Source: a virus. Taken from it: 64,000 nucleotides of DNA. The notes below the pieces were generated by a model, which saw only the letters and a program-made list of their open reading frames with translations, did no database searches and had not been told where the DNA came from. How positions within the stretch are numbered: the stretch's first letter is position 1; each line of letters opens with the position of its first letter. The stretch is from the IMG/VR virus record IMGVR_UViG_3300027418_000370. One strand, given 5' to 3'. This document shows positions 1 to 64,000 of the stretch, in pieces. A program made the translations under genes and the position numbers.

Positions 1-1361
1 TAGGTGGTGGTGTAGGTATTAGCTTATCCCGTGTTAGAGAAAGAGGAACAGCTATCACCGGTAACGGTAACTCAGAAGGTGTAGTGCCATGGGCTAAGAT
101 TTACGATTCAACTATTATTGCAACCAACCAGGGTGCTGTACGTAGAGGAGCAGCCTCTGTTAACTTAGATATCAATCATGGAGACATCAAAGAATTCCTC
201 CAAATCAGACGTCCAAAAGGAGACCCAAATAGACAGTGTCTCAACCTACACCAATGCGTTGTGGTGGATGATGAGTTCATGCGCAAGCTTGAACGACGAG
301 ATCAAGAAGCGGTCGAACTCTGGGTTGAAATCCTCAAATCAAGAGTAGAGACTGGAGAGCCTTATCTTATGTTTAAGGACAACGTTAACAACGATAATCC
401 TCAGGCATACGTTAAGAACAACCTAGACGTTAGTATGACTAACATCTGTACTGAGATTACTCTACATACAGACGAAGAGCATTCATTTATCTGCTGCTTA
501 AGTTCAGTAAACTTAGCTAAGTATGATGAATGGAAAGACTCAGACTTGATTGAAACTGCTGTTTACTTCCTAGACGGAGTAATGGAAGAGTTTTTATATA
601 AGACCGACGGTAAGGATTCACTTGCCCGCTCACATCGTTCAGCTAAAAAAGGTCGTGCAATCGGACTAGGAGTTCTAGGATGGCATACTTTCTTACAGCA
701 AAAAGGATTGCCATTCGTATCTGTTGCTTCTACGGCATGGACAAACCGAATCTTCTCACAGATCAGAACACAAGCCGAAGCTGCTTCAAGAAAATTAGCT
801 GAAGAATATGGAGAACCAGAATGGTGTAAAGGCACGGGAATGCGCAACACGCATTTGCTCGCGATTGCTCCGACTGTTAGCAATAGTTCTATTTCCGGAG
901 GTGTATCTGCTGGTATCGAGCCGTTACCTGCTAACATCTATACGTTCAATAGCGGTAAGGGTACGTTCATTCGTAAGAACCCGGTGCTCGAACAATACTT
1001 AGAAGACAAAGGTCACAATACTGATGAGGTATGGGACATCATTATGAAGGATAGAGGTTCAGTTATCAACGTACCTGAAGCTGTTATGCCCGCAGCTGAC
1101 AAAGAGATCTTCTACACCTTTACCGAGATCAATCAGCTAGCATTAGTAGAGCAGGCTGCCGTACGTCAGAAATATATCGACCAGACTCAGTCATTAAACT
1201 TAGCTTTTGATCCTACAGACAGTCCTAAGTTCATCAACTTAGTTCATCAGACAGCTTGGAAGTTAGGTATCAAGACCCTTTACTACCTACGTACCGACTC
1301 AGTAATTAACGGCGATATTGGCTCTAGAACTAACGAGGATTGCTTAAGCTGTGATGGGTAA
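1..1361 (+). CDS. nrdA: Class I ribonucleotide reductase alpha subunit (5'-truncated by window edge)
   Basis: Frame open from position 3 (GGGVG...); TNICTEI radical Cys motif, GEPY, IAPTVSNS, GIKTLYYLR, C-terminal CLSCDG. Confidence 0.96.
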   Translation, partial: GGGVGISLSRVRERGTAITGNGNSEGVVPWAKIYDSTIIATNQGAVRRGAASVNLDINHGDIKEFLQIRRPKGDPNRQCLNLHQCVVVDDEFMRKLERRDQEAVELWVEILKSRVETGEPYLMFKDNVNNDNPQAYVKNNLDVSMTNICTEITLHTDEEHSFICCLSSVNLAKYDEWKDSDLIETAVYFLDGVMEEFLYKTDGKDSLARSHRSAKKGRAIGLGVLGWHTFLQQKGLPFVSVASTAWTNRIFSQIRTQAEAASRKLAEEYGEPEWCKGTGMRNTHLLAIAPTVSNSSISGGVSAGIEPLPANIYTFNSGKGTFIRKNPVLEQYLEDKGHNTDEVWDIIMKDRGSVINVPEAVMPAADKEIFYTFTEINQLALVEQAAVRQKYIDQTQSLNLAFDPTDSPKFINLVHQTAWKLGIKTLYYLRTDSVINGDIGSRTNEDCLSCDG

Positions 1362-1383
1362 TATTTATAATAAATCTTTGAAT

Positions 1384-1695
1384 ATGAAATTATCTGATAT
1401 TATCCTAGAAGGAACCTACGACGTTGAAGGAATTACAGCTGACAACGTAGAAAAAGTAGATATTACTTTTGTAGACGGCAAGACCATGTTATACGGAGTA
1501 TACGTCTACCTAAAAGACGGAAGCGGTACAAACTGGGATAAGAAACTTCATAGTAAAGAAGCTCAAAGGATGCTAGACATCTTAGGAATTGACATTGACT
1601 TTCAGTCAGATCCTTATGAAGCTCACGGTGCAGTAATTAAAGCACTAAAAGAAAAAGGAATTAAAGCAGATACATCAGAGTTCGATGTAAGTTAA
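1384..1695 (+). CDS. Hypothetical protein, possible head-internal protein
   Basis: ATG at 1384 follows a TATTTATA motif; N-terminus MKLSDIILE. Confidence 0.6.
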   Translation: MKLSDIILEGTYDVEGITADNVEKVDITFVDGKTMLYGVYVYLKDGSGTNWDKKLHSKEAQRMLDILGIDIDFQSDPYEAHGAVIKALKEKGIKADTSEFDVS

Positions 1696-1700
1696 AAAAG

Positions 1701-1724
1701 AAAGGGCCTAACGGCCCTTTTTTT
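1701..1724. terminator. Bidirectional intrinsic terminator
   Basis: AAAGGGCC-TAAC-GGCCCTTT with A and T tracts, between convergent ORFs. Confidence 0.85.
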
Positions 1725-1944
1725 ATTTGTTTAAGTCTCGATTGTTTCGAGTCTTTTCTAACATTAACGCATACTCCATTGGAGTCAGTGTGGTTCGAGT
1801 TACGATTACTACCTTATCTTCGTAGATAAGAGCCTGTCTTTCTCGATTTAGCTCTTTAGAGATGTGCTCTGTAGCTAAAGCCTGAGGGGCTGAACATGAT
1901 GCCATCAAGATCAACCCTGAAATGAATAAGAGTGCTTTTTTCAT
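1723..1944 (-). CDS. Small lipoprotein
   Basis: MKKALLFISGLILMASC lipobox; own minus-strand promoter at about 1983-2014. Confidence 0.75.
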   Translation of the reverse strand: MKKALLFISGLILMASCSAPQALATEHISKELNRERQALIYEDKVVIVTRTTLTPMEYALMLEKTRNNRDLNK

Positions 1945-1982
1945 GGGTCTTAATATTATATTAATACATAGTTAAACTTCTC

Positions 1983-2029
1983 TTAATATACGAAAAAGTT
2001 GTTTAAATGCAAACTAGTTCTTATATTTA
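1983..2029. promoter_or_regulatory. Overlapping divergent Bacteroidota-type promoters
   Basis: + strand GTTG-N20-TATATTTA; - strand TTTG-N19-TATATTAA. Confidence 0.7.
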
Positions 2030-2046
2030 TAGAAACGAAAGAGGTT

Positions 2047-2241
2047 ATGAAAAGAAAAGAGTTATTAGAACACAAACGAGCCGAACTGCTCAACGAACTA
2101 TTTGATGTCGTTGACCAACTGCACTCTTCTATCTTTGAGACAGTAGAGCAGATGACCGGACTGGCCGAGCGCCAGGTATCTTTAGAGAGAAACCTCTCGA
2201 AGATTAACGAAAGTATTGCTAGACTTAATTCTGAAAAATAA
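2047..2241 (+). CDS. Hypothetical coiled-coil protein
   Basis: GAGGTTATG start after promoter. Confidence 0.65.
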   Translation: MKRKELLEHKRAELLNELFDVVDQLHSSIFETVEQMTGLAERQVSLERNLSKINESIARLNSEK

Positions 2242-2242
2242 T

Positions 2243-2809
2243 ATGCTTTATACTTACGACAAAAAGAACTTGCAGTTTAAGAAGTTAGATCGCAAGAAAG
2301 CTCTAATGCTTATAGGAGGAATCTTTGCGATACTAGCCTTTAGTACAAGCATTACCCCGGGTATACGTACATCCAAAGAAACTATCACAATAGTTGAACA
2401 CGATACTGTATATACTCAGAAATTCTCAGAAGAGAACTTAATTCGTTATATGAAGGAACTAAACATTAAGTATCCTCATATTGTATTAGCTCAAGCACGA
2501 ATTGAATCAGGAACGTATACTTCGAACATTTTCAAAGAGAATAACAACCTCTTTGGTATGAAGAAAGCTTATCAACGAGCTACTACAGCCATAGGACGTA
2601 ATCGAGGTCATGCTCAATACGATCATTGGACTCATTCGGTAATCGATTATGCTTTGTGGCAGAATAAGTACCTAAGTAGAGCTAGAAACGAAACTGAATA
2701 CTACCAGTACCTAGGTAAGCACTATGCAGAAGCAGGTCATTACATTGCTTCTTTAAAAGCAAAGATAAAGAAAGAAGGTTTGGAAGATTTAGTAGAATAT
2801 ACTCATTAA
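2243..2809 (+). CDS. Membrane-anchored GH73 glucosaminidase-like peptidoglycan hydrolase
   Basis: N-terminal TM; AQARIESG...NNLFGMK...YA motifs. Confidence 0.8.
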   Translation: MLYTYDKKNLQFKKLDRKKALMLIGGIFAILAFSTSITPGIRTSKETITIVEHDTVYTQKFSEENLIRYMKELNIKYPHIVLAQARIESGTYTSNIFKENNNLFGMKKAYQRATTAIGRNRGHAQYDHWTHSVIDYALWQNKYLSRARNETEYYQYLGKHYAEAGHYIASLKAKIKKEGLEDLVEYTH

Positions 2810-3030
2810 TGAGATTCAGATCAGGTAAATATAAGGATTACACATACCAAGAGGTATGGGAGATTGATCCGGGTTATATGTATTGGGTGCAGGAGAACAG
2901 ACCTGAGATGTTTCGCACTCCTAAACCTAAAGCAGTACCTCAAAAAGCTCCTCAAATGTCTGAGGAAGATCTAGAGAGCTACAACTACAATAAAAATATT
3001 CGTCCGGCAACTTTAGATGAAGCATTTTAA
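2809..3030 (+). CDS. Small protein with (F/S)GKYK...PGY-W motif (DUF3820-like)
   Basis: RFRSGKYKD...IDPGYMYWV. Confidence 0.55.
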   Translation: MRFRSGKYKDYTYQEVWEIDPGYMYWVQENRPEMFRTPKPKAVPQKAPQMSEEDLESYNYNKNIRPATLDEAF

Positions 3031-3085
3031 AGTTGTAGATCTGAAAGATAGTTCTTATATTTAGGTATAAAGTGATTAAGGTTAT

Positions 3086-3538
3086 ATGAAGTACACAAAC
3101 AGATACGGAGACGTTTATACATTTACCAAACAGGAAGATGGTAATGTATTGTGGGAAGGTAGTTTTAAATGGTGCCGATATGGTTGGCCTAACGTCTATA
3201 AAGACGCTTATCAGCAATACCGCAAGGACGGAGGTGATATGCATATTCAGGACTTTGAGAAGGAAGTACACAGGTATGACGATGTCACATTTGAGTATTC
3301 TGAAATCTCTAAGAAGTACCAATCACTAGTATATTCAGATACAAAAAACATCAGTATGGTTGATCCATCTGGCGGTCCTTATTTGACCAGAGGTATTGAT
3401 CTTGGAGAGTATTTAGGTAAAGAATTTGAAAACAGAATTGTAAGTTCATTTGAACCCGTAAAAACTGGTTATTTGATTAAGACTTATGGTAAGTTTGATC
3501 ATTTACAAGACAGAGATATTATAGGAGGTATTATATGA
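3086..3538 (+). CDS. Hypothetical protein
   Basis: ORF directly after promoter at about 3031-3063. Confidence 0.7.
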   Translation: MKYTNRYGDVYTFTKQEDGNVLWEGSFKWCRYGWPNVYKDAYQQYRKDGGDMHIQDFEKEVHRYDDVTFEYSEISKKYQSLVYSDTKNISMVDPSGGPYLTRGIDLGEYLGKEFENRIVSSFEPVKTGYLIKTYGKFDHLQDRDIIGGII

Positions 3539-4053
3539 GGACTAAATTTAAAATAAAAGAAAATAAAACATTTAGCCAAAAAGCTAAATCGTTCGGTCAA
3601 TCTATGTTATTCTGGAAAGGTCGTAAGAAAGGTATGATTCATACTCGTGACTTAGAATGGGATGATTTACGTTACATTTTCTTTCCTAAAGGATATGAAA
3701 AATATGGCTACTTAGGTATGATACCTTACGATAAAGATAGTGATATTGGTAAAGCAATGTTCCCTCTAATACTAGCAATGGATTATGAAGCGAAACCGAA
3801 ATGGTGTCCAAGATGGTTTCTACGTTTTTTAGAAGTGTTTGGAAATGATAAAAGTATTGTGAGGGTTCGTAATCGTAAATTATCAAACCTACATCGTAAA
3901 CTAACTAAAGGTATACTGATGTGGGATTATAAAACTAAATGGTATCACTATGATTTAAGAATCTCAATATCAGCACCAAAACATTTACAAAATCTTGCGT
4001 CGGACATTGAGCACGGATTTTACAGACGAGGACAAAAACAAGAAGAGGAATGA
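3535..4053 (+). CDS. Hypothetical basic protein
   Basis: ATGA-coupled ORF. Confidence 0.7.
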   Translation: MRTKFKIKENKTFSQKAKSFGQSMLFWKGRKKGMIHTRDLEWDDLRYIFFPKGYEKYGYLGMIPYDKDSDIGKAMFPLILAMDYEAKPKWCPRWFLRFLEVFGNDKSIVRVRNRKLSNLHRKLTKGILMWDYKTKWYHYDLRISISAPKHLQNLASDIEHGFYRRGQKQEEE

Positions 4054-5050
4054 ATAAAGCAGAAATAGTTCAAAGATTATTGGAGAATAATCATATTACA
4101 GCAGAAGAAGCAGTAATACTCCTTGTAGAAAACCAAGTAACACAAGTAACGCTACCACCTTATTCTCCAAATAGTACCAAGAATCCATACGAACCACCAT
4201 TTGAAATAACTTGTAACACCAAAGAGAAATGAGCAAGTTAAAACAAACCAAAATCCCAATGACATTAGAAGATAATGTCTTGAAGGTTGCTCTTGAACAA
4301 AATGTAATTGAAAACGAATTCAATTGGAAACTGGTTCGTGAACGAGACGGACTAACCAATGAATCTAAGGAAGTAATGTGGGTTGAATGGAATGAAGAAG
4401 GTAAGTTTAAATCCAAACACGATGAACCAGCAGTAGAACGTTCATTGATTATGTCTCCATTCAATCAGTTTTTTACTTGGCAAACAACTCCTATTACAGA
4501 GGTGTTGGAAAAACGAGAAAATTTTCTTAAATTTAAGACTAAGAACTCAGTATACGAATTATGGAAGCTATCTTAAAATTTAATCTGCCTGAAGACAATC
4601 AAGAGTTTGAACTTGCAACTAAAGCTCAAGATTGGTGGAATGTTTGTTGGGATATGGATCAATGGCTAAGAGCTCAGTATAAGTATATGCCTGATGAAGG
4701 ATTTAGCAAAGATAAGTACGATGCTTATGTTCAAGCTAGAGAAAAGTTATTTGAGTTTATGAGTGAGCATGGTGTAAGTTTAGATGATGTATCGTAGTGT
4801 TATGACAGAAGAAATTTTTAAAGAGCTAGGCTTTCAGCGTAACGAAGTCACTCCAGAAGAATCAGGTTACGAATACACCTTTTACTACTACACCGCTGAT
4901 ATCGGGGATATCTGTATAATGTCTAACTCAGATGATGAAGCGGCAAAGAACGGCTGGGAAGCTATGATCTTTGACTCTAGAACCCTAAGTATCAAAGGAG
5001 AAGGAGATCTAAAAGATTTAGTTCGAATTCTAAAAAATAATACGTTATGA
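4050..5050 (+). CDS. Four coupled small hypothetical ORFs (4050-4232, 4229-4576, 4561-4797, ~4784-5050)
   Basis: Overlapping stop/start codons; phage-like small ORFs. Confidence 0.65.
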
Positions 5051-5175
5051 AAAAAGCTGAACGAATAATGAAGTCGGAAGCTGCTCGTAAGCGCCGTCGA
5101 TCTATTAAAGAACTGCGTCAGGCAGTTCAAGAGCGGTTATTTAGTATATTACGTAAAAAACGCAAAAAGAAGTGA
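5047..5175 (+). CDS. 42-aa very basic peptide (not in ORF track)
   Basis: MKKAERIMKSEAARKRRRSIKELRQAVQERLFSILRKKRKKK; ATGA-coupled to upstream ORF. Confidence 0.55.
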   Translation: MKKAERIMKSEAARKRRRSIKELRQAVQERLFSILRKKRKKK

Positions 5176-5326
5176 AGCGAGGACACCATATGTCAAGAGA
5201 TAGAAAAGTAGAGATCGTTAGAACTGTACTGGGTAGAGCTAAAGGATTGACTATGCTTCATGGAGAGAAGCTAGTACAGCACGTAGCAAATTCAATTACA
5301 CTATACGAAAAACACATACCAGAAAA

Positions 5327-5463
5327 TGATTGAGCTTATTAAGCACTCGTTAGGTTTTTGTGGAGAGCACTGGCATCCAAATCTTTTTACAATTTCAGCA
5401 TCAGGAGTTGGAATCCTGCCAGCTTTTTCATATATTAAGTATAAATTAAAAAGAACAAAGTAA
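5327..5463 (+). CDS. Small membrane peptide (not in ORF track; ends approximate)
   Basis: MIELIKHSLGFCGEHWHPNLF... followed by a hydrophobic stretch. Confidence 0.5.
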
Positions 5464-5569
5464 TGGACAGTTTTATGGCTATTGTGCCTTTTATTGCAAT
5501 CGGAACTATGGCGTTCCTATTCTTGCAGTTTATTGTGGATGTAATCCGCGGTAAGTACCGTACCGAAAA

Positions 5570-6019
5570 ATGAAAAAATTAATCTTAGGTCTATTTGTTA
5601 CCTTAACCGCTCTTAGCGCTTACGGTCAAAAGCCTACTGAGGAACCGAGTGTACTAATCACTCGCAATACTTCCACCCAGCGTATGGTTTGGAGTGATGT
5701 AGAAGACGAATGGATGTTCTTCGATTTAGTCGATCGTCATTCAGATAATAATGTTTGGCTTTCGTACTTCAACGATAACGGAAGCGGTTACATGAAAATG
5801 GTCCGAGTATCAACCGGTGAAGAGTTTGCATTTACTATTTACGATTATGAGATGCGAGAAAATGACCAAGGCCAGTACCTCTGGATTGATGCTCTTCAAG
5901 TACACGATGGACAAAAGGTTACTATCCTGGTACAGGAATACGGTCAGGGAATAAAGATGGTTACTATCTTTATGCCTACTAGTAAAGTAGTTTTATATTT
6001 TGATACTGAAAAGCTTTAA
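5570..6019 (+). CDS. Secreted hypothetical protein
   Basis: Signal peptide ending AYG-Q (Bacteroidota Q-rule). Confidence 0.7.
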   Translation: MKKLILGLFVTLTALSAYGQKPTEEPSVLITRNTSTQRMVWSDVEDEWMFFDLVDRHSDNNVWLSYFNDNGSGYMKMVRVSTGEEFAFTIYDYEMRENDQGQYLWIDALQVHDGQKVTILVQEYGQGIKMVTIFMPTSKVVLYFDTEKL

Positions 6020-6021
6020 TT

Positions 6022-6207
6022 ATGGCTAAATTAATTAGAGTAGAAACAGACTACCGTTACTACGCAGTAGAGCTAACTGAAGAACAGTTACAGCGGTATA
6101 ACTCAGGCGACGATGATCTCGTAGATGAGGTAATGGATGAAGTTTACGATGAAATGGAAAATGTTCGTACTAAAGATGGTGGAACTGAATATTATATTGA
6201 AGAATAA
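6022..6207 (+). CDS. Small acidic hypothetical protein
   Basis: Coupled ORF. Confidence 0.6.
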   Translation: MAKLIRVETDYRYYAVELTEEQLQRYNSGDDDLVDEVMDEVYDEMENVRTKDGGTEYYIEE

Positions 6208-6704
6208 TGGCAAATACTTGTAGAACAGATGTAAAAATTGTTGCTTCAAAAGAAGCAGTTGACTTTTTGTATGGAAAGTTTGAAAATATGAATGATGGGA
6301 AGTATCCAAATGAAAAGGAAACTCCACATATTGTAGATGTATTTGGTGCTGATGCTGAATTATTTATTGATAAAGTAGGTTCAAAGTGGATTACAATTTA
6401 CGATTATAGCACCTATGAGAATGAATTTGAAGTTAGCTTTGAATCAGCTTGGTATCCACCATCAGATCTATTGAAAGAAATGCATCGACAGTTGATGGCT
6501 ATTGATCCGGATGCTACATTTACAGCACGTTATTGGGATGAAGCATACGATCCTATTGGAGTAATTAAGATTACAGATGCCGGCCAGTACCTAACTGTTG
6601 AGACCGAACCTGAGCCTGAAGACGAATTCGAAGGTGAGTACTACTGGGATGATGTAATCGATCCAGAGTTTGCTCGACTAGAAAGAAAATTAGGAATAGC
6701 GTAA
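6207..6704 (+). CDS. YubB/Api92 (DUF1281-like) ferredoxin-fold protein
   Basis: MAN-C start and FESAWYPP motif. Confidence 0.6.
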   Translation: MANTCRTDVKIVASKEAVDFLYGKFENMNDGKYPNEKETPHIVDVFGADAELFIDKVGSKWITIYDYSTYENEFEVSFESAWYPPSDLLKEMHRQLMAIDPDATFTARYWDEAYDPIGVIKITDAGQYLTVETEPEPEDEFEGEYYWDDVIDPEFARLERKLGIA

Positions 6705-6728
6705 GCCTATACGCTTAAAATACCTGGC
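6698..6728 (+). promoter_or_regulatory. Putative H-type pseudoknot in the queC leader
   Basis: AGCGTA/TACGCT stem; loop GCC can pair with GGC after an A-rich linker. Confidence 0.4.
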
Positions 6729-6748
6729 AGTTATAAATTATATTTAAA

Positions 6749-7573
6749 ATGGCAAAACACGTTGTTGTTAGTCTTTCAGGAGGGATGGACTCCTCTACGT
6801 TACTTCTAAAAGCTCTTAAAGAGTTTGATACAGTAACAGCAATGTCTTTTGATTACGGTCAAAAGCACAGAGTAGAGCTTGAAAGAGCTCAAGAGTTGGT
6901 AAAGTACTTGAGTGATAACGGTCACTCTGTTAATTACCGAGTAATCAAACTAGACGGCTTGGTTGACCTGCTCAACTCGGCTCTAGTAACAGGTGGTGCT
7001 GAAGTACCTGAAGGTCATTACGCAGAAGAGAATATGAAAGCTACTGTTGTACCGAACCGAAACAAAATCTTCAGTTCAATTTCTCAAGCTGTAGCACTTT
7101 CTATTGCAAATGAAACTCAGGAAGAAACTTCCATTGCGTTGGGCATTCATGCTGGTGATCATGCGATCTATCCGGACTGCCGACAGGAATTTCGGGATGC
7201 AGATGACGCTGCTTTCCGCACTGGTAACTGGGACGCTGAGCGCGTATCTTATTGGACTCCTTATCTTGAAGGCGATAAGTTTACTATTCTAGAAGACGGA
7301 CTGGTATTATGTGAGAAGCTAGGAATAGACTTTGATGAAGTTTATAAGCGTACTAACACCTCTTATAAGCCAATCAAGTACTATCACCGTCCAGAGACTA
7401 ATGCCTGGACTTGGTACTCAGACTACAAATCAGCTTCTTCAGTAGAGCGTATTGAAGCTTTTATTAAGCTAGGACGACCTGATCCTGTAGCGTACGCTGA
7501 TGAGACCGGCCCAGTGAGCTGGGAGGTAGCACGTGAGCATGTTGAAAAAGTTTTAGCAGCACACGCAAATTAA
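6749..7573 (+). CDS. queC: 7-cyano-7-deazaguanine synthase
   Basis: SGGMDS, FDYGQKH, VPNRN, HAGDHAIYPDCR. Confidence 0.96.
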   Translation: MAKHVVVSLSGGMDSSTLLLKALKEFDTVTAMSFDYGQKHRVELERAQELVKYLSDNGHSVNYRVIKLDGLVDLLNSALVTGGAEVPEGHYAEENMKATVVPNRNKIFSSISQAVALSIANETQEETSIALGIHAGDHAIYPDCRQEFRDADDAAFRTGNWDAERVSYWTPYLEGDKFTILEDGLVLCEKLGIDFDEVYKRTNTSYKPIKYYHRPETNAWTWYSDYKSASSVERIEAFIKLGRPDPVAYADETGPVSWEVAREHVEKVLAAHAN

Positions 7574-7576
7574 TTA

Positions 7577-7616
7577 GGGGGGAGCTTGTCTCCCTCCCTA
7601 TTTATTCTTATATTAA
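7577..7616 (+). terminator. Hairpin overlapping a promoter
   Basis: GGGGGGAG...CTCCCTCCC hairpin with embedded TTG-N20-TATATTAA. Confidence 0.5.
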
Positions 7617-7646
7617 GAGTGTCGGAGCACCACTATAAAAACACCG
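7617..7646 (+). promoter_or_regulatory. preQ1-I-like riboswitch aptamer (copy 2)
   Basis: AGTG-TCGGAGCAC-CACT-ATAAAAA-CACC; heads the unit containing queD/queE. Confidence 0.6.
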
Positions 7647-7647
7647 G

Positions 7648-8241
7648 ATGAAAAAGTTACTACTATTATTACCTCTGCTCTGGGCTTGTGAAACGATTGA
7701 GCCCTATGTTCCTGAACCTTGTCAGGAATGTACTACTATTCATAGAGTAGATACTATTCAACATCCTGGAACTTATTATCAAGACGGATACTGGCATTTA
7801 CAATATTCAGGTATAAATTACTTCCAGGTTATCGGTCAGTTAGATTCCCTACATCCTCAATATGTTATAAATGGAGTACCGCTACTTCAAGTAGTATATG
7901 ATAGCGATACCTGGTATGTATTTGATACCATTGCTATGCAAATACCTCTGTACTCTCCATTTACTTCCCAATATACTTCCCCAAGCTTTAATTACCCTAT
8001 CTCAACAGGAGATACTACAATCTATATTACAAATCCTAACTACATTATAAATGCAGTAGGTTATACGTTTGGAAGTACAAACTTTGTGAATGCTATGCAC
8101 ACATACCAGCCCCGGTGTGAAGTACTGGTGTTTGAAGAGATGGTGGGAGATACGATTAATGTCTTCACAAGAACGCGTTATAACTACGATCTAGGTACTC
8201 AGATAATAGTAAACGATACAATTAAAGTTATAGTAGAATGA
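7648..8241 (+). CDS. Lipoprotein
   Basis: MKKLLLLLPLLWAC lipobox. Confidence 0.75.
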   Translation: MKKLLLLLPLLWACETIEPYVPEPCQECTTIHRVDTIQHPGTYYQDGYWHLQYSGINYFQVIGQLDSLHPQYVINGVPLLQVVYDSDTWYVFDTIAMQIPLYSPFTSQYTSPSFNYPISTGDTTIYITNPNYIINAVGYTFGSTNFVNAMHTYQPRCEVLVFEEMVGDTINVFTRTRYNYDLGTQIIVNDTIKVIVE

Positions 8242-8444
8242 AAAAACAGTTATTAGTAGAGCCTGTTCTTCCGAAAAGTAAGAACATTGAAAAGATGCCT
8301 GATCAGAAATGGCATCAAATTATCTCATTTATTAAATCCGGAGTCCGTATTCTTGGTTACGCACTGCTTATTGTTGATATCCCAACAGCAATGGTGGTAC
8401 TGGTCTTGAGTGAGGCAGTCGGCATAATCGAAGAATTAGTATGA
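8238..8444 (+). CDS. Small membrane protein
   Basis: C-terminal hydrophobic hairpin ending GIIEELV. Confidence 0.65.
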   Translation: MKKQLLVEPVLPKSKNIEKMPDQKWHQIISFIKSGVRILGYALLIVDIPTAMVVLVLSEAVGIIEELV

Positions 8445-8701
8445 AGTATTTGTATTTCTCAGCACCTTGGTGCGGTCCTTGTAGAATGTTAGGTCCAACA
8501 ATGGAAAAAGTAGCAGCAGAAGGAATTGCTGTAGAAAAAATTAACATCGATACGGAAGAGCTCCTAACGATGGAATACACAGTCCGCAGTGTACCTACTG
8601 TAGTACTGATTGATGATTCTGGAAAAGAATTTGCTCGTACAGTTGGCGCTAAGCCATTAAGTCACTATATTGAACAATATAATAATTTTACAAATGTATA
8701 A
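8441..8701 (+). CDS. trxA: Thioredoxin
   Basis: WCGPC; VRSVPT cis-Pro motif. Confidence 0.9.
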   Translation: MKYLYFSAPWCGPCRMLGPTMEKVAAEGIAVEKINIDTEELLTMEYTVRSVPTVVLIDDSGKEFARTVGAKPLSHYIEQYNNFTNV

Positions 8702-9152
8702 GTCAAGAAAGAAGTTTGATGGCTTTAGTACTTGCTTCCGTCAATGGAAAGCGAATACTACACACTGTCAGTACCTACACGGCTATGATGTAGAGTTTGA
8801 AGTAACGTTTGAAGGAGATCTCGATCACCGTAACTGGGTATGGGACTTCGGAGGTATGAAGCGAGCTAAGAACCTGATCGACGGTATGCAACCTAAAGAA
8901 TGGATGGAGCATATGTTCGATCATACTGTAGTTGTAGCAGAAGACGATCCTGAACTAGATAACTTCAGAGATATGGCCGACAGAGGCGTTATTCAGTTAC
9001 GAGTAGTAGAGGCAGTAGGTGCAGAGAAATTTGCTGAATTTCTTTACCACAAGCTAAATGACTTCGTACAGACAGAGACAGACGGCCGAGTTAAGGTCAT
9101 TAAAGTTAAATTTATGGAGAACCACAAAAACTCAGCAATCTATGGCGCTTAA
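8694..9152 (+). CDS. queD: 6-carboxytetrahydropterin synthase
   Basis: C-x-x-LHGY, WVWDFG, FDH, AEKFA; que context. Confidence 0.9.
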   Translation: MYKSRKKFDGFSTCFRQWKANTTHCQYLHGYDVEFEVTFEGDLDHRNWVWDFGGMKRAKNLIDGMQPKEWMEHMFDHTVVVAEDDPELDNFRDMADRGVIQLRVVEAVGAEKFAEFLYHKLNDFVQTETDGRVKVIKVKFMENHKNSAIYGA

Positions 9153-9918
9153 GAGAATTGAAGATTATAATAAGGTACTGCCGATTGTAGAGCTTTACCG
9201 ATGTGTACAATCAGAGGGTAGTCGTTTTGGACGTCCTACTATCGCTGTACGTACTACAGGATGTACTCACCGCTGCTACTTCGGTGAAGGAGGTTGGTGT
9301 GATAGCTGGTATACCTCTATCCATCCAGAGAAAGGTGGTTATTCATTTAACGATATTATTAAGATTTACGATGAGAATCCTCACGTAAAGGAGATGATGC
9401 TAACAGGAGGTAGCCCAACAATGCACCCAGCCTTAGTAAATGAGATTACTCACTTTGCTAAAGAAAGAGGTATTATTGTTACTATTGAGACTGAAGGTTC
9501 TCACTTCCTTGAGACGGACTATCCTCTTGATCTTATCTCTCTATCTCCTAAGTTCTCTAATAGCGTACCCGTAGTAGGAGCTGTTACACCTCAAGGCGCT
9601 ATTGCAGATGAGAAGATGATTAAGCAACATAACAAGTTCCGTATCAACAAAGATGCTATCCGTCAGACTTTGGACTATCATACTGATTACCACTTTAAGC
9701 CGGTATGGGACGGTAGCGCAGCGAATCTAGTAGAGATTGAAGCATTTAGGGTTGAGATGAATATTCCTAAAGACAAGACTTTTGTTATGCCTGCAGGTGA
9801 TACTCGTGAGACTTTAATTGAAATGTACCCAATCGTATTTGAGATGTGTGCCGAGCACGGTTACAATATGACCGGACGTGATCACATCATTGCCTACGAT
9901 ACTAAGAGAGAAGTATAA
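9142..9918 (+). CDS. queE: 7-carboxy-7-deazaguanine synthase (radical SAM)
   Basis: QSEG..GRP..VRTTGCTHRC...WCDS, LTGG, IETEG, SLSPK. Confidence 0.93.
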   Translation: MALKRIEDYNKVLPIVELYRCVQSEGSRFGRPTIAVRTTGCTHRCYFGEGGWCDSWYTSIHPEKGGYSFNDIIKIYDENPHVKEMMLTGGSPTMHPALVNEITHFAKERGIIVTIETEGSHFLETDYPLDLISLSPKFSNSVPVVGAVTPQGAIADEKMIKQHNKFRINKDAIRQTLDYHTDYHFKPVWDGSAANLVEIEAFRVEMNIPKDKTFVMPAGDTRETLIEMYPIVFEMCAEHGYNMTGRDHIIAYDTKREV

Positions 9919-10100
9919 TGCCAAACGGATACTTAGGAGCTTTATGGTTGATGTGGAGTAATAGCGCTATCGAACCAGCACACGTTATTAAAGCCCTAAG
10001 TATCTACGGCTATAAATTAGATGCATTAACCAAACAGGGCTTAGTAGCCTCAAATGAAAATACACGTTTTGAATATAAAGAGTATACTTCTTGGAGCTAG
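9918..10100 (+). CDS. Hypothetical protein
   Basis: Coupled ORF. Confidence 0.5.
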   Translation: MPNGYLGALWLMWSNSAIEPAHVIKALSIYGYKLDALTKQGLVASNENTRFEYKEYTSWS

Positions 10101-10416
10101 TCTGTTCTTTCTAGGACAAGTAATAACCTTCTACCAGCTTAACGGACAGTTTATCTGGAGCTGGTTTAAAAAGTACGAATGGGCTGTTGCTCTATTTGGT
10201 ATACCTATTTCGTTCATTTTTATCTGGGCTACCAGAACAGCAGTCGCTGGCTTTGACGGTTTACTATGGCCTGCTCGTTTTATAGGATTCGGTACAGGAA
10301 TGATAGTTTATGCCTTCTGCGTATGGTACTATATGGGAGAGCCGATATCCACTAAGACTGCTATTAGTCTCCTTCTAGCTCTAGTATTAATCTGTGTTCA
10401 AGTACTCTGGAAATGA
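10054..10416 (+). CDS. 4-TM small membrane protein (DMT/SMR-like)
   Basis: Four hydrophobic helices; GEP motif before the last helix. Confidence 0.6.
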   Translation: MKIHVLNIKSILLGASLFFLGQVITFYQLNGQFIWSWFKKYEWAVALFGIPISFIFIWATRTAVAGFDGLLWPARFIGFGTGMIVYAFCVWYYMGEPISTKTAISLLLALVLICVQVLWK

Positions 10417-10664
10417 GTTATATTATAGGTTCTAAGTGTATAGATGTTAAAGACAGTGGATGTATGGATGTATGTCCTGTTGACTGTATATACGAGGACC
10501 TACAGCAAATGTTCATTAACCCAGATGAATGTATTGATTGCGGAGCTTGCATTCCAGCTTGCCCAGTAGAAGCTATTTGGGACAGTGAAGAATGGGCTAT
10601 TAGGATGGGTGATCAAGCATCTGTACATGCTAACTATAAGCATTTCGGATTAGAATATAAATGA
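10413..10664 (+). CDS. Dicluster (7Fe-type) ferredoxin
   Basis: C...CMDVCPVDCI and CIDCGACIPACP. Confidence 0.92.
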   Translation: MSYIIGSKCIDVKDSGCMDVCPVDCIYEDLQQMFINPDECIDCGACIPACPVEAIWDSEEWAIRMGDQASVHANYKHFGLEYK

Positions 10665-10846
10665 GAAGAAAAGATATAATAACATTAAATGATGACTGGT
10701 ATGAAGTTCAGAGAGTACTTAGAGAGGATCGTCAATGGGATGTTGAAATTCTTAAACAGTACTGGTCTTGTACACATACCTTCCGTAAAGACGGTCTACT
10801 CTATTTTTGTAGAGAGATCCCAAAAATTGAATATCAACAAATATGA
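10661..10846 (+). CDS. Hypothetical protein
   Basis: Coupled ORF. Confidence 0.6.
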   Translation: MRRKDIITLNDDWYEVQRVLREDRQWDVEILKQYWSCTHTFRKDGLLYFCREIPKIEYQQI

Positions 10847-11490
10847 AAGTAACCCTAAATCATGTAACTCCGGACGCGGAGAATGCAATTGTAAAAATTG
10901 CTAGAGTATCCTCTAAACGTACCGACAAGGTAGAGAAGCCTGAAAGGCTACTACACTACCTTATCAAGCATAAGCATTGGTCTCCATTCGAGCACGGATA
11001 TATGTCTGTAGAGATTGAGACTTCTAAAGCTATTGGTATTCAGTTAATTCGTCACCGCTCTTTTACCTACCAAGAGTTCTCACAACGTTACCAGGATGTA
11101 AGCTTAATTGACGGTATGTTTGAGAGTGTAGAGCTAAGAAAACAAGCTGAAGATAATAGACAAAGCTCCACTGAAGTATTTAACCCAGACGTATTCTATG
11201 CCGGATACAGTACTGCAGCTTCAGCTCAGATCGGTAAACACTTTAGAGCTTCCCAAGATCTTTATAAGCGACTCCTTGATGAAGGTGTAGCAAGAGAAGT
11301 AGCTCGAATGGTATTGCCACTATCTACTAAAACTAAGATTCACATGACCGGTTCTATTCGTTCATGGATCCACTTCTTAGATCTCAGAGATGATGCTCAT
11401 GCTCAGAAAGAGATTCAAGATGTAGCAAAAGAGATCAAGAAGATCTTTATCGAACAATTCCCAGTAATCTCAAAATCACTAAACTATTAA
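10843..11490 (+). CDS. thyX: Flavin-dependent thymidylate synthase
   Basis: HWSPFEH, RHRSFTYQEFSQRY, AREVAR, HAQKEI. Confidence 0.96.
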   Translation: MKVTLNHVTPDAENAIVKIARVSSKRTDKVEKPERLLHYLIKHKHWSPFEHGYMSVEIETSKAIGIQLIRHRSFTYQEFSQRYQDVSLIDGMFESVELRKQAEDNRQSSTEVFNPDVFYAGYSTAASAQIGKHFRASQDLYKRLLDEGVAREVARMVLPLSTKTKIHMTGSIRSWIHFLDLRDDAHAQKEIQDVAKEIKKIFIEQFPVISKSLNY

Positions 11491-11492
11491 TT

Positions 11493-12116
11493 ATGAAAAA
11501 ATGGCAGCACTTTACTTTCTTGTTATGGGTGGCATTCTCGGTTTACTCCTTTACAGCCTCTGGTCAGAAATCTTTAAGAGACAGCGTTGAATGGAACACT
11601 CCTTACTTTAGAATCTGGTATTCAGAACCTCTAGAGAATCCTTTATCAGTACGTTACGGTGTAGCTTGTCCTACAGGTACTGCTTCTAGATCAGGAATGG
11701 ACTTCCACAAAGAAAAAGGAATTCATACTTCCGATAACGATGACTATGTAGCCAACGAATGGGACAAAGGTCATATGGCTCCTGCCGCAGACTTTAACTG
11801 TACCCGTGAAATGCTATTGGAGACATTTACATACGTTAACTCTTCCTTGCAGCACCAATCTCTCAATAGAGGTGTATGGAAGAAGCTAGAGACTCGAGAA
11901 AGAGAATTAGCATTAGGACACGAAGTACAAGTCTTTATCCGAGTAGAATTCTCAACTAATCCTGAAAGAGTACCTGGCGGTGCTGCTATCCCTTCCGGAT
12001 ACTATAAGGAACTAAAAGTTGCAAATCGCCGAGAATGTTACTATTTTAAGAACGAGAAACCTGTAACATCAGAGCTCTCAGATTATAAATGTCCTTGCAG
12101 AAATGCAATTAATTAG
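11493..12116 (+). CDS. Secreted DNA/RNA non-specific (His-Me) endonuclease
   Basis: Signal peptide; DKGHMAP, TF-Y-N..Q...LNRGVW..LE. Confidence 0.88.
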   Translation: MKKWQHFTFLLWVAFSVYSFTASGQKSLRDSVEWNTPYFRIWYSEPLENPLSVRYGVACPTGTASRSGMDFHKEKGIHTSDNDDYVANEWDKGHMAPAADFNCTREMLLETFTYVNSSLQHQSLNRGVWKKLETRERELALGHEVQVFIRVEFSTNPERVPGGAAIPSGYYKELKVANRRECYYFKNEKPVTSELSDYKCPCRNAIN

Positions 12117-12495
12117 TACGCATCCTATTAAGAAATCTGACCTCGGCTTTCATGCTAACCTCTTTGGAGGTAAGCTGTTAGCCTGGTTGGATGCTGCTGG
12201 AGCAGCTATGGCAATGGAGGTAGCTGATACTCCTAGAATGGTTACTATCAAGATAGACGAATGTCTTTTTAAGAAACCAGCCAAAGAAGGTCAGTTGTTA
12301 AAAATTTATGGAAAGGTAGCAGAAGTTGGAAATACGTCTTTAACTCTCTATCTTGAAGCTAGAGCACATAACGTATACTCAGGAAGTCAGTCGGTAATAC
12401 TCTCCACTAAGATTAAGTTTGTACGTATTGATGAAAATAATGAACCAATTCCAATCTCAGATAGAATTAGATTAAAGTATGCAACAGTTAATTGA
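12103..12495 (+). CDS. Hotdog-fold acyl-CoA thioesterase (YciA-like)
   Basis: DL..HANLFGGKLLAWLD, VT, F.KP, VGNTS, FVRID. Confidence 0.85.
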   Translation: MQLISTHPIKKSDLGFHANLFGGKLLAWLDAAGAAMAMEVADTPRMVTIKIDECLFKKPAKEGQLLKIYGKVAEVGNTSLTLYLEARAHNVYSGSQSVILSTKIKFVRIDENNEPIPISDRIRLKYATVN

Positions 12496-12985
12496 CGCAA
12501 AGGATATTGATATCCAAACTAAGATCATCGCTAAGAAGATCTCAGCAGAGCACAATGGAGATAAAACTCCAATCGTTATGGTAGGGTTATTGAATGGAGC
12601 ATTTATGTTCTATGCAGACCTAGTACGCAACATTACAGTAGACGTAGAATGTGATTTTATGAGAATAAGATCATACGTCAGTAAAAAGAAACAAGGTGAT
12701 ATTCAGATCACCAAAGACTTAGAGACGCCTGTTAAAGGAAAGCACGTCTATATCGTAGACGACATTTACGATTCGGGTAATACAATGGATGCTGTGATTG
12801 AATACCTTCAGGTCAAACACCCAGCCTCGATTAATATTGTTACTCTACTGACTAGAGAAACTTCTAGGATACCCCCAGTACCTTCCTATCATGCATTCAC
12901 TATCAAGGATGAATGGGTAGTAGGCTTTGGAATGGATAACGATAAAGGTTATGCAAGAAATTACAGAAGTGTGTTTGCACTCTGA
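12479..12985 (+). CDS. hpt: Hypoxanthine/guanine phosphoribosyltransferase
   Basis: GLLNGAFMF.ADL; PRPP motif IVDDIYDSGNT; WVVGFGMD. Confidence 0.9.
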   Translation: MQQLIDAKDIDIQTKIIAKKISAEHNGDKTPIVMVGLLNGAFMFYADLVRNITVDVECDFMRIRSYVSKKKQGDIQITKDLETPVKGKHVYIVDDIYDSGNTMDAVIEYLQVKHPASINIVTLLTRETSRIPPVPSYHAFTIKDEWVVGFGMDNDKGYARNYRSVFAL

Positions 12986-13008
12986 AATAGTTTTCGTATA
13001 TTAATAAG

Positions 13009-13038
13009 AGGTGTCGAAGCACCACCTAAAAAAACAAA
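13009..13038 (+). promoter_or_regulatory. preQ1-I (type II)-like riboswitch aptamer in the folE leader
   Basis: AGGTG-TCGAAGCAC-CACCT-AAAAAAA-CAAA; starts about 4 nt after the promoter element TATATTAA (12997-13004) and ends 4 nt before the folE ATG. Confidence 0.72.
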
Positions 13039-13042
13039 TTAT

Positions 13043-13753
13043 ATGGCAGATAAAAAACGTTATGATGTAGAACTCGCTCAAGCCGGGTTCGCTAATGGTG
13101 TCTCTTCTCAACTGGCTGAGAAGTTTAAAGTTCATTCTATGAACTCTATGCACTTAACAGATCAAGAGAAGCATACTATTATTGAGAATGCTGCAAAGGC
13201 ATTCGGAGAATTCCTAGATGCTCTAGGATGTGACTGGCGTGATGACCCTAACTCATCTGATACTCCTCGTCGAGTAGCTAAGGCTTATGTAAACGACTTA
13301 TGGGCAGGACGATTCAATCCTATGCCTGAGATCACAGCCTTCCCTGCTGATGGTTATGATGGTATTGTATTTGAGGGTAATATTCCTTTGACCTCGATGT
13401 GTTCGCATCACCACCAGACTATTCAAGGTCGAGTTCATATTGCTTACATTCCAGGTCCTGGAGGTAAGGTAATCGGTCTATCTAAGCTCAATCGTATTGT
13501 AGAGCATTTCGGACGTAGAGGTGCTATTCAAGAGCAGCTTACTGTTGCTATTCATAATGCAGTTCATACTGTTTGTGAAGGTAATGTAGGTGTAGCAGTT
13601 ATGGTAGAAGCTACTCACAATTGTGTATCATGCCGCGGTACTAAACACGCTGGTGCGTCAATGAAGACTTCTAAGCTATCAGGTAGCTTTATGTACGAAG
13701 ACTCAGCACGAGCAGAATTTTATGAATTTGTTAAAGGTTACGCATGCAAATGA
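13043..13753 (+). CDS. folE: GTP cyclohydrolase I
   Basis: DTPRRVAK, SMCSHH, GLSKLNR, QEQLT, HNCVSCRG. Confidence 0.97.
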   Translation: MADKKRYDVELAQAGFANGVSSQLAEKFKVHSMNSMHLTDQEKHTIIENAAKAFGEFLDALGCDWRDDPNSSDTPRRVAKAYVNDLWAGRFNPMPEITAFPADGYDGIVFEGNIPLTSMCSHHHQTIQGRVHIAYIPGPGGKVIGLSKLNRIVEHFGRRGAIQEQLTVAIHNAVHTVCEGNVGVAVMVEATHNCVSCRGTKHAGASMKTSKLSGSFMYEDSARAEFYEFVKGYACK

Positions 13754-14256
13754 AACGAGCAAAAAGTGTCCCATTTATCGACGAAGTAGAGATCTTCAAC
13801 GATACGTTCGGTAAGCCGAACAATTACACTCCTATTATTCCTAATGATAAGAAACTTACTAACTTCGTAGTAGATTTTATTAAAGAAGAGACTGACGAAC
13901 TAGCACACGCTATTGAAGAGAAAGATATTGTAGAAGTACTAGATGCTATCTGCGATCTACTTTACGTAGCTATTGGAAATGCTACCATGGTGTTTGGATT
14001 GAAGAATAAGATCGTACCAGCTTACCGAGAGGTACAGGCATCGAATATGTCTAAGAGCTGTGCGACTGTAGAAGAAGCAGAAGAGACTATTGCTCTCCGT
14101 TCTCAACAGCACGGCGAGTGTTACTTCCGTAAGGTGGGAAACCGTTATGTTGTTTATCGCAAAGCGGACGATAAGGTTATGAAATCTATTAACTACTTCG
14201 CTCCTAATCTTGAGCAGTTCTTTACTCCAGAAGAAATCGAAAACGCTAAGCAATGA
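13744..14256 (+). CDS. MazG/PRA-PH-like NTP pyrophosphatase
   Basis: EETDEL...EVLDAICDLLYV...VQASNMSK. Confidence 0.85.
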   Translation: MQMKRAKSVPFIDEVEIFNDTFGKPNNYTPIIPNDKKLTNFVVDFIKEETDELAHAIEEKDIVEVLDAICDLLYVAIGNATMVFGLKNKIVPAYREVQASNMSKSCATVEEAEETIALRSQQHGECYFRKVGNRYVVYRKADDKVMKSINYFAPNLEQFFTPEEIENAKQ

Positions 14257-14450
14257 GTCCAAAAGAACTGGTAGAACAAAATAGTATCTTCTTAGAAGAC
14301 CTACAACGCTGGGTTGTACCTTTAGAAGTAGTAGAGGAAGCCTTGCAGATCAAGAGCGCTAAAGAGCTTGAAGATAATTTAGGTAAACTTCAAGATAGTA
14401 TGTTAGAATTAAACAAGTTATTTAACGATTTAGGAAACGCCAATGGTTAA
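14253..14450 (+). CDS. Hypothetical protein
   Basis: Coupled ORF. Confidence 0.6.
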   Translation: MSPKELVEQNSIFLEDLQRWVVPLEVVEEALQIKSAKELEDNLGKLQDSMLELNKLFNDLGNANG

Positions 14451-15270
14451 GATTGCACACGAGAGTCCTATTGCTAGCTTTGACACTATTCAGCAGTATA
14501 CGGATTATGATTACGCTTTAGTACATCTCTTTGAAGAGAACGAAACTTATTTAGATAAGTTTGTAGAAGCACGAGATAAAGGACGAGAGATTATTCTCGA
14601 TAACTCTATCTTTGAATTAGGAAAAGCTTTTGATTCAGAACGCTTTGCTTTCTGGATTGATTATTTAAAGCCTACCTGGTACATCGTACCTGATGCATTA
14701 GAGAATGTAAAGCGTACTTGTGCTAATATGGCTGAGTGGAACTTTAAGTATGCAGATCATCTAGCAGCACCTAGTAAAAAGATTGGAGTACTACAGGGAA
14801 AGACTTACTCTGAGCTTATCAATTGCTATGACTACATGATTAATATAGCAAAGGTAGATATGGTGGCTATCTCTTTCGATTACAGTTATTACGAACAGCT
14901 CGTACCACACCCTAACAAGTATGTTAGCTGGATGCTAGGCAGAGTTGTGCTCTTAGGTAAGATGTTACGTGATGGAGTAATCAACCCAGATATCCCTCAC
15001 CACCTACTAGGCTGTGGACTTCCTCAAGAGTTTGCTTTCTATAAAGACTACGATTGGATCTACTCACTAGATACTTCTAACCCAGTAGTACACGGTTTGT
15101 TGGGAATCGAGTATAAAGATCAAGGGTTGTGGGATAAGGCATCAATCAAGTTATTTGAGATGATTAATATGACTCCTACCTCTGAGCAGGTTACTTCAGC
15201 AGTTTATAATGTTCAACGCTTTAGATGGTTCGCACATGGTAGCAACTCGTCCGTGGATAGCATTCTTTAG
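14443..15270 (+). CDS. dpdA: Divergent TGT-fold 7-deazaguanine transglycosylase (DpdA3-like)
   Basis: IILDNS, VPD, GVLQG, HHLLG, SLDTS motifs in TGT order; que context. Confidence 0.78.
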   Translation: MVKIAHESPIASFDTIQQYTDYDYALVHLFEENETYLDKFVEARDKGREIILDNSIFELGKAFDSERFAFWIDYLKPTWYIVPDALENVKRTCANMAEWNFKYADHLAAPSKKIGVLQGKTYSELINCYDYMINIAKVDMVAISFDYSYYEQLVPHPNKYVSWMLGRVVLLGKMLRDGVINPDIPHHLLGCGLPQEFAFYKDYDWIYSLDTSNPVVHGLLGIEYKDQGLWDKASIKLFEMINMTPTSEQVTSAVYNVQRFRWFAHGSNSSVDSIL

Positions 15271-15796
15271 TCAGACTGGATCTGAGATTGTTCAGGTTAG
15301 TAAGCAGTTAGGTCGCTGGCCTGACCTTATTATTACTAATATCAGGCCTTCTCATTTACGTACTATACATCCTGAGATTCCTACAGACCTATTAAAGTAT
15401 ACTCAGAATAGACCTGAGGAGCATGAGCTTGTATGGCTGATGAGTGCAATAAGTGATAACCCTGTTGTAACTTTACACGGATGGTTAAGAGTAATGCCTG
15501 CTTCTATCTGTAATCGCTATGAAATCTATAACGGACATCCAGGATTGATTACTAAATATCCAGACCTAAAAGGAAAAGATCCTCAATATAGAGCCTGGGA
15601 AGGTAACTATAAGACTGCTGGCTGTGTTATTCACAAAGTAACTGCCGGAGTAGATGAAGGAGAAGTTCTAGTGGAGCGAGAAAGTATACATAAGATGTTG
15701 CCTAAGAACGATATTTTTCGTATCTTACATGACACATCAGTAGAGATGTGGATAGAATTTTTACATAATAAACTATGGTTAGACGAATTGCATTAG
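15236..15796 (+). CDS. dpdN: PurN-like formyltransferase (DpdN-like, preQ1 formylation)
   Basis: FSQTGS, LHGWLRV, NGHPGL, GCVIHKVTAGVDEG; lies between dpdA and queF. Confidence 0.8.
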   Translation: MVATRPWIAFFSQTGSEIVQVSKQLGRWPDLIITNIRPSHLRTIHPEIPTDLLKYTQNRPEEHELVWLMSAISDNPVVTLHGWLRVMPASICNRYEIYNGHPGLITKYPDLKGKDPQYRAWEGNYKTAGCVIHKVTAGVDEGEVLVERESIHKMLPKNDIFRILHDTSVEMWIEFLHNKLWLDELH

Positions 15797-16293
15797 TAGG
15801 AGCTAGTAGTACTGGTAAGACTACTGTGTATGAGTTATTGAAAGCTAAACTACCTAAGTATGAGTTTATTAACGAAAGTACTCGTACGGTAGCTAAGTTT
15901 GGCTTTCCTATTAACGAAGCAGGTACTACTGAGACTCAGTTAGCTATTTCTTCTTTTCACTTAGAGGCTTTGCTTAAGCCTCATAGTTTGATTCTAGATC
16001 GTTGTTATCTAGACTTAGTTGTATACTCTAAGCATATGCCTGCTTTATCTTCTCAAGGCTTAGACTTTATTGAAGATACTTGGACTAGAGTGCAGGATGA
16101 GTATACGCACTATATTTATTTCCCTATTGAATTCGATGCTGTGGATGATGGTCAGCGCAGTGTAGATGAAGCTTGGAGAAAGATTATTGATGAAGAGTTT
16201 AAGTATCAACTCGATTTAACTGACCGTCATTATTTAACTGTTACTGGCTCACCATTGCAGCGAGTAGATCAAATTTTAAAATACATAAAGTAA
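15775..16293 (+). CDS. P-loop (d)NMP kinase-like protein (AAA_28/NadR-like)
   Basis: GASSTGKTT, E..R, LDRC..D..VY, DDGQR. Confidence 0.8.
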   Translation: MVRRIALVGASSTGKTTVYELLKAKLPKYEFINESTRTVAKFGFPINEAGTTETQLAISSFHLEALLKPHSLILDRCYLDLVVYSKHMPALSSQGLDFIEDTWTRVQDEYTHYIYFPIEFDAVDDGQRSVDEAWRKIIDEEFKYQLDLTDRHYLTVTGSPLQRVDQILKYIK

Positions 16294-17208
16294 ATGGAAG
16301 AAGTAAAGAACTACAATGCAGTCGTTGAGATTGCTGGTAAACACCTCGGTAAGGTAGGTGGAGAAGGTTACTCAGATCAGTACAATGCTGAGTTGCTAGT
16401 AGCAGTACCTCGTTATTTAAACCGAGAAGCTTACGGAATTGAGGAGAGTAATCTTCCATTCGTAGGAGTAGATGCTTGGAACGCTTATGAAGTTTCAGCT
16501 ATTACTAAAAAAGGTCAGCCTGTAGCAGGTATGTTAAAGATTGTATGCCCAGCTAATACAGAGTTTCACGTTGAGTCAAAGTCTATCAAATTATACTTGA
16601 ACTCTTTGAATATGACTCCGATGGGTCAGACAGCTAAGGAGTGTATCAAGGAGATTGAAACAACAGTAGCTAAAGACCTAACTGACCTACTAGGAGGAAA
16701 TGTAACCTGTACCTTCTTCGGCAATACATACACTCCAGAGTTTGAGTTTGATGGCTTTACAGACTTAGGTGCAACAGTAAACCTTGACAACATTGAGTTT
16801 ACAGCCTTTAAGTCTGATGCAGGTCAGCTTGAGATTGGCGGCAATCTTCCAATGTCTGTTACAACTAAAGTAAGTTCTAACTTGCTACGTAGTAACTGCC
16901 GAGTAACTAACCAGCCTGACTGGGGTGATATCTACATCCATATGCAAGGTCATAACTCAATTAAGCTTGAGTCACTAGCCAAGTATATCGTTAGTCACCG
17001 TACAGTATCTCACTTCCATGAAGAGATCTGTGAGATGGTATTTACTCACCTTCAGCAAGCCTATCAACCTGAGAAGCTTATGGTAGCATGTTTATATACA
17101 CGTCGTGGTGGATTGGATATTAATCCTATTCGAGCTACACATAAAGATATGATCCCAGGATGGTTTACTGATTCGGGTAAACGAATGAGAAAAACTTTAC
17201 GTCAATAA
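16294..17208 (+). CDS. queF: NADPH-dependent preQ0 reductase, bimodular type
   Basis: VESKSIKLYLNS, LLRSNCRVTNQPDW, FHEEICE, YTRRGGLDINP. Confidence 0.96.
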   Translation: MEEVKNYNAVVEIAGKHLGKVGGEGYSDQYNAELLVAVPRYLNREAYGIEESNLPFVGVDAWNAYEVSAITKKGQPVAGMLKIVCPANTEFHVESKSIKLYLNSLNMTPMGQTAKECIKEIETTVAKDLTDLLGGNVTCTFFGNTYTPEFEFDGFTDLGATVNLDNIEFTAFKSDAGQLEIGGNLPMSVTTKVSSNLLRSNCRVTNQPDWGDIYIHMQGHNSIKLESLAKYIVSHRTVSHFHEEICEMVFTHLQQAYQPEKLMVACLYTRRGGLDINPIRATHKDMIPGWFTDSGKRMRKTLRQ

Positions 17209-17241
17209 GTTGGAGCCTACGGGCTCCTTTCTTATCTTTAT
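17209..17241 (+). terminator. Terminator overlapping a promoter
   Basis: GGAGCC-TACG-GGCTCC-TTTC inside GTTG-N20-TATCTTTA. Confidence 0.7.
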
Positions 17242-17263
17242 AGAGTATTAAAAAGTAACGGTT

Positions 17264-17788
17264 ATGAGTAAGACTGAAGTAGTAGAGCTGATTGAGACGC
17301 TTAATAAATGTAGAGAGCTAGCATCAAAGCTTAAACTTGACCCTGATCAGCTAAGTGGCCTGTACGGTGAAGCAGTAGCCTTGTTAGTTATAAAAGAAAT
17401 TATTGGAGATAAAGAATACACACCAGCACCACCTCGTGAAAATAATATCGACGGTACAGGTAAGCTTGGAAGGTATTCTACAAAGTATCTTAGCCCTAAG
17501 ATGCACGTACCTAAATCTTCAGAACGAAATCTTGTAACTCTACATTCAGACTTAGATTTTGATTTTCTACTTATCGTCTGTGATACAGGAGAAGTATTTA
17601 ACGTACCTCGTCAGGTAATAGTTAACCAAAGCGCATTTAATCTACACGAACGCCGTGAGCGTAAAATGATTAATTGGATGACGATGGGTAGTCGCAAGAA
17701 GCGTGCAATTCGTCCGACTAATGATAACTGGAATACTCTGGTAGAAAACTACCTAGTTTGTAATCTAAATGAAATTTCTTATCTTTAA
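17264..17788 (+). CDS. Putative PD-(D/E)XK-fold endonuclease
   Basis: G..GE helix, IDG...YSTK, FDFLLIV; free-standing with own promoter. Confidence 0.45.
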   Translation: MSKTEVVELIETLNKCRELASKLKLDPDQLSGLYGEAVALLVIKEIIGDKEYTPAPPRENNIDGTGKLGRYSTKYLSPKMHVPKSSERNLVTLHSDLDFDFLLIVCDTGEVFNVPRQVIVNQSAFNLHERRERKMINWMTMGSRKKRAIRPTNDNWNTLVENYLVCNLNEISYL

Positions 17789-17791
17789 TAT

Positions 17792-20134
17792 ATGTCGATA
17801 GAAAAAAAGTATTATACGGTTACAGATAAGGAAACTGTTAACCTACTCATCCAGCACATTAACGAATCAAACGTTATTGCGTACGATACCGAGACCGACT
17901 CCCTTAACATGCGTAAGGGTAAAGTAGTCGGCTTCTCCGTCTCAGGTGATATTGGTATTGGTTTCTATATGCCAACTATGGCTTGGAATCACGCTACTGA
18001 GACTCTAGATGAACTTCAGATCGAAGGCATCGGTTGTCATACCTTAGCTAAGAAGATCTTAAGTATGCTAGTCGGTAAGAAGCTTGTGATGCACAACGCA
18101 TCGTTTGACTGCCGATTTACTAAGAACTTCTACGGTGTTAACTTACTAGATAGTCTCTGGGTTGATACTGCTCTGCTAGTACATACCGTCCAAGAAGAAG
18201 GAGCAGGTATGGGAGTATTCGGTCTTAAGCCTCTAGCTATTTCTATTCAAGAGCACATCGGTCTAGATGTAGAGAAGGCTGCTAACGAAGAGCAGATCGA
18301 ACTGAAAGAGTCTATCAAACGTAACGGAGGCTCAGTAACTAAGGAAAGCTTTGAGATCTACAAAGCAGACATGGACGTACTATCAAAGTATGCCGCTGCC
18401 GATACTGACTTAACTCTCCGAGTATGTACTTACTTTATTCAGAAACTTAAAGAAGAGAACTTAGAGCAGTTCTTCTTTGAAGAGGAAGTTATGCCTCTGT
18501 ACCGTGAAGTAACTATTCCTATGGAAGAGATGGGAGTAGATTTAGACTTAGAGCTACTAGAAGAGACTAAGAAAGAGATTATTGAAGATCTTCAGAAGAA
18601 TAAAAAGATTGTACTTGACTCTATTCTAGCTCTACCAGCCGGTAAAGAATGGGTTGTAGATACTGCTCTAAAAGAGTTCCCACCTTCTCATAAAGGAACA
18701 TGGGCACAATACTTAGCTATGCGTTACTCTTTACCTCTGCCTAAATCTGAGAAGACCGGTAAGTACTCTATTACTCAAAAGACTGTAGGAGAGCTAGAAG
18801 ATTCTCCTGCTAAAGAGTACCTCTTAACTGGAAACTTAGATGTGCTGAATGAAATGGAGGTACTTAAAATCTCTATGGCATTATGGAAAGAGAAGAATGA
18901 TGGGGAGTATATCAACATTCAATCTAAGAAACACTTAGGTGAACTTGTATTTGACTATATGGGTATTAAACCTCTTGTATCAGGAGCTAATACTAAGTCC
19001 GGTCGTGATAAGTTTGACATGGATATGATTGAAGAGCTCTCTAAAGACTACGAATGGGCTGAGAATCTTCGTATCTATAACAAGCTACTTAAGATTAAGT
19101 CTACTTATATCGATCGCTTTGTAGATAATCACGAAGACGGACGTTACTACTTCTACTTTAAACAGAACGGTACTGTATCAGGCCGTTATGGTTCAGATGC
19201 TCAGCAACTACCTAAGCCTAAAGAGGAAGGAGAAGATGCTCCTATCATCGTCAAGTATACTAATATCGTCCGTGCTTTCTTAACCTCAGGACCAGGACGT
19301 AAAATTATCGATGCTGACTACGAGTCATTGGAACCTCACTGCTTTGCTTCTGTATCAGGAGACATTAACCTTCAGGAGATCTTTAACAACGGATGGGACT
19401 TCTACTCTACTGTTGCTATCAGAACTGAGAAGCTAGATGAGCAGCGAGATAAGTACCCTGACGGAGTATCAGCTGATAAGAGAGCTCCTAACTACCTTAA
19501 GAAGTTAGACCCTGTTAAGCGTAACCAAGCTAAGGCTTACTCCCTCGGTATTGCATATGGTATGGAAGCTTACGCTCTAGGAATGACACTAGGCATCTCT
19601 CAGAAAGAAGCCGAAGTACTTGTAGATGGTTACCTAAATGGATTTCCTCAACTTAAGCAGTGGCGTATTAACTCTCGTAAGCAGGTTAAAGAGCATGGCT
19701 TTATTAAGAATAAGGTAGGCCGTATCCGTCACCTACCTAAAGTTAAAAAGATGTACGATACTTTCGGAGACCAGATCATGGACTGGAAGTTCCGGAAAGA
19801 CCTTTCAGAACGTTATGGCAAGGATCAAGTACTACAATGGTACCGTGACTACCGAAACGGACTGAATAACTGTTTGAACTACCAACTGCAGAGCCTTGCA
19901 GCGGCTGTCGTAAACCGAGCGGCAGTACAGATCAATCGCAAGCTGAAAGAGCTTGGGATCGACGGCCGTGTTCAAGCACAGGTACATGACCAGTTGATCA
20001 TTAACGTACCAGAAGACCAGGCAGAGTTTGTAGCTCCTATCGTAAAAGAGATTATGGAGAGTACTACCAAGCTTGAAGGAGTAACTCTAAAAGCACCTCC
20101 TGAGATTTCTTATAACTGGAGAGACGGCCACTAA
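17792..20134 (+). CDS. polA: Family A DNA polymerase with 3'-5' exonuclease
   Basis: ExoI DTET, ExoII HNASFD, ExoIII YAAAD; TVSGR; motif A DYESLE; motif B RNQAKAYSLGIAYG; motif C VHD. Confidence 0.96.
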   Translation: MSIEKKYYTVTDKETVNLLIQHINESNVIAYDTETDSLNMRKGKVVGFSVSGDIGIGFYMPTMAWNHATETLDELQIEGIGCHTLAKKILSMLVGKKLVMHNASFDCRFTKNFYGVNLLDSLWVDTALLVHTVQEEGAGMGVFGLKPLAISIQEHIGLDVEKAANEEQIELKESIKRNGGSVTKESFEIYKADMDVLSKYAAADTDLTLRVCTYFIQKLKEENLEQFFFEEEVMPLYREVTIPMEEMGVDLDLELLEETKKEIIEDLQKNKKIVLDSILALPAGKEWVVDTALKEFPPSHKGTWAQYLAMRYSLPLPKSEKTGKYSITQKTVGELEDSPAKEYLLTGNLDVLNEMEVLKISMALWKEKNDGEYINIQSKKHLGELVFDYMGIKPLVSGANTKSGRDKFDMDMIEELSKDYEWAENLRIYNKLLKIKSTYIDRFVDNHEDGRYYFYFKQNGTVSGRYGSDAQQLPKPKEEGEDAPIIVKYTNIVRAFLTSGPGRKIIDADYESLEPHCFASVSGDINLQEIFNNGWDFYSTVAIRTEKLDEQRDKYPDGVSADKRAPNYLKKLDPVKRNQAKAYSLGIAYGMEAYALGMTLGISQKEAEVLVDGYLNGFPQLKQWRINSRKQVKEHGFIKNKVGRIRHLPKVKKMYDTFGDQIMDWKFRKDLSERYGKDQVLQWYRDYRNGLNNCLNYQLQSLAAAVVNRAAVQINRKLKELGIDGRVQAQVHDQLIINVPEDQAEFVAPIVKEIMESTTKLEGVTLKAPPEISYNWRDGH

Positions 20135-20241
20135 AAATAAATCGTATATATTTATATGAAAGAGCAGGGAGCCGCTCATAAGATGACTCACCGAATGGGA
20201 GTCGGGTTACATAAATTACTAACTAAATAGATCTAAGGACT

Positions 20242-20682
20242 ATGACACAAATCAACTACAAGTTGTGGGATAATAACGTATCCTCAACATTTGATATCCT
20301 TTTCAAGGATTTCTTCAATCAGAACTCTACCTTTAATTCTCCGGTAGACAACAAGATCGGACACCCGGTCGACATTTACGAAACACAACACGGACTATTT
20401 TTCGAGATTGCCTGCACAGGTCTTAGCAAATCAGATGTTGAGATTAATGTGGAAGGTGACGTACTCCGTATTGTACATAACTCAGAGGACAGGCTTAAAA
20501 AAGATCCTGAGAACCTCAGAGTGTATCACAAAGGAATTGCCAAACGTTCCTTCAATTTAGGTTATAAGATTGCTCGTAGATTTGACATGGAAGCTATCGA
20601 TGCTAAGATGCAGGATGGTCTCTTAACAATTAATATCCCTCACACTGAGGAAAATAAACCTACGAAAGTTAAAATTAAATAA
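20242..20682 (+). CDS. Small heat-shock protein Hsp20
   Basis: PVDIYE, HKGIAKRSF, AKMQDGLLTI.IP, C-terminal VKI. Confidence 0.93.
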   Translation: MTQINYKLWDNNVSSTFDILFKDFFNQNSTFNSPVDNKIGHPVDIYETQHGLFFEIACTGLSKSDVEINVEGDVLRIVHNSEDRLKKDPENLRVYHKGIAKRSFNLGYKIARRFDMEAIDAKMQDGLLTINIPHTEENKPTKVKIK

Positions 20683-20742
20683 GTTATAGAGTTGGCTCCC
20701 TGTACTCTTTTTCGTATATTAAGAGTATAATCAAAACAAGTT

Positions 20743-21024
20743 ATGGCAAGAGGAAAAAAGGCTGGGCATGTAAAGCCCCAAGTAACAATCAAAGACGATA
20801 TGTTAACACCGTACTATATTAGTATGGATGAAACTCAGTACACTTTAATGATCGAAGGTTCTACTTTACCTTTAGGTTATTATAGCAGTCTAGAAGGAGC
20901 AATCAAAAGAGCAGCTCGATACCTTACAGTTGAAAGTCTTAATCAACAGACAGTAGATCTTACAGACTTTCTGAAGGCCTATGATAATGTAATCACACAA
21001 TTAAATAATCGCATCCCAGTATGA
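20743..21024 (+). CDS. Hypothetical protein
   Basis: ORF after promoter. Confidence 0.7.
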   Translation: MARGKKAGHVKPQVTIKDDMLTPYYISMDETQYTLMIEGSTLPLGYYSSLEGAIKRAARYLTVESLNQQTVDLTDFLKAYDNVITQLNNRIPV

Positions 21025-21347
21025 AAAGATTAGTACCTATGAATGACCGCTTGGTCGTTAAACCTATAGAAGAGACTGAGCAGATGTACGGTAACATCAT
21101 CATCGCTGATATGGGTAAAGAACGTCCTGAGATGGGCGAAGTTATTGCTGTAGGACCTGGACGTATGTCCGAATACGGTAAATTTATCCCAGTTAACTTT
21201 AATGTAGGTGATATTGTATTGCTACCTAAGATTGGAACCCTCCGAGTAGAGTTTGAAGGCGAAGAGTTCTACATTGCTCAATCTCGAGAAGTTCTCTGTA
21301 AAGTACAAGAAACATATAATCCAGAATCAGATCACGAATTACTATGA
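21021..21347 (+). CDS. groES: Co-chaperonin GroES
   Basis: PMNDRLVVK, GEVIAVGPG, VGDIV. Confidence 0.95.
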   Translation: MKRLVPMNDRLVVKPIEETEQMYGNIIIADMGKERPEMGEVIAVGPGRMSEYGKFIPVNFNVGDIVLLPKIGTLRVEFEGEEFYIAQSREVLCKVQETYNPESDHELL

Positions 21348-22966
21348 GTAAACGTATAGAATTTTCAAATGATGCCCGTAAAGGTCTTCTTAACGGTGTA
21401 GAGAAACTTTCAAATGCTGTAACAGCTACGCTAGGTCCTAACGGACGTAACGTTATTATCGAACAGCAGCAAGGTAACCCTATCTCTACTAAAGACGGTG
21501 TTACAGTAGCTAAGGCTGTTGAATTAGAAGATACAGTTGAGAATATGGGTGCACAGCTTGTTAAGCAGGCATCTATTAAAACAGCAGACGGTGCCGGTGA
21601 CGGTACTACTACATCAACTCTGCTAGCAGCTGAGATTTACAAACACGGTTTAGGTTCTTTAGACTTCCATAATGCTACTGATGTCAGTCGCGGTATTGCT
21701 AAAGCTACTACAGCCGTTGTAGATTACTTAGAGAAGAATGCTAGAGAGATTACAGATGAGAATCAGTTGCGTCAAGTAGCAACTATCTCAGCTAACAACG
21801 ACCCAGAAGTGGGAGAGCTTATCGCTTCATCGATGGACAAGGTGGGACGAGAAGGCGTAGTGACGATTGAGGAGTCTCGCACAGGTGAGACTTACCTCGA
21901 GGTTGTTGAGGGTATGCAGTTTAATCGAGGATACAAGTCTATATACTTTGTCACGGATAACAATTCCATGACTGCCGTTTTGAGCAACCCTCTCGTTTTG
22001 ATTACAGATAAGAAAGTCACTGCCGCAAAAGAGCTACTGCCAATCCTTGAGGCTTGCTCTTCACAGAACAAACCATTGCTCATCATCGCTGATGACATCG
22101 ATGGCGAGGCTCTCTCCACTTTGGTCGTTAATAAGATGCGAGGCATCCTTCAAGTAGTAGCAGTTAAAGCTCCAGACTTTGGAGATCGTAAGAAAGCTAT
22201 GCTAGAAGACATTGCTGTGTTAACAGGAGGTCAAGTAGTAAGTACTGAGAAAGGTATGCGACTTGATAAATTCAACCCAGACTGGTTAGGTTCTTCTCGT
22301 AAGATCACTATCGGTAAAGACGATACTACGATTGTAGACGGTAAAGGAGACACGGAAGCTATCAGTGCTCGCATTGAGGAGATTAAAGCTCTTATCGATA
22401 ATAGTAAATCACCTTTTGAAAAGGAGACCCTACAGGACCGCTTAGGACGATTGATCGGAGGCGTGGCTATCGTACACGTAGGAGGTCAGTCTGAACTTGA
22501 GATGAAAGAGAAGAAAGACCGAGTAGAGGATGCCCTTCACGCTACTAAAGCAGCTCTAGAAGAAGGTATTCTACCCGGAGGAGGTATTGCACTCCTTAAT
22601 GCAGCACAGGTACTAACGATACCAGAAGGCTTAAACTCCTCAGAAGTAGAAGGTTATAGAATTCTAATGAGCGCTATTGGAATGCCTTTTGATACTATTT
22701 TAAGCAATGCAGGCTTTACAAAAGATAGAATCGAGAGTATTCTAGAAAAGATTGTTGAATCGGATAACTTCTGGCAAGGATTTAATCTCCGTACTGAAGA
22801 CTATGTAAATATGTTCGACGAAGGGATTATCGATCCTGCTAAGGTAACACGCCTAGCATTAGAGAATGCTTCTTCTATCGCACGTACTATGTTGACTACC
22901 GAGTGTATTATCAGCAACGTTAAAGAAGAGAACAAACAAGAGATGGACTTTAATCAATTTATGTAA
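21344..22966 (+). CDS. groEL: Chaperonin GroEL
   Basis: TLGPNGRNV, TKDGVTVA, GDGTTT, GIIDPAKV. Confidence 0.98.
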   Translation: MSKRIEFSNDARKGLLNGVEKLSNAVTATLGPNGRNVIIEQQQGNPISTKDGVTVAKAVELEDTVENMGAQLVKQASIKTADGAGDGTTTSTLLAAEIYKHGLGSLDFHNATDVSRGIAKATTAVVDYLEKNAREITDENQLRQVATISANNDPEVGELIASSMDKVGREGVVTIEESRTGETYLEVVEGMQFNRGYKSIYFVTDNNSMTAVLSNPLVLITDKKVTAAKELLPILEACSSQNKPLLIIADDIDGEALSTLVVNKMRGILQVVAVKAPDFGDRKKAMLEDIAVLTGGQVVSTEKGMRLDKFNPDWLGSSRKITIGKDDTTIVDGKGDTEAISARIEEIKALIDNSKSPFEKETLQDRLGRLIGGVAIVHVGGQSELEMKEKKDRVEDALHATKAALEEGILPGGGIALLNAAQVLTIPEGLNSSEVEGYRILMSAIGMPFDTILSNAGFTKDRIESILEKIVESDNFWQGFNLRTEDYVNMFDEGIIDPAKVTRLALENASSIARTMLTTECIISNVKEENKQEMDFNQFM

Positions 22967-23254
22967 TGAGTAAGATCACAGGACGTCAACGCTACTTAGC
23001 TTTTACCGAATGGTATAACTGGGCACAGACTAAGTACCCTATCCTAAAGAAGAAAAAGAAACCACAACCTCAAAACTCTAACAATAATGAGCTTTAAATC
23101 AGGAGATGTTGTTCGTAGTATCGATCCTCGATGTGTGGGTAAGAACTTGAAGGTCTTAGAAGACAAAGGAGAGTTTCTAATCCTAGAAGATACTCAAGGA
23201 GAGATGTACAACGTATTTAAGAAGGACTGCCACAAGCAGATGTTGTTTGGTTAA

Positions 23255-23334
23255 GCCGAAGGGGCGGGCGAGGGGGCGTGTCTCTCTCCCCGCACCGAAG
23301 GTGCCACGCGCATTTTCTCTCAAAGTCCCTACCG
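23255..23334 (+). repeat. GC-rich structured element, copy 1
   Basis: Shares CGCACCGAAGGTGCCACGCGCAT and CCTACCG with 59674-59751; covarying stem. Confidence 0.8.
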
Positions 23335-23399
23335 GGCCTTGCTCCCGGGCTATTTATTAAAGTATTACTTGTCGTTTAACTGTCTATTACTTCCCAAGC

Positions 23400-23570
23400 A
23401 TGAGTGAGAAGAGAATTGAGGAGTTGGGTCACCTCGCTTTCAATGAAGGTTTTTTTACACAATGGCACGATACTGCCTCCCTTTATATGAAGGAAAATCC
23501 CAAAGTAGAGAGAGTCGAAGCGTACGAACAAGCATACAAAAAGTATTCCCGAACAGTTGTAAATAAGTAA
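23400..23570 (+). CDS. Small hypothetical protein (not in ORF track)
   Basis: MSEKRIEELGHLAFNEG...; follows TATTTATT. Confidence 0.55.
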   Translation: MSEKRIEELGHLAFNEGFFTQWHDTASLYMKENPKVERVEAYEQAYKKYSRTVVNK

Positions 23571-23897
23571 TAAAGTTCTTATCTTTAAGTTATGAGCGAA
23601 TTTAGATTTTTGTATTGGGACGACTATGGAACGCCGGAGGGAGACAAAACAGGAGAGACACCTAGCACAGCTAATACGCCGGAAGATGATTCAAAAGGAT
23701 CACGGAAGTCAAAAGGAGTATAAGCGAGTAAACAAGAGAGTGTGGGATGACGAAGATTGATTGGACAGACGAATACGATAATTGGTCTCCCGACCTCCCG
23801 TTAAGTTGGCACTCGGTAGAAAAAAATAAAGAAAGTTTTCCCGAAGAGTTGTCCGAACAGTAAAACGTTCGTATCTTTATAGAGTTAATAAGAGGTT

Positions 23898-24089
23898 ATG
23901 AGTAAAGAAGAAGAGTTGAGTTACGTAAGCGAAATACTGGCACAGGCGATGTATCACGGATTAGAAGCCGAGATAGTCTTAGACGCCTTAGAATTAATCA
24001 AAGAAAATCCGAATACCGATCCAATCCTTGCGCTGCAGCTTGCAGCTGCGGACTGGGATGTGTATGTCGAAACAAAGCAGCACGACTAG
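23898..24089 (+). CDS. Hypothetical protein
   Basis: Promoter plus GAGGTTATG start. Confidence 0.7.
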   Translation: MSKEEELSYVSEILAQAMYHGLEAEIVLDALELIKENPNTDPILALQLAAADWDVYVETKQHD

Positions 24090-24099
24090 TGCTAAACTT

Positions 24100-24185
24100 G
24101 CTACTGTGGTGAAATAGGTAGACACGAGGGACTTAAAATCCCTTGGCCAGTGATGGTCGTGCCGGTTCGATTCCGGCCAGTAGTA
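24100..24185 (+). tRNA. tRNA-Leu(TAA)
   Basis: GCTACTG/CAGTAGT acceptor, anticodon loop CTTAAAA, long variable arm, GTTCGATTC. Confidence 0.93.
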
Positions 24186-24231
24186 CACGGAAACCCATAT
24201 ACGGTTCTTTGACATGTTGGATAGATAGAAT

Positions 24232-24313
24232 GCGGATGTGGTGTAATTGGTAGCCACGCCAGACTTAGGATCTGGTGCTTAATCGCGTGGGGGTTCGAGT
24301 CCCTTCATCCGCA
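24232..24313 (+). tRNA. tRNA-Leu(TAG)
   Basis: GCGGATG/CATCCGC; CCAGA-CTTAGGA-TCTGG; GTTCGAGTCC. Confidence 0.93.
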
Positions 24314-24319
24314 CATAAT

Positions 24320-24422
24320 GAGAGGAGGAAAAGGTAAAATCCAAAGGTACGGTCGACGGGTCGTTTAAAACCTGAGGTACGGACTCTGATGCTGTAAGCG
24401 CGCTAAAGGAGTGAAGCCTCTC
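24320..24422 (+). ncRNA. Unassigned structured RNA between tRNAs
   Basis: GAGAGG/CCTCTC closing stem with internal hairpins. Confidence 0.4.
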
Positions 24423-24430
24423 TATAATAT

Positions 24431-24504
24431 GGTCCGATAGCTCAGCTGGATAGAGCAACAGCCTTCTAAGCTGTCGGTCGAAGGTTCGAATCCTTCTCGG
24501 ATCA
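24431..24504 (+). tRNA. tRNA-Arg(TCT)
   Basis: GGTCCGA/TCGGATC; ACAGC-CTTCTAA-GCTGT; GTTCGAATCC. Confidence 0.95.
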
Positions 24505-24596
24505 CTACGCAGTCAGATGCATCTGGTTTCTCTATTCCATTTAAAGATAGAGTGGAGCTACAGTGGCAGGTTATGGTTGTCCTCTAACAACCAGCT

Positions 24597-24669
24597 CGGG
24601 ATGTGGCGCAAGTGGTAGCGCACCTGGTTTGGGACCAGGGGGTTGGAGGTTCGAGTCCTGTCATCCCGA
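24597..24669 (+). tRNA. tRNA-Pro(TGG)
   Basis: CGGGATG/CATCCCG; CCTGG-TTTGGGA-CCAGG; one T-stem mismatch. Confidence 0.92.
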
Positions 24670-24691
24670 CTAATTATTAAATGTTTTAAAC

Positions 24692-24856
24692 ATGAAAACA
24701 ATCATTAAGTACTTCTTTCCGGTAATGTACCTGCTTTACATTGTAGGTATTGGTTTAAACGTATCAGTTGGCGACTATTCAGATGCTGGCTGGATCTTCA
24801 GCGCACTACTCTGGATGTTTAACTACCATATGCTTTACCTAAAGATTACTAAATAA
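24692..24856 (+). CDS. 54-aa membrane protein inside the tRNA array (not in ORF track)
   Basis: MKTIIKYFFPVMYLLYIVGIGLNV...; two hydrophobic helices. Confidence 0.6.
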   Translation: MKTIIKYFFPVMYLLYIVGIGLNVSVGDYSDAGWIFSALLWMFNYHMLYLKITK

Positions 24857-24985
24857 AGAACCCAGACGTGTGCAAAGAGACTGAGTCTAGCCTCTAAATC
24901 CACTTCGGTGGTTGACTTTCGGGAAAAGATAGTGAGTGGGGAGTACGCCTACCGGACGGCGTCTCATTGATAACCTCCCCTATAA

Positions 24986-25058
24986 GCCTCCTTAGCTCAG
25001 TTGGTAGAGCCACTGATTTGTAATCAGTAGGTCGTTGGTTCGAGTCCGACAGGAGGCT
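24986..25058 (+). tRNA. tRNA-Thr(TGT)
   Basis: GCCTCCT/AGGAGGC; CTGA-TTTGTAA-TCAG; GTTCGAGTC. Confidence 0.95.
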
Positions 25059-25061
25059 CAG

Positions 25062-25146
25062 AGAGTAGGACTAATAGTTCAGCATACCGCTGCAGCGGTA
25101 AAAGTAAGTTGCTGTTAATAGGACGCCGAATCCTAACGCCTATTCT
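25062..25146 (+). ncRNA. Unassigned multi-stem RNA between tRNA-Thr and tRNA-Tyr
   Basis: AGAGTAGG/CCTATTCT, CAGCA/TGCTG, TACCGC/GCGGTA and TAGGA/TCCTA stems. Confidence 0.5.
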
Positions 25147-25153
25147 TTTTTAC

Positions 25154-25236
25154 TGGAAGGTGGGTGAGTGGTTAAAACCGGCAGACTGTAAATCTGCTCC
25201 CTTACGGGTACGGCAGTTCGAATCTGTCCCTTCCAA
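25154..25236 (+). tRNA. tRNA-Tyr(GTA)
   Basis: TGGAAGG/CCTTCCA; GCAGA-CTGTAAA-TCTGC; long variable arm. Confidence 0.9.
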
Positions 25237-25242
25237 CAAATT

Positions 25243-25316
25243 GCGCTTATAGCTCAGTTGGTTAGAGCATCCGACTCATAATCGGCAGGTCCTAGGTTCA
25301 AACCCTAGTAGGCGCA
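25243..25316 (+). tRNA. tRNA-CAT (probably Ile2/lysidine type; Met possible)
   Basis: GCGCTTA/TAGGCGC; CCGA-CTCATAA-TCGG. Confidence 0.9.
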
Positions 25317-25329
25317 CTAATTATTATAA

Positions 25330-26025
25330 ATGAAGTTATTTGTACCTTTAATCTGTTATAATCATACTGCCAATACAGAGTGGATGATGTCCACTATGAA
25401 GTTATTAAACTTTGTCAAGGATCAAAGTATACCTTGCACCTTCTATCCAATATTCTTTGAGAGTTTAGTTTCACGAGCACGCAATGCAGCAGTAGCACAC
25501 TTCCTTCAAGATGAGGAAGCAACTCATTTATTGTTTATAGATTCCGATATCATCTTCGAACCTGAGGATGTTGTTAAGCTTATTCAAGCTAAGAAAGAAG
25601 TAGTAGGGGGTATGTACCCTAAGAAGTATATTAAGTGGGATCATATTAAAAAGTATCCTGAAGCTCAAAGAGTAGACTTTCCAGTTGGTACTTCTACAAT
25701 CAACTCAGAAGGTTTTATTGAGACTAAATACGCTCCTACAGGCTTCTTGATGATAGCTAAGACAGCAATCAATAGACTAATTAAAAGCAATCCCCACCTC
25801 AAATATAGAAACGATATCGATGGATATGGAACAGGAGATACCTTCTATGATCTATTCCATGTAGGTATTAAAGGCGGTATCTATGAGAGTGAAGACTGGG
25901 GATTTAGTTCTCTATGGAGAGAAGAAGGTGAAGCAGTTTATATCCATCCTGAAGTAAACTTAAAGCACGTCGGATGGCATGAGTACGAAGGCAATTTAAA
26001 GAAATATATTTTAGAAAATCGATGA
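25330..26025 (+). CDS. GT-A fold glycosyltransferase-like protein
   Basis: VSRARN, LLFIDSDI, TGF, SEDWGF. Confidence 0.8.
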   Translation: MKLFVPLICYNHTANTEWMMSTMKLLNFVKDQSIPCTFYPIFFESLVSRARNAAVAHFLQDEEATHLLFIDSDIIFEPEDVVKLIQAKKEVVGGMYPKKYIKWDHIKKYPEAQRVDFPVGTSTINSEGFIETKYAPTGFLMIAKTAINRLIKSNPHLKYRNDIDGYGTGDTFYDLFHVGIKGGIYESEDWGFSSLWREEGEAVYIHPEVNLKHVGWHEYEGNLKKYILENR

Positions 26026-26687
26026 AGAAAGTTATATTTGCTCTCCCAGGTAGAGAGTTTTCCGGAAAGTTCTTACAGTCCTGGACTGAGTTAGTGTATG
26101 CCTGCCTACAGAATGGCATCCAACCTATTATGTCTCAGCACTACTCACCTCTATTGTACTACGTACGCAATATGTGCTTAGGAGGAGATAACTTAAGAGG
26201 AGTAGATCAAAAGCCTTTTGGCGGTCAATTTGACTACGATTACATTATGTGGATTGATTCCGATATCGTCTTTACTCCTGAGCACTTCTTTAAGCTTTTA
26301 AATCACGATAAAGATATCGTATCAGGTCTTTACATGATGAACGATAATGTTCACTATGCAACAGTTGAGGATTGGGATGATGAGTTCTTTTTGAAGAACG
26401 GACACTTTCAGTTTCTTAATCGAGAGATGGTCCAAGCTAAAGAAGGAAAGCTCTTTACAGCCGACTACACAGGCTTTGGATGGGTGCTTACTAAGAAGGG
26501 AGTATTTGAATCTCTAGAGTATCCTTGGTTCCAACCTATGTGGACTGAATATAATATTGACGGTAAACTCGTTAGAGACTTTACAATGGAAGATGTTGCC
26601 TTCTGTAAAATGATTAAGGAGAAAGGTTTTGATGTATGGATTGATCCGACTATCATTGTAGGTCACGAAAAGATGATGGTACTCTAA
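26022..26687 (+). CDS. GT-A fold glycosyltransferase-like protein (paralogue)
   Basis: VRN, MWIDSDI, TGFG, EDVAFC, VGH. Confidence 0.8.
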   Translation: MKKVIFALPGREFSGKFLQSWTELVYACLQNGIQPIMSQHYSPLLYYVRNMCLGGDNLRGVDQKPFGGQFDYDYIMWIDSDIVFTPEHFFKLLNHDKDIVSGLYMMNDNVHYATVEDWDDEFFLKNGHFQFLNREMVQAKEGKLFTADYTGFGWVLTKKGVFESLEYPWFQPMWTEYNIDGKLVRDFTMEDVAFCKMIKEKGFDVWIDPTIIVGHEKMMVL

Positions 26688-26783
26688 TATTAAATTTGTA
26701 TTAAGAGCTTGTATGTTTAAATTAAGTTCGTATCTTTATTACCAACGGTTGTATTATAATTTTGTTTAATTAAATTTTATCTT

Positions 26784-29321
26784 ATGAAAAAAGGTAAGTT
26801 CTGGATGTTACTTGGAGCAATTGTGTTGTCTTCCAACGTAGCGTTCGCACAAGAGACCCCTGACTATACAGCTCTCGACTCGCTCTATCAGCTAGACGAA
26901 GTAACTGTAACCTCAGGGGTTATTGATATCGCTAAGGTTCGAGAGACACCTGTAGCAGTATCGACTCTGTCTTTAGCAGAGATCCAACTAAAGGTGGGTA
27001 ACTTAGAGTTCCCAGAAGTAATGAACCGCACTCCAGGTGTATACGCTACCAAGCAAGGTGGTGGTTACGGCGACTCACGAATCAACCTTCGTGGCTTTGA
27101 CCAGCGTAATACATCTATTCTTATCAACGGCCAGCCGGTCAACGATATGGAGAGTGGATGGGTTTATTGGTCCAACTGGCAAGGCCTTACTGATGTTGCA
27201 TCTGGTATTCAGATCCAACGCGGCTTAGGTGCTTCCCGCTTAGCTGTTCCTTCTGTAGGTGGTACTATCTCCATCTTCACTAAGGCTGCAGAGAAGCAAG
27301 AAGGTGGATCTATCTCCCAGACTTCTGGTAACAATGGTTACTCAAAAACATCTGTTGTCTATAACACAGGTAAGGATGCTAACGGATGGGCTACATCTGT
27401 ACTTCTTTCCAAGTGGCAAGGTGACGGATATGCGTACGGTACAGCCGGTGAAGGTTGGACCTACTTCACAGCATTAGGTTATGCTCCTGAAGGTTCCGAT
27501 CACGCCCTTAACTTCTCCTTCTTAGGAGCTGGTCAATGGCACCACCAAAGAAGTGCATGGGTATCTATCCGTGACTATCAGAACTTTGGTGAAGAGGGGA
27601 TTGACCGTCGTTGGAATACCGATGCTGGTTTCTTGAATGGTGAAGAGTTTAATATGCGTAGAAACTTCTACAATAAGCCTCTTGCTACTATTAACTGGGA
27701 CTGGAACATCAACTCCAACTGGAAACTAAACACTTCATTGTACGGTTCAGCCGGACGTGGTGGTGGCACAGGACCACGAGGCGGTAACTTCCGTAATGGA
27801 GATATCGACTTCTATCCTTACAACAAGGACCTTACTGAGCATTACTTAGATAATGGTAGAGGTACTCGTGACTCAAATGGCTTTATTGATTTCAATGCTG
27901 CTATTGCTGTTAACCAAGGTACTACTAATGGTTACGGTACAACTGACTCACTTACTTCATCTCCGTTCTACGGCTTGTTAGTCGGTTCTAACGGTTACAG
28001 AAGTAACGATGTTAACAGAGCTGTATTAGTACGTCGTGCTTCTATGAACTCACACGACTGGTATGGAGCTATCTCTAACTTAGAAGGTCAGTTCGGTAAG
28101 TTAAGAACTTCTATCGGTGTTGATCTTCGTACATACAAAGGTTACCACTACCGTGTTATGAATGACTTGATGGGTCTTGACGCTTACTACTCAACTGGTA
28201 ACAAGAACTCAGAAGGTCAGTTCATCACTACAACTGTTGCTGCTACTCCATTTACAGGTACTGGCTTGAACGGTCCTAAGATTGACTACTACAACAATGG
28301 TATCGTAGGATGGCAAGGCGTTAATGGTTTACTGGAGTGGGCTGATACTAAGCTTACTGCTGTAGTGCAAGGTGGATTATCTAACCAATCTTTCCAGAGA
28401 GAAGACTTCTTCGACCAGCCGACACTTCCTATCTCAGAAGTTGCTAACCTAGGAGGCGGATACTTAAAGGGCGGTGCTAACTATAACATTAACGAGTACT
28501 CTAACGTATTCTTTAATACTGGTTACATCTCTCGTCAGCCTCAGTTTGATGCTGTATTCCCTAACTATGCTAACCTTATTAACGAAGACCTACAGAACGA
28601 AGAGATTACCTCTCTAGAATTAGGTTACGGTTATAACAGCAGCAAACTTACCTTAAATGTAAATGCTTACTCTACAACGTGGGGTAATCGTTTTATCACT
28701 CGTGCATTGTTTAATGCTCAAGGTGATCAGGGTTACGGTCAGTTCCGTAATATCGACGTACGTCACAACGGTATTGAAGTTGAAGGTGTATACAACGCAA
28801 CTCCTAAGTTGAAGTTGACTGCTATGACTTCTATCGGTGATTGGAGATACACTAAAGACTTTGATGCAGAGTTGTTCGACGATCAACAGCAATCAATCGG
28901 TACAGGTACTCTTTACTTAAAGGGTGCTAAGGTTGGTGATGCTGCTCAGTTCACTACTTACTTAGCTGCTGACTACCGCGCTAATAAGTGGATTGCTCTT
29001 GATTTAGGTTACCGCTTTGTAGATGGTCTTTATGCTGACTACTCTATTGTAGATGCTGTCTTTACTCAACCAGACAATGCTGGAGCTCTTAAGCTTCCTT
29101 CATACGGTTTAGTAGATGCCGGCCTTACTACTCGCTTAGGTGAGAAGTGGTCTTTGAGAGTAAACGTCAACAACTTATTTGATGCTACTTACATCGCTGA
29201 GTCTGAAACAAACATCCACGCTGATGAGAACTCTGTTACCTGGAATGGTATCGACGTTCGTAACTCAGTATGGTTTGGTTTCGGCCGTACTTGGAACGCT
29301 AGCTTGAAGTACAACTTCTAA
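26784..29321 (+). CDS. TonB-dependent outer-membrane receptor
   Basis: Signal peptide AFA-Q; LDEVTVT TonB box; plug TPGV...INLRG...LING; C-terminal NNLFD..Y...GRTWNASLKYNF. Confidence 0.94.
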   Translation: MKKGKFWMLLGAIVLSSNVAFAQETPDYTALDSLYQLDEVTVTSGVIDIAKVRETPVAVSTLSLAEIQLKVGNLEFPEVMNRTPGVYATKQGGGYGDSRINLRGFDQRNTSILINGQPVNDMESGWVYWSNWQGLTDVASGIQIQRGLGASRLAVPSVGGTISIFTKAAEKQEGGSISQTSGNNGYSKTSVVYNTGKDANGWATSVLLSKWQGDGYAYGTAGEGWTYFTALGYAPEGSDHALNFSFLGAGQWHHQRSAWVSIRDYQNFGEEGIDRRWNTDAGFLNGEEFNMRRNFYNKPLATINWDWNINSNWKLNTSLYGSAGRGGGTGPRGGNFRNGDIDFYPYNKDLTEHYLDNGRGTRDSNGFIDFNAAIAVNQGTTNGYGTTDSLTSSPFYGLLVGSNGYRSNDVNRAVLVRRASMNSHDWYGAISNLEGQFGKLRTSIGVDLRTYKGYHYRVMNDLMGLDAYYSTGNKNSEGQFITTTVAATPFTGTGLNGPKIDYYNNGIVGWQGVNGLLEWADTKLTAVVQGGLSNQSFQREDFFDQPTLPISEVANLGGGYLKGGANYNINEYSNVFFNTGYISRQPQFDAVFPNYANLINEDLQNEEITSLELGYGYNSSKLTLNVNAYSTTWGNRFITRALFNAQGDQGYGQFRNIDVRHNGIEVEGVYNATPKLKLTAMTSIGDWRYTKDFDAELFDDQQQSIGTGTLYLKGAKVGDAAQFTTYLAADYRANKWIALDLGYRFVDGLYADYSIVDAVFTQPDNAGALKLPSYGLVDAGLTTRLGEKWSLRVNVNNLFDATYIAESETNIHADENSVTWNGIDVRNSVWFGFGRTWNASLKYNF

Positions 29322-29342
29322 GTTTCGGGAAATATATTTGAA

Positions 29343-29381
29343 GAGAGGGTGGCTTCGGTCACCCTTTTTTCGTATATTAAG
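29343..29381 (+). terminator. Terminator overlapping a promoter
   Basis: AGGGTGGC-TTCG-GTCACCCT-TTTTT followed by CGTATATTAA. Confidence 0.8.
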
Positions 29382-29384
29382 GTC

Positions 29385-29897
29385 ATGGAAAGTGTTATGA
29401 AGTACGACGAAAAGGATCAGTGTCCTTATCAACCTATCCACACCGAAGAGTGGTTAGAGGCTTTTTTTAAGAAAAACTATTTTAAGATGCCCTATAACCG
29501 CTTTATGTGGTGGAAGAGCTATACTCCTAAGACTCGTCCATTGACCGGTAAGGCTTCTCCTCTAGAGCGAGTTAAGAATGGAGACTTTGATCCTGCTCCT
29601 TATAAGTTTGAAGCTCAGTTGGTAGAGCATCGTCTACGCCGTAAGTGGTTTGAGCTTCAAGGAGACTGGCAGAAGTTCTTAGAGGTGTGTGCTGTAGATC
29701 TAGCTCGACGTAAACGTCTCTTAGAAGATCATGAGAAGGAAGAGAATCGCCGGTTAGAAGGCTTCTTTAAGTACGTAGGACGTATCTTCGGGATGAACCG
29801 GGATGAGATTATGCTTCACTTAGAGAGCTTTGCCGGTGAGACTGTACTTGAATTTTATAACTTTCTCCATGAGAAATACGATGATAAACCGTATTAA
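29385..29897 (+). CDS. Hypothetical protein
   Basis: ORF after promoter. Confidence 0.7.
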   Translation: MESVMKYDEKDQCPYQPIHTEEWLEAFFKKNYFKMPYNRFMWWKSYTPKTRPLTGKASPLERVKNGDFDPAPYKFEAQLVEHRLRRKWFELQGDWQKFLEVCAVDLARRKRLLEDHEKEENRRLEGFFKYVGRIFGMNRDEIMLHLESFAGETVLEFYNFLHEKYDDKPY

Positions 29898-29945
29898 AAC
29901 ATAATCAGTATATATTTATATAAAAGAACACTAAATTAAATTATC

Positions 29946-30308
29946 ATGTTAAAACGTTTTTGGAATTGGTTACTAGGTAAAACTACCATTGATGAAAAAG
30001 TAATCGAAGTTGTTGAAGAAGTAAAAGAAGACATCCAAGTTATTCGCGAAAGAGCTAAAAGAGTAGCTGAAGAGACTAGAGATGTACTTGAAGCTGCTAA
30101 AGAGGTTGCTAAGCAATCTAAAGATGTTGTTAGTGCTGCTAAAGGCGCTCCTAGAAAAGGACGTAAGCCTGCTAATAGAAAGCCAGCTAACAAACCAGCT
30201 ACCGCTCCTGCTCCTAAAGTAGAAGCTCCTAAAGTTGAAGTAGTAGAAGCTGCTAAGAAACCTACCCCACGTCGTAGAAACAATCGTAAGCCAGCAGCTA
30301 AGAAATGA
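29946..30308 (+). CDS. Coiled-coil protein with Lys/Pro/Ala-rich tail
   Basis: Follows TATTTATA; RKPAN repeats. Confidence 0.7.
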   Translation: MLKRFWNWLLGKTTIDEKVIEVVEEVKEDIQVIRERAKRVAEETRDVLEAAKEVAKQSKDVVSAAKGAPRKGRKPANRKPANKPATAPAPKVEAPKVEVVEAAKKPTPRRRNNRKPAAKK

Positions 30309-30547
30309 ACCAACCTAACGTAAACGTAAGTTTAGATCAAACATCACCAGTATCGTGTGATGAATGCGGACACTTGTATTTTGAGCAAGCGCTCCATATC
30401 CGCAAAGTATCAGGCCTACTCACAGGTACAGGACAAACTTCGTACCTTCCTATCCCAGTCTTTGCATGTACCGCTTGCGGTCATATCAATACAGAATTTT
30501 TACCTAAAGAAGTTAAAGACCTGGGAAATGAACAAACCGCTGATTAG
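30305..30547 (+). CDS. Zn-ribbon protein
   Basis: CDECG...CTACG. Confidence 0.7.
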   Translation: MNQPNVNVSLDQTSPVSCDECGHLYFEQALHIRKVSGLLTGTGQTSYLPIPVFACTACGHINTEFLPKEVKDLGNEQTAD

Positions 30548-30656
30548 TATTCACTTCAACGAGCCTGTTTGGATGTATGATGGTATTCAAGAATCCATCT
30601 ACAACGAGCACTCGGAAGAAGAGGAGTAAGTTTAAAGAAAGAATAAATTAGGGAAA

Positions 30657-30672
30657 GGGACTACGGTCCCTA
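30657..30672 (+). terminator. Hairpin upstream of the surface module
   Basis: AGGGAC-TACG-GTCCCT. Confidence 0.55.
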
Positions 30673-30744
30673 TTCCTGTTTCTATTTATTAAAGAATTGT
30701 TACAGGTAATTGTTTTCGTTAGTTCTATTAAACTATGACGACTT

Positions 30745-32667
30745 ATGAAAAAATTATTTGTAGCATTAGCTGCATTAATCAGCCTAACTGCCTTTGGACA
30801 GAATGGTAAGCTTGAAGTACTCACAGCTCCAAATTCCAACAGTCCTTACATCTTAGTAGATACCCTCTTCACATTAGAGGATACTTCTGTAACGACAGAC
30901 ATCTACATCCACTTTGCTAACCCTACAGCAAATGATGTCAAAGCTGTTCAGTTCAGATTGTTCTACGATGCTGTTAGATTCTCCAACGCTCAGATTTACT
31001 GGGGACCAACAGCCACTCCTGTAGCAGACAAATACGGCTCTTACTTTAAGAGCGGAGATTACATTAACGTAATCGCTTCTTACACAGGAACATCCTCTAA
31101 CTTTAACTGGGCTGACGGAGCAATGTTTAAATTAAGATTGACTCACTCTTCAGCTTATGCTGGTATTGCTGACTCAATTGCTATTGCAGGCTCTACTTCC
31201 TATAACAACTTAGCTACAACTGGCAACGGTACAGACGTTGCTTTAGGAATGTATAACTACGGAGGTAACTTCCAGATGCAGCCTCAATCATTCCCAATCA
31301 AAGTTAGAAACGCTGATGGATCAAATGCATTAGGAGTTTGGTTTACAGCTTCTAAGAGATTAAAAACAGATACTCAAGGTTCATGGACAACTATCGTATC
31401 TGATTCTACAGATGCAACTGGCCTTATGGTTGTTACTCACCCAATCGATACTGCTTACTGGCATTTAAGATTAGTAACTCAGACTGACACAATGTCTGAC
31501 GGCTCTGCTATCTCTATTGTAGATGCTTATAAATTAGCTAATGCTGCTTCAATGCAAGATACTTTAACAGGTATTGAATTATATGAAGGTGATATCAACG
31601 AGAGTGGTGATGCTACTATCTCTGATGCATTCGCAGTCTTTAACAGATTAGCTCTAGGAACTACTAACTGGAACTCTTTATTCACAGGCGTTAATAACGT
31701 AGCTGTACTATGGCCTTCAGAATGGCAATCAGCAGTAGCTGCTACTTCTTTCCCTGCTTGGACTAGTGCTCCTAGGAGATATGCAATCGATACGTTAGTA
31801 AACGGAATGGATAGCTTAAAGCCTTACATCTATGTAATTGGTGACGCTACTACAACTGGCTATAACAACCCAGCTGTACTAGTAGGTAAGATGGCTAACC
31901 CAGGTACAGGTACTGAGTACATCTTAGACCCAGCTGTCTATATGCAGAACATCGACGATACAGTTCAGTTTAGAATTCCTAAGCTAGTAATGACTCAGGA
32001 TTATGAGATGCAAGTTCCTGTTGTAATGTTTACTTACGGCAACAGTATCGGAGCAGCTCAAATGGCTATCGAGTATGATACTAATATCTTTAGATTTACT
32101 TCTATCGATATGGGTGATGCACCTTCTAAGTGGACTTCAATCCTATCAGTAGAGAAAGGAAAAGTATTCTGGGCCGGTCACGAAGACAAGCTTAACCCAT
32201 CTGTGATTACAGACATGACTACAACCTTTACTTTCAACTTCGAAGTTATTCAACCTCTAGGTTGGCAGACATCTCCTCTAAAGATCAGCCAGAAGTTTGC
32301 TGGTGATGAGAATGCTTATGACTTAAACATCAAGCCTTCACCTAACGATGGTTCAGTTGTTAATAAGATGTCAATCGAGCCAGGCTTGTTAGAGCTTATT
32401 GAAGGCTTTAAAGTATATCCTAATCCAACATCAGCTGATTATGATAACTGGGTCTTCATTGAGCACCACAACGATTACGAAGGTAGCACTTTACGCGCTG
32501 CAGTTTACAATATGTACGGCCAGCAGGTTATGTACTGGGAAGATCAAATTCAACAGAAAGGTTTCCAATTCCAAGGCTTCCAATTAAGTAACCTTCCAAA
32601 AGGTACATACTTAATCAAGCTAGTTGCTCATGATAGAGAAAAAGTTTATAGAATAATTAAATACTAA
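30745..32667 (+). CDS. T9SS-sorted protein with cohesin-like and dockerin-like domains
   Basis: Signal AFG-Q; cohesin-like AVQFRLFYD and AAQMAIEYD; dockerin-like ISIVDA...GDINESGDATISDA; CTD KVYPNP...YNMYGQ...LPKGTYLIKL. Confidence 0.8.
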   Translation: MKKLFVALAALISLTAFGQNGKLEVLTAPNSNSPYILVDTLFTLEDTSVTTDIYIHFANPTANDVKAVQFRLFYDAVRFSNAQIYWGPTATPVADKYGSYFKSGDYINVIASYTGTSSNFNWADGAMFKLRLTHSSAYAGIADSIAIAGSTSYNNLATTGNGTDVALGMYNYGGNFQMQPQSFPIKVRNADGSNALGVWFTASKRLKTDTQGSWTTIVSDSTDATGLMVVTHPIDTAYWHLRLVTQTDTMSDGSAISIVDAYKLANAASMQDTLTGIELYEGDINESGDATISDAFAVFNRLALGTTNWNSLFTGVNNVAVLWPSEWQSAVAATSFPAWTSAPRRYAIDTLVNGMDSLKPYIYVIGDATTTGYNNPAVLVGKMANPGTGTEYILDPAVYMQNIDDTVQFRIPKLVMTQDYEMQVPVVMFTYGNSIGAAQMAIEYDTNIFRFTSIDMGDAPSKWTSILSVEKGKVFWAGHEDKLNPSVITDMTTTFTFNFEVIQPLGWQTSPLKISQKFAGDENAYDLNIKPSPNDGSVVNKMSIEPGLLELIEGFKVYPNPTSADYDNWVFIEHHNDYEGSTLRAAVYNMYGQQVMYWEDQIQQKGFQFQGFQLSNLPKGTYLIKLVAHDREKVYRIIKY

Positions 32668-32670
32668 ATT

Positions 32671-33045
32671 ATGTCAGAAGAACAAGAAGGAGGAATGTCA
32701 ACTCTTAAGAAGACTATCCTCGGTATCGGTACAACAATCATCACAGGCGCCGGCGCTTATGTAACAACTCACATCGACGCTTTGTTCGGTATAGAGGAAG
32801 AAGCTGCTACAGAAGTAGCTGCACCTGTACAGAACAACCAACAGAGTGTTAATGTGACTGGTCCAGAGATTATTATTAATATGCCAGAACAGAAAGCTGC
32901 GCCATCTCAGACAACTATCATCAGAGAGACTGTTAAGGAAGTTCCTGCAGCACCAGTTGAGGTAGTTGAAGAGAAGCCGGAGACAAATGCTGAAAGAATG
33001 GCTCGTCTAAAGAAAGCAAAAGAAGAACGTAACGCAGGTAAGTAA
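32671..33045 (+). CDS. Membrane-anchored protein with extended AAPV-rich stalk
   Basis: Single N-terminal TM. Confidence 0.7.
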   Translation: MSEEQEGGMSTLKKTILGIGTTIITGAGAYVTTHIDALFGIEEEAATEVAAPVQNNQQSVNVTGPEIIINMPEQKAAPSQTTIIRETVKEVPAAPVEVVEEKPETNAERMARLKKAKEERNAGK

Positions 33046-33047
33046 TC

Positions 33048-33788
33048 ATGAGAACAAGAAGAGATGAAGTTTTAGAGCTTATATTTGCTCCACTAGGTTT
33101 AGTATTAGTTGTATTTAGTTTGCTCTTTGTAGGAGGAATGGCTACGTCTTGTAGCTCTTCTATTGGAGTAGTTCAATATCAAGCTGAGTTTGAGAAGGCA
33201 GAAGAGTTAAATACTCTACCAATCTACACAGGTGAAAGACAAGTAGTACAGTTATCTAAACTAAACGTTAATAAAGAGCTGTGGGATATGTTTCCTGAGC
33301 TTAGAGACAAGAGAGTTGGTTTAGGAGTATCAAATAGAATTATTGAGAACTTTGAGATGACAGGCCGCTTTAGCTATGCTGAAGAGAAAGATGCTATTGT
33401 ATCTCAGATGTTAGATGCATGGGAGACAGAGTTAGAAGGTATGTCCAACGGTCAAACAGAACTTACCATGGAAGGTATAGCTGTACCAAAATACATTGTC
33501 TATGCTGAAATTTACGACTTCGCTGTATCATACGGAGAAGATTATAACAAAGGTAAAGTCCAAAAGACTAACACTACCATCATCGGTATTCAAATCAGAA
33601 TGGTTAATGTAGACAACTCACAGTACATTGTAGCATCAGGACAAGGAACAGCTACTCAGATTGGTGAGGGTATGTTTAAAGATCCTAAAATGGGATTCGA
33701 TCAGTCTACAGTCGGTATTGCTACACAACGTGCTCTTGAGGTCGCTACAGTGAACCTTGTCAAGCGCATGGAGGCTTATGGATGGTAA
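33048..33788 (+). CDS. CsgG-like lipoprotein
   Basis: Lipobox ATSC; TGRF..E, YIVYAEIYDF, IQIRMVNVDN.Q. Confidence 0.7.
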   Translation: MRTRRDEVLELIFAPLGLVLVVFSLLFVGGMATSCSSSIGVVQYQAEFEKAEELNTLPIYTGERQVVQLSKLNVNKELWDMFPELRDKRVGLGVSNRIIENFEMTGRFSYAEEKDAIVSQMLDAWETELEGMSNGQTELTMEGIAVPKYIVYAEIYDFAVSYGEDYNKGKVQKTNTTIIGIQIRMVNVDNSQYIVASGQGTATQIGEGMFKDPKMGFDQSTVGIATQRALEVATVNLVKRMEAYGW

Positions 33789-35292
33789 ATGGTGGAAAGT
33801 ATTAATTTTACTGGTACTCGGATTCAGTAGCTACGGACAGTACGTTTACACCTACACCGATCCTTGTACCGGAATACTTAATGCTGTCACTATTACCCAG
33901 CCATCAGGCAGTGTAACCTTATTCTATGCAGGACAATACAACACCTTTACTCAGGCCCAGCTTCAAGCCGGAGCATTCGAGCTTTGGGTACAAAGTGTTA
34001 ACGCAACTGCTCCTCCAGGAAGTAACCCCTGCGCTGGAGCAGGAGGAACTCTCTCTACAGGATCAAATGCAACTACTGGTACTAATACAGCCACTAATAT
34101 CTCAGGCATAGTAGGTGTAGCAGCTAATATAGGAGGGAGTTTAGGAAGTGGAGCAGCATCATCAACAGGAGGAGCAACAGGAGGGTCGACCAGTAACAAT
34201 GACAACAACGGAAGCGGTTCGAACAATTCTACTGGTGGAAGTACTTCTACTGGCGGTAGCGGTTCTGGATCCGGCTCATCAGGGTCCTCTGGTAGCTCTG
34301 GCGGTAATGCTGGGACTGGTGGCGGTTCCGGTGGCTCTACTGGCTCGGGCGGAGGCTCAGGCTCGACTGGAGGATCTGGAGGCTCAGGTTCAGGAGGCGG
34401 TGCTACAGGAGGATCTGGAGGAGGTCAAGGAGGAGACAATTCAGGAAACGGAATAGGTGGCGGAGGTGATGCCGGAGGAGTAGATACAGGAACTAATACT
34501 GGAGGTACTTCTGATGGTGGAACTGATGCTGGTGCTGTAGGAGGTACAGAGAATACTTCAACAGCCTCAGGAGGAGACTCTGAATCATCTTCCTCAGAAG
34601 GAGATGGAGGAGGAGGATCTGGTGGAGGTAAGAAGCAGAAATCTAAACAAGAGAAGATTGGTAGAGGTGCTTTAATTGGTGCCGGTGACTTTGTTATTGT
34701 TAGAAACTCTTCTGATATTAAACAGAGTGGAATGGACAACTTTAAGTTCAATATGTCTCTTACTCACGTTAATACTAAACAGACTTTCATCAAAGGTATT
34801 AACTTTAACTTTACCACAGGAGAGAATGTATTGAATAGTACTTTGTACGGTTCATATAAGAAAGAAGGCTTCATGGGAGTATTCTCTAACTCTACTATGA
34901 CTAACTTTAAGACTGATATCTTCAATACAACTACAGCGTTAGTAGCTCAAAAGGTTTGGATAGTAACTCCTATGTTAGGAACTAACTTTACGTTAGGTAA
35001 GATAGGTGATAGCGACTTCCAGAACTGGTCTATTGTAGCAGGAGGCTATACAAACTTTAAAGGTATTCAAGCTCTATCAGGTAACGTAATGTTACTTGGT
35101 ATCTATTCTCCGTACATATTTTATTATGAAGGACAGTGGTATAAGTCTGGACTCCTATTTGTTCCTCTAGCGAACGTTGATTTTAAAATCACAAGTACGT
35201 TTAAGTGGAGTATTTCTTTTGGAGGAGCTTACCAGTACAATGCAGATATATTAAACTACCAGCTATCAACTGGAACAAAAATTATGTTATGA
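33778..35292 (+). CDS. Secreted protein with Gly/Ser/Thr-rich linker and C-terminal beta-barrel-like domain
   Basis: Signal SYG-Q; about 190-aa G/S/T tract; alternating amphipathic strands. Confidence 0.7.
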   Translation: MDGKWWKVLILLVLGFSSYGQYVYTYTDPCTGILNAVTITQPSGSVTLFYAGQYNTFTQAQLQAGAFELWVQSVNATAPPGSNPCAGAGGTLSTGSNATTGTNTATNISGIVGVAANIGGSLGSGAASSTGGATGGSTSNNDNNGSGSNNSTGGSTSTGGSGSGSGSSGSSGSSGGNAGTGGGSGGSTGSGGGSGSTGGSGGSGSGGGATGGSGGGQGGDNSGNGIGGGGDAGGVDTGTNTGGTSDGGTDAGAVGGTENTSTASGGDSESSSSEGDGGGGSGGGKKQKSKQEKIGRGALIGAGDFVIVRNSSDIKQSGMDNFKFNMSLTHVNTKQTFIKGINFNFTTGENVLNSTLYGSYKKEGFMGVFSNSTMTNFKTDIFNTTTALVAQKVWIVTPMLGTNFTLGKIGDSDFQNWSIVAGGYTNFKGIQALSGNVMLLGIYSPYIFYYEGQWYKSGLLFVPLANVDFKITSTFKWSISFGGAYQYNADILNYQLSTGTKIML

Positions 35293-36479
35293 AAAAGCTA
35301 CTGCTGTTATTTCTTCCCTTATCCACTCTAGCACAGACTATAACCTTTGCTACTGTTGGTGTACAGGACATGACCGGCATTAGTGTTGAAGTAGAACATT
35401 ATGTACCAGGAGGTACTTCAGGAACTATTACAGCTTTAGGTACAACTGTACCTACGGATAGAGGACAAGCCTCTAATGTAGTTTTCTCAACAGCTAACTC
35501 AGACCAAGGAAGCGTTTTAATTAACTTCCCTACAGGGTATAGCTATACAATTGGAGCTACTACTCACACAACAGGTACCCTTCATGCTAATGCCTGGATG
35601 GCATTCCCTTCTACTACATATAATAGTTACAATAGCTCTGCTACAGCTCCTAACGTACCAACACTTCACTTCACTTCAGTCGACAACGGCTCTACAGATA
35701 ATAATATGTCTCATGTATCTTGGGAGACGTACACTGATGTTACATACGGAGATGTATTTAGGATAAGGTACGAAGGAAGCTATAAATACAATGTGAGTGG
35801 CATTAATACTAAAATAGATTTATACTTCTTTAAAAACGATCCTGCTAAATGCTTTGTAGTACTTAGAACATTCCTAGCTGATGGATCTAATCAAGAACAA
35901 ATCGGACTATCAAACGGAAGTACTTGGTTAGCTTCTAACTTAATCAGTAACGCAACATACTCTTCAGGAGTAGGCTTTCAAATAACGAACGCAGTATCTA
36001 ATTCAATCTGGTCTTCACAAGGAGTACAGACAACTACATCAACAGGTTCAGTAACATTCTCTAACCCAAACAGCTATCAATATAGAGTAATTGTAAACGT
36101 AAGCGGAATAGACAATACATTTACAGAGTCAGAGATGAACTACTTAATGTATCTAAGAATGTTTCCTACTGAGATAGCATCATGGGATTACCATACAATG
36201 AACTTCTACGCACCAGACAGTTCTGATATTGTAACTTACTCAGATGTATTCTCTGCTTACCAAATATACAAATGGGGACAGAACTTTGGGTACACTTACA
36301 ATAACAACTGGGTGTACTCTCAAGCAGAGAAGGATGATATAGAAGTAAATGCTAATAGTTTAACATACCATCTGAAGTATCCTCAAGCAGCAGTACGAAC
36401 ATTTAACAATCTTAACAGGTTTTATATTGTATCACTTGGTAAACATCGCCAAACTAAACCAGTAAATAAAATCCAATGA
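35289..36479 (+). CDS. Secreted beta-rich protein with degenerate dockerin-like C-terminus
   Basis: Signal TLA-Q; NTFTESE...PDSSDIVTYSDVFSAY. Confidence 0.6.
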   Translation: MKKLLLLFLPLSTLAQTITFATVGVQDMTGISVEVEHYVPGGTSGTITALGTTVPTDRGQASNVVFSTANSDQGSVLINFPTGYSYTIGATTHTTGTLHANAWMAFPSTTYNSYNSSATAPNVPTLHFTSVDNGSTDNNMSHVSWETYTDVTYGDVFRIRYEGSYKYNVSGINTKIDLYFFKNDPAKCFVVLRTFLADGSNQEQIGLSNGSTWLASNLISNATYSSGVGFQITNAVSNSIWSSQGVQTTTSTGSVTFSNPNSYQYRVIVNVSGIDNTFTESEMNYLMYLRMFPTEIASWDYHTMNFYAPDSSDIVTYSDVFSAYQIYKWGQNFGYTYNNNWVYSQAEKDDIEVNANSLTYHLKYPQAAVRTFNNLNRFYIVSLGKHRQTKPVNKIQ

Positions 36480-36874
36480 ACCCAATCGTATGTTACTTCG
36501 TCGCTAGTGTAATGTCTCTAGCATCAATCAATGGAATCGAACAAGAGAAATTTACGTTCGGTGTAAGACAAATCACAGAAGAGATCGTAGGACAGCAGGC
36601 TCCTTTATGTCCTGATGGCAGTCCTATCTATGTTGTAGTAGAAGAGATTAAAGCTCCTACTCAAGGTATTCGTGTAGGTCCTTTTGAGTTTAAACAAAAG
36701 AAAACCTATGTTACTGTTAAGGTAACTAAGGATGGTAAAGAGTCTGTAGGAGTAGGAACAGCTAAGATGAATGTAGCAGCTACTCTACTTCAACTTCAGG
36801 ATGAAAATCTTCCATTCGAACAAACAGAATTTTCTATTGCAATCAAGAAAGCTATTGTGGATGCGTTAGACTGA
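36476..36874 (+). CDS. Short paralogue of the CsgG-like protein
   Basis: GVRQITEE / GVGTA / FEQTEFSIAIKKA align with 33048-33788. Confidence 0.55.
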   Translation: MNPIVCYFVASVMSLASINGIEQEKFTFGVRQITEEIVGQQAPLCPDGSPIYVVVEEIKAPTQGIRVGPFEFKQKKTYVTVKVTKDGKESVGVGTAKMNVAATLLQLQDENLPFEQTEFSIAIKKAIVDALD

Positions 36875-36915
36875 GCCTATTTATCTGAAAGAAGTTTCAC
36901 TTAATTTGTTGTGCT

Positions 36916-37188
36916 ATGTTAAATTATATTAAAAAGAAATTTATGGCGTTTTCAGACATTTTTAAGGATGATAACTCATACAATGAAAAGAACATTGTAG
37001 GGTTTGCTTCTTTTGCAGTAATGAGTATCTTTGCTGCTGCCGATATCGTAACAGGTATCTTAGGTATGGACTTAGTAATCTCTGATACTATCTTCAACTC
37101 ATTCGTAATTATCGTATTGGGTTCATTTGGTATCGATGGTGCTACTAAGATCTTCAGCAAAGAGAATAAAGAAGAAGAACAAGGTTAA
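36916..37188 (+). CDS. 2-TM holin-like membrane protein
   Basis: Two TMs, charged C-terminus; directly upstream of endolysin. Confidence 0.55.
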   Translation: MLNYIKKKFMAFSDIFKDDNSYNEKNIVGFASFAVMSIFAAADIVTGILGMDLVISDTIFNSFVIIVLGSFGIDGATKIFSKENKEEEQG

Positions 37189-37199
37189 AATAGTTTACA

Positions 37200-38015
37200 A
37201 TGGTATTAAGAAAAGGTGACAATAACGAAACCGTAAAGAAGATCCAAAAGGTCTTAGGTGTCGAGCAAGTAGGTAACTTTGGTCCTAAGACTGAAGCTGC
37301 TGTTAAGGAATGGCAGAAGAAGAACGGACTAGCTGCCGACGGTATTGTTGGCCCTGCTACTCTAGCTAAGATGGGCATTGTAGTAGAGGCAGCACCAGTT
37401 AAAGCTCCTAACAACACTCCTACAGCTGATGCAAAGTATAGCAAAGAGAAGATCGAAGCTACTATCAAAGCAAAAGACTATCAATGGTTCGAAGGTGACT
37501 ACGTACTTAACATTGTAGGTGTTCGTAATTCAGACACAGGTACAGCCGTAACAAATGCTTTCGATGATAAGATTACTTTATCTTATATGGCTGAAGGCAA
37601 ATGGGTATACAAGGAGTGGATGAATACAACTGACCCTGGTACAAAAGGAGTTAAGGAGTATCACAACGCTGCCGGAGTAGCTAGATTAGTTCCTGGTCAA
37701 TACATCAACTCACACTTCTTAGGTAAGCACCAAGGTAAGTATGAAGCTCTTAAGCAAGGCGGTAAAGTAAAAGTATACCGTGATGCTAACAGAGATATGA
37801 ATTATGATGAGAAAGTTATCCAAGAGGGTGTATTCGGAATCAATATTCACAAGGCCGGAGCCAATTCTACTTATGTAGAGAACTGGTCTGAAGGATGTCA
37901 AGTTTTCAAAAGAGCAGCTGACTTCGAAGAGTTCATGACTATCGTGAGAGCTTCAGTAGCAAAGGGTCACACTAAGTTTACTTATACTCTAATTGAATCT
38001 AAAGACATCGCATAA
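37200..38015 (+). CDS. Endolysin: PG-binding domain plus YkuD-like (His/Cys) catalytic domain
   Basis: FGPKTEAAVKEWQ...GLAADGIVGPAT; GINIH...WSEGCQ. Confidence 0.82.
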   Translation: MVLRKGDNNETVKKIQKVLGVEQVGNFGPKTEAAVKEWQKKNGLAADGIVGPATLAKMGIVVEAAPVKAPNNTPTADAKYSKEKIEATIKAKDYQWFEGDYVLNIVGVRNSDTGTAVTNAFDDKITLSYMAEGKWVYKEWMNTTDPGTKGVKEYHNAAGVARLVPGQYINSHFLGKHQGKYEALKQGGKVKVYRDANRDMNYDEKVIQEGVFGINIHKAGANSTYVENWSEGCQVFKRAADFEEFMTIVRASVAKGHTKFTYTLIESKDIA

Positions 38016-38018
38016 GCT

Positions 38019-38432
38019 ATGAAATCGACGTCCGTGTTCCTATCGATAACTGCAACCTTAACATTCATGTGCACCTACTTTATGGAGCTCACAATGAGTA
38101 ATGCAGAGCAATACTTAGCATTAATAGCGGTTGTATTTATCGATGGGTTCTTCGGCATCGCCGCAGGCATCAAAAGAGAAGGTTTTCAAACACGAAAGGC
38201 TGTAAGAGTATTACAGAGAGCAATAACGTGGGTAGCTTTCTTAACAGTTATATTAATGGTTGAAAAAGGTTTTGAAGGAACAGGATGGTTATCAGAAACA
38301 ATCATCGTACCATTTATCATCCTCCAACTACTCAGTGCATTAAAGAACGCCTCAATGGTAGGCATCATCAAGAGCACAGACCTTAACAAGATCCTAGACA
38401 AGATCGATCTACACAAAGGAGATAGAAGTTAA
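38019..38432 (+). CDS. Holin (phage holin 4-like)
   Basis: Three TMs; ID..FG, S.LKN...G. Confidence 0.7.
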   Translation: MKSTSVFLSITATLTFMCTYFMELTMSNAEQYLALIAVVFIDGFFGIAAGIKREGFQTRKAVRVLQRAITWVAFLTVILMVEKGFEGTGWLSETIIVPFIILQLLSALKNASMVGIIKSTDLNKILDKIDLHKGDRS

Positions 38433-38487
38433 GTTGCTCGTTTAAATTATATTTCGTATCTTATAGTAAATATAATAGATACGGTAT

Positions 38488-38781
38488 ATGATACACATCC
38501 TACAGACCCTTACTGCTTTATTTGTTTTTACTATTCTAGTAGCACCTATCGTGATGCTAACCATCTTGCTATTACGAGGTACAAAAACTAAGACAGATAC
38601 TCCTAAAGTATCAATCGATCAAATTGCTCAACTAGAACAGAACGATAGTATCATTGTAGAAGATATCAATGAAGCTTTATCTGCTATTGCCGGACGCTTA
38701 GAGGCGATTGAAGAGCGTTTAGATCGAGAAGAGAACACAGTAAAAGGTTTTGCTAATAAAAAGAATCAATCAAACGATTAA
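38488..38781 (+). CDS. Membrane-anchored coiled-coil protein
   Basis: N-terminal TM plus heptad repeats. Confidence 0.65.
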   Translation: MIHILQTLTALFVFTILVAPIVMLTILLLRGTKTKTDTPKVSIDQIAQLEQNDSIIVEDINEALSAIAGRLEAIEERLDREENTVKGFANKKNQSND

Positions 38782-38788
38782 TAGTTAT

Positions 38789-39148
38789 ATGTCAGAAGAA
38801 ATAGTTAAGTACGGCCCAAGTGCTACTGAGATCCTCAAGAAAGAATATCCTACCATTTATAATGGCTATATGGCTGTCATGGAAGAGCAGCTGGAGCTAT
38901 TTAGTAAGAAACATCTTGACTACGGTATGCATAATATTACTGCTGGTACTCAGCTTAGTAATGAAGAAGAAAGGTCTTTTGCTCTTACAGGGCTTTGGTA
39001 TCGAATGAGCGATAAGATCAATCGTTGGAAGAATTTAATTATTAAGAATAGAGGAACACAAAATGAATCTCTATCAGATACCTTTCAGGACATCTGTAAC
39101 TATGCAATCATCTGCCAGCTGGTAGAGAAAGGATTGTGGAAAAAATAA
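38789..39148 (+). CDS. DUF1599/Nmad1 nucleotide-modification-associated domain protein
   Basis: KKHLDYG, RMSDKINR, ESLSDTFQDICNYAII. Confidence 0.8.
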   Translation: MSEEIVKYGPSATEILKKEYPTIYNGYMAVMEEQLELFSKKHLDYGMHNITAGTQLSNEEERSFALTGLWYRMSDKINRWKNLIIKNRGTQNESLSDTFQDICNYAIICQLVEKGLWKK

Positions 39149-39151
39149 GTT

Positions 39152-40087
39152 ATGGCTAAAAAACTCCCAAAGGAGGTTAAAGTAGTACAAGAGTATAAAG
39201 CTAGAAAAGTTGACTATAGTGTAGAGAAGAATATCTCTTTCAGTCAGATTCTACTCTATGATAGCTGTCAATACAAATGGTACCTAACTTACCCTAAGAA
39301 GTTAGCACCTTATACACCTTCCATACATACAGTCTTTGGTACTGCTCTTCACGAGACAGCACAAGAGTGGTTAGATGTATTATACAATCAAAGTGTTAAG
39401 GCTGCTACTGAGATGGACTTATCTGAGTTACTCTTAGATAGAATGAAGAAGACTTATAAGAAAGAGCGTTACAATAATGCTCATCAAGACTTCACTACTC
39501 CTGAACAGCTTCAAGAGTTTCATACTGATGGGGTACAGATATTAAACTACCTCAAGAAGAAACGAGCTATATACTTCAGTACAAAGAATACTTACCTAGC
39601 AGGTATCGAAGTACCTATCCTTCAGGAGGTAAAGCCTGGTGTACTATTCAAAGGTTTTATTGACTTAGTATTCTATAACAGCTTCACTAATAAGTATTTG
39701 ATTATCGATATCAAAACTTCTACTAGAGGCTGGAGCGATTACGAGAAGAAGGACGAAACTAAAATAGCTCAGATACTTCTATACAAAGAGTACTTCGCCC
39801 AGCAATTCAATACCGATGTAGATAATATAGACGTTGAGTACTTTATTGTTCGTAGAAAGATCTTCGAAGGAGGAGAGTTTGTACCCAAGCGAGTGCAAGA
39901 GTTTAAACCGGCCTCCGGAAAGGTTAAGCGAAAGAAGGCAATGGAGAAGGTTAATAGCTTTGTAGCAGATGCTTTTGACGATAATGGAAACTATCTTGAA
40001 AGAGAGTATCCTAAACAGCCTTCAAAGAGTAGCTGTATGTTTTGTCCTTTTAAAAATAATCCTTTGTGTAATGTAGCCATAAAGTAG
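39152..40087 (+). CDS. PD-(D/E)XK exonuclease (PDDEXK_1/Cas4-like)
   Basis: SFSQI...C, GTALH, GFIDL, IIDIKT, Q..LY, C..CPF...C. Confidence 0.88.
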   Translation: MAKKLPKEVKVVQEYKARKVDYSVEKNISFSQILLYDSCQYKWYLTYPKKLAPYTPSIHTVFGTALHETAQEWLDVLYNQSVKAATEMDLSELLLDRMKKTYKKERYNNAHQDFTTPEQLQEFHTDGVQILNYLKKKRAIYFSTKNTYLAGIEVPILQEVKPGVLFKGFIDLVFYNSFTNKYLIIDIKTSTRGWSDYEKKDETKIAQILLYKEYFAQQFNTDVDNIDVEYFIVRRKIFEGGEFVPKRVQEFKPASGKVKRKKAMEKVNSFVADAFDDNGNYLEREYPKQPSKSSCMFCPFKNNPLCNVAIK

Positions 40088-40128
40088 TCTAGGGTATATT
40101 TATATATAGATATATAATACTAAAGGCT

Positions 40129-40311
40129 ATGAGTGATAAAAAGCTAACCAGTGTAAGGGTGGAGCAAGAGTTATTTGAACAGTTTAAGATACAATGTGTA
40201 CGCCACAAATTTTCTTTTCAAAAGCTTGCCGACCGAGCAATTTTTCTCTATCTTACAGATGATAGATTCCGAGAGAAGGTACACAATCAAAATGATATAA
40301 GTATCAAATAA
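40129..40311 (+). CDS. Ribbon-helix-helix-like DNA-binding protein
   Basis: LTSVRVEQELFEQFK strand-helix-helix pattern. Confidence 0.6.
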   Translation: MSDKKLTSVRVEQELFEQFKIQCVRHKFSFQKLADRAIFLYLTDDRFREKVHNQNDISIK

Positions 40312-41757
40312 ATGAACAGTAAATTAAGTTACGTTAAAAAAGAAGATCGAAAGAAGATCCTTCTGTTATCAGATGATATGAGACTACACTCCGGCATCGC
40401 TACGATGTCCAGAGAGATAGTAATACAAACCTCACATCACTTCAACTGGGTTAACCTAGGAGGAGCAATGAACCATCCAGATGATAAGAAAGCATTTGAC
40501 CTATCGGCAGATGTTAACAAACAAGTAGGTATCGAAGACTCGTACGTTAAGCTATATGCTACGTCAGGCTACGGTACTGCTGATATTGTTAGGGAACTTA
40601 TTAGAGTAGAGAAGCCAGATGCTATTCTACACTTTACTGATCCTAGATACTGGACTTGGTTGTACGATATTGAAAGAGAGATTAGACAGACTATTCCTCT
40701 TCTCTATCTAAACATTTGGGATGATTATCCTACTCCTCTTTACAATAAGAGCTTCTACGAGTGTTGTGATCTACTGATGGGAATCTCTAAGCAGACTGTT
40801 AACATTAACAGAATGGTATTAGATGAGAAAGGGAAAGGTAAAGTTATTAAGTATGTACCTCACGGCATCAACACAGACTTCTTCTCACCAGTCACAAAAG
40901 ACTCTGACCAGTATGCTAAGTACTTAGAGTTTAGAAATAGTATCTTTGAAGGAAGAGATATTGAATTCGTTGTCTTCTGGAACTCTAGAAACATCCGACG
41001 TAAGTCACCAGGTGATGTAATTCTATCCTACAGACAGTTCTGTGATCAGATCGGACCAGAGAAAGCTAAGAAGTGTGCACTAGTAATGCATACACAAGCA
41101 GTAGATCAGAATGGTACAGACCTATATGCTGTTAGGGAAGCTATCTGTGACCCAAGCTATGTAAATGTATTCTTCTCTCAGAACAAGCTAGGAGCAGAGC
41201 AGATGAACTGGCTCTACAATATGGCTGATGTTACGATGTTGATCTCTTCTAATGAAGGATGGGGCTTATCTCTAACTGAATCAATGACTGCCGGTACTAT
41301 GATCATCGGTAACGTTACCGGAGGTATGCAAGACCAAATGAGGTTTGTAGATGAAGCAGGAGAATGGTATACACCAAACCCATCAGTACCTTCTAATCAT
41401 ATGGGCACTTATAAAGAGCATGGTGAGTGGGCAGTACCTGTATTCCCTTCTAACATCTCATTAGTAGGCTCAGTACCTACTCCATACATTCACGATGACA
41501 GATGTGACTTCAGAGATGTAGCTAATGCTATTCAAGAAGTATACGAGTTACCTAAAGAAGAAAGAGATCGTAGAGGTATGCTAGGTCATGACTGGGTACG
41601 TTCAGATGAAGCTAAGATGACAGCTGACGCTATGGGAGCTAATATCGCTCAATGTATCGAAGAGACGTTTGAAAGCTTTGTACCACGTACTACGTACGAC
41701 CTTATTAAGGTAGAGACTCTACCAGCAAGATATGTTAAACACGCAATGGTATACTAA
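40312..41757 (+). CDS. GT4 glycosyltransferase
   Basis: VPHGI, RRKS, NEGWGLSLTESM. Confidence 0.88.
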   Translation: MNSKLSYVKKEDRKKILLLSDDMRLHSGIATMSREIVIQTSHHFNWVNLGGAMNHPDDKKAFDLSADVNKQVGIEDSYVKLYATSGYGTADIVRELIRVEKPDAILHFTDPRYWTWLYDIEREIRQTIPLLYLNIWDDYPTPLYNKSFYECCDLLMGISKQTVNINRMVLDEKGKGKVIKYVPHGINTDFFSPVTKDSDQYAKYLEFRNSIFEGRDIEFVVFWNSRNIRRKSPGDVILSYRQFCDQIGPEKAKKCALVMHTQAVDQNGTDLYAVREAICDPSYVNVFFSQNKLGAEQMNWLYNMADVTMLISSNEGWGLSLTESMTAGTMIIGNVTGGMQDQMRFVDEAGEWYTPNPSVPSNHMGTYKEHGEWAVPVFPSNISLVGSVPTPYIHDDRCDFRDVANAIQEVYELPKEERDRRGMLGHDWVRSDEAKMTADAMGANIAQCIEETFESFVPRTTYDLIKVETLPARYVKHAMVY

Positions 41758-43019
41758 TGAGTAAGATAAATGTTACAATAAGCTGTCCGATTGATACGTA
41801 CAGCGGTTATGGAGCAAGAAGCAGAGACTTAGTTAAAGCTCTTTTAAAGACAGGTAAGTACGATGTAAAGATTCTAAGCCAGCGCTGGGGTAATACTCGC
41901 TTCGGTTACTTAAAGGATCATAACGAAGTAGAGCTACTATCACTCGTTATACCTAACCTTACATCAAAGCCTCAAGTATGGATACAGGTAACTGTACCTA
42001 ATGAATTCCAGCCTGTAGGTGAATATAACATCGGAGTTACTGCTGGCATTGAGACTACGATCTGTGACCCTAGCTGGATTGAAGGACTGAATAGAATGAA
42101 TCTTAATCTAGTCTCTTCTAATCATGCTAAGGAGACCTTTCAACGCTCTAAGTTTAATGTAGAAGAAGCTGGCAAAGTAAAAGGTACAGTAGAGTTGCAG
42201 AAGCCTATTGAGGTACTGCTTGAAGGAGCAGACTTAGAAAAGTACTTTGTTACTCCTTCTAACTTTAACCTATCTGGTGTCGAAGAAGACTTTGCTTTCT
42301 TATTTGTAGGACATTGGTTGCAAGGAGACTTTGCACAAGACAGAAAGAATGTTGGCTATATGATCAAAGCCTTCTTAGAAGTATTTAAGAATAAAAAGAA
42401 ACAACCAGCTCTTATTCTAAAGACTCAATCAGCTAACGCTTCCATCTTAGACAGAGATCAGATCTTAAAAAAGATAGATGAGATTAGAAGTACTGTTAGC
42501 GGTACTCTACCAAACATCTACGTACTTCATGGAGAGATGTCTGATCAAGAAGTTAACGAACTATACAACCACAAGAAGGTAAAAGCTATGGTTAGCTTTA
42601 CTAAGGGTGAAGGCTTTGGACGTCCTCTATTAGAGTTCAGTCTGGTTAACAAACCTATCATTGCCACAGGATGGTCAGGACATATTGACTTCTTAGATGG
42701 AGAATTTACTACTCTAGTAGGAGGTTCATTAACGAATGTACACCCAAGTGCCGTAGTTAAGAATATGATCTTGGCAGAGTCACAATGGTTTACTCCTGCA
42801 GATAGTGAAGCAGGATTAGCTCTACGTAACGTATTCGAAGACTATAAGAAGTATTCAGAGCTAGCTAAACGTCAAGGGTATAAGTCACGTAATAACTTTA
42901 GCTTTGATAATATGGTAGAGCAATTAGATTCAATTCTATCAAAGAGTCTCCCGGCATTTGCTCAACAGGTAGAGTTAAAACTACCAACACTTTCACTTCC
43001 TAAACTACAAAAGATTTAA
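41757..43019 (+). CDS. GT4 glycosyltransferase
   Basis: SGYG, RKN, GEGFGRPLLE, GWSGH.DF. Confidence 0.88.
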   Translation: MSKINVTISCPIDTYSGYGARSRDLVKALLKTGKYDVKILSQRWGNTRFGYLKDHNEVELLSLVIPNLTSKPQVWIQVTVPNEFQPVGEYNIGVTAGIETTICDPSWIEGLNRMNLNLVSSNHAKETFQRSKFNVEEAGKVKGTVELQKPIEVLLEGADLEKYFVTPSNFNLSGVEEDFAFLFVGHWLQGDFAQDRKNVGYMIKAFLEVFKNKKKQPALILKTQSANASILDRDQILKKIDEIRSTVSGTLPNIYVLHGEMSDQEVNELYNHKKVKAMVSFTKGEGFGRPLLEFSLVNKPIIATGWSGHIDFLDGEFTTLVGGSLTNVHPSAVVKNMILAESQWFTPADSEAGLALRNVFEDYKKYSELAKRQGYKSRNNFSFDNMVEQLDSILSKSLPAFAQQVELKLPTLSLPKLQKI

Positions 43020-43020
43020 A

Positions 43021-43458
43021 ATGGAACAGTTAACTATTTGTAAGCGCTGTGGATCGAATGCCTGCTACGAACAGCAGGTAAGTGAAGAGGTTAAAACTTG
43101 GCTCTGTATGGGCTGTGGCTTTACTACCTCAACAGTAATGACTGAAGGCTCGGAGCCTATTAAAGCTATCTTAGAATCATCTCCTGAATTGTATAAAGAT
43201 CTTATGCATACAGATGCCGATGGGTGTATCTGGGTACCTTCTACAATTACTTTACCTAATAGGGGCATGGTATTTCTAGATGGAACATCAGCAACAGATT
43301 GGAAATGGGCAGCAGTTAAAGCAGTACCGCTTCAAGAAGGCGATAAGAAGTTAAGTGAGAACCAAACTCATAGAATGGATATGCAGAACGTACAGCATTT
43401 TGCTGAACGAGACTTTATGGATGCTCTAGAGGTAATTGGCTTTTTCGAATTGTTATGA
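43021..43458 (+). CDS. Zn-finger hypothetical protein
   Basis: CKRCG...CMGCG. Confidence 0.65.
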   Translation: MEQLTICKRCGSNACYEQQVSEEVKTWLCMGCGFTTSTVMTEGSEPIKAILESSPELYKDLMHTDADGCIWVPSTITLPNRGMVFLDGTSATDWKWAAVKAVPLQEGDKKLSENQTHRMDMQNVQHFAERDFMDALEVIGFFELL

Positions 43459-44078
43459 AACTAAGCTACGCCATTACTGTCTGTAATGAACTAGAAGAAA
43501 TTAAAAGGCTAGTACCTTTCCTGAAGGAACATAAACGTCCTGAGGATGAAGTCGTTGTACTCTTTGATCAGAAGAACGGCGATAAAGAAGTTATCGACTA
43601 CCTAGTAGAGTTTAACAAGTACCCTAACATTCAAACCTGGCGAGGGTTCTTTGATAATGATTTTGCTGCTTGGAAGAATAGACTTAACGGCTACTGTACA
43701 GGTGACTTTATCTTCCAGATTGATGCTGATGAGATGCCTACAGAGTATATGATGAAGATACTTCCTCAGATTATTGAAGCTAATGATGTAGATCTAATTA
43801 GAGTACCTCGAATCAATACTGTAGAAGGACTAACAGAAGCTCATATTCAGAAATGGGGCTGGCAGGTTAACGAACAAGGCTGGGTTAATTATCCTGACTA
43901 TCAATGGCGTATCTATAGAAACGATCCTAGAATTAGATGGTGGGGTACTGTGCATGAGAAGATTCATGGACATGCTAACTTTGCTCACCTGCCAATGGAA
44001 GAGACAGAACTAGCACTAAGACATGCAAAGGCAATTGAGAGACAAGAGAAACAAAATAACTACTACGATACTTTATAA
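43455..44078 (+). CDS. GT2 glycosyltransferase
   Basis: CNE, IDADE, PDYQ.R, VHE. Confidence 0.88.
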   Translation: MKLSYAITVCNELEEIKRLVPFLKEHKRPEDEVVVLFDQKNGDKEVIDYLVEFNKYPNIQTWRGFFDNDFAAWKNRLNGYCTGDFIFQIDADEMPTEYMMKILPQIIEANDVDLIRVPRINTVEGLTEAHIQKWGWQVNEQGWVNYPDYQWRIYRNDPRIRWWGTVHEKIHGHANFAHLPMEETELALRHAKAIERQEKQNNYYDTL

Positions 44079-44497
44079 TGGAAAAGATTTATTCAAAAGT
44101 AGATCCTAATAAGCTTCTACACATCATTGTACGTAAAGAAGATCTAACACCAGGACGTGTAGAGGTTGTACCAGAAGATCATTTTATCCAATGTGCACTT
44201 CTTAATATGGAAGAAGGTAAGACCTTTAGGCCACATAGGCATATCTGGAAAGAGCGTACCCGTAATGTGATTGCTCAAGAGAGCTGGATAGTAGTACAGG
44301 GGAGTGTACGTTGTACCTTCTTTGATATAGATGATGAAGTAATTGCTGAACCTATCTTATACCCAGGTGATGCTTCCTTTACTTTAGAAGGAGGACATAC
44401 CTATACAATCCTAGAAGACAATACTCTAGTATACGAATACAAGACAGGTCCTTACGAAGGTCAGGCATTAGATAAAACATTCTTAGATGGACAATAG
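44078..44497 (+). CDS. Cupin, WbuC-like
   Basis: PHRH...E...VQG...H...EYKTGPY. Confidence 0.75.
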   Translation: MEKIYSKVDPNKLLHIIVRKEDLTPGRVEVVPEDHFIQCALLNMEEGKTFRPHRHIWKERTRNVIAQESWIVVQGSVRCTFFDIDDEVIAEPILYPGDASFTLEGGHTYTILEDNTLVYEYKTGPYEGQALDKTFLDGQ

Positions 44498-45248
44498 GTT
44501 TGTTATCATCACTACATGTTACAATGTAGAGCCGTACATTAGGATGAATATTCATATGAATAGATTCCAATCGTATAAAAATGCTCTCTTTATTTACGTT
44601 GATGATAATTCAAAAGATACTACTTATAGTACCTTAACTCATTTAGGCTTTGCTGATGATCGCTTCCTGGTCATTAAAAATAAAGATAACGGAAGTCAAG
44701 GTAAGGCATTTATGTATGCATTGAACTACTTAGAGAGTAATAACCTGATACAGGATGAAGACATTATTGTCGAAGTAGATGGAGATGATTGGCTCTCAAG
44801 TAGCTTTGTACTTCAATACCTAAATGAAGTATACCAGAACGAACACATTTGGATGACCTTTGGACAATACCAGATGTGGCCTACAGCTCAGTTAGGAGGT
44901 CACTTCCAGGCAGATATACATCCAGAAGTAGATAAGCAGAACCTACATCGTCAATATGATTTTCCTTACTCACACCTAAAGACTTATAAGTACTGGCTAC
45001 TTAATAAGATAGAGAGGGAAGACCTAATTGATCCTGCTACAGGAGAGATCTTTGCAGCAGCATGGGATCATGCTCTATGCTTACCGATGGTAGAGATGGC
45101 TGGCAAGGACCATATCTTTAGATGTCCAGAAGTACTCTATGTACTTAATCGAGACCAAGAGCTACAAAATGAAGGAAAGCTTAGGACAGCTGAGCAGAAG
45201 CAAACAGAACAGAGAATTAGAGAAGGAAAAGTATACCAGAGGTTATGA
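44487..45248 (+). CDS. GT2 glycosyltransferase
   Basis: YN, VDDNSKD, VDGDDW, SHLKT. Confidence 0.85.
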   Translation: MDNRFVIITTCYNVEPYIRMNIHMNRFQSYKNALFIYVDDNSKDTTYSTLTHLGFADDRFLVIKNKDNGSQGKAFMYALNYLESNNLIQDEDIIVEVDGDDWLSSSFVLQYLNEVYQNEHIWMTFGQYQMWPTAQLGGHFQADIHPEVDKQNLHRQYDFPYSHLKTYKYWLLNKIEREDLIDPATGEIFAAAWDHALCLPMVEMAGKDHIFRCPEVLYVLNRDQELQNEGKLRTAEQKQTEQRIREGKVYQRL

Positions 45249-46684
45249 TAGTATTTGTTGTTGGTTTATATAAATCAGGTACATCTTTAATAGCTTCTAT
45301 GCTAGAGGAGATAGGCTGTGAGAGTATTGTCGATAGGGTAGCTACAACTAAAGGACTTACCAGAGAGTATGACATTAAAGAGTCTTACTTTGTTAATCAA
45401 CTAAACAATAAGATACTAGCCACCTACTCTAATGCAGAGATCTATTTTAAGAATGAAGACCTTCCGGAAGTTATTGATGAGGCTTTCACTACACTCATTA
45501 GGGATTTCTTAGCACAGCTTAAAGGCAGAACAGTCTTTATCAAAGACCCTCGCTTTATTGGCACATTAAAGTATTGGATAGATAATATACCAGAAGGAGA
45601 GCAGTATAAGATTGTCTATGTAGATAGGGAAGATGGATTAGAAAGCTCCTTTAGAATCGATAAATGGTTCAACAATAAGATAGTAGATGGCGATTACAGA
45701 AGAGCAATAGACTCTCTAAAGAGCAACTACTATCAAACCAGAAGCCAATTTAAAGGAATAGAGATTGACTTTGATACTCAGAAAAAGGATCAAGTAAAAC
45801 TAGGTCACCTACTGTATAATTTTATCACTCAGGACTTTGATACAACTTACAAAGTTTACTTTCATAACTACTTCCTACCTTCCAAAGAACTAACTGAACT
45901 GTTTAGTAAACAGACACCAGGTAGTAGTGGAGTATGGAAGAACCTTATTGCTGTAGATGATATCAATCAAGCTGACTATGAAGTAGCTCAAGATAGAACA
46001 GACGGAAAGTATCATGCAAGTAAATTAATCTTCTTTGGAAGAGAGCCAAGACATATATACTTCCATGATATACCTCAAGCAGCATATAACTTTCATCACG
46101 AGAAAGGAAACAGCCATATGCCTCAGACCTGGTGGGTGAATCGAACCTATGATGAGATACTCTCTAATACGTCTACAGATAAGCCTCACCTACTAAGCAT
46201 TATTGACTCCGGTAAGTTAGGAGTAAGCGGACATAATAAGAGAGTTGAAGTAGTTGATAAGCTTCACACTTCCAGTATTGATTTACATATCTACGGAAAG
46301 ACTACTCGCTATACAGATGAGAAGTATTTAGGAGAGCTTCCAGCTAGAGATAAGACAGATGGATTAATTCCTTATCGATTTAATTTAGCTATTGAGAACG
46401 GACAAACAGACTTATACTTCTCAGAGAAGTTCTGCGACCCTGTACTATGTAATACGTTTCCTATCTATGTAGGATGTAAACAGATCGATAGATTCTTTCC
46501 TAAAGGAAGTTACTTCACAATTGATCTAGACAAAGATGTAATCGCTCAAGTAAGAGACATTACAAGCATCCCAGTAGAGCAGTTAGACTACTCAGCTTTA
46601 TTTGAAGCAAAGGATTTGATACTAAACAAATATAACATCTGGGATACTATCCACAGAGTCATTCATACAGGTAAGACATTATGA
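45245..46684 (+). CDS. Sulfotransferase-like domain fused to GT10 (fucosyltransferase-like) domain
   Basis: GLYKSGTS, IKDPR; YRFNLAIENG...YFSEK...FPIYVG. Confidence 0.75.
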   Translation: MIVFVVGLYKSGTSLIASMLEEIGCESIVDRVATTKGLTREYDIKESYFVNQLNNKILATYSNAEIYFKNEDLPEVIDEAFTTLIRDFLAQLKGRTVFIKDPRFIGTLKYWIDNIPEGEQYKIVYVDREDGLESSFRIDKWFNNKIVDGDYRRAIDSLKSNYYQTRSQFKGIEIDFDTQKKDQVKLGHLLYNFITQDFDTTYKVYFHNYFLPSKELTELFSKQTPGSSGVWKNLIAVDDINQADYEVAQDRTDGKYHASKLIFFGREPRHIYFHDIPQAAYNFHHEKGNSHMPQTWWVNRTYDEILSNTSTDKPHLLSIIDSGKLGVSGHNKRVEVVDKLHTSSIDLHIYGKTTRYTDEKYLGELPARDKTDGLIPYRFNLAIENGQTDLYFSEKFCDPVLCNTFPIYVGCKQIDRFFPKGSYFTIDLDKDVIAQVRDITSIPVEQLDYSALFEAKDLILNKYNIWDTIHRVIHTGKTL

Positions 46685-47565
46685 AGTATATTCAGTCAGC
46701 ACCTATACACTTCACAGACCCAGACGCAGGTCGAAGTAGCTCAGGACATAAGTTCCATAATTGGATTACAGGACTATACCTCAGTAAGTTATTTGACTTA
46801 GAGTACGTGTACAGTCCTTTTACAGAAGATGCAGAGAGGTATGAAGCATTCCTAAACCTACATACTGCTTATCGTTCAACTGATCAGATTAGTAACACAT
46901 CAGTTGTTGAGTTAGGTACTCCTGAGCTATGCCATAACGATGAACTAGATCACATACACTACTATCAAAGTATAGAACGTATAAGAGAAGTAATAGAGAG
47001 TAGTTCAGATGAAACATTATTTAAGTTAGGGCATAATCCATTTCCTGGATTACTTACTCAGTACTACTCTAAGGTAGTAGAAGAGCTTCAGCAAGCATAC
47101 TGGAGCTTGGATAGAGGTATTGACTTGAAGTACGATAGCAGTAAAGTATCTATCGCTATTCATATTCGTAGAGGAGATATTAATGCAAGTAAGAACCCAG
47201 ACCGATGGTTGGATCTAGATTACTACGCCGGCATTATCGATAAGTTTAACTCAGAGCTAGGATTGGAACTATTAGACATTCATATCTTCTCTGAAGGACA
47301 GCCTGAAGATTTTAAAGTACTTGTAAGAGAGAATGTAACACTACAGCTTGGAGGCTCTGATCTAGAAGCATTTCACCATATGTGTGCTGCAGATATACTC
47401 ATCACAGGTCAGAGTAGCTTCTCTATAATGGCAAGCTATTTTAACAGAGGTACAATCATCTGTACGCCTTTGAAGAACCTCATGTACAAGTGGGAAGATG
47501 CTCAACGGATGCATATTGATAGAATAGATTTTAATTCTTTAAGAAGAAGTTTCAATGTTAGATAA
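46681..47565 (+). CDS. GT11/GT23-like fucosyltransferase-family protein
   Basis: IAIHIRRGD, FSE, SSFS. Confidence 0.75.
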   Translation: MKYIQSAPIHFTDPDAGRSSSGHKFHNWITGLYLSKLFDLEYVYSPFTEDAERYEAFLNLHTAYRSTDQISNTSVVELGTPELCHNDELDHIHYYQSIERIREVIESSSDETLFKLGHNPFPGLLTQYYSKVVEELQQAYWSLDRGIDLKYDSSKVSIAIHIRRGDINASKNPDRWLDLDYYAGIIDKFNSELGLELLDIHIFSEGQPEDFKVLVRENVTLQLGGSDLEAFHHMCAADILITGQSSFSIMASYFNRGTIICTPLKNLMYKWEDAQRMHIDRIDFNSLRRSFNVR

Positions 47566-48088
47566 GAGTTTTGTATTAGATTACTTCCCTCCACAAAGCA
47601 GAGGAGTAGAGATTGGAGTATGGAAAGGAGAGTTCTCTAAAACTATTAACAGTAAAATCTCTCCAGCAGTACTCTACTTATGTGACCCTTGGCTGTTTAC
47701 ACCTCAGCATCCAGATAGATGGTACGGAGGAACTCAAGCTACCTCACAGGAAGATATGGATGGCATCTACAACGATGTAGTAGGAATGTTTAGGAGCAGT
47801 CCAAATGTACAGGTGATAAGAGACCTTAGCACAAACTTACTAAGTCATATTGAACCTAATAGCTTAGATTGGACATACATAGATGGTGACCATAGTTACG
47901 AAGCTGTGCTAGAAGATCTTAATATGAGCTACCAGTTAGTTAAATCAGGAGGGTACATAACCGGAGATGATTTTGATAACGGTAACGATATTCATCGAGC
48001 GTTAGATCAGTTCGTGAATGAACATAAAGACCAAATTAAATCAGGTTTAGTACAAAATAGACAATTCATTTTAAAAATAGAGAAATAA
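47555..48088 (+). CDS. Class I SAM methyltransferase (Methyltransf_24-like)
   Basis: VEIGVWKG, YIDGDHSYE, GG...GDD. Confidence 0.88.
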   Translation: MLDKSFVLDYFPPQSRGVEIGVWKGEFSKTINSKISPAVLYLCDPWLFTPQHPDRWYGGTQATSQEDMDGIYNDVVGMFRSSPNVQVIRDLSTNLLSHIEPNSLDWTYIDGDHSYEAVLEDLNMSYQLVKSGGYITGDDFDNGNDIHRALDQFVNEHKDQIKSGLVQNRQFILKIEK

Positions 48089-48627
48089 TGTTAAAGTTAA
48101 ATTTAGGTTGCGGCTGGAGAGACTTTGGACCTGATTGGGTTCATATTGATGGAGGAGATTATCCTCATCTTAATTCTAAAGACATTGTTAACCTCCCGTA
48201 TGAAGACAACTCCGTAGACCTTATCTACGCTAGTCACGTTCTTGAGTACTTTGATAGAGAAGAAGCTAAAGAGCTTCTAACCAAATGGCATAGTAAACTA
48301 AAACCAGGAGGTGTAATTAGATTAGCTGTACCTAACTTTGAGGCAATGGTTAAGCTATACCTTGAAAAAGGATATCCACTATCCAAGTTCTTAGGACCTC
48401 TGTACGGAAAGATGCCTATGGGTGAACAAACAATCTACCATAAGACAACTTATGACTTCCAGGAGTTGGAATCCTTATTAAAAGTTCTTACATTTAGTAA
48501 TATAGAAACGTACGACTGGGAAGATACAGAGCATGCTCTATTCGATGATCACTCTCAGGCATACATTCCTCATATGGATAAAGTAAACGGAACACTAATC
48601 AGTTTAAACATACAAGCTACAAAATGA
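48088..48627 (+). CDS. Class I SAM methyltransferase (Methyltransf_11-like)
   Basis: LNLGCG, SHVLE, LKPGG...VP. Confidence 0.85.
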   Translation: MLKLNLGCGWRDFGPDWVHIDGGDYPHLNSKDIVNLPYEDNSVDLIYASHVLEYFDREEAKELLTKWHSKLKPGGVIRLAVPNFEAMVKLYLEKGYPLSKFLGPLYGKMPMGEQTIYHKTTYDFQELESLLKVLTFSNIETYDWEDTEHALFDDHSQAYIPHMDKVNGTLISLNIQATK

Positions 48628-49214
48628 GCTTTGAAGTAGTAACACAGTTTGAGAATAAGGTAGCAGAGTTCTTCGGTGCACCTTATGCTATCGCTGTTGA
48701 TAGCTGTACCCATGGTATTGAATTAGCTCTCCGTTATACAGAGGTTGATCATATTAGAGTACCTCAGCGTACTTACCTCTCTATTCCATTCTTAGCCAAC
48801 AAACTCAACATAGACCTTTTCTGGAAAGATGAGCAATGGCAGGACTATTACTACGTAACCGATAGGGTAATCGACGCCGCAGTACTATGGAAGCTAGGAA
48901 GTTATATACCAGGAACGTTTATGGGAGTAAGCTTCCAATACCAGAAGCATTTGTCTTTAGGTAGAGGAGGTATACTTTTAACAGACGACAAAGAAGCTGC
49001 TACAACGATTAAGAAGATGTCCTATGATGGACGTATACCAAACACTCCTTGGAGAGATCAGAACATTGATACAGTTGGTTACCATTACTACATGACACCT
49101 GAAGTAGCTCAGAAAGGATTAGATAAATTACCGGAAGCAACTACTACCGCTCCTCGTCAATGGGTAGTAACAGATTGGCCGGACTTAACACAAATGGATA
49201 TATTTAAAAAGTAA
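48624..49214 (+). CDS. Short DegT/DnrJ-family sugar aminotransferase
   Basis: FE..VA...A.DSCT, DAA, SFQYQKHL..GRGG; only 196 aa. Confidence 0.8.
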   Translation: MSFEVVTQFENKVAEFFGAPYAIAVDSCTHGIELALRYTEVDHIRVPQRTYLSIPFLANKLNIDLFWKDEQWQDYYYVTDRVIDAAVLWKLGSYIPGTFMGVSFQYQKHLSLGRGGILLTDDKEAATTIKKMSYDGRIPNTPWRDQNIDTVGYHYYMTPEVAQKGLDKLPEATTTAPRQWVVTDWPDLTQMDIFKK

Positions 49215-49216
49215 TT

Positions 49217-50185
49217 ATGAAGAAAGCTTTCATTACAGGTATTGCCGGACAAGATGGCTCATACCTTGCAGAGTATTTAGTAAGCTTAGGTTATGAAGTT
49301 CACGGTATTGTTCGTCGTAACTCTACTCCTGAACATCAAGAGTCTAGAATTAATCACTTAGAAGGAAAGGTTACTACCTACTACGGAGACCTTTTAGATC
49401 AAAGTAGCCTGGAGAAGCTCTTAAGAGATATTCAACCTGATGAAGTATATAACATTGCAGCACAGTCGCATGTACGTATTTCATATGAGATTCCTCAGTT
49501 CACAGTAATGACAAATGCTTTAGGTGTAGTTAATATCCTTGAAGCAGTTCGTAACAATTGTCCTAATGCTAAGTTCTATCAAGCATCCTCTTCAGAGATG
49601 TTCGGTAGCTCAGTCGATGAAGATGGATACCAGAGAGAGACTACTAAGATGACTCCTGTATCACCTTACGGCTGTACTAAAGTGTTTGGTTATAATATCG
49701 TACGTAACTATCGCAATGCATACAACATGCATGCCTCAAATGGTATCCTATTCAATCACGAATCACCTCGTAGAGGTTCTAATTTTGTAACTAACAAAGT
49801 AGTTAAGGCAACCGTTCGTATTAAGTTAGGCTTGCAGGATAAGCTTGAGCTAGGTAATATGGACGCATATCGTGATTGGGGACACTCTAAGGATTATGTC
49901 CGTGCAATGCATCTAATCGTTCAGCAAGAAGAGCCAGGTGACTGGGTAGTTGCTACAGGAGTTACTCATTCAGTAAGAGAGATGTGCGAGTATGTATTTG
50001 GTAAGCTAGGACTAGACTACAACCAGTATGTAGTACAGAATCAAAAGTTCTTACGTCCGGAAGAGCTAAAGTATCTGAAAGGAGACTCTAGTCAGATCCG
50101 TTCACTAGGATGGGAGCCTGAGTATACATTTGAAACGTTGATGGACGAAATGATCGAGCATTGGTTCGATATCTATAGCAAATGA
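49217..50185 (+). CDS. gmd: GDP-mannose 4,6-dehydratase
   Basis: TGIAGQDGSYL, AQSHV, QASSSE, SPYGCTK, FNHESPRRG, RDWGH. Confidence 0.96.
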   Translation: MKKAFITGIAGQDGSYLAEYLVSLGYEVHGIVRRNSTPEHQESRINHLEGKVTTYYGDLLDQSSLEKLLRDIQPDEVYNIAAQSHVRISYEIPQFTVMTNALGVVNILEAVRNNCPNAKFYQASSSEMFGSSVDEDGYQRETTKMTPVSPYGCTKVFGYNIVRNYRNAYNMHASNGILFNHESPRRGSNFVTNKVVKATVRIKLGLQDKLELGNMDAYRDWGHSKDYVRAMHLIVQQEEPGDWVVATGVTHSVREMCEYVFGKLGLDYNQYVVQNQKFLRPEELKYLKGDSSQIRSLGWEPEYTFETLMDEMIEHWFDIYSK

Positions 50186-51093
50186 GAATAGCGTTCTTTA
50201 CTGAGATGAACTTTAACGGGAAGATTCCTCGTACGCATACAAACATGCGTACAGAGTTTGCCTGGATGGTAGCAATGAATGCAGACCATTATAACTTCAC
50301 TCAAGTACCTGAACAGGAGTATGATCTAGGAATTGTTATTAATTCTAAGAACCATCCAGATAAAGTAAACGTACCTGCTTTAAAGACTAAATGTAAGAAG
50401 GTAGGCATCATGCAGGAGGGTCCCTTCTGGTACTTTCAAGACTATCCTCTAGCCAATCAGGTGCACTACTTTAATAACTTAATGGCTGCCGATATCATTT
50501 ACGTACACAATCAACAGGATAGTAAATATTATCAAGGGCTAACTAACCATCCTGATGTAAGAGTTTTACAATCGTTAATGATTGAAGACCCAATCGGAGC
50601 TATTACTCCTCCGGAAGAAAGAACAGGAGTGATGATAGGAGGCAACTTCAAGAGCTGGTACGGAGGCTTTGATTCATTTATGTTAGCTAAAAGCATTACA
50701 GATGAAATATACTCTCCTCAGATGGGTAGACGTCAAGAAGGAGAAGAGCAGTTAGGAATTACTCAACTGCCTTATCTAGAATGGAACCAATGGATATCAG
50801 AATTGAGTAAGAGAAAGATAGGTATTCATATGATGAGGACTCATGCTGCAGGAACCTTTGCTCTTAACTGTGCCTACTTAGGCATTCCTTGTATAGGGTA
50901 TGGAGGACTAGACACTCAATACACTCTGCATCCTGAGCTAACTGTTGAGGATGGAGATCTAGCTACAGCCCGAAAGCTAGTAGGACTACTTCATAACGAT
51001 GAGAGCTTTTATAATCAATGCAGTCAACGCGCTAGAACTCTCTATGAAACATATTATACAGAACAATCATTTAAACATATGTACCTGTCATGA
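50182..51093 (+). CDS. GT-B-like glycosyltransferase
   Basis: GTFALNCAYLGIPCIG C-terminal motif; cluster context. Confidence 0.6.
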   Translation: MRIAFFTEMNFNGKIPRTHTNMRTEFAWMVAMNADHYNFTQVPEQEYDLGIVINSKNHPDKVNVPALKTKCKKVGIMQEGPFWYFQDYPLANQVHYFNNLMAADIIYVHNQQDSKYYQGLTNHPDVRVLQSLMIEDPIGAITPPEERTGVMIGGNFKSWYGGFDSFMLAKSITDEIYSPQMGRRQEGEEQLGITQLPYLEWNQWISELSKRKIGIHMMRTHAAGTFALNCAYLGIPCIGYGGLDTQYTLHPELTVEDGDLATARKLVGLLHNDESFYNQCSQRARTLYETYYTEQSFKHMYLS

Positions 51094-51659
51094 ACGGAGC
51101 ATGGATGCACGATAGAGAAAGAGAGCTAATAGAGAAGCACCTAACAATCGACTCAGTAATGTTTGAGTGGGGATCAGGAGGAAGCACTCAATACTTCTCT
51201 CAACTCGTTAAAAGAATTTATTCAGTAGAGAATAATCAGCAATGGTACAATAAGGTATCTGAGATGCTATCACAGCAGAAGGTAGACAATGCTACACTCT
51301 ACTTCATTGCCGGAGAGCCAAGCAGTAACTTCTACCATCAATCTACATACGAAGACTATGCAGAGTATATTAATGCAATTGAGTTGCCAAAGGAACAGTT
51401 TGATTTAATACTGGTCGATGGTAGAGCAAGAAGACTGTGTACATACAAAGCTCTGAGCTTCTTAAAAGAAGACGGAGTGTTAGTCATTCACGATTGGTGT
51501 GAGCGTTCTCCTTACTGGTGTGTATTAGATTACTACGATGTAATTGAGAAGATTGATGATACTCCTCAGACGATTGCAATATTTAAACCTAAACCAAACT
51601 GGAAAGAGATCAAAGGTTATGATCTGAATCTAGGAACATTTGAAAGAATAGAAGGATGA
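51090..51659 (+). CDS. Class I SAM methyltransferase
   Basis: FEWGSGGST, SVE, FDLILVDGR. Confidence 0.82.
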   Translation: MNGAWMHDRERELIEKHLTIDSVMFEWGSGGSTQYFSQLVKRIYSVENNQQWYNKVSEMLSQQKVDNATLYFIAGEPSSNFYHQSTYEDYAEYINAIELPKEQFDLILVDGRARRLCTYKALSFLKEDGVLVIHDWCERSPYWCVLDYYDVIEKIDDTPQTIAIFKPKPNWKEIKGYDLNLGTFERIEG

Positions 51660-52828
51660 AAATAAGTTTCATACAACCCTCAAGAAATAATCTCAAGTAC
51701 CTAAAATGGTCCTATGAAGCTATTAGAAAGAATCAAGGTAACCATGAAGTAGAGGTCTGTGTAGCAGATGACTTTAGTAGCGACGGTACCTGGGAGTGGT
51801 GTCAGGAGAGAATGGAGAAGGATCCTCACTTCAAGGCCATCCGTAATGAAGGTCCTACTCGTCTAGGTCATACAATACTTTACGACCGATTGGTTAATGA
51901 AGTAGCTACAGCAGACGTTGCTATGATCTATCATGCCGATATGTATCTTTGTCCTCAAGCCATCGATGCTATCGAAAAGTATATTGAGCCTAGAAAGATT
52001 GTATCACTGACTCGTATCGAACCTCCTCTACATCCGGACGGACCTGAGAAGGTCTTGCGTAACTTTGGAACAGAGCCAGAAGACTTTCCTGAGGATGAAT
52101 TCCTAGTCTGGGTTAGTAAACATATTGATTCAGTTAGGGACCAAACAACGGAAGGTATCTTTGCACCTTGGGCATTCTACAGAGAGGACTTCCAGAAGAT
52201 TGGAGGACATGATCCTCTATACGCTCCTCAGTCAAAAGAAGACTCAGACATCTTCAACCGATTCCTCTTAGACGGAATAGAATTTATTCAAACCTGGGAG
52301 GGATGTGTCTACCATATGACCTGTAGAGGTTCTAGATACAATCCTACCATCACAACAGTAGGTAAAGAGTCTGATGAATGGTTGAAGCAGAATGAGAGAA
52401 GCACTCGTAACTTTATTCGTAAGTGGGGACACTTTGTAAAGCATGATACTTTAATGAAGCCAATTGTTTCGCCAAAGTACGATATCAATCTTAGAATAAG
52501 TAACTGTACTGAAGCATTGCTAAGAGTATTAGAGCCCTGGTGTAATACAATCTACACTGACCTGTTACAGGAAAAGGTTGATAGTTATATTCAACAAGAG
52601 CAACCAAACACTGCTTACGATTTGACAAAGAGAATTGTAAATAGCCATACATCCGACATCGTTGTACGTTTAGACGGTAAGACGTTTAACTCTGAAGACT
52701 TTCAGTACATTCAGATGCTTCCAGACATTTTAAAAGAAAACCAAGCTATTGGTAAGTTCCAGTTAGGTAATATGGAACTCACTGTTGAACGTTTGGTTGA
52801 GTATCAAGATCAATTAATTAATTTATAG
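51656..52828 (+). CDS. GT2 glycosyltransferase
   Basis: ADDFSSDGT, HADM, IGGHD...EDSD, YH. Confidence 0.88.
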   Translation: MKISFIQPSRNNLKYLKWSYEAIRKNQGNHEVEVCVADDFSSDGTWEWCQERMEKDPHFKAIRNEGPTRLGHTILYDRLVNEVATADVAMIYHADMYLCPQAIDAIEKYIEPRKIVSLTRIEPPLHPDGPEKVLRNFGTEPEDFPEDEFLVWVSKHIDSVRDQTTEGIFAPWAFYREDFQKIGGHDPLYAPQSKEDSDIFNRFLLDGIEFIQTWEGCVYHMTCRGSRYNPTITTVGKESDEWLKQNERSTRNFIRKWGHFVKHDTLMKPIVSPKYDINLRISNCTEALLRVLEPWCNTIYTDLLQEKVDSYIQQEQPNTAYDLTKRIVNSHTSDIVVRLDGKTFNSEDFQYIQMLPDILKENQAIGKFQLGNMELTVERLVEYQDQLINL

Positions 52829-52991
52829 ACATGGGTAAAGTTCATCTCCAGGATTTGGACAAGTACGCAGAGGAAGCTGAGACATATCAGCCAATCAAGA
52901 CTAACAAGAAGAAAAAACCAACTCCTATTTATAATAAAGATTTTCCGGAGCAGTTGGAGAATTAGGATTACGTTCGTATATTTAGATCAAT

Positions 52992-53330
52992 ATGAAAAGA
53001 GAAGAACTACTTAATGAGATCACTAACGTCATCTCTGAAGCTACCAAAGTAAACTATCAAGGACATAAGTTCGTCCTTCGAGTAGATGTTAACGAAGATC
53101 CTAACAAGAAAGGTATCAAGGTTCAATTCCTACCTACTACCTTCGGAGCATTATCACCAACCGAGCAGAATGATATCGCTATGGCTCTGGGAGATAAATT
53201 AGATGCTGGATTAGGACAGTATGGTATGCGAGTAGAGAGAGATCGTAACTTAAAAGATAAGAGCATCATTGGCTTCTTTATCTATATTGAGTACCTCGAT
53301 AAGATTATCAGACAAGCATTGCAATCCTAA
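52992..53330 (+). CDS. Hypothetical protein
   Basis: Preceded by both promoter types; N-terminus ...LLNE...ISE. Confidence 0.7.
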   Translation: MKREELLNEITNVISEATKVNYQGHKFVLRVDVNEDPNKKGIKVQFLPTTFGALSPTEQNDIAMALGDKLDAGLGQYGMRVERDRNLKDKSIIGFFIYIEYLDKIIRQALQS

Positions 53331-53343
53331 AAATCACTTACAT

Positions 53344-53897
53344 ATGAAAAGGTTCTCGTTTTACAGCCGGGTTGATAAGAGCCAGGAGGCTATTTCTACG
53401 GTCATTGCTAGCAGCCGACTTAGTGCTGCTAAGAAGTTTGCACAAACAAAACAGTTGCCTCTGAAAGCTTTTCTTCGTATATTTGGCATCAGTAAATGAA
53501 TGAGAAAGATTTAATACGAGCACAGATTAAGAAGTTCCTACGCCTTCGGTATAGGATCAGAGAACGACCTGTGTCAAAAGAGCAGATGGATAAACAACTA
53601 TTCATAGAGTCTATCGGTATACTCAAAGAAATAAATGACCGTAATGACTTCCTAGCAACTGAGATAGGAATTGATACTACTTCATTTGAGGATAAGTTCT
53701 TCAGGGTGATTGAAAACCTAATGAGGATTGCTTTTAATAAGCAGCAAATCTTCTTAGTGCAGATGTACCTTAATGATATTCCGGAAGTGGATGATGACTG
53801 GGACGGAACGATAACTGTCCAGGTAGGAAAGAAAGAAGAGAAAGTCAATTTTAAAACTCCAGAAGATGTCTGGAACGCTATTCAAAAATTCAACTAA
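53344..53897 (+). CDS. Two hypothetical ORFs (53344-53499, 53496-53897)
   Basis: Coupled ORFs. Confidence 0.6.
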
Positions 53898-53898
53898 T

Positions 53899-54270
53899 AT
53901 GGAAAAAAGGTTTTGTAAAGTATGCGGGGAGGTAATCAATCCGTTACGAGTTAAGGCGCTGCCTAATGCAGTGACTTGTGTTGAGCATTCTAATACTGCT
54001 CCTAAGCGTGGACGTATTCTAACTCTAGGAGAAGGAGATCATACCTACAACGAGATTGAAATCTTAGAAGAGGATGTCTACAAGTATGTTACTGCTATCG
54101 AATTTGGTGAGCGTTCTCCTCTAGATGAGATGCCTGAACTTCAGGACTATAGTGCAACATCTTTAGCCGACCATACAGGCAGCTTAAAAGAACGAGCAGT
54201 GCGCTACGTTGATCATGATGAAGAAGAAGGCTTTGTACTTCCAGATGACTACGATGAGCGAGAAGACTAA
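53899..54270 (+). CDS. DksA/TraR-type zinc-finger protein
   Basis: CKVCGEVINPLRVKALPNAVTCVEH. Confidence 0.8.
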   Translation: MEKRFCKVCGEVINPLRVKALPNAVTCVEHSNTAPKRGRILTLGEGDHTYNEIEILEEDVYKYVTAIEFGERSPLDEMPELQDYSATSLADHTGSLKERAVRYVDHDEEEGFVLPDDYDERED

Positions 54271-54338
54271 CCTGATTGAAGACGAGCATTGGGATTACTA
54301 TTCCGGCTTACCTAATCCTAAATGGTACGAAAAAGATA

Positions 54339-54992
54339 ATGAGCAAGAAACAGAGAGGACGTCCTAGAAAGATTCTCACCAGAGAGGATATCGAACGAGC
54401 AATCCGGATGACTAAATCCAATAAGGCTGCTGCTAGATACCTTCATGTTTCTTTTCCTCATTACAAGACTTATGCTAGACTGTTTACAACCGAAGACGGA
54501 GTAACTCTTTACGATACCCATCTCAATCAGGCAGGCAAAGGCATTCCTAAGTTCCTTTCCAGCACAGGCAAAGAACCGCCTCTGGAAGGGCTCATCAACG
54601 GTACAGTTCCGGTTGAGCATTTCAAGCCTGAGAAGATCAAACAGAAACTCTTTGCGGAGGGTTACTTGAAGGAAGAATGTAAGCAATGTGGCTTTAATGA
54701 AGCTAGGCTCTTTGACAACAAAGTACCTTTGATATTAAATTTCAAAGATAAGAACCGTCACAATTATAATCTGGACAACATTGAGATGTTATGCTACAAT
54801 TGTTCTTTCTTATATGGAGCCGCTCCTATGACTGATGAGCAGGTAGCACAGATGGAAAGTTACATTGAGAAGAATGGAGTACAGGAGCATGATTGGGAAT
54901 TAGATCAAGCGCACATCGACCATTTAAAAGAGCTAGGGTTGTGGGAAGATACTAACCAACGTCCAGGAGACGAATTCATTTCTAGAATATGA
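54339..54992 (+). CDS. HTH plus degenerate HNH-like protein
   Basis: AT-hook RGRP, AARYL HTH; CKQCG...LNFKDKNRHNYNLDNIEMLCYNC. Confidence 0.7.
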   Translation: MSKKQRGRPRKILTREDIERAIRMTKSNKAAARYLHVSFPHYKTYARLFTTEDGVTLYDTHLNQAGKGIPKFLSSTGKEPPLEGLINGTVPVEHFKPEKIKQKLFAEGYLKEECKQCGFNEARLFDNKVPLILNFKDKNRHNYNLDNIEMLCYNCSFLYGAAPMTDEQVAQMESYIEKNGVQEHDWELDQAHIDHLKELGLWEDTNQRPGDEFISRI

Positions 54993-55181
54993 AAAAGGTA
55001 CCACGTAAGCGTCAACGTCCTCAATTAGATCAGGAAAAAAATAAGCAATACCTTCTAAAGAAGCATGCTGATAAACTTCTTGAGCAAGATAGACATAATA
55101 ATAAACTTCGGGAAAAGTTGCTTGACAAAGATATTTTCACTATCTTTAACGACGAAGAAGAATAAGAAAGGAATAAAGGTT

Positions 55182-56128
55182 ATGGTAGATTGTAGTTTAT
55201 GTGGAGCGCCTCTTGATGACTTTGGTCACAATCCTTGGCCTCTAGCTCTAAATGAGAAAGAGCGCTGCTGTAATAAATGTAACATGAGTAAGGTAGTACC
55301 TGCTCGACTTGAAATGCTTTATAACAATGGCTGAGAAAAGAGGACATTTAGAGAAATTACTATTCCCATTCAACACCTCAGGAGTGTTGGAAGTTAGCTC
55401 CGATGGAGAAAAATGGTACCGGGTTACGTCTGGACGTTTCCGGAGTTGGGATGGACCTAGACGCATTACCGAACCTACTCGTACGGAGAAGGGCAACCCT
55501 TGGGTACCCATGCGAACCTATTTATATGAAGGCCCTCTCTACATCTACGGAACTAATAAGAGAGCTAAGAAGACTAACTCATTAACATTTATTGAAATAT
55601 GAAACAGTTTAACTTTGACTCCGCAGAACAATTCGAACAATTCTTTACAGGACGTAACCTGGAAGTAGCTGATGCAATCACAGGCGGCATCCGAGTAGCT
55701 GTAACAGCCAAGAAGCGCAATGCAGATCTCTTTGAGGTAGCCTTTGACGGAGATGATAATTACTTTGAGATTGGGTTACCCATCTCAGAATGGCCTGTAG
55801 CGTTAAGCAATTGTATGAACCATTACGAAGAAGCAGAACGCTTTGATGATGCAATTGATACCTTCCAGCTGTTGAAGGAAGTAACCGACCTACTATGAGA
55901 GAACTATTCAGTCGTACAGACAAAGAAGGAGTTACGATTACATACTACACCAATCAAAACAATTCTGTAATCTGGACTGACTCATCTTATCCTCGAAACT
56001 TTAAGAGTTTAGAAGAGCAGTTAGAGGAAGAAAATGAAAAGCTTCCAAAGCATAAGAGAAAGTATCTAGATGATTCGGGAAAAATAATTAGTTACTTAAC
56101 TGCTAAAAAGCAAGGAATAGTTGCCTAA
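55182..56128 (+). CDS. Four small ORFs (55182-55334 Cys-rich Zn finger; 55327-55602; 55599-55898; 55895-56128)
   Basis: Coupled ORFs after promoter with AAAGGTTATG start. Confidence 0.65.
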
Positions 56129-56176
56129 CTGAAATTTAGTTCCTATATTTAAGTATCATTAAAAGTTAAAAGTGTT

Positions 56177-57019
56177 ATGAGTGATATGATGATTTCAAAC
56201 AGCAAAGCTGATCAAGTAATGACTATCGATCAGTTGAAGAAGGAAGTACCATTTGCTTTCTTAGATGCACCAACCCGTCCAGTATCTGATAAGTACGTCC
56301 ACGTTCCTACGAGTCGTGTGATTGAAGACTTAATGTCGATGGGCTGGGAACCCGTCCAGGCAGCGCAGCGTCGAGGACGTGCCGGAAAGACTTCTATGTT
56401 TTCTAAGCATATGATTAAGTTTCAGAATCCTAATCTGATTATTAAAGGTAACGAAGGTGATGATGTCTTCCCGCAAATCATCTTGACTAACTCTCACGAC
56501 GGTACTCAATCGTTTAAGTTCATGATGGGCTTGTATCGTTTGGTATGTAGTAATGGATTGGTAATTGCTGATGAGGAGTTTGCTAGCTTCAAGATCCGTC
56601 ACATGGGTTACTCGTTTGAAGATCTCCAGCAATTGATTACTAATGCTGTTGAGGAGCTGCCTAAAAAGGTAGAGGTTATCAATACTATGAAGAGTGTTGA
56701 GTTGACTGAGAAGCAGCAGAAGGATTTGGCGTTCAAAGCTTTCTTGCTACGTCAAGGCATCGCTCTAGAGTCTGAGCAGGCTAAGGAGGTTAAGATTGCC
56801 GATGAGGTTCTTGAGAACATTCTTGAGACTCAACGAGCAGAAGATGCCGGAAATGATCTCTGGGTTACCTTCAATCGAGTTCAAGAAGCTATCACTCAAG
56901 GAGGCTTCCAGGGTGCACTTCAAGGTGCTAAGATTCGTAAGGTGCGTAAGATTAAATCCTTCGAGAAAGATCTCAAGCTTAATCAGCAACTCTTTGACCT
57001 AGCCCTCCAATATGTCTAG
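56177..57019 (+). CDS. DUF932/DUF945-family protein
   Basis: NSHDGT, GLYRLVCSNG, FNRVQE. Confidence 0.88.
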   Translation: MSDMMISNSKADQVMTIDQLKKEVPFAFLDAPTRPVSDKYVHVPTSRVIEDLMSMGWEPVQAAQRRGRAGKTSMFSKHMIKFQNPNLIIKGNEGDDVFPQIILTNSHDGTQSFKFMMGLYRLVCSNGLVIADEEFASFKIRHMGYSFEDLQQLITNAVEELPKKVEVINTMKSVELTEKQQKDLAFKAFLLRQGIALESEQAKEVKIADEVLENILETQRAEDAGNDLWVTFNRVQEAITQGGFQGALQGAKIRKVRKIKSFEKDLKLNQQLFDLALQYV

Positions 57020-57236
57020 GAAGAAATCTCTCAAAAGGCCTCCCGTTCGATTTAGTATCGACGGGCAGGTCTGGGAAGAGGTTTGTAAAGTCGGAACAAC
57101 TTCCTACGCAGTTAAGATCTGTAAGAAGGGTAATGCCTTCGGAGCAGTAGAGAGATTTTATTAGAAAACTTTTCCGGAAGAGTTGGAGGTACGTGCTTTT
57201 GTTCGTATCTTTAACTTGTTAAAAAAGATAAAGGTT

Positions 57237-57983
57237 ATGAAGAGTTTGTTAGTACAGATGGATGATTTGCAGTTCAATGGTGATCTGTTTCGTCCTATGA
57301 AGACCCGTCGAATGGTTGATCGCTTATTCTCAAGCGAAGGAGGCATCATGCCTGGAACCAATCTAGTTGTTACCGGTGACCCTGGTGTGGGTAAGTCTAC
57401 TGTCTTGCTTGACATTCTCTCTGATCTCCAGAAGGAAGGTAAGAAGGTTTTGTTTATCTCCGGAGAGATGAATGCCATCGACATGTACGGTTACGTTAAG
57501 CGCTTCCCTAAGTTTGGAAAGTTACCTATCTTGTTCTTGGGCGACCACGTTGACAATAAGCCACAGCAAGTTATCGAGAATGTCCTTCAGGAAGGCTTTG
57601 ATGTTGTGTTGATTGACTCATGGGCTGAAGTAACTGAGGTAGTTGCTGATGGTGCTCCAGGCTACGCTTCTAAGAAGAAGATTGATAACTGGATGCTAAA
57701 CCTCATGGAGACTCACAACAAAGGTCTTAACAAAGGAGAGAACAATACTTCATTCCTGGTTATCCAGCAAGTGAATAAGGACGGAAGCTTTGCCGGTAGC
57801 AATCGTATCAAGCATATGACTACTGGAATGTTTCACATCCGCTTCAACAAAGAAGGAGGACGTTACATGTACTTCTCTAAGAATCGCCGCGGAGGAGAAT
57901 CTAATAAGTTCTTCTTCAGCTTGGCTGGACAGAATCAGGTAATGTGGACTCATACTGAATCTCTAAACTCAACTGAAGAATAA
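57237..57983 (+). CDS. RadA/Sms-like RecA-family ATPase (ATPase domain only)
   Basis: GDPGVGKST, SGE, VLIDS, QVNKDGSFAG...H, KNRRG. Confidence 0.82.
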   Translation: MKSLLVQMDDLQFNGDLFRPMKTRRMVDRLFSSEGGIMPGTNLVVTGDPGVGKSTVLLDILSDLQKEGKKVLFISGEMNAIDMYGYVKRFPKFGKLPILFLGDHVDNKPQQVIENVLQEGFDVVLIDSWAEVTEVVADGAPGYASKKKIDNWMLNLMETHNKGLNKGENNTSFLVIQQVNKDGSFAGSNRIKHMTTGMFHIRFNKEGGRYMYFSKNRRGGESNKFFFSLAGQNQVMWTHTESLNSTEE

Positions 57984-58196
57984 TGACTCGAAAGGAATTT
58001 GATGCGATATGGAGTGATGAAGAGCTCCAGCAGATGGGAGTAACTCGAGAGGAGTGGTACAAGGTTCATCTGGAAGAAGAAGCTTATACAAATGCTTGGG
58101 CGGATAGAGTGCGTCACACATTCGAATAATCTTTCCGGAAGAGTTGTCTCCTAAGAGATTAGTTCGTATCTTTAACAAGTTAAAGAAATAAAGGTT

Positions 58197-58421
58197 ATGA
58201 ATAAAACAGATCGATACCCTCAGGGTTACCTTCCAAAAGTTGCCTACCACTTGGCACGTCGTGATTACCAAAAGGCAGAGTACTTTGCTCAACGCCAGAA
58301 AGAGACCTACGGGTCAATTGAACCTCAGGATATGATTAAGATCATGGCAGAGGTTAATCGCATTCAAGATCAATACCAGCAGGAAGAGCGAGAGTTTAAT
58401 TTGCATCTAGGTCGATTCTGA
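58197..58421 (+). CDS. Hypothetical protein
   Basis: Promoter plus AAAGGTTATG. Confidence 0.7.
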   Translation: MNKTDRYPQGYLPKVAYHLARRDYQKAEYFAQRQKETYGSIEPQDMIKIMAEVNRIQDQYQQEEREFNLHLGRF

Positions 58422-58422
58422 T

Positions 58423-58848
58423 ATGCTTTGGAAGTTTACAAATCTAAACAAACATGGACAGCTTAGAAGTAGGATAGTATACTCTGAGGGTGCTCTGACT
58501 ATAGGTCAAGGCTTTGGTCCTTTTATAGGTGTTAGTCGCTTTCGATATCAATCCAGAAGTCCTTATCATGGAGTGTTTATCTCTCCTGTAGACGGAAAGA
58601 AGTATCTGACTCCTGACTGGGTAGAAGTACTTCCGGAAACAACTATAAAGGACTGCTACTATGAAGCTCCAGAAGAGCCGAAAGAGAAACCTCAGAAGTG
58701 GAACTTCAAGAGCGATAGTTCTGATAAGGAATATGTAGTTCGTAGGAATGCTATGGGCAACCTAAGTTGTAACTGTTGGGGATTTATCGCTCATAAAAAA
58801 TGTAAACATGTTAAAAAAGTTTCCGGAGAAGTTGGAGACAAAGGATAA
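58423..58848 (+). CDS. SWIM zinc-finger protein
   Basis: Y.V...SCNC.GF....CKH. Confidence 0.8.
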   Translation: MLWKFTNLNKHGQLRSRIVYSEGALTIGQGFGPFIGVSRFRYQSRSPYHGVFISPVDGKKYLTPDWVEVLPETTIKDCYYEAPEEPKEKPQKWNFKSDSSDKEYVVRRNAMGNLSCNCWGFIAHKKCKHVKKVSGEVGDKG

Positions 58849-58890
58849 AGTTCGTATATTTAACTTGTTAATAAGAAAGAAATAAAGGTT

Positions 58891-59661
58891 ATGAGTATGA
58901 CAGCTATCGCACAATTGGAACTGGTTCGCAACGAGAAAGAAGAGGCTTTGAAGTTATTGACTGACAAGCGAGATATGGAAATGGAGGCAGCTCTTAAGAG
59001 CCTCTTTGAAGGACCTGCTAAGGAGATCGGTCTTATCCAGGAAGGAGTAGAGTTAGAAGTTACTGAGTCCCGAGTATCTTTGAAAGTAAACAAAGAAGAT
59101 TACTTCCGTAATCCAGCTGATATTCGCTTCCAGAAGTGGTACGACGAGCCTATGAAGGCTGAGTTCTCAAGCTACTCTACCAGCGATGTAGTGAGCGCTA
59201 TCTTGATTGGTAAATTTGCTCAAGTAGCAGAGAAGGTTAAGGATCAGGCTATTGTGGCTGTAGAGTCTATCAAAGATGCTCACAAAGAGATTCTAGTAGC
59301 TGCTAACGAAGAGGTTCGTGAATTGAATCGCGCTATCCAAGAGTTGTCGCAGGCAGCTGTAGCTAAAGAGAAAGAGCAGGCATTAGAGAAGCTTAAGAGT
59401 GCAGAAGGTGTTAGCTTTGATCTTCCGGAAGAGTACTGGAAGCAGCCTAAGTTGACTATTCGCTTTGACGGTGAGGTTAATAATGTAACCAACCTAAAGG
59501 TAGTAGGACAGACTGCTAGCGGTAAGAGCTTGAAAGTAGAGATCACTCAGAAGTGGAAAGACTTCAACGGAAACGAGCGATTAAATGTACGTGAAGAGAC
59601 AGTACGTGCAGTGAATGTAGAGAACTTCCTTAAAGAAGCTAACAAGTATGTCGCAGCATAA
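58891..59661 (+). CDS. Hypothetical coiled-coil protein
   Basis: Promoter plus AAAGGTTATG. Confidence 0.75.
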   Translation: MSMTAIAQLELVRNEKEEALKLLTDKRDMEMEAALKSLFEGPAKEIGLIQEGVELEVTESRVSLKVNKEDYFRNPADIRFQKWYDEPMKAEFSSYSTSDVVSAILIGKFAQVAEKVKDQAIVAVESIKDAHKEILVAANEEVRELNRAIQELSQAAVAKEKEQALEKLKSAEGVSFDLPEEYWKQPKLTIRFDGEVNNVTNLKVVGQTASGKSLKVEITQKWKDFNGNERLNVREETVRAVNVENFLKEANKYVAA

Positions 59662-59673
59662 AGAAGAGAAAAG

Positions 59674-59751
59674 GCCGAGGGGCGAGCAGGGGGGCGTTTC
59701 CTCCTCTCGCACCGAAGGTGCCACGCGCATATCTCCGGACCTTTCCTACCG
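59674..59751 (+). repeat. GC-rich structured element, copy 2
   Basis: Homologous to 23255-23334. Confidence 0.8.
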
Positions 59752-59896
59752 AAAGGATAAAGGAGAGCCAACAAAGGCCTCCGGCCTTGAGAAAGAATCT
59801 AGATTTAGAAGAGACAAATCACGTAACTACTCATAAACATGACAAAGACAATAAGCAGCTTAAACGAGGATCCTTTCTTCCGGAACTACGGAAGCT

Positions 59897-60310
59897 ATGA
59901 AGGGAGTGAGAGTAGGAATGGGGGTAATGGGAATGGGTATCATTATGATGACTATGAAGATTTCTCAGATGAAGACTAATAATATGTCAATAGGACCGAT
60001 AGGTGCATTATACGCTCTATTAGAAGAGAATGTAGACAATCTAATGAATCCGGATATGAAAGATAAGGGGTTAAATGAGCCGGGGTTTAAAGCCAAGAGA
60101 GCCAAAGCCTATAGCAAGATTACTAAATCCATAGTATCATGTACCTCGGAGGAACAGCTGGAGGTATGTCTGAGGATGATAGAAAATTATGAGAGACTTA
60201 TGTTAAACTTCTACCTTACCTCCCATCTAACTAAGCAGGAAACTAAGCAGTCTGCTATTGATCTCCTTTCTCTCATTAAGCTAAAACGTAAGCAGATAAG
60301 ACGGAAGTGA
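59897..60310 (+). CDS. Hypothetical protein (true start probably downstream)
   Basis: ORF; N-terminal part low-complexity. Confidence 0.5.
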   Translation: MKGVRVGMGVMGMGIIMMTMKISQMKTNNMSIGPIGALYALLEENVDNLMNPDMKDKGLNEPGFKAKRAKAYSKITKSIVSCTSEEQLEVCLRMIENYERLMLNFYLTSHLTKQETKQSAIDLLSLIKLKRKQIRRK

Positions 60311-60474
60311 AGATTGTAAGAAAACCGTTGCGTATATAATCATATATGGATAGATGGATATAGAGATATAGAAAGCGGTATGGTGTGGGGACTTAAAGGA
60401 ATGATTGAAGTTAAAGTAAAGATTGAAGTACAGGCATGTGCCTCTCCCTTCCGGAAACTTTCCTATATAGAGAA

Positions 60475-60560
60475 AACCGTCCATAGCAAACCGTCCGAAA
60501 ACCGTCCGTGAATAGAAAACCGTTAGCAAACCGTCAGAGCCAACCGTCCAGGCAACCGTC
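60475..60560 (+). repeat. Iteron-like AACCGT direct repeats (7 copies)
   Basis: AACCGT at 60475, 60489, 60500, 60518, 60529, 60542, 60554 (also 60323). Confidence 0.85.
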
Positions 60561-60621
60561 AGGCCAGTCGTCCGTTGGTATGTTAAAGCAAAGATTTAAG
60601 TTAAAGTAAAGCTTTAAGTAT

Positions 60622-60966
60622 ATGAAGTATGTAGTCTATTGTATTATTCTGGAGCATTATAGGGGTACTAATATCTCTCATAGCAAACTTATTAAGGTTG
60701 GTTATTCCAGAGAGAGTGCAAAGTATAGATTGGATGTGAATGAGAGGCTAGAGGGTGATCTTTCCTACCGGGCTCTCTTTGGCAAGATTACTATTGCAGC
60801 AGAGAAGGAGTTTGATACCCAGCAGGAGGCTTTGGCATATGAAGAGAAGCTATTAACGGCATTGGGGAAGAAGGACTGTAGTATATACGAGAAGGTATCA
60901 GGGGTCAAGGAGCTTAGACAATGGAGCCAGGGCAGAGAGGATTTCATACTAGAAGCTCTATCTTAG
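60622..60966 (+). CDS. GIY-YIG/T5orf172-like protein
   Basis: YVVYCI...LIKVGYS...RL...E. Confidence 0.6.
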   Translation: MKYVVYCIILEHYRGTNISHSKLIKVGYSRESAKYRLDVNERLEGDLSYRALFGKITIAAEKEFDTQQEALAYEEKLLTALGKKDCSIYEKVSGVKELRQWSQGREDFILEALS

Positions 60967-61206
60967 TTAAAGTAACACTTTAAGTGGAGTATATAGTTAA
61001 AGTAAAGCTTTAAGTTAAAGTGATGCTTTAAGTCTAGACTATCGCGTACCGGCCCGTCTACTCTTCCGAAGGTATCTCAACTTCAGGCCCGTCATCCTTA
61101 TCAACACCCTTAATATAGGAACAAAGTTTCGGAAAAAAAACTTTTTTTTTAGTTGGAGCTTAAAAAAGTTCTTCCTATATTTAGTTATCAATAAAAAGAA
61201 AAGGTT

Positions 61207-61368
61207 ATGTACTCACTCGATTGCTCTTACTACAAAAAGGAATTCTCTACAGCTCAAGAATTAATGGAGGATGTTTTGGCTTCCGGAATGGATCCGAATT
61301 ATGATTTGTTAAAGAATGGAAAGAAGACTGGAGTTACTTTGGCAGATTTATTTTGGGAAGGTCATTAA
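61207..61368 (+). CDS. Small early protein (not in ORF track)
   Basis: AAAGGTTATG start; MYSLDCSYY... Confidence 0.65.
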   Translation: MYSLDCSYYKKEFSTAQELMEDVLASGMDPNYDLLKNGKKTGVTLADLFWEGH

Positions 61369-61428
61369 AAAAGTTGCTCAATTGAGATTTAGTTCTTATA
61401 TTTAGATATCAATAAAGAAATAAAGGTT

Positions 61429-63758
61429 ATGAACAAGACAGAACAACGCCGATTGAAAGTTAAGACAGCTCTTAACACTCTAGTAGAAAAGTTCAATGCT
61501 TACAGCATCTCAAACGATGATGGTGCTCGATTTGACTTCCATGTTGATTACAAGGACTTTACCTTCCAGGGTCAGATGGATCGCCGAGACCTTCTGGTTA
61601 TGCTCTGGGATACGATTGCACTTTCTGGACCTGGCTTTACAGAAGAAGAAATTTTAAAGCAAGAGTTGGCTGTAGAGTTGGAAGACATTATCAACGAAGA
61701 GTTGGAAGATGCAGTAACAGCGCTGGTCTTCTAGCTCAAAACTTTTTTAACTTTTTCCGGAAAGTAGTTGGTACTTTGAAAAATAGTTCCTATATTTAGA
61801 TATCAATAAAAATAAAGGTTATGACAAATTTTGAAATGATGGAAGGTTTGGTCTTCCGCATCCACGGGGAGCAACTAGCAGAAGGAGTTGAAGGAATTAC
61901 TCTAGAACTGCTTAACGAAGGATTCGATGAAGATGATATTCTAGAATTTCTGGAAAGTAAAGTTCGAACTGCTTTTGAAAATACTTTGAAATTAGTTAAA
62001 AAATAGTTGCCTATTCGAAATTTAGTTCTTATATTTAGTTATCAATAAAAAATAAAGGTTATGACTCCACAGCAACTCTCAACTCAAGTTTACGAAAAAC
62101 TCGTTTCACTGAATTACGCACGCAAAGCGAATTACTTTTCAGAAGCAAACAATACTTGGTTCAATGAATTGGATCAGGAAGTAAAAGATGCAATTCGCAC
62201 TTTCCCGATTCTTTACGTTGATGGTCGAAATGACTTGATGGAAATCGATAACTTGGATGGAAATCAGCAATTCTTTATCTTCAAAAACGACGATGGATTT
62301 TTCTTGGTTGATACCCAGGGTTACAATTACCCGCGTTACATCACTGAGTTGATTTCATTTGATGAAGAAGATGAATCTCAGGCATTTGAATACATGGATG
62401 GGATGATCCGAATCGCTAATGACCAAATCTTCAATTCTGTTGTCCGGAATTTGGTTAGCGATTTGAATGAAGAAGGATTATTCGATAAGTCAGATATCTT
62501 GTCTTTCCTTCAGTTCAAATTGGATATGGCGTTTGAAGCTGCAACAAAAAAACTTTAACTAGTAGTTGTCTAATCGAGATTTAGTTCTTATATTTATCAA
62601 GTTAAATAAAAATAAAGGTTATGAAAGTTAATGTTGGTTTCTTGTTAGCAAGTTTAGGTTGTATTGGTTTGGGTGTAGCTACGATGTTTGGATTTGCTAC
62701 TTCTATTATGGCTGATTCTCTAAACGAAATGCTAGTTTGTTTTATGCTCTTGTTCGGAGGCTTTGTAGGTATCTTTGCTTCCTTTGAGAAGAAGAAGGTT
62801 AAGGTAGTACGTTACGGTGACGAGGTTGTAGTCATCGATGGTGATAAGATCCGGAACGTATAAGGATGATCAAATACTATGTTAAGGTGAAGGGCCAGGT
62901 GGTTGGTCACTTTACCGACTACGAGATAGCTAGGAACTATGCTGACTGGTTACCTTGTAACGATACAGTCTATGTTGAGTCAGAAGAATTCGGATGTGAG
63001 TTCATGAAGTGGAACGACTAAAAATATACAGCCTGCCGGTAGGGCCGTCAATACACCGGTACCTTTATTTATTGATCGAAGGGACAGCTGGCTTATGCCG
63101 GCTCTCCTGGGTTATTTAGATCGAGTATAAATTACACTTTCCGGAAAGAAAGTTTAAAAAAGAGTTGCCTCCTTAAGAGATAGTTCCTATATTTAGATAT
63201 CAATAATTAATAAAGATAAAGGTTATGAACAAGTTTATTACTATCAAAGACATGCGTGATCCAGTTGGTGTTGAAGAGCTGGTTGGACGCTTGACAATCA
63301 TCAATGTAGATCACATTGTGTCGATCGAGGCTGTTGAAGCTCACATCGCTAAAGAGTTGAACTACAAGACAGTATTGACGCTGTCTAGTGGAGGAGTCTT
63401 CTTCCCTATCGAGTCACAAACAGAGATTGTAGAGAAGATCTATGCTGAGTAAGACTATCTTCACAGACTTCGGACCAATCAGTGTCCCAGACTTCACTAA
63501 AGTTAAAAAGAAATAGTTGCTAGTCTGAACTCTCGTTCGTATATTTAGATATCAATAATAAAAATAAAGGTTATGGCAAATATGAGCTACTGTCGATTTG
63601 AGAATACGTTTAACGATTTGATCGACTGCTTTGACAACATTTGGGAAGAAGCTGAGAACATGCGAGACGAAAGAGCTCGCAAACAGATGATTCGCTTCCT
63701 GAAAGAACGTATCGACGAGATAGAAGAGTTGAATGAGGAGTTGGATAATCGAGAATAA
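61429..63758 (+). CDS. Early single-gene cassettes (61429-61734, 61821-62006, 62061-62558, 62621-62863, 63225-63452, 63573-63758)
   Basis: Each preceded by its own promoter/leader; mostly acidic small proteins; 62621 has 2 TMs. Confidence 0.75.
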
Positions 63759-63794
63759 GTTCTTATATTTAGAAACCTTTAACACCAAAGAGAA

Positions 63795-64000
63795 ATGAAA
63801 AACAAAATGGCAAAATTTAAGAAAGGCGACCGAGTTCGCTACATTAGAGAAGTTGGAGATGATGGTGTCGTGTATGGAAGTTTGGGTACTGTAGATGAAA
63901 ACGACAGCATTAGCCCCTATGTGCTATGGGATGAAGCAGATGATGACCGCCTTTGGCCAGCGCACGAATCTGATTTGGAACTTGTAACAAAAGAGAAATG
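63795..64000 (+). CDS. Small SH3/KOW-like protein ending at the window edge
   Basis: KFKKGDRVR...GTV...V.W...E.DLEL. Confidence 0.55.
   Translation, partial: MKNKMAKFKKGDRVRYIREVGDDGVVYGSLGTVDENDSISPYVLWDEADDDRLWPAHESDLELVTKEK

Follow-up and report, generated by a model that had tools for sequence, protein, structure and literature searches.

The question raised by this locus is whether the genes gathered between positions 6749 and 20134 of the 64,000-nt stretch of viral DNA analysed here (the window) form a system that replaces guanine in phage DNA and, if so, whether the base would be exchanged in finished DNA or on free nucleotides before replication.

Gene Content and Relationship to Phage immuto_2-6A

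Bioinformatics analysis revealed that QueC, QueD, QueE, HPRT, FolE, the MazG-like protein, DpdA3, DpdN, a P-loop kinase, QueF and PolA are all encoded on the plus strand of this region (Table 1). Every gene named in the earlier note was thus recovered, by Pfam matches or, in the case of DpdA3, by fold and by identity to the protein of Flavobacterium phage immuto_2-6A (hereafter immuto). FolE, QueD, QueE and QueC, together with QueF, make up a full preQ1 pathway, all five scoring above the curated Pfam cut-offs; judged by homology, the first four would convert GTP to preQ0, which QueF would then reduce to preQ1. The longest ORF of QueE opens at 9058, but the ATG at 9142 is a better fit to the alignment with immuto.

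Table 1. Predicted features of the region, in order of position in the window.
Feature	Position	Strand	Evidence
QueC (7-cyano-7-deazaguanine synthase), CDG to preQ0	6749..7573	+	Pfam PF06508, E 2.6e-38
Thioredoxin-like protein inside que cluster	8441..8701	+	Pfam PF00085, E 4e-15
QueD (6-carboxytetrahydropterin synthase)	8670..9152	+	Pfam PTPS, E 6e-16; 59% identical to immuto QueD
QueE (radical-SAM CDG synthase)	9142..9918	+	Pfam Radical_SAM; 67% identical to immuto QueE over 257 aa
4Fe-4S ferredoxin	10413..10664	+	Pfam Fer4, E 1e-10
ThyX, flavin-dependent thymidylate synthase	10843..11490	+	Pfam Thy1, E 4.6e-49
Non-specific DNA/RNA endonuclease	11493..12116	+	Pfam Endonuclease_NS, E 6e-24
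4HBT (hotdog) thioesterase	12103..12495	+	Pfam 4HBT, E 3.7e-14; 72% identical to immuto26A_50
HPRT (6-oxopurine phosphoribosyltransferase)	12479..12985	+	Pfam Pribosyltran, E 2e-23
FolE (GTP cyclohydrolase I), first step from GTP	13043..13753	+	Pfam, E 1.6e-43; 76% identical to immuto FolE
MazG/PRA-PH-type all-alpha NTP pyrophosphohydrolase (predicted)	13744..14256	+	Pfam PRA-PH, 46 bits (cut-off 21)
Small conserved ORF, 65 aa, between MazG and DpdA3	14253..14450	+	Close relatives have homologues at this position
DpdA3, minimal TGT-fold 7-deazaguanine transglycosylase (predicted)	14443..15270	+	Identity to immuto DpdA; AF2 fold
DpdN, PurN-like formyltransferase	15236..15796 (longest ORF from 15209)	+	Pfam Formyl_trans_N; 59% identical to immuto DpdN
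P-loop nucleoside/nucleotide-kinase-fold protein	15775..16293	+	Pfam AAA_28, E 6e-15
QueF (preQ0 reductase), preQ0 to preQ1	16294..17208	+	Pfam QueF_N, E 3e-31; QueF, E 3.8e-19
Variable ORF with restriction-endonuclease-like (PD-(D/E)xK) features	17264..17788	+	Atlas: Bsp6I/PvuII/DpnI-like clusters, score 0.94, TM 0.62
PolA, family A DNA polymerase with 3'-5' exonuclease	17792..20134	+	Pfam DNA_pol_A, E 7.6e-57; exonuclease, E 4.6e-11

The cluster is syntenic gene-for-gene with the fdPreQ1 cluster of immuto at 58–76% amino-acid identity and, because of this, its sequence identifies the locus as a new member of the published fdPreQ1 system (Cui et al. 2023). The claim that the formyl-preQ1 module is complete was well founded, as the immuto-type set (PMC10516641) is entire. 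The shared gene order runs from the thioesterase through PolA, GroES and GroEL, and in both phages DpdA3 is flanked by the same kinase and MazG-like genes. Nevertheless, this is a separate phage, with nucleotide identity of only 74% over 273 bases. It encodes a genuine HPRT, of which no homologue was detectable in immuto, where only a short divergent PRT-domain ORF is found, and ThyX in place of the ThyA annotated in the immuto stretch examined; a non-specific nuclease and a ferredoxin are added, as is the variable restriction-endonuclease-like ORF before PolA. In immuto DNA, a dG peak was not detected and fdPreQ1 was measured at 345,000 per 10^6 nucleotides (PMC10516641). Mechanism aside, it is very likely that in this region an uncultured immuto-like myovirus carries a guanine-replacement module for fdPreQ1 (7-formylaminomethyl-7-deazaguanine).

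The thioredoxin, the ferredoxin, ThyX, the non-specific endonuclease, the 4HBT thioesterase and the restriction-endonuclease-like ORF had not been mentioned in the earlier note. The ferredoxin is possibly the electron donor for QueE, and the endonuclease, a gene for which was found near DpdA3 in 8 of 22 clusters, probably degrades host nucleic acid. The restriction-endonuclease-like ORF had no match in Pfam or PHROG, nor by tblastn in any fetched relative locus, and probably stands outside the pathway. The large subunit of a ribonucleotide reductase is encoded at the start of the window.

DpdA3 and DpdN

The gene first read as a divergent TGT proved to be DpdA3. The protein is 65% identical over 266 aa to the DpdA of immuto ("DNA guanine transglycosylase") and 37% identical to gp056 of Campylobacter phage CP220, while the Pfam search gave no match, its score lying under Pfam TGT detection. 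The AF2 model (pLDDT 95.5) has the TGT fold, aligning with Z. mobilis TGT at Z 18 over 236 aa with an rmsd of 3.1 (VIA-align). Residues D53, D84, H187 and D210 are invariant in DpdA3 (the three aspartates across 63 sequences); in bacterial DpdA (7UI4), the residue aligned with D210 is the proven nucleophile Asp, and the catalytic assignment of D53 and D84 follows motif order only. DpdA3 thus shares with the bacterial DpdA/DpdB system and the tRNA-guanine transglycosylases a TIM-barrel fold and conserved catalytic aspartates, including the nucleophile, but it is about 100 residues shorter, has no DpdB-like partner, and lacks a conserved Cys/His cluster of the kind that makes up the zinc site of TGT. 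The family is acidic (median pI 5.45), and the protein of this locus has a net charge of −12.

The nearest solved relatives of DpdN are PurN structures (E 5e-8), its N-x-H and D catalytic motifs being visible. Natural fusions join DpdA3 to DpdN (P0216, P0225) and to QueF (P0271, P0273). At the position of the 65-aa ORF, immuto has an ORF of 66 aa.

DpdA3 homologues also occur in CP220 (dADG) and, as a distant match (CGPG_00065), in Cellulophaga phage phiST (dDG), in both beside a P-loop kinase-like gene. Guanine replacement is complete in these two phages, but their bases end at a CDG-derived stage, and QueF and DpdN are absent. The three chemically analysed DpdA3 phages are all fully substituted, against at most 30% for other DpdA types, and attempts to make DpdA3 alone work in E. 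coli failed (PMC10516641).

The Kinase beside DpdA3 and the Stage of Base Exchange

The best Foldseek matches of the P-loop protein (AF2 model, pLDDT 91.5) were deoxyadenosine kinase, the ribosylnicotinamide-kinase domain of NadR, dGK, dCK and TMPK; deoxynucleoside and NMP kinases, which the model resembles, have small molecules as substrates, not DNA. The protein is 32% identical to CP220 gp057. A homologue adjoins DpdA3 in 30 of 34 DpdA3 clusters, although such cluster counts are not independent events, because most of the sampled loci are relatives at 49% or more DpdA3 identity and the independent lineages number only five or six. In CP220, which is among the 30, the DpdA3–kinase pair lies among structural (tail) genes and adjoins an HD-phosphohydrolase/P-loop protein. 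In phiST and Chryseobacterium phage MA9V-3, kinase-like genes of other P-loop families (AAA_18, AAA_33) directly abut DpdA3. The kinase family is not confined to DpdA3 phages, being also found in 83 Streptomyces phage records with neither DpdA3 nor que genes nearby. One DpdA3 subclade (L015/L016, L085/89/91/94, L096) has no adjacent kinase, and fusion searches found no DpdA3–kinase fusion.

The MazG-like protein matches phrog_671 (E 2.6e-29) and is 58% identical to immuto26A_63. MazG was present in 14 of 37 DpdA3 clusters, so that a universal role for it is not supported; what recurs is a (d)NTP hydrolase whose type differs among the phages, MazG in the immuto-like phages and phiST, HD in CP220, and DCD/dUTPase-like in the T4-like locus L074 and MA9V-3.

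Based on these data, we propose that DpdA3 swaps guanine for deazaguanine on free deoxyguanosine, whether nucleotide or nucleoside, rather than in finished DNA. DpdN would formylate the aminomethyl group, and the adjoining kinase, by phosphorylation, would carry the exchange product on towards the triphosphate. Competing dGTP may be converted to dGMP by the MazG-like pyrophosphatase, which would both lower its level and feed the exchange, and the phage PolA would then build G-free DNA. HPRT, where present, would only recycle the freed guanine through GMP to GTP for FolE. Taken as a whole, the fdPreQ1 module working by this route is a tentative reading, to which we assign a probability of roughly 0.45.

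Pre-replicative base replacement is known for hydroxymethyl-dC in T4 (gp56 dCTPase, gp42, gp1 kinase) and for the dZ phages (PurZ, MazZ/DatZ, DpoZ). The proposed logic is alike, in that a hydrolase would turn the dNTP into the dNMP, the monophosphate would be converted, a phage kinase would rephosphorylate it and a polymerase would incorporate it; here, however, the converting enzyme would be a transglycosylase, and no polymerase clade was found co-distributed with DpdA3. To our knowledge, a transglycosylase acting at the nucleotide level has no precedent. The adjacency of the kinase and its likeness to small-molecule kinases, the unrelated kinase-like genes of phiST and MA9V-3, the recurring (d)NTP hydrolase, the full substitution and the failure of DpdA3 alone in E. 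coli argue for exchange on nucleotides, to which the likeness of DpdN to PurN, an enzyme acting on a ribonucleotide, and the acidity of DpdA3 add weak support. Against it stand the characterised TGT/DpdA enzymes, all of which act on polynucleotides (tRNA or DNA), as well as the kinase family that is not DpdA3-specific, the kinase-less subclade, the patchy occurrence of MazG and the missing DpdA3–kinase fusion.

Those who defined DpdA3 interpret it as post-replicative (PMC10516641), and it is quite possible, though short of probable, that the fdPreQ1 module works in this way. In replicated DNA, DpdA3 would then replace guanine by preQ1 or fpreQ1, with DpdN formylating the base or the DNA, and the kinase, the MazG-like protein, HPRT, ThyX and the nuclease would be ordinary nucleotide-metabolism genes, present in the early region by chance or sustaining the supply of GTP (guanine to GMP, GDP and GTP) on which FolE depends if all G is to be replaced. 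The distribution of MazG, HPRT and PolA, which track phage lineage and not DpdA3, agrees with this, as do the polynucleotide substrates of the superfamily, the many phages with the kinase family but no DpdA3, and the kinase-less subclade, and the fusions of DpdA3 to DpdN and QueF are compatible with either model. On the other hand, chance or shared descent is not an easy explanation for non-homologous P-loop kinase-like genes touching DpdA3 in contexts as unrelated as the tail genes of CP220, phiST and MA9V-3. It would also be unprecedented for a small, acidic enzyme lacking a DNA-opening partner to replace every G in dsDNA. Bacterial DpdA requires the ATPase DpdB and modifies <0.1% of G, compared with the 100% modification linked to DpdA3 (PMC10164549, PMC10516641). 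The kinase, moreover, is folded like a small-molecule kinase rather than like DpdB/ParB.

It is improbable that the P-loop protein is instead a DpdB-like ATPase cofactor that powers base exchange by DpdA3 in DNA. Bacterial DpdA does depend on ATP hydrolysis by DpdB (PMC10164549), and a P-loop gene adjoins DpdA3 in most lineages; however, the nearest structures are the metabolite kinases named above, DpdB is described as ParB-like, and the protein, small at 172 aa and acidic, has AAA_28 as its sole Pfam domain.

HPRT and PolA

HPRT matches solved bacterial HPRTs over nearly its full length (E 6.6e-31), but its co-distribution with DpdA3 is poor, with 3 of 22 DpdA3 clusters and 8 of 71 kinase-anchored loci containing it, and it is probably an accessory gene that salvages guanine. 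PolA, 74% identical to its immuto counterpart, serves as replicative polymerase in the immuto-like lineage; it lies near DpdA3 in 12 of 23 clusters, all of that lineage, and no PolA was found near DpdA3 in L074 or CP220. Neither HPRT nor PolA is a core part of the system; both track phage lineage. The pre-replicative idea of the earlier note is in part supported by the kinase and the (d)NTP hydrolase, which travel with DpdA3, but no support was found for HPRT as a step of the pathway, for a dedicated PolA or for a universal MazG. Its own variant, in which HPRT joins preQ1 or fpreQ1 to PRPP, kinases and the phage ribonucleotide reductase yield the deoxy-triphosphate, and PolA is dedicated like DpoZ in the dZ phages, could point to a genuine 6-oxopurine PRT inside the cluster, the reductase subunit in the window and PolA at the cluster end, but it is very improbable given these distributions, the universally conserved DpdA3 that it leaves without a role, and immuto, whose proven full replacement already suggests normal modification without HPRT.

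Thus, an uncultured relative of immuto appears to carry the genes already known to put a formylated 7-deazaguanine in the place of each guanine of the phage DNA, and the kinase found nearly always beside DpdA3 suggests, without proving, that the base is swapped on free nucleotides before the DNA is copied.

Gene Content and Affiliation of the Module

The window covers the last 64 kb of an IMG/VR viral contig of 124,656 bases, which is estimated to be ~76% complete. Gene order and assignments were based on Pfam scans, and these recovered, in place, every gene that the earlier note had listed as part of a guanine-replacement module. Between 5.5 and 23 kb, all of the genes are found on the + strand. 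The 197-aa ORF located between the genes for QueC and thioredoxin is 85–90% conserved in the closest relatives (loci L006 and L019), and was given no assignment by family, PHROG or Atlas comparison.

Features of the 7-deazaguanine module and its surroundings, with amino acid identity to the counterparts in Flavobacterium phage immuto_2-6A
Feature	Position in window	Strand	Identity
Ribonucleotide reductase large subunit, spanning the window start	1-1290 (contig, G000:C1:60578-61945)		
QueC	6749-7573	+	
197-aa ORF	7648-8241	+	
Thioredoxin	8441-8701	+	
QueD	8670-9152	+	59%
QueE	end 9918	+	67%
4Fe-4S ferredoxin	10413-10664	+	
ThyX	10843-11490	+	
Non-specific endonuclease	11493-12116	+	
4HBT thioesterase	12103-12495	+	
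HPRT	12479-12985	+	
FolE	13043-13753	+	76%
MazG/PRA-PH-like pyrophosphatase	13744-14256	+	58%
Small ORF	14253-14450	+	
DpdA3 (275 aa, no Pfam match)	14443-15270	+	65%
PurN-like formyltransferase (DpdN)	end 15796	+	59%
AAA_28 P-loop protein (kinase)	15775-16293	+	67%
QueF	16294-17208	+	62%
174-aa ORF	17264-17788	+	
PolA	17792-20134	+	74%
Hsp20, GroES, GroEL, downstream of PolA	20242-22966	+	

At the DNA level, cultured relatives are limited to the Flavobacterium immuto phages, which share 74% identity along 273 bases within the gene annotated 'DNA guanine transglycosylase'. At the protein level, synteny with immuto_2-6A runs from the thioesterase through GroEL, and in the immuto phage the GroES and GroEL genes likewise lie 3' of polA. 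In the DNA of immuto_2-6A, dG is undetectable and fdPreQ1 amounts to 345,000 per 10^6 nucleotides, as reported in the study that coined the names DpdA3 and DpdN (Cui, Hutinet et al., PMC10516641). Thus, based on synteny and sequence identity to this phage, the locus is assigned to the published fdPreQ1 system as a further member from an uncultured phage. A role in tRNA modification was put aside, since the homologous immuto cluster yields fully substituted DNA.

Fold and Chemistry of DpdA3

The Pfam TGT model found no match anywhere in the contig because DpdA3 is too divergent for it. The AlphaFold model of DpdA3 (pLDDT 95.5), built on an alignment of 63 sequences from a 50%-representative library, matches tRNA-guanine transglycosylases (Foldseek E-value, 3e-8; Z of 18 over 236 aligned residues with a second aligner), although the protein is ~100 residues shorter than TGT. 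Residues D53 (DNSxFE), D84 (PD), H187/G190 (HLLG) and D210 (DTSxP) are invariant in the 63 sequences, among which no conserved Cys/His cluster was found. The HLLG...D motif of the family profile aligns with bacterial DpdA (7UI4), placing D210 on the aspartate identified as the nucleophile by published mutagenesis. The family has an acidic median pI of 5.45, and DpdA3 of the window carries a net charge of -12. Base exchange via a covalent aspartyl intermediate is well supported, while fold and motifs are silent on the sugar-bearing substrate. Metagenomes are rich in DpdA3 homologues: 4189 protein clusters match at E <= 1e-3, and the IMG/VR loci that encode one number at least 564. One homologue (P0272, 634 aa) contains an interrupting intein that carries a LAGLIDADG endonuclease.

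Conservation of the Genes Surrounding DpdA3

The neighbourhoods of DpdA3 in 94 IMG/VR loci and three cultured-phage loci were grouped at 80% DpdA3 identity into 42 clusters, and each tally takes only the clusters with sufficient flank. QueF was found near DpdA3 in 32 of 34 clusters and DpdN in 30 of 34, followed by FolE (28/37) and the non-specific endonuclease (8/22). Co-distribution with DpdA3 had been set beforehand as the test of the supporting roles that the earlier note proposed for the kinase and MazG; the kinase keeps company with DpdA3 (30/34), but MazG, present in 14 of 37 clusters, is not its constant partner. The roles suggested for HPRT and PolA gained no support. PolA, near DpdA3 in 12 of 23 clusters, is the replicase of the lineage. 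HPRT is a genuine 6-oxopurine phosphoribosyltransferase, but being sporadic (3/22 clusters) it is best read as an enzyme of guanine salvage. When loci were anchored on the kinase, all 71, which are closely related to one another, contained DpdA3, DpdN and MazG, and eight contained HPRT. The superfamily assignment of the MazG-like protein is by Pfam and PHROGs only, and searches against solved structures with the single sequence and with a profile gave nothing significant.

Distant DpdA3 phages are more telling than close relatives for the conservation of neighbours. In Campylobacter phage CP220, whose DNA is fully substituted with dADG, DpdA3 (gp056) is located among tail genes and is flanked by an HD-phosphohydrolase/AAA_33 protein and by gp057, a homologue of the window kinase (32% identity; E-value, 4e-19). 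In Cellulophaga phage phiST, where substitution is likewise complete but with dDG, an AAA_18 P-loop protein (CGPG_00066) is encoded immediately upstream of DpdA3, and CGPG_00068 is a MazG. An AAA_18/AAA_33 gene adjoins DpdA3 in Chryseobacterium phage MA9V-3, with a DCD-like gene in the vicinity. In Bacillus phage BSTP12, a DpdA3-like gene is preceded by a P-loop gene whose dNK match is weak and below the threshold, and is followed by DNA polymerase I. The T4-like locus L074 has the order QueE, FolE, unassigned ORF, DpdA3, DpdN, kinase, QueF, QueC; it has a DCD/dUTPase-like gene, and MazG and PolA are absent. Where MazG would be expected, this locus has a 145-aa ORF, which was considered as a MazG and rejected, as it is not MazG-like.

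Thioredoxin and the 4Fe-4S ferredoxin are encoded among the que genes, and the ferredoxin, ~0.5 kb downstream of radical-SAM QueE, may serve as the QueE reductant. The non-specific DNA/RNA endonuclease may break down host DNA for precursors while sparing the modified phage DNA. The 174-aa ORF just 5' of polA has PD-(D/E)xK restriction-endonuclease-like clusters (Bsp6I, PvuII, DpnI-like) as Atlas neighbours (score 0.94; TM 0.62), and no homologue was found in any fetched relative, the closest ones included. A nuclease that recognises G would do no damage to a genome lacking this base, even if no methylase accompanied it; the ORF is a lead only.

Gene Fusions

DpdA3 is naturally fused to DpdN in P0216 and P0225 (447 aa) and to QueF in P0271 and P0273 (531 and 568 aa). 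The kinase homologues P0277 and P0278 are fused to DUF5591, a domain of ArcS/TGT-type proteins, and two more, P0275 and P0276, are joined to a domain of ~280 aa in which HxH...H...D motifs occur and which, by eye, resembles an amidohydrolase. Searches for longer proteins with DpdA3 and with the kinase profile found no fusion of the two. The former returned only the DpdA3-QueF fusions, the intein form, P0122 (586 aa, with an N-terminal extension lacking a family match) and P0274 (483 aa, with a sub-threshold DUF3310 match that scores 23.6 bits where 24 are required); the latter returned the fusions of the kinase to DUF5591 and two kinase fusions with a partner half that is unmatched by the DpdA3 profile. 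The extra domains of P0258 and P0274 do not match the kinase profile.

In locus L053, where DpdN is absent, the kinase (6123-7079, +) continues into a fused C-terminal domain that matches GNAT acetyltransferases weakly (E-value 0.002, below the cut-off). The DpdA3 homologue P0258 has a 160-aa extension that is GNAT-like by eye only. Together, these two proteins point tentatively to a form of the modification with acetyl-preQ1. The fusions bind the enzymes into one pathway, and leave the choice between DNA and nucleotide as substrate unsettled.

Nucleotide or DNA as the Substrate of DpdA3

The structures nearest to the kinase model (pLDDT 91.5) are all small-molecule kinases, namely deoxyadenosine kinase, the ribosylnicotinamide-kinase domain of NadR, YorR, dGK, dCK and thymidylate kinases. 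This likeness argues against a DNA-directed ATPase role of the DpdB kind; bacterial DpdB, in contrast, is ParB-like. Complex prediction for DpdA3 and the kinase, run without controls, scored 0.00, a value that speaks neither for nor against an interaction. No NDK was found in the ~76% complete contig.

At a probability of roughly 45%, we favour the reading that DpdA3 works on free deoxyguanosine, as nucleotide or nucleoside, and swaps its base, being the first TGT-fold enzyme to do so, and that the complete fdPreQ1, dADG and dDG genomes are made before replication. Such complete 7-deazaguanine genomes would arise through a pathway of DpdA3, kinase and dNTP hydrolase. In favour of this are the recurrence of a kinase-like neighbour in five or six unrelated lineages, the recurrence of a (d)NTP hydrolase whose type changes, the occurrence of complete substitution only with DpdA3, and the predicted small-molecule fold of the kinase. 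That DpdA3 by itself did not work in E. coli (PMC10516641) was also counted for it. The published route, post-replicative transglycosylation of DNA, is almost as probable. The precedent of the TGT superfamily, with its polynucleotide substrates, speaks for it, as does the fact that the family of the kinase is not confined to DpdA3 loci: it occurs in 83 Streptomyces phage records, and the homologue in Streptomyces phage Samisti12 (NC_042012.1, 68733-69302; ~31% identity) has neither DpdA3 nor que genes in its surroundings. The region upstream of that homologue includes a MazG-like gene, at a distance of 4.5 kb. The published route is further favoured by one DpdA3 subclade (L015, L016, L085, L089, L091, L094 and L096) with the order DpdA3-DpdN-QueF-QueC, in which no kinase is adjacent and no space is left for one between DpdN and QueF. 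The idea of a modified dGTP has already been raised for Campylobacter phages (PMC6884629), and our literature search found no study that tests the substrate of DpdA3.

What is useful in these results is the pattern that emerges from the comparison: among DpdA types, DpdA3 alone is tied to 100% guanine replacement, and a nucleoside/nucleotide kinase remains its neighbour in unrelated phages. This pattern makes it a testable question whether nucleotides receive the deazaguanine ahead of replication or DNA receives it afterwards. If the nucleotide route were true, the published mechanism would be revised, the TGT superfamily would gain a new reaction type, and an enzymatic route to 7-deaza-dGTP analogues would become available.

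What the first reader, a model, noticed from the sequence alone, without database searches (positions are those of the whole stretch)
7617..7647. Second preQ1-like aptamer heads the queD/queE unit but sits on a lipoprotein gene
Seen: GUGUCG(G/A)AGCACCAC...AAAAACA is shared with the folE leader; I saw the motif only at these two places, both inside the que region. G9 can pair with C33 (CACC tail), the inverse of the C9-G33 pair of the Tte aptamer. The gene immediately downstream is an unrelated lipoprotein, followed by trxA, queD and queE. Inference: either genes were inserted between the switch and its original target, or translational coupling passes control downstream. P1 is only 4 bp and the nearest promoter may start inside it, so this copy could be decaying.
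Basis: partly seen in the sequence, partly recalled or inferred. Interest (0 to 1): 0.7.

Follow-up and report, generated by a model that had tools for sequence, protein, structure and literature searches.

The report
Phage preQ1-like riboswitch, lipoprotein gene inserted
A 30-base RNA knot that looks like a shrunken preQ1 riboswitch sits just before a phage operon for making a modified DNA base; in this phage a foreign lipoprotein gene has slipped in between the switch and its usual first gene, yet the switch sequence is still under selection.

Summary
The motif is at 7618-7647 and again at 13010-13042, and nowhere else in the 124.6-kb virus record.

It belongs to a conserved phage RNA family of 72 distinct sequences. 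The 4-bp P1 stem is 99.7% paired and shows compensatory changes. The loop is UCGNAGNNC, the same hexamer as in the T. tengcongensis preQ1-I aptamer. A C sits before the P1 3' strand, followed by an A-rich tail and then CA.

Rfam RF00522 does not detect it: 9.8 bits at best against a cut-off of 39. I therefore call it a compact variant, not a catalogued member.

Across relatives, this copy normally sits directly before a small uncharacterised protein I call X, then queD and queE.

The lipoprotein gene is an insertion found in one subclade, and there G9-C33 replaces U9-A33. The aptamer is 28/28 identical to a relative whose flanking DNA is only 68-80% identical, so it is not decaying here. In more distant lipoprotein-first relatives it is degenerate or absent.

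Overlapping stop and start codons could pass control downstream. One caveat remains: the local promoter-like box predicts a transcript start inside P1.

This scan had already noted such leaders on this genome and on others.

The parts
7577..7597 (+). Terminator-like G+C hairpin after queC. It would have to be read through for queC transcripts to carry the intact aptamer.
   Evidence: 8-bp stem, 6 GC pairs, then CTATTTATTC; folded
7586..7616 (+). Promoter-like TTG-N20-TATATTAA box. It ends 1 nt before P1, so the predicted start (about G7621) lies inside P1.
   Evidence: The same TTG-N20-TATATTAA spacing occurs at the folE copy. TATATTAA is enriched in the window (15 found against 6.6 expected). 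At 29373 the box is followed 4 nt later by an ATG.
7618..7647 (+). preQ1-I-like aptamer (copy A). P1 is 7618-7621 with 7631-7634. U6 is 7622 and C7-G11 are 7623-7627. L2 is 7628-7629 and the recognition-position C is 7630. The A-rich L3 is 7635-7641. C30 is 7642 and the P2 3' strand runs 7642-7646. G7625 pairs with C7645.
   Evidence: (41.7 bits, E 6e-6 with the family model R1)
7648..8241 (+). 197-aa lipoprotein (MKKLLLLLPLLWAC lipobox), inserted in this subclade. Predicted all-beta sandwich of unknown function.
   Evidence: no Pfam or PHROG match; 14 unnamed homologues; only generic Ig-like matches, TM 0.3-0.45
8238..8444 (+). Small protein X (68 aa), the canonical first gene behind this aptamer in relatives. 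Its start ATG overlaps the lipoprotein stop (ATGA).
   Evidence: 69 of 92 motif hits precede X; helical hairpin, pLDDT 83; 980 clusters
8441..8701 (+). Thioredoxin. Its start overlaps the X stop (ATGA).
8694..9152 (+). QueD (6-pyruvoyl-tetrahydropterin synthase family). Its start overlaps the end of trx.
9142..9918 (+). QueE (radical SAM). The likely start at 9142 overlaps the end of queD.
13010..13042 (+). Second copy of the aptamer, the folE leader (P1 GGUG/CACC, loop UCGAAGCAC).
6749..7573 (+). QueC, immediately upstream. A possible source of read-through transcripts.

Best explanation
Bases 7618-7647 encode a compact, phage-specific derivative of the class I preQ1 riboswitch aptamer. It is an H-type pseudoknot with a 4-bp P1, a 9-nt loop UCGGAGCAC, a 7-nt A-rich tail, and C30 plus a short P2 that ends 2 nt before the AUG.

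Proposed mechanism. When the phage's own pathway product accumulates (most likely preQ1, possibly preQ0), the ligand is read by the C at 7630. It stacks between the G7621-C7631 pair and the G7627-C7642 pair, and the A-rich tail docks on P1. The folded knot then buries the whole unstructured A-rich leader and the bases next to the start codon. In a Shine-Dalgarno-blind Flavobacteriia-type host this should block 30S loading, making it an OFF switch.

Targets. The ancestral and usual target is the operon X-queD-queE. In this subclade a lipoprotein gene was inserted right behind the aptamer, so the switch now gates the lipoprotein's start codon directly. X, trx, queD and queE would be gated through translational coupling at overlapping stop and start codons.

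Shown: the motif, its family, P1 covariation, synteny, the insertion, the conservation contrast, and the co-occurrence with QueF. Inferred: ligand identity, OFF logic, coupling, and that the transcript carries an intact P1.
For: Family and structure. The 72 distinct family sequences have P1 99.7% paired. Pair 1 is AU 42, GC 18, UA 10. Pair 3 is UA 58, AU 14. No shuffle out of 500 reached the observed covariation score, and slid controls collapse.

Ligand-contact positions. The invariant positions are U6, G8, A10, G11, the C before the P1 3' strand, and the A-run followed by C-A. The loop hexamer UCGNAG equals UCGCAG in the published Tte aptamer sequence (PMC10639078).

Gene context. First genes behind the 92 pattern matches found: X 69, FolE 12, QueE 3, QueD 2, lipoprotein 3, and 3 cut or unclear. 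Synteny is motif-X-QueD-QueE in 30 of 30 diverse loci. All 19 motif-positive folE loci with enough flank also carry QueF, DpdA-like and DpdN-like genes, whereas 30 of 34 motif-negative loci lack them.

Insertion. The near relative L005 has identical terminator and promoter DNA but U9/A33 and no lipoprotein. The window, L087 and L008/9 have G9/C33 plus the lipoprotein.

Selection. The aptamer is 28/28 identical to L008/9, while the upstream 60 nt are 68% identical and the lipoprotein CDS 78-80%.

Logic. The leader has no competing stable fold (MFE -2.5 kcal/mol). Junctions overlap. Bacteroidia ribosomes ignore SD sequences, and initiation there is tuned by mRNA structure (PMC7797042 and PMC6847099).
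Against: Rfam RF00522 gives no hit at this site and 9.8 bits (cut-off 39) at the folE copy. It gives nothing for more than 10 other family members.

No binding data exist. P2 beyond G11-C30 is weakly supported family-wide: N9-N33 is paired in 51 of 72 sequences, which is close to what an A-rich tail would give by chance.

The local TTG-N20-TATATTAA box predicts a start near G7621, inside P1. An intact aptamer may therefore need read-through of the queC terminator.

In more distant lipoprotein-first relatives the aptamer is degenerate (L241, 10.7 bits) or absent (L242-244). Control of a lipoprotein-first operon is therefore dispensable in some lineages.
Confidence: 0.6

Rival explanations
1. 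Orphaned or decaying copy. After the lipoprotein insertion and the promoter's move to within 1-3 nt of P1, the mRNA starts inside P1 and the aptamer no longer folds. Its sequence persists only through recent common ancestry.
For: The promoter-like box ends at 7616 and the predicted start is near 7621. In other clades the box lies 14-20 nt upstream of P1. The aptamer is degenerate in L241 (loop UAGAAGGAAAAC, 10.7 bits) and absent in L242-244, which are also lipoprotein-first. This copy scores at the low end of the family (41.7 bits).
Against: The aptamer is 28/28 identical between the window and L008/9, although the flanks are 68-80% identical. The double change U9-A33 to G9-C33 keeps the pair. 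All family-invariant positions are intact. Read-through from queC could supply the full aptamer.
Confidence: 0.2
2. A structured leader that binds no metabolite. It could be an operator hairpin for a phage translational repressor, or a 5' stability element shared by two operons.
For: No catalogued riboswitch model matches. Only P1 is proven by covariation. A small conserved protein of unknown function (X) always travels with it.
Against: The invariant unpaired positions coincide one-for-one with the preQ1-I ligand-contacting and tail positions. The motif is confined to 7-deazaguanine biosynthesis genes and to QueF-positive clusters. Loop L2, which is variable in preQ1-I, is also the variable part here: CA, AA, UU, UA, CC.
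Confidence: 0.12
3. The same aptamer fold, but the ligand is another 7-deazaguanine such as preQ0, CDG or formyl-preQ1 base.
For: L2 is one nucleotide shorter than in Tte, and P1 and L3 are shorter. The predicted DNA base of this phage type is formyl-preQ1, since a formyltransferase and QueF are present.
Against: The recognition C and its stacking pairs are those of preQ1-I. The motif occurs only where QueF, which makes preQ1, is present. That association is confounded by phylogeny.
Confidence: 0.25

Closest known systems
preQ1-I riboswitch of Thermoanaerobacter tengcongensis (type 1 according to PMC8222354; translational OFF switch)
   Same: Small H-type pseudoknot. L1-P2 hexamer UCGNAG (Tte has UCGCAG). 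C immediately 5' of the P1 3' strand. G-C closing pair of P1. A-rich L3 followed by C-A. A position 9-33 pair, inverted here to G-C. The aptamer's 3' end abuts the translation start region.
   Different: P1 is 4 bp, not 5. L2 is 2 nt, not 3. L3 is 7 nt, not 9. There is no Shine-Dalgarno sequence to sequester because the host type is SD-blind. It scores far below the Rfam cut-off. It is phage-borne, with two copies per genome.
preQ1-I riboswitch of Bacillus subtilis queC (type 2 according to PMC8222354; transcription terminator)
   Same: Same P1/L1/P2/L2/L3 order, an AUAAAAA(A)C tail, and control of que genes.
   Different: The Bsu loop is 12 nt and acts through a terminator. No terminator follows the phage aptamer, and the ATG is 6 nt after C30.
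Rfam RF00522 (PreQ1) covariance model
   Same: cmscan aligns the folE copy end to end with it.
   Different: 9.8 bits against a gathering score of 39. There is no hit at 7618-7647 or in 8 further loci with more than 10 instances.
Other preQ1-I-like leaders before phage queD/queE noted earlier in this scan (e1-5408637, e1-5730317 and others; AI notes, not literature)
   Same: Small pseudoknots in front of phage 7-deazaguanine genes that Rfam misses.
   Different: Those notes describe 46-120-nt leaders, several read as ON switches or as having changed pockets. I did not compare the sequences.

Membership tests
preQ1-I riboswitch (Rfam RF00522) | Scores at or above the curated gathering score (39 bits) of the family covariance model | tested here: not met
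   No hit at 7590-7670 with E up to 10. The folE copy scores 9.8 bits. Nothing was found in 8 loci holding more than 10 instances.
preQ1-I riboswitch (Rfam RF00522) | P1 stem-loop supported by covariation (5 bp in Bsu and Tte) | tested here: met
   The 4-bp P1 is 99.7% paired in 72 distinct sequences, with two pairs showing double changes. It is one pair shorter than the canonical stem.
preQ1-I riboswitch (Rfam RF00522) | Ligand-contacting nucleotides: U in L1, C just 5' of the P1 3' strand, A at the end of the A-rich L3, and G-C pairs above and below the pocket | tested here: met
   U6, the C at 7630, the A-run, G11 and C30 are invariant or nearly so. The closing G-C of P1 is invariant. The positions were mapped on the published Tte and Bsu sequences. 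Their contact roles are taken from my own knowledge of the crystal structures.
preQ1-I riboswitch (Rfam RF00522) | P2 pseudoknot between the loop and the 3' tail | tested here: inconclusive
   G11-C30 never varies. N9-N33 is UA 39, UG 7, GC 3, GU 2 and unpaired 21. At this site CGGAG/CACCG gives 4 Watson-Crick pairs. G9-C33 co-varies with the lipoprotein clade.
preQ1-I riboswitch (Rfam RF00522) | Binds preQ1 or preQ0 | not testable with these tools
   Needs in-line probing, ITC or a reporter assay.
preQ1-I riboswitch (Rfam RF00522) | Sits in leaders of queuosine/7-deazaguanine synthesis or transport genes | tested here: met
   86 of 92 matches precede X (itself followed by queD-queE), folE, queE or queD. 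All motif-positive clusters carry QueF.
Bacterial lipoprotein (gene 7648-8241) | Signal peptide ending in a lipobox L-x-[AS]-C | tested here: met
   MKKLLLLLPLLWAC in the window and LLWSC in L087 (C14 is invariant). No dedicated predictor was run.

The most novel reading that the evidence does not exclude
This is a distinct, phage-only subclass of preQ1-type riboswitch adapted to hosts whose ribosomes ignore Shine-Dalgarno sequences. It represses by burying the A-rich leader and start region, not an SD sequence. Together with a second, unrelated conserved pseudoknot before queC, it places all three units of the phage's DNA-hypermodification pathway under RNA sensors. It has also been co-opted to put a moron (a surface lipoprotein) and an uncharacterised small protein family (X, about 980 clusters) under metabolite control.
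Probability: 0.3. Interest if true: 0.8.

Novelty: new variant of a known kind. Interest (0 to 1): 0.66.

Why it matters
Phages that replace guanine with 7-deazaguanines must balance a costly GTP-consuming pathway. A metabolite-sensing RNA in front of folE and of X-queD-queE would be the first described feedback control of a phage DNA-hypermodification pathway. I found no paper describing one.

It would also show how a preQ1-I fold can work without a Shine-Dalgarno sequence. At about 30 nt it would be among the smallest natural aptamer scaffolds.

The locus gives a natural series showing what happens to a riboswitch when a foreign gene lands behind it: intact, then retuned (G9-C33), then degenerate, then lost.

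Finally, the family flags protein X as an unrecognised component of 7-deazaguanine gene clusters.

Tried and rejected
Dead ends:
- Rfam at gathering and at E up to 10 gave no usable preQ1-I, -II or -III hit.
- Pfam and PHROGs gave nothing for X or the lipoprotein. The ESM Atlas gave only unnamed viral clusters.
- Foldseek on the lipoprotein model gave only generic Ig-like sandwiches.
- The McCown 2014 paper was not held under the id I tried.

Readings considered and rejected:
- An alternative hairpin GUGU/GCAC is the MFE fold. I rejected it as the conserved structure because clades with L2 of AA, UU, UA or CC cannot form it, while P1 always forms.
- A contiguous P2 register fits this site but not the family. 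The Tte-like register with position 31 unpaired fits better.
- A bacterial origin was not found. The exact-pattern scan of 185,579 species genomes gave one chance hit and one phage-like contig binned in a Verrucomicrobiales MAG.

Full report
OBSERVATION

The 15-mer GTGTCGRAGCACCAC occurs exactly twice in the window, at 7619 and 13011. It occurs only there in the whole 124,656-base virus record.

Read as RNA, the first site has these parts:
- P1: A7618-G7621 pairing with C7631-U7634.
- A 9-nt loop, UCGGAGCAC.
- A 7-nt tail, AUAAAAA.
- C7642 followed by ACCGG.
- The ATG at 7648.

The second site heads folE, whose ATG is at 13043. The genes after the first site are listed below.

| Gene | Coordinates | Evidence |
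|---|---|---|
| 197-aa lipoprotein | 7648-8241 | |
| Thioredoxin | 8441-8701 | |
| QueD | 8694-9152 | |
| QueE | 9142-9918 | |

QueC ends at 7573, just upstream. Further downstream are a formyltransferase (15209-15796) and QueF (16294-17208). The phage can therefore make preQ1. Its nearest named relatives are Flavobacterium phage immuto and Cellulophaga phage phiST.

IS IT A CATALOGUED RIBOSWITCH?

No. Rfam finds only tRNAs at gathering thresholds. Searching 81 bases around the site at E up to 10 gives no preQ1 hit. The folE copy reaches 9.8 bits against a cut-off of 39. Eight further loci holding more than ten instances give nothing.

IS IT A REAL STRUCTURED RNA?

Yes. I fetched 80 viral contigs through FolE homology, without using the motif to select them. 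About 25 of them carry the motif in the folE leader. Their P1 variants are GGUG/CACC, GGAG/CUCC, AGUG/CACU, UGAG/CUCA and UGUG/CACA. Many of them carry a second copy 2-4 kb upstream.

A covariance model built from 22 sequences finds at most two copies per locus and none in the other folE clades or in phiST. On 72 distinct sequences, P1 is 99.7% paired. Pair 1 is AU 42, GC 18, UA 10. Pair 3 is UA 58, AU 14. No shuffle out of 500 reaches the observed covariation score, and sliding the partners destroys it.

The invariant unpaired positions are the U after P1, G8, A10, G11, the C just before the P1 3' strand, the A-run, and then C-A.

Comparison with the published aptamer sequences (PMC10639078) shows the following:

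| Feature | This family | T. tengcongensis (Tte) |
|---|---|---|
| Loop hexamer | UCGNAG | UCGCAG |
| P1 | 4 bp | 5 bp |
| L2 | 2 nt | 3 nt |
| L3 | 7 nt | 9 nt |

The order of parts, P1-L1-P2-L2-C-P1'-L3-P2', is the same as in preQ1-I. L2, which is variable in preQ1-I, is also the variable part here: CA, AA, UU, UA or CC.

P2 is less secure. G11-C30 never varies. N9-N33 is paired in 51 of 72 sequences, which an A-rich tail would nearly give by chance. At this site, however, CGGAG can pair with CACCG.

WHAT DOES THIS COPY NORMALLY CONTROL?

A 19-base pattern scan of IMG/VR gave 91 stretches of DNA, in which I found 92 matches. The first gene behind the motif is shown below.

| First gene behind the motif | Count |
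|---|---|
| Small protein X (61-107 aa) | 69 |
| FolE | 12 |
| QueE | 3 |
| QueD | 2 |
| Lipoprotein | 3 |
| Cut or unclear | 3 |

X carries the motif PD(P/A)KxHQxxSFxKSxIR and ends in SExVGIxEELV. In 30 of 30 diverse loci the order is motif, X, QueD, QueE, often with a second motif before FolE further on.

The window's ORF 8238-8444 is X. X has no Pfam or PHROG family. It is predicted as a helical hairpin with pLDDT 83. It has about 980 clusters at 50% identity, all small proteins with the domain at the C-terminus. Some lie next to HPRT-like genes, or appear fused to QueC on short contigs.

THE LIPOPROTEIN IS AN INSERTION

The lipoprotein gene is found behind the aptamer only in the window, its near twin L087/L163 (FolE 100%), and L008/L009.

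L005 has FolE 94% identical and essentially the same queC end, terminator and promoter-like DNA. It has the aptamer directly before X and no lipoprotein.

All lipoprotein-bearing contigs have G9 and C33. All other copies of this type have U9 with A33 or G33. The pair was therefore kept through a double change that came with the insertion.

Between the window and L008/L009 the aptamer is 28/28 identical. The 60 nt upstream are 68% identical and the lipoprotein CDS is 78-80% identical. This points to purifying selection on the aptamer in this subclade.

More distant lipoprotein homologues tell the other half of the story. In L241 (61% identical) the same promoter-aptamer region survives, but the loop is UAGAAGGAAAAC. 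It scores 10.7 bits, against 32.6-50.6 for the family. In L242-244 (66% identical) there is no aptamer at all.

The lipoprotein itself has a lipobox, only unnamed homologues, and a generic beta-sandwich model.

MECHANISM

The leader has no stable competing fold: the MFE is -2.5 kcal/mol and the centroid is open. C30 lies 6 nt before the AUG, and there is no Shine-Dalgarno sequence.

Bacteroidia ribosomes do not use SD sequences, and initiation there is tuned by leader structure and upstream nucleotides (PMC7797042 and PMC6847099).

I therefore infer an OFF switch. Ligand-induced knotting would hide the A-rich leader and the start region.

Every junction from the lipoprotein to queE has overlapping stop and start codons: ATGA, ATGA, an 8-nt overlap and an 11-nt overlap. 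Repression at the lipoprotein start could therefore spread downstream by translational coupling. This is inferred, not shown.

All 19 motif-positive folE loci with enough flank also carry QueF, DpdA-like and DpdN-like genes. Of the 34 motif-negative loci, 30 lack them. This favours preQ1 as the ligand, but the association is confounded by phylogeny.

MAIN CAVEAT

A promoter-like TTG-N20-TATATTAA box ends at 7616. The same box with the same spacing precedes the folE copy, and TATATTAA is enriched in the window.

If transcription starts about 5 nt after the box, the folE aptamer begins at +1, but this copy would start near G7621, inside P1. That start position is suggested by the box at 29373, which is followed 4 nt later by an ATG.

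In most other clades the box lies 14-20 nt upstream of P1. An intact aptamer here may thus depend on read-through of the hairpin at 7577-7597 from queC. Only 5'-end mapping can settle this.

NOVELTY

I found no paper on riboswitches in phage 7-deazaguanine clusters. The exact pattern is absent from 185,579 representative bacterial genomes, except for one phage-like contig in a MAG and one chance hit.

The scan's own notes had already flagged the folE copy of this genome and similar leaders in other phages. I did not use their content as evidence.

I rate this a new variant of a known kind. The fold and the likely ligand are those of preQ1-I, but the catalogued model does not recognise it.

Noticed in passing
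window 6699-6730 (queC leader; ATG at 6749): A different conserved leader RNA precedes queC: (A)GCGU-NN-GCCUAU-ACGC(U)-A/U-rich-AAUACCUGGCA. It is found before queC in 27 distinct related sequences. The 4-bp stem is 100% paired, with double changes at 3 of 4 pairs (GCGU/ACGC, GGAU/AUCC, ACGU/ACGU, GUGU/ACAC). Loop GCC could pair with the invariant downstream GGC. The base before the 3' strand is U, not C. There is no Rfam hit. It may be a second, unrelated sensor in the same pathway.
   Followed up: partly
window 8238-8444 (protein X): A small uncharacterised protein family with about 980 clusters at 50% identity and no Pfam or PHROG match. AF2 predicts a helical hairpin. The invariant motif is P..K.HQ..SF.KS..R ... 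SE..GI.EELV at the C-terminus. It is the commonest gene directly behind the aptamer and always sits next to queD-queE. On short contigs it is also seen beside an HPRT-like gene, and it appears fused to QueC (P0146).
   Followed up: partly
window 29373-29387: A TATATTAA box is followed 4 nt later by an ATG (TATATTAAGGTCATG) after a terminator hairpin. This may be a leaderless mRNA. I used it as a guide to where this promoter type starts.
   Followed up: no
window 5431, 7609, 12997, 20715, 29373: A recurrent terminator hairpin followed by TTTTC(G/A)TATATTAAG. This is probably the phage's standard promoter module. TATATTAA occurs 15 times against 6.6 expected.
   Followed up: partly
L179 (NYWG01000135.1, labelled Verrucomicrobiales MAG): This 5.9-kb contig carries two copies of the aptamer plus protein X, and looks like a phage contig mis-binned into a bacterial MAG.
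   Followed up: no
window 24100-25316: A cluster of seven tRNA genes on the + strand.
   Followed up: no
L003 (Flavobacterium phage immuto_2-6A): The cultured reference phage has the folE-leader aptamer (44 bits) in the 16.6-kb stretch examined, but no copy A and no X gene. The uncultured immuto-like contigs L010-L012 have both.
   Followed up: partly

Follow-up and report, generated by a model that had tools for sequence, protein, structure and literature searches.

A putative shortened preQ1-I type II-like riboswitch in front of folE and of a queD/queE unit in a phage 7-deazaguanine DNA modification cluster

Introduction

Class I type II preQ1 riboswitches, known from T. tengcongensis and from B. 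subtilis queC and represented in Rfam by family RF00522, have an H-type design with a short P1 stem and are located in the leaders of preQ1-pathway genes, where they chiefly govern queT transporters (PMC11625349). In class I aptamers, preQ1 is contacted by G5, U6, the specificity cytidine and the adenine preceding the C of the tail (PMC8752633). An "AC" directly before the 3′ strand of P1 is a hallmark of type II (PMC11625349), whereas type I members carry "UC" at this place, a CUA tail and two stacked ligands. Class I knots act by direct occlusion, and attenuation is possible even when they stand apart from the ribosome binding site (RBS) (PMC10907184); the small type I knot of Carnobacterium antarcticum attenuates translation even with the RBS moved away (PMC10907184, PMC8752633). 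The latter case provides a precedent for regulation without burying of a Shine-Dalgarno (SD) sequence.

Riboswitches of other kinds occur in phages, e.g. c-di-GMP-I riboswitches in a Clostridioides phage and glutamine riboswitches in cyanophages. To our knowledge, none of the known phage riboswitches governs the synthesis of a DNA hypermodification. The DNA of phage immuto_2-6A contains formyl-preQ1 (fdPreQ1) in place of every G, and the paper on the responsible gene cluster makes no mention of a riboswitch, of regulation or of a promoter (bioRxiv 10.1101/2023.04.13.536721). Likewise, phages are not mentioned in a 2024 review of the preQ1 family. An earlier annotation of the DNA analyzed here, made from its letters alone (the sequence-only reading), had proposed a preQ1-I-like riboswitch in front of a phage folE gene and stated that no description of riboswitch control of phage DNA modification was known to it. 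In the open-access literature, to which our survey was limited, no preQ1 or other riboswitch was found for phage 7-deazaguanine clusters, in agreement with that statement. A preQ1 riboswitch was also considered for Streptococcus phage Dp-1, but its que cluster gave no Rfam riboswitch match.

Genetic organization of the modification cluster

The analyzed DNA (the window; 64,000 nt) makes up the 3′-terminal 64 kb of an IMG/VR virus record of 124,656 b. Pfam matches and identity to the immuto proteins revealed that it contains a full fdPreQ1-type cluster, encoding FolE, QueD, QueE, QueC, QueF, DpdA3 and the DpdN formyltransferase. The folE gene (13043–13753, + strand) encodes a 236-aa protein matching GTP_cyclohydroI (Pfam, 1.6e-43) and opens a unit (13043–17208) with the gene order folE-mazG-orf65-dpdA-dpdN-AAA kinase-queF, while queC is located at 6749–7573.

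Another unit (7648–9918, + strand), assigned by Pfam and, for its 68-aa ORF, by small-protein homology, contains a 197-aa lipoprotein-like ORF, a 68-aa small membrane ORF (8238–8444), a thioredoxin gene and genes for QueD/PTPS (8670–9152) and the radical-SAM protein QueE (9058–9918). Genes for a ferredoxin, ThyX, a nuclease, a thioesterase and a phosphoribosyltransferase lie between the queE and folE units. The cluster of immuto_2-6A has the same genes in the same order (folE, mazG-like, dpdA3, dpdN, kinase-like, queF; queC, queD and queE nearby), with 59–75% protein identity; the DpdA and DpdN proteins of the window are 65% and 59% identical, respectively, to DpdA3 and DpdN of this phage. The phage is of Flavobacterium type, and the hosts are inferred to be Bacteroidota. 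Seven tRNA genes (Rfam tRNA, 55–71 bits) are clustered on the + strand at 24100–25316.

The folE leader

The letters given for the motif by the sequence-only reading, AGGUG-UCGAAGCAC-CACCU-A7-CAAA, were confirmed by direct inspection at 13009–13038, in front of the folE ATG at 13043. The 5′ strand of the P1 stem occupies 13009–13013 (+ strand, as all parts of this copy); A13009 is optional, GGUG (13010–13013) forms the core, and G13013 is the equivalent of G5 in the T. tengcongensis (Tte) aptamer. The loop UCGAAGCAC (13014–13022), delimited from the sequence and from alignment A1, is composed of U6-C7 (L1), G8-A9-A10-G11 (5′ side of P2) and C12-A13 (L2), followed by C13022, the putative specificity base.

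The 3′ strand of P1, CACC(U), is located at 13023–13027 and is followed by an A-rich tail (L3) of seven A residues (13028–13034) and by CAAA (13035–13038), the putative 3′ strand of P2, in which the C and the next A show little or no variation. Pairing of C13035 with G13019 would putatively correspond to the G11-C30 pair of Tte. Only UUAU (13039–13042) separates CAAA from the initiation codon.

A consensus scan identified a promoter-like site, TTTGCA-17-TATATT (12974–13002, + strand), ending 6 nt 5′ of A13009. This position makes a transcript start at the motif plausible; no 5′ end has been measured. The TATATT(A) box is kept 5′ of the motif in relatives, at variable spacing, as seen in the alignment of folE leaders.

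The second copy

The core pattern GTCGNAGNNCCNNNNNAAAA has two exact occurrences in the window (7621 and 13013), compared to 0.27 expected, and no further good copy of the motif was found in the whole 124,656-b record. The second copy (7618–7645, + strand) consists of AGUG (7618–7621), the loop UCGGAGCAC (7622–7630), CACU (7631–7634), AUAAAAA (7635–7641) and CACC (7642–7645). It precedes the ATG at 7648 and heads the lipoprotein/small-ORF/trx/queD/queE unit.

Directly after queC lies a terminator-like GC hairpin of 8 pairs (7577–7597, + strand), followed by the promoter-like boxes TATTTATT and TATATT (7599–7614, + strand). As no more than 3 nt separate the TATATT box from the stem of the second copy, the upstream box TATTTATT is more likely to be the promoter element at this site.

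Conservation and covariation of the motif

The leaders of 80 IMG/VR loci, collected by FolE similarity, were read without any structural filter, and in approximately one third of these loci the same element was found directly before the ATG. Its stem occurs in five complementary versions (GGUG/CACC, GGAG/CUCC, AGUG/CACU, UGAG/CUCA and UGUG/CACA), and the loop UCG-N-AG-NN-C and tail WWAAAAA-C-A are kept. Related phages thus keep the motif 5′ of folE while its stem undergoes compensatory changes, so that the covariation check proposed along with the riboswitch assignment came out in its favor.

In an alignment of 66 distinct sequences, one of the two variable P1 pairs was AU in 43, GC in 14 and UA in 9 sequences and the other UA in 55 and AU in 11, and the observed stem covariation score was reached by no shuffle. 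This alignment was chosen for pairing, and the independent evidence of covariation is therefore that of the folE-anchored set. The sequence-only reading had described a P1 stem of 5 bp. All five pairs can form in the window, but only four are kept across the family (66/66 sequences, with an invariant G-C pair at the top), whereas the fifth position is unpaired in 58/66 and the A13009-U13027 pair is specific to a sub-clade.

In 70 sequences (alignment A1), U6, G8, A10, G11 and the final C of the loop are invariant; the specificity C is present in 70/70 and is preceded by A in 68/70. C7 of L1 is at least 90% conserved, with one lineage carrying UUG and another an extra U. Counted from the 4-bp stem, the L3 tail is 7 nt long in 60/70 sequences and reads WWAAAAA before C-A. 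In addition, loop position N12 was observed to be C with xGUG stems (53/57) and A with xGAG stems (12/12), which may reflect either lineage or a tertiary contact.

This strong conservation is also compatible with the possibility that the element is an operator for a phage or host RNA-binding protein, or a 5′ stabilizing hairpin, which co-ordinates the timing or level of expression of the two deazaguanine units. The loop is very strongly conserved in sequence and so, in the queD type, is the stem, whose near-invariant AGUG/CACU would fit a sequence-specific site; moreover, the element is very small, thermodynamically weak and without a significant match to any Rfam family. However, free covariation of the stem, as observed in the folE type, would be unusual if a protein recognized the site by its sequence, and the conserved bases correspond one for one to those of the ligand pocket of a riboswitch, the ligand being the product of exactly these genes. 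Nor do these phages carry the motif in front of their remaining early or middle genes, and no co-occurring RNA-binding protein was seen. An operator or stabilizing hairpin is consequently regarded as unlikely.

Genomic association

A pattern scan of the whole IMG/VR collection with two stem pairs left free gave at least 133 matches. Among the matches listed, 118 have paired stems, and 110 of these directly precede the genes for FolE (43), a small membrane protein (58), QueD (3), QueE (3) or a lipoprotein-type ORF (3). Wherever the downstream DNA of the matches listed was sufficient, queD and/or queE followed the small-protein and lipoprotein ORFs; behind the small membrane protein, QueD and/or QueE is encoded no more than about 900 nt away, in most cases QueD at a distance of up to about 500 nt.

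Eight paired matches of those listed remain. In two of them, which have a TGGG/CCCA stem, the gene that follows is GH19-like, and the remaining six are without a called ORF of at least 40 aa; some of the six are found at contig ends before folE-like starts and others in unrelated contexts. The 15 unpaired matches listed are in unrelated contexts as well. The two motif-like matches near the GH19-like gene, which is chitinase-class-I-like (endolysin-like), were observed in loci L118 (− strand) and L123 (+ strand): the hairpin UGGG-UCGUAGAAC-CCCA, with an A-tract and no C after the tract, lies approximately 40 nt before the gene and is probably a chance occurrence or a decayed copy.

A covariance model (R1) built from the motif alignment matched the window at the two motif sites only (41.2 and 41.0 bits), the next best score being 12 bits; the second copy (41.0 bits) was among the input sequences of the model. 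In 397 kb of folE loci, R1 gave 23 matches, all of them at folE or small-protein/queD leaders, and no match had an E value between 0.005 and 1. The lowest score (31 bits) was that of a folE-type copy in locus L040 (2950–2990). Its loop reads UCGAAGUUC and its tail terminates in CGGAG, so that it contains a GGAG resembling the SD sequence of bacterial type II members.

The idea that the leader is merely a chance hairpin before an A-rich leader of Bacteroidota type, to which the Rfam E value of 2.7 (see below) and the prevalence of A-rich leaders in these genomes might be thought to point, is hardly credible in the face of these data: two copies are present where 0.27 are expected, and dozens of distinct conserved copies with compensatory changes are found only before folE or queD/queE units, so that the comparative evidence already refutes it. 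The leaders are a conserved phage-borne cis-regulatory RNA.

Comparison with preQ1-I riboswitches

The bases that the sequence-only reading had listed as keys of a type II aptamer, i.e. G5, U6/C7/G8, G11, the specificity C, the A-rich tail and its C, are indeed present and, together with A10 and the A of the "AC", are invariant or nearly so in the 70 sequences. The phage motif and the class I type II riboswitches share the H-type design with a short P1 and the location in leaders of preQ1-pathway genes, and the "AC" before the 3′ strand of P1 assigns the motif to the side of type II rather than type I.

Two of the Clostridia members retrieved with RF00522 are of the T. tengcongensis type: CCGGG-UCGCAGCUAC-CCCGG-UUAAAAAAACAAGG (tail also as UUAAAAAAACAAGGAGG) and GGCGG-UCGCAGAAAC-CCGCC-UAAAAAAACAAGG (tail also as UAAAAAAACAAGGGGG), the latter with the loop UCGCAG-AAA-C. 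The loop UCG-N-AG and the tail (U)A6-7-CAA of these clostridial members are nearly identical to those of the phage motif; AGGUG-UCGAAGCAC-CACCU-AAAAAAACAAAUU shares with them the closing G-C pair, U6-C7-G8, A10-G11, A-C, the A-tract and C-A-A.

There are also clear differences. The loop had been described as one base shorter than in type II, and this holds against the clostridial members, in which L2 is 4 nt long compared to 3 nt in the phage motif; in type II as a whole, L2 has 4–6 nt including the specificity C. P1 is usually of 4 bp in the phage family and of 5 bp in type II. The GG of type II that forms the SD sequence and the C9-G33 pair is missing in the phage motif, which has neither a terminator nor an SD sequence (except for the GGAG in L040). 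The motif occurs in phage DNA of Bacteroidota type and not in the bacterial genomes searched, and it precedes folE and queD/queE units for DNA modification, in contrast to the queT transporters that are the chief targets of type II (PMC11625349).

An Infernal search with the Rfam PreQ1 model (RF00522), suggested in the sequence-only reading, placed its best match in the genome at the folE site, but with a score no better than noise (9.8 bits and E 2.7, against a gathering score of 39); judged by Rfam alone, the site does not stand out from chance. Rfam cmscan gave no PreQ1 match with the window at the gathering threshold or with 151 nt at E≤10. RF00522 scores in five relatives were 9–12 bits, compared to 28–53 bits for bona fide clostridial members. 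Conversely, when R1 was applied to 13 clostridial preQ1-I loci, both type II-like members were missed. Homology to RF00522 at the profile level is therefore not claimed, as neither profile recognizes members of the other.

It is possible, though unlikely, that the elements form a phage-only class, derived from or converged on preQ1-I, with a pocket remodeled (short L2, 4-bp P1) for a phage-specific deazapurine such as free formyl-preQ1 or for a pathway intermediate and hiding an SD-less, A-rich initiation region. Such a class, if real, would sense a metabolite solely for the purpose of DNA hypermodification, and its expression platform would be one undescribed for riboswitches in the literature examined.

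Distribution

The folE-type motif is carried by the cultured phage immuto_2-6A (locus L003, 6013–6047; R1 score 47.6 bits); no second copy was found in the 12.8 kb of this phage that were examined. When loci were anchored on QueD, the motif was present within 2.5 kb in only 5/80 and a loose descriptor retrieved nothing convincing from the remaining ones, and on the strength of the former count the motif is restricted to one clade. When 185,579 species genomes were scanned for the exact pattern, six stretches matched, of which only one was genuine, a phage-like 5.9-kb MAG contig with both copies. R1 found no match in 151 Flavobacteriaceae genomes, an empty answer that shows little by itself, and BLAST of the queD-type motif against cultured phages returned only noise.

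Every motif-bearing locus with enough sequence encodes QueF and/or a DpdN-type formyltransferase, indicative of a preQ1-making pathway. Some phages with the same operon, including QueF+DpdN clusters, are devoid of the motif. Cellulophaga phages phiST and phi13:1, which have dDG derived from CDG as their DNA base, lack the motif (bioRxiv 10.1101/2023.04.13.536721). Two arrangements were observed among the folE loci without motif (L022–L085): a large related group with the order folE-queD-queE-trx-PRTase behind a TTTG ... TATATTA promoter with no hairpin, and another group with dpdA-queF-formyltransferase-kinase-folE, in which folE is internal to the unit. The existence of close relatives without the motif indicates that the switch is dispensable there or has been replaced by something else.

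Pseudoknot and alternative folds

G11 and the C of the tail are invariant in the 70 sequences and hence cannot covary. The equivalent of the C9-G33 pair would join N9 to the base three positions 3′ of the tail C (C+3) and is possible in 52/70 sequences, compared to 46.4 in shuffles (P 0.02, uncorrected for relatedness or for the six offsets), and the four sequences with G9 face C or U at this position (4/4). In the window, A is opposite A (unpaired) in the folE copy, while G9 (7625) of the second copy is able to pair with C7645. The P2 pseudoknot is therefore inferred and plausible, but unproven.

The leaders fold only weakly on their own, as expected for the preQ1-I class. For the folE copy, ViennaRNA favored a shifted hairpin, GGUGU-CGAA-GCACC (−6.2 kcal/mol); in both copies GUG(U) of the stem can pair with (G)CAC of the loop to give a shifted tetraloop hairpin (13010–13023 and 7619–7630). 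The shifted GGUGU/GCACC pairing was rejected as the conserved structure, since stems of the GAG type cannot form it, although it could contribute to the ligand-free state in the lineage of the folE copy.

Proposed mechanism and ligand

The distance between the tail C and the AUG is mostly 5–8 nt, whereas that between the promoter box and the stem ranges from 3 to 20 nt. This combination of a tight and a loose spacing suggests that the element functions as part of the mRNA, where translation is initiated. Wiring as an ON switch or through a terminator was rejected: with 5–8 nt between the tail C and the AUG and weakly folded leaders, no room or structure for it was seen, and the two copies of the window, being of one architecture, gave no evidence of ON wiring. 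In Bacteroidetes, mRNAs lack SD sequences, and both the structure of the leader and adenines located upstream tune initiation (PMC6847099). As initiation in Bacteroidota does without an SD sequence and needs an unstructured A-rich region, a folded knot at this place would be expected to block 30S loading.

The motif, its conservation, the covariation of its stem, its gene association and its site next to the AUG are direct observations. The reading that we prefer, with a probability of roughly 0.7, is that the element is a shortened preQ1-I type II-like riboswitch which represses translation and thereby exerts feedback on DNA hypermodification; the ligand, the pseudoknot, the sign of regulation and the action on translation are all inferred.

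The most economical model is that of an OFF switch, in which both leaders would adopt a small H-type pseudoknot with a P1 of 4–5 bp, U-C as L1 and G11 paired with the C after the A-tract, in which the specificity C of the "AC" would serve as Watson-Crick partner of the ligand and the A-rich tail would lie in the groove of P1. Accumulation of the free 7-deazaguanine base of the phage would lock the knot, which would then span approximately −35 to −5 relative to the AUG. With the A-rich initiation region withdrawn into the P1 groove, 30S loading would be blocked, and less FolE and less of the first cistron of the queD/queE unit would be translated. Presumably, the pathway that consumes GTP and provides the base for full replacement of G in fdPreQ1-type DNA would in this way come under feedback control.

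As ligand, preQ1 is the most likely candidate, since no other free base follows it before insertion by DpdA; preQ0 is not excluded, and there are no binding data. The same fold might also sense another compound of the pathway, its shortened L2 accommodating, for example, free formyl-preQ1, CDG or a pterin formed between the FolE and QueD steps, and would then represent a new specificity within the preQ1-I architecture. An L2 one base shorter than in type II members would agree with this, as would the final DNA base of the cultured relative, which is fdPreQ1 and not preQ1 (bioRxiv 10.1101/2023.04.13.536721), and the fact that the motif has so far been seen only with DpdN-type clusters. This last association does not discriminate between the ligands, however, given that QueF+DpdN clusters without the motif exist. 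Furthermore, DpdN may act on DNA, in which case there would be no free formyl-preQ1, and all four α-site contacts for a guanine-like 7-deazapurine are invariant, including the Watson-Crick C and the G5 that contacts the aminomethyl group (PMC8752633). A ligand other than preQ1 or preQ0 is thus considered improbable.

If confirmed, the preQ1-I type II-like reading would provide a riboswitch that regulates the synthesis of a DNA hypermodification and not of tRNA queuosine, and would mean that phages carry their own metabolite sensing, balancing a pathway that replaces every guanine. The smallest known riboswitch fold would then exist in an even smaller version and would extend to translation that ignores SD sequences, offering a clean test of how a compact knot blocks initiation by itself. 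The question is directly testable, as a cultured pair is available (vB_FspM_immuto_2-6A and Flavobacterium sp. LMO8) and 35-nt RNAs are easily synthesized. The motif also constitutes a practical marker of preQ1-type DNA modification clusters in viromes, one that is missed by Rfam-based annotation.

Proteins encoded downstream of the queD-type motif

In the window, the ORF directly behind the second copy, i.e. between it and the small ORF (7648–8241), encodes a 197-aa protein with a lipoprotein-type signal, MKKLLLLLPLLWAC. It has no family match and was seen only in the window and a few relatives (L099, L119 and L177).

The first cistron behind the queD-type motif, whose AGUG/CACU stem is almost invariant, is in 58 of the matches listed a gene for a small protein of 61–107 aa, for example in L111 (6973–7176, − strand) and L122 (4131–4454, − strand). 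These proteins gave no Pfam or PHROG match. They have a variable N-terminus, the conserved stretch PD(P/A)K(L/K)HQxxSFxKSxIRxxGY and a hydrophobic C-terminus with the end SE(V/I)xGIIEELV, and their genes are usually followed by queD and/or queE. The 68-aa ORF of the window (8238–8444) encodes a homolog of this family.
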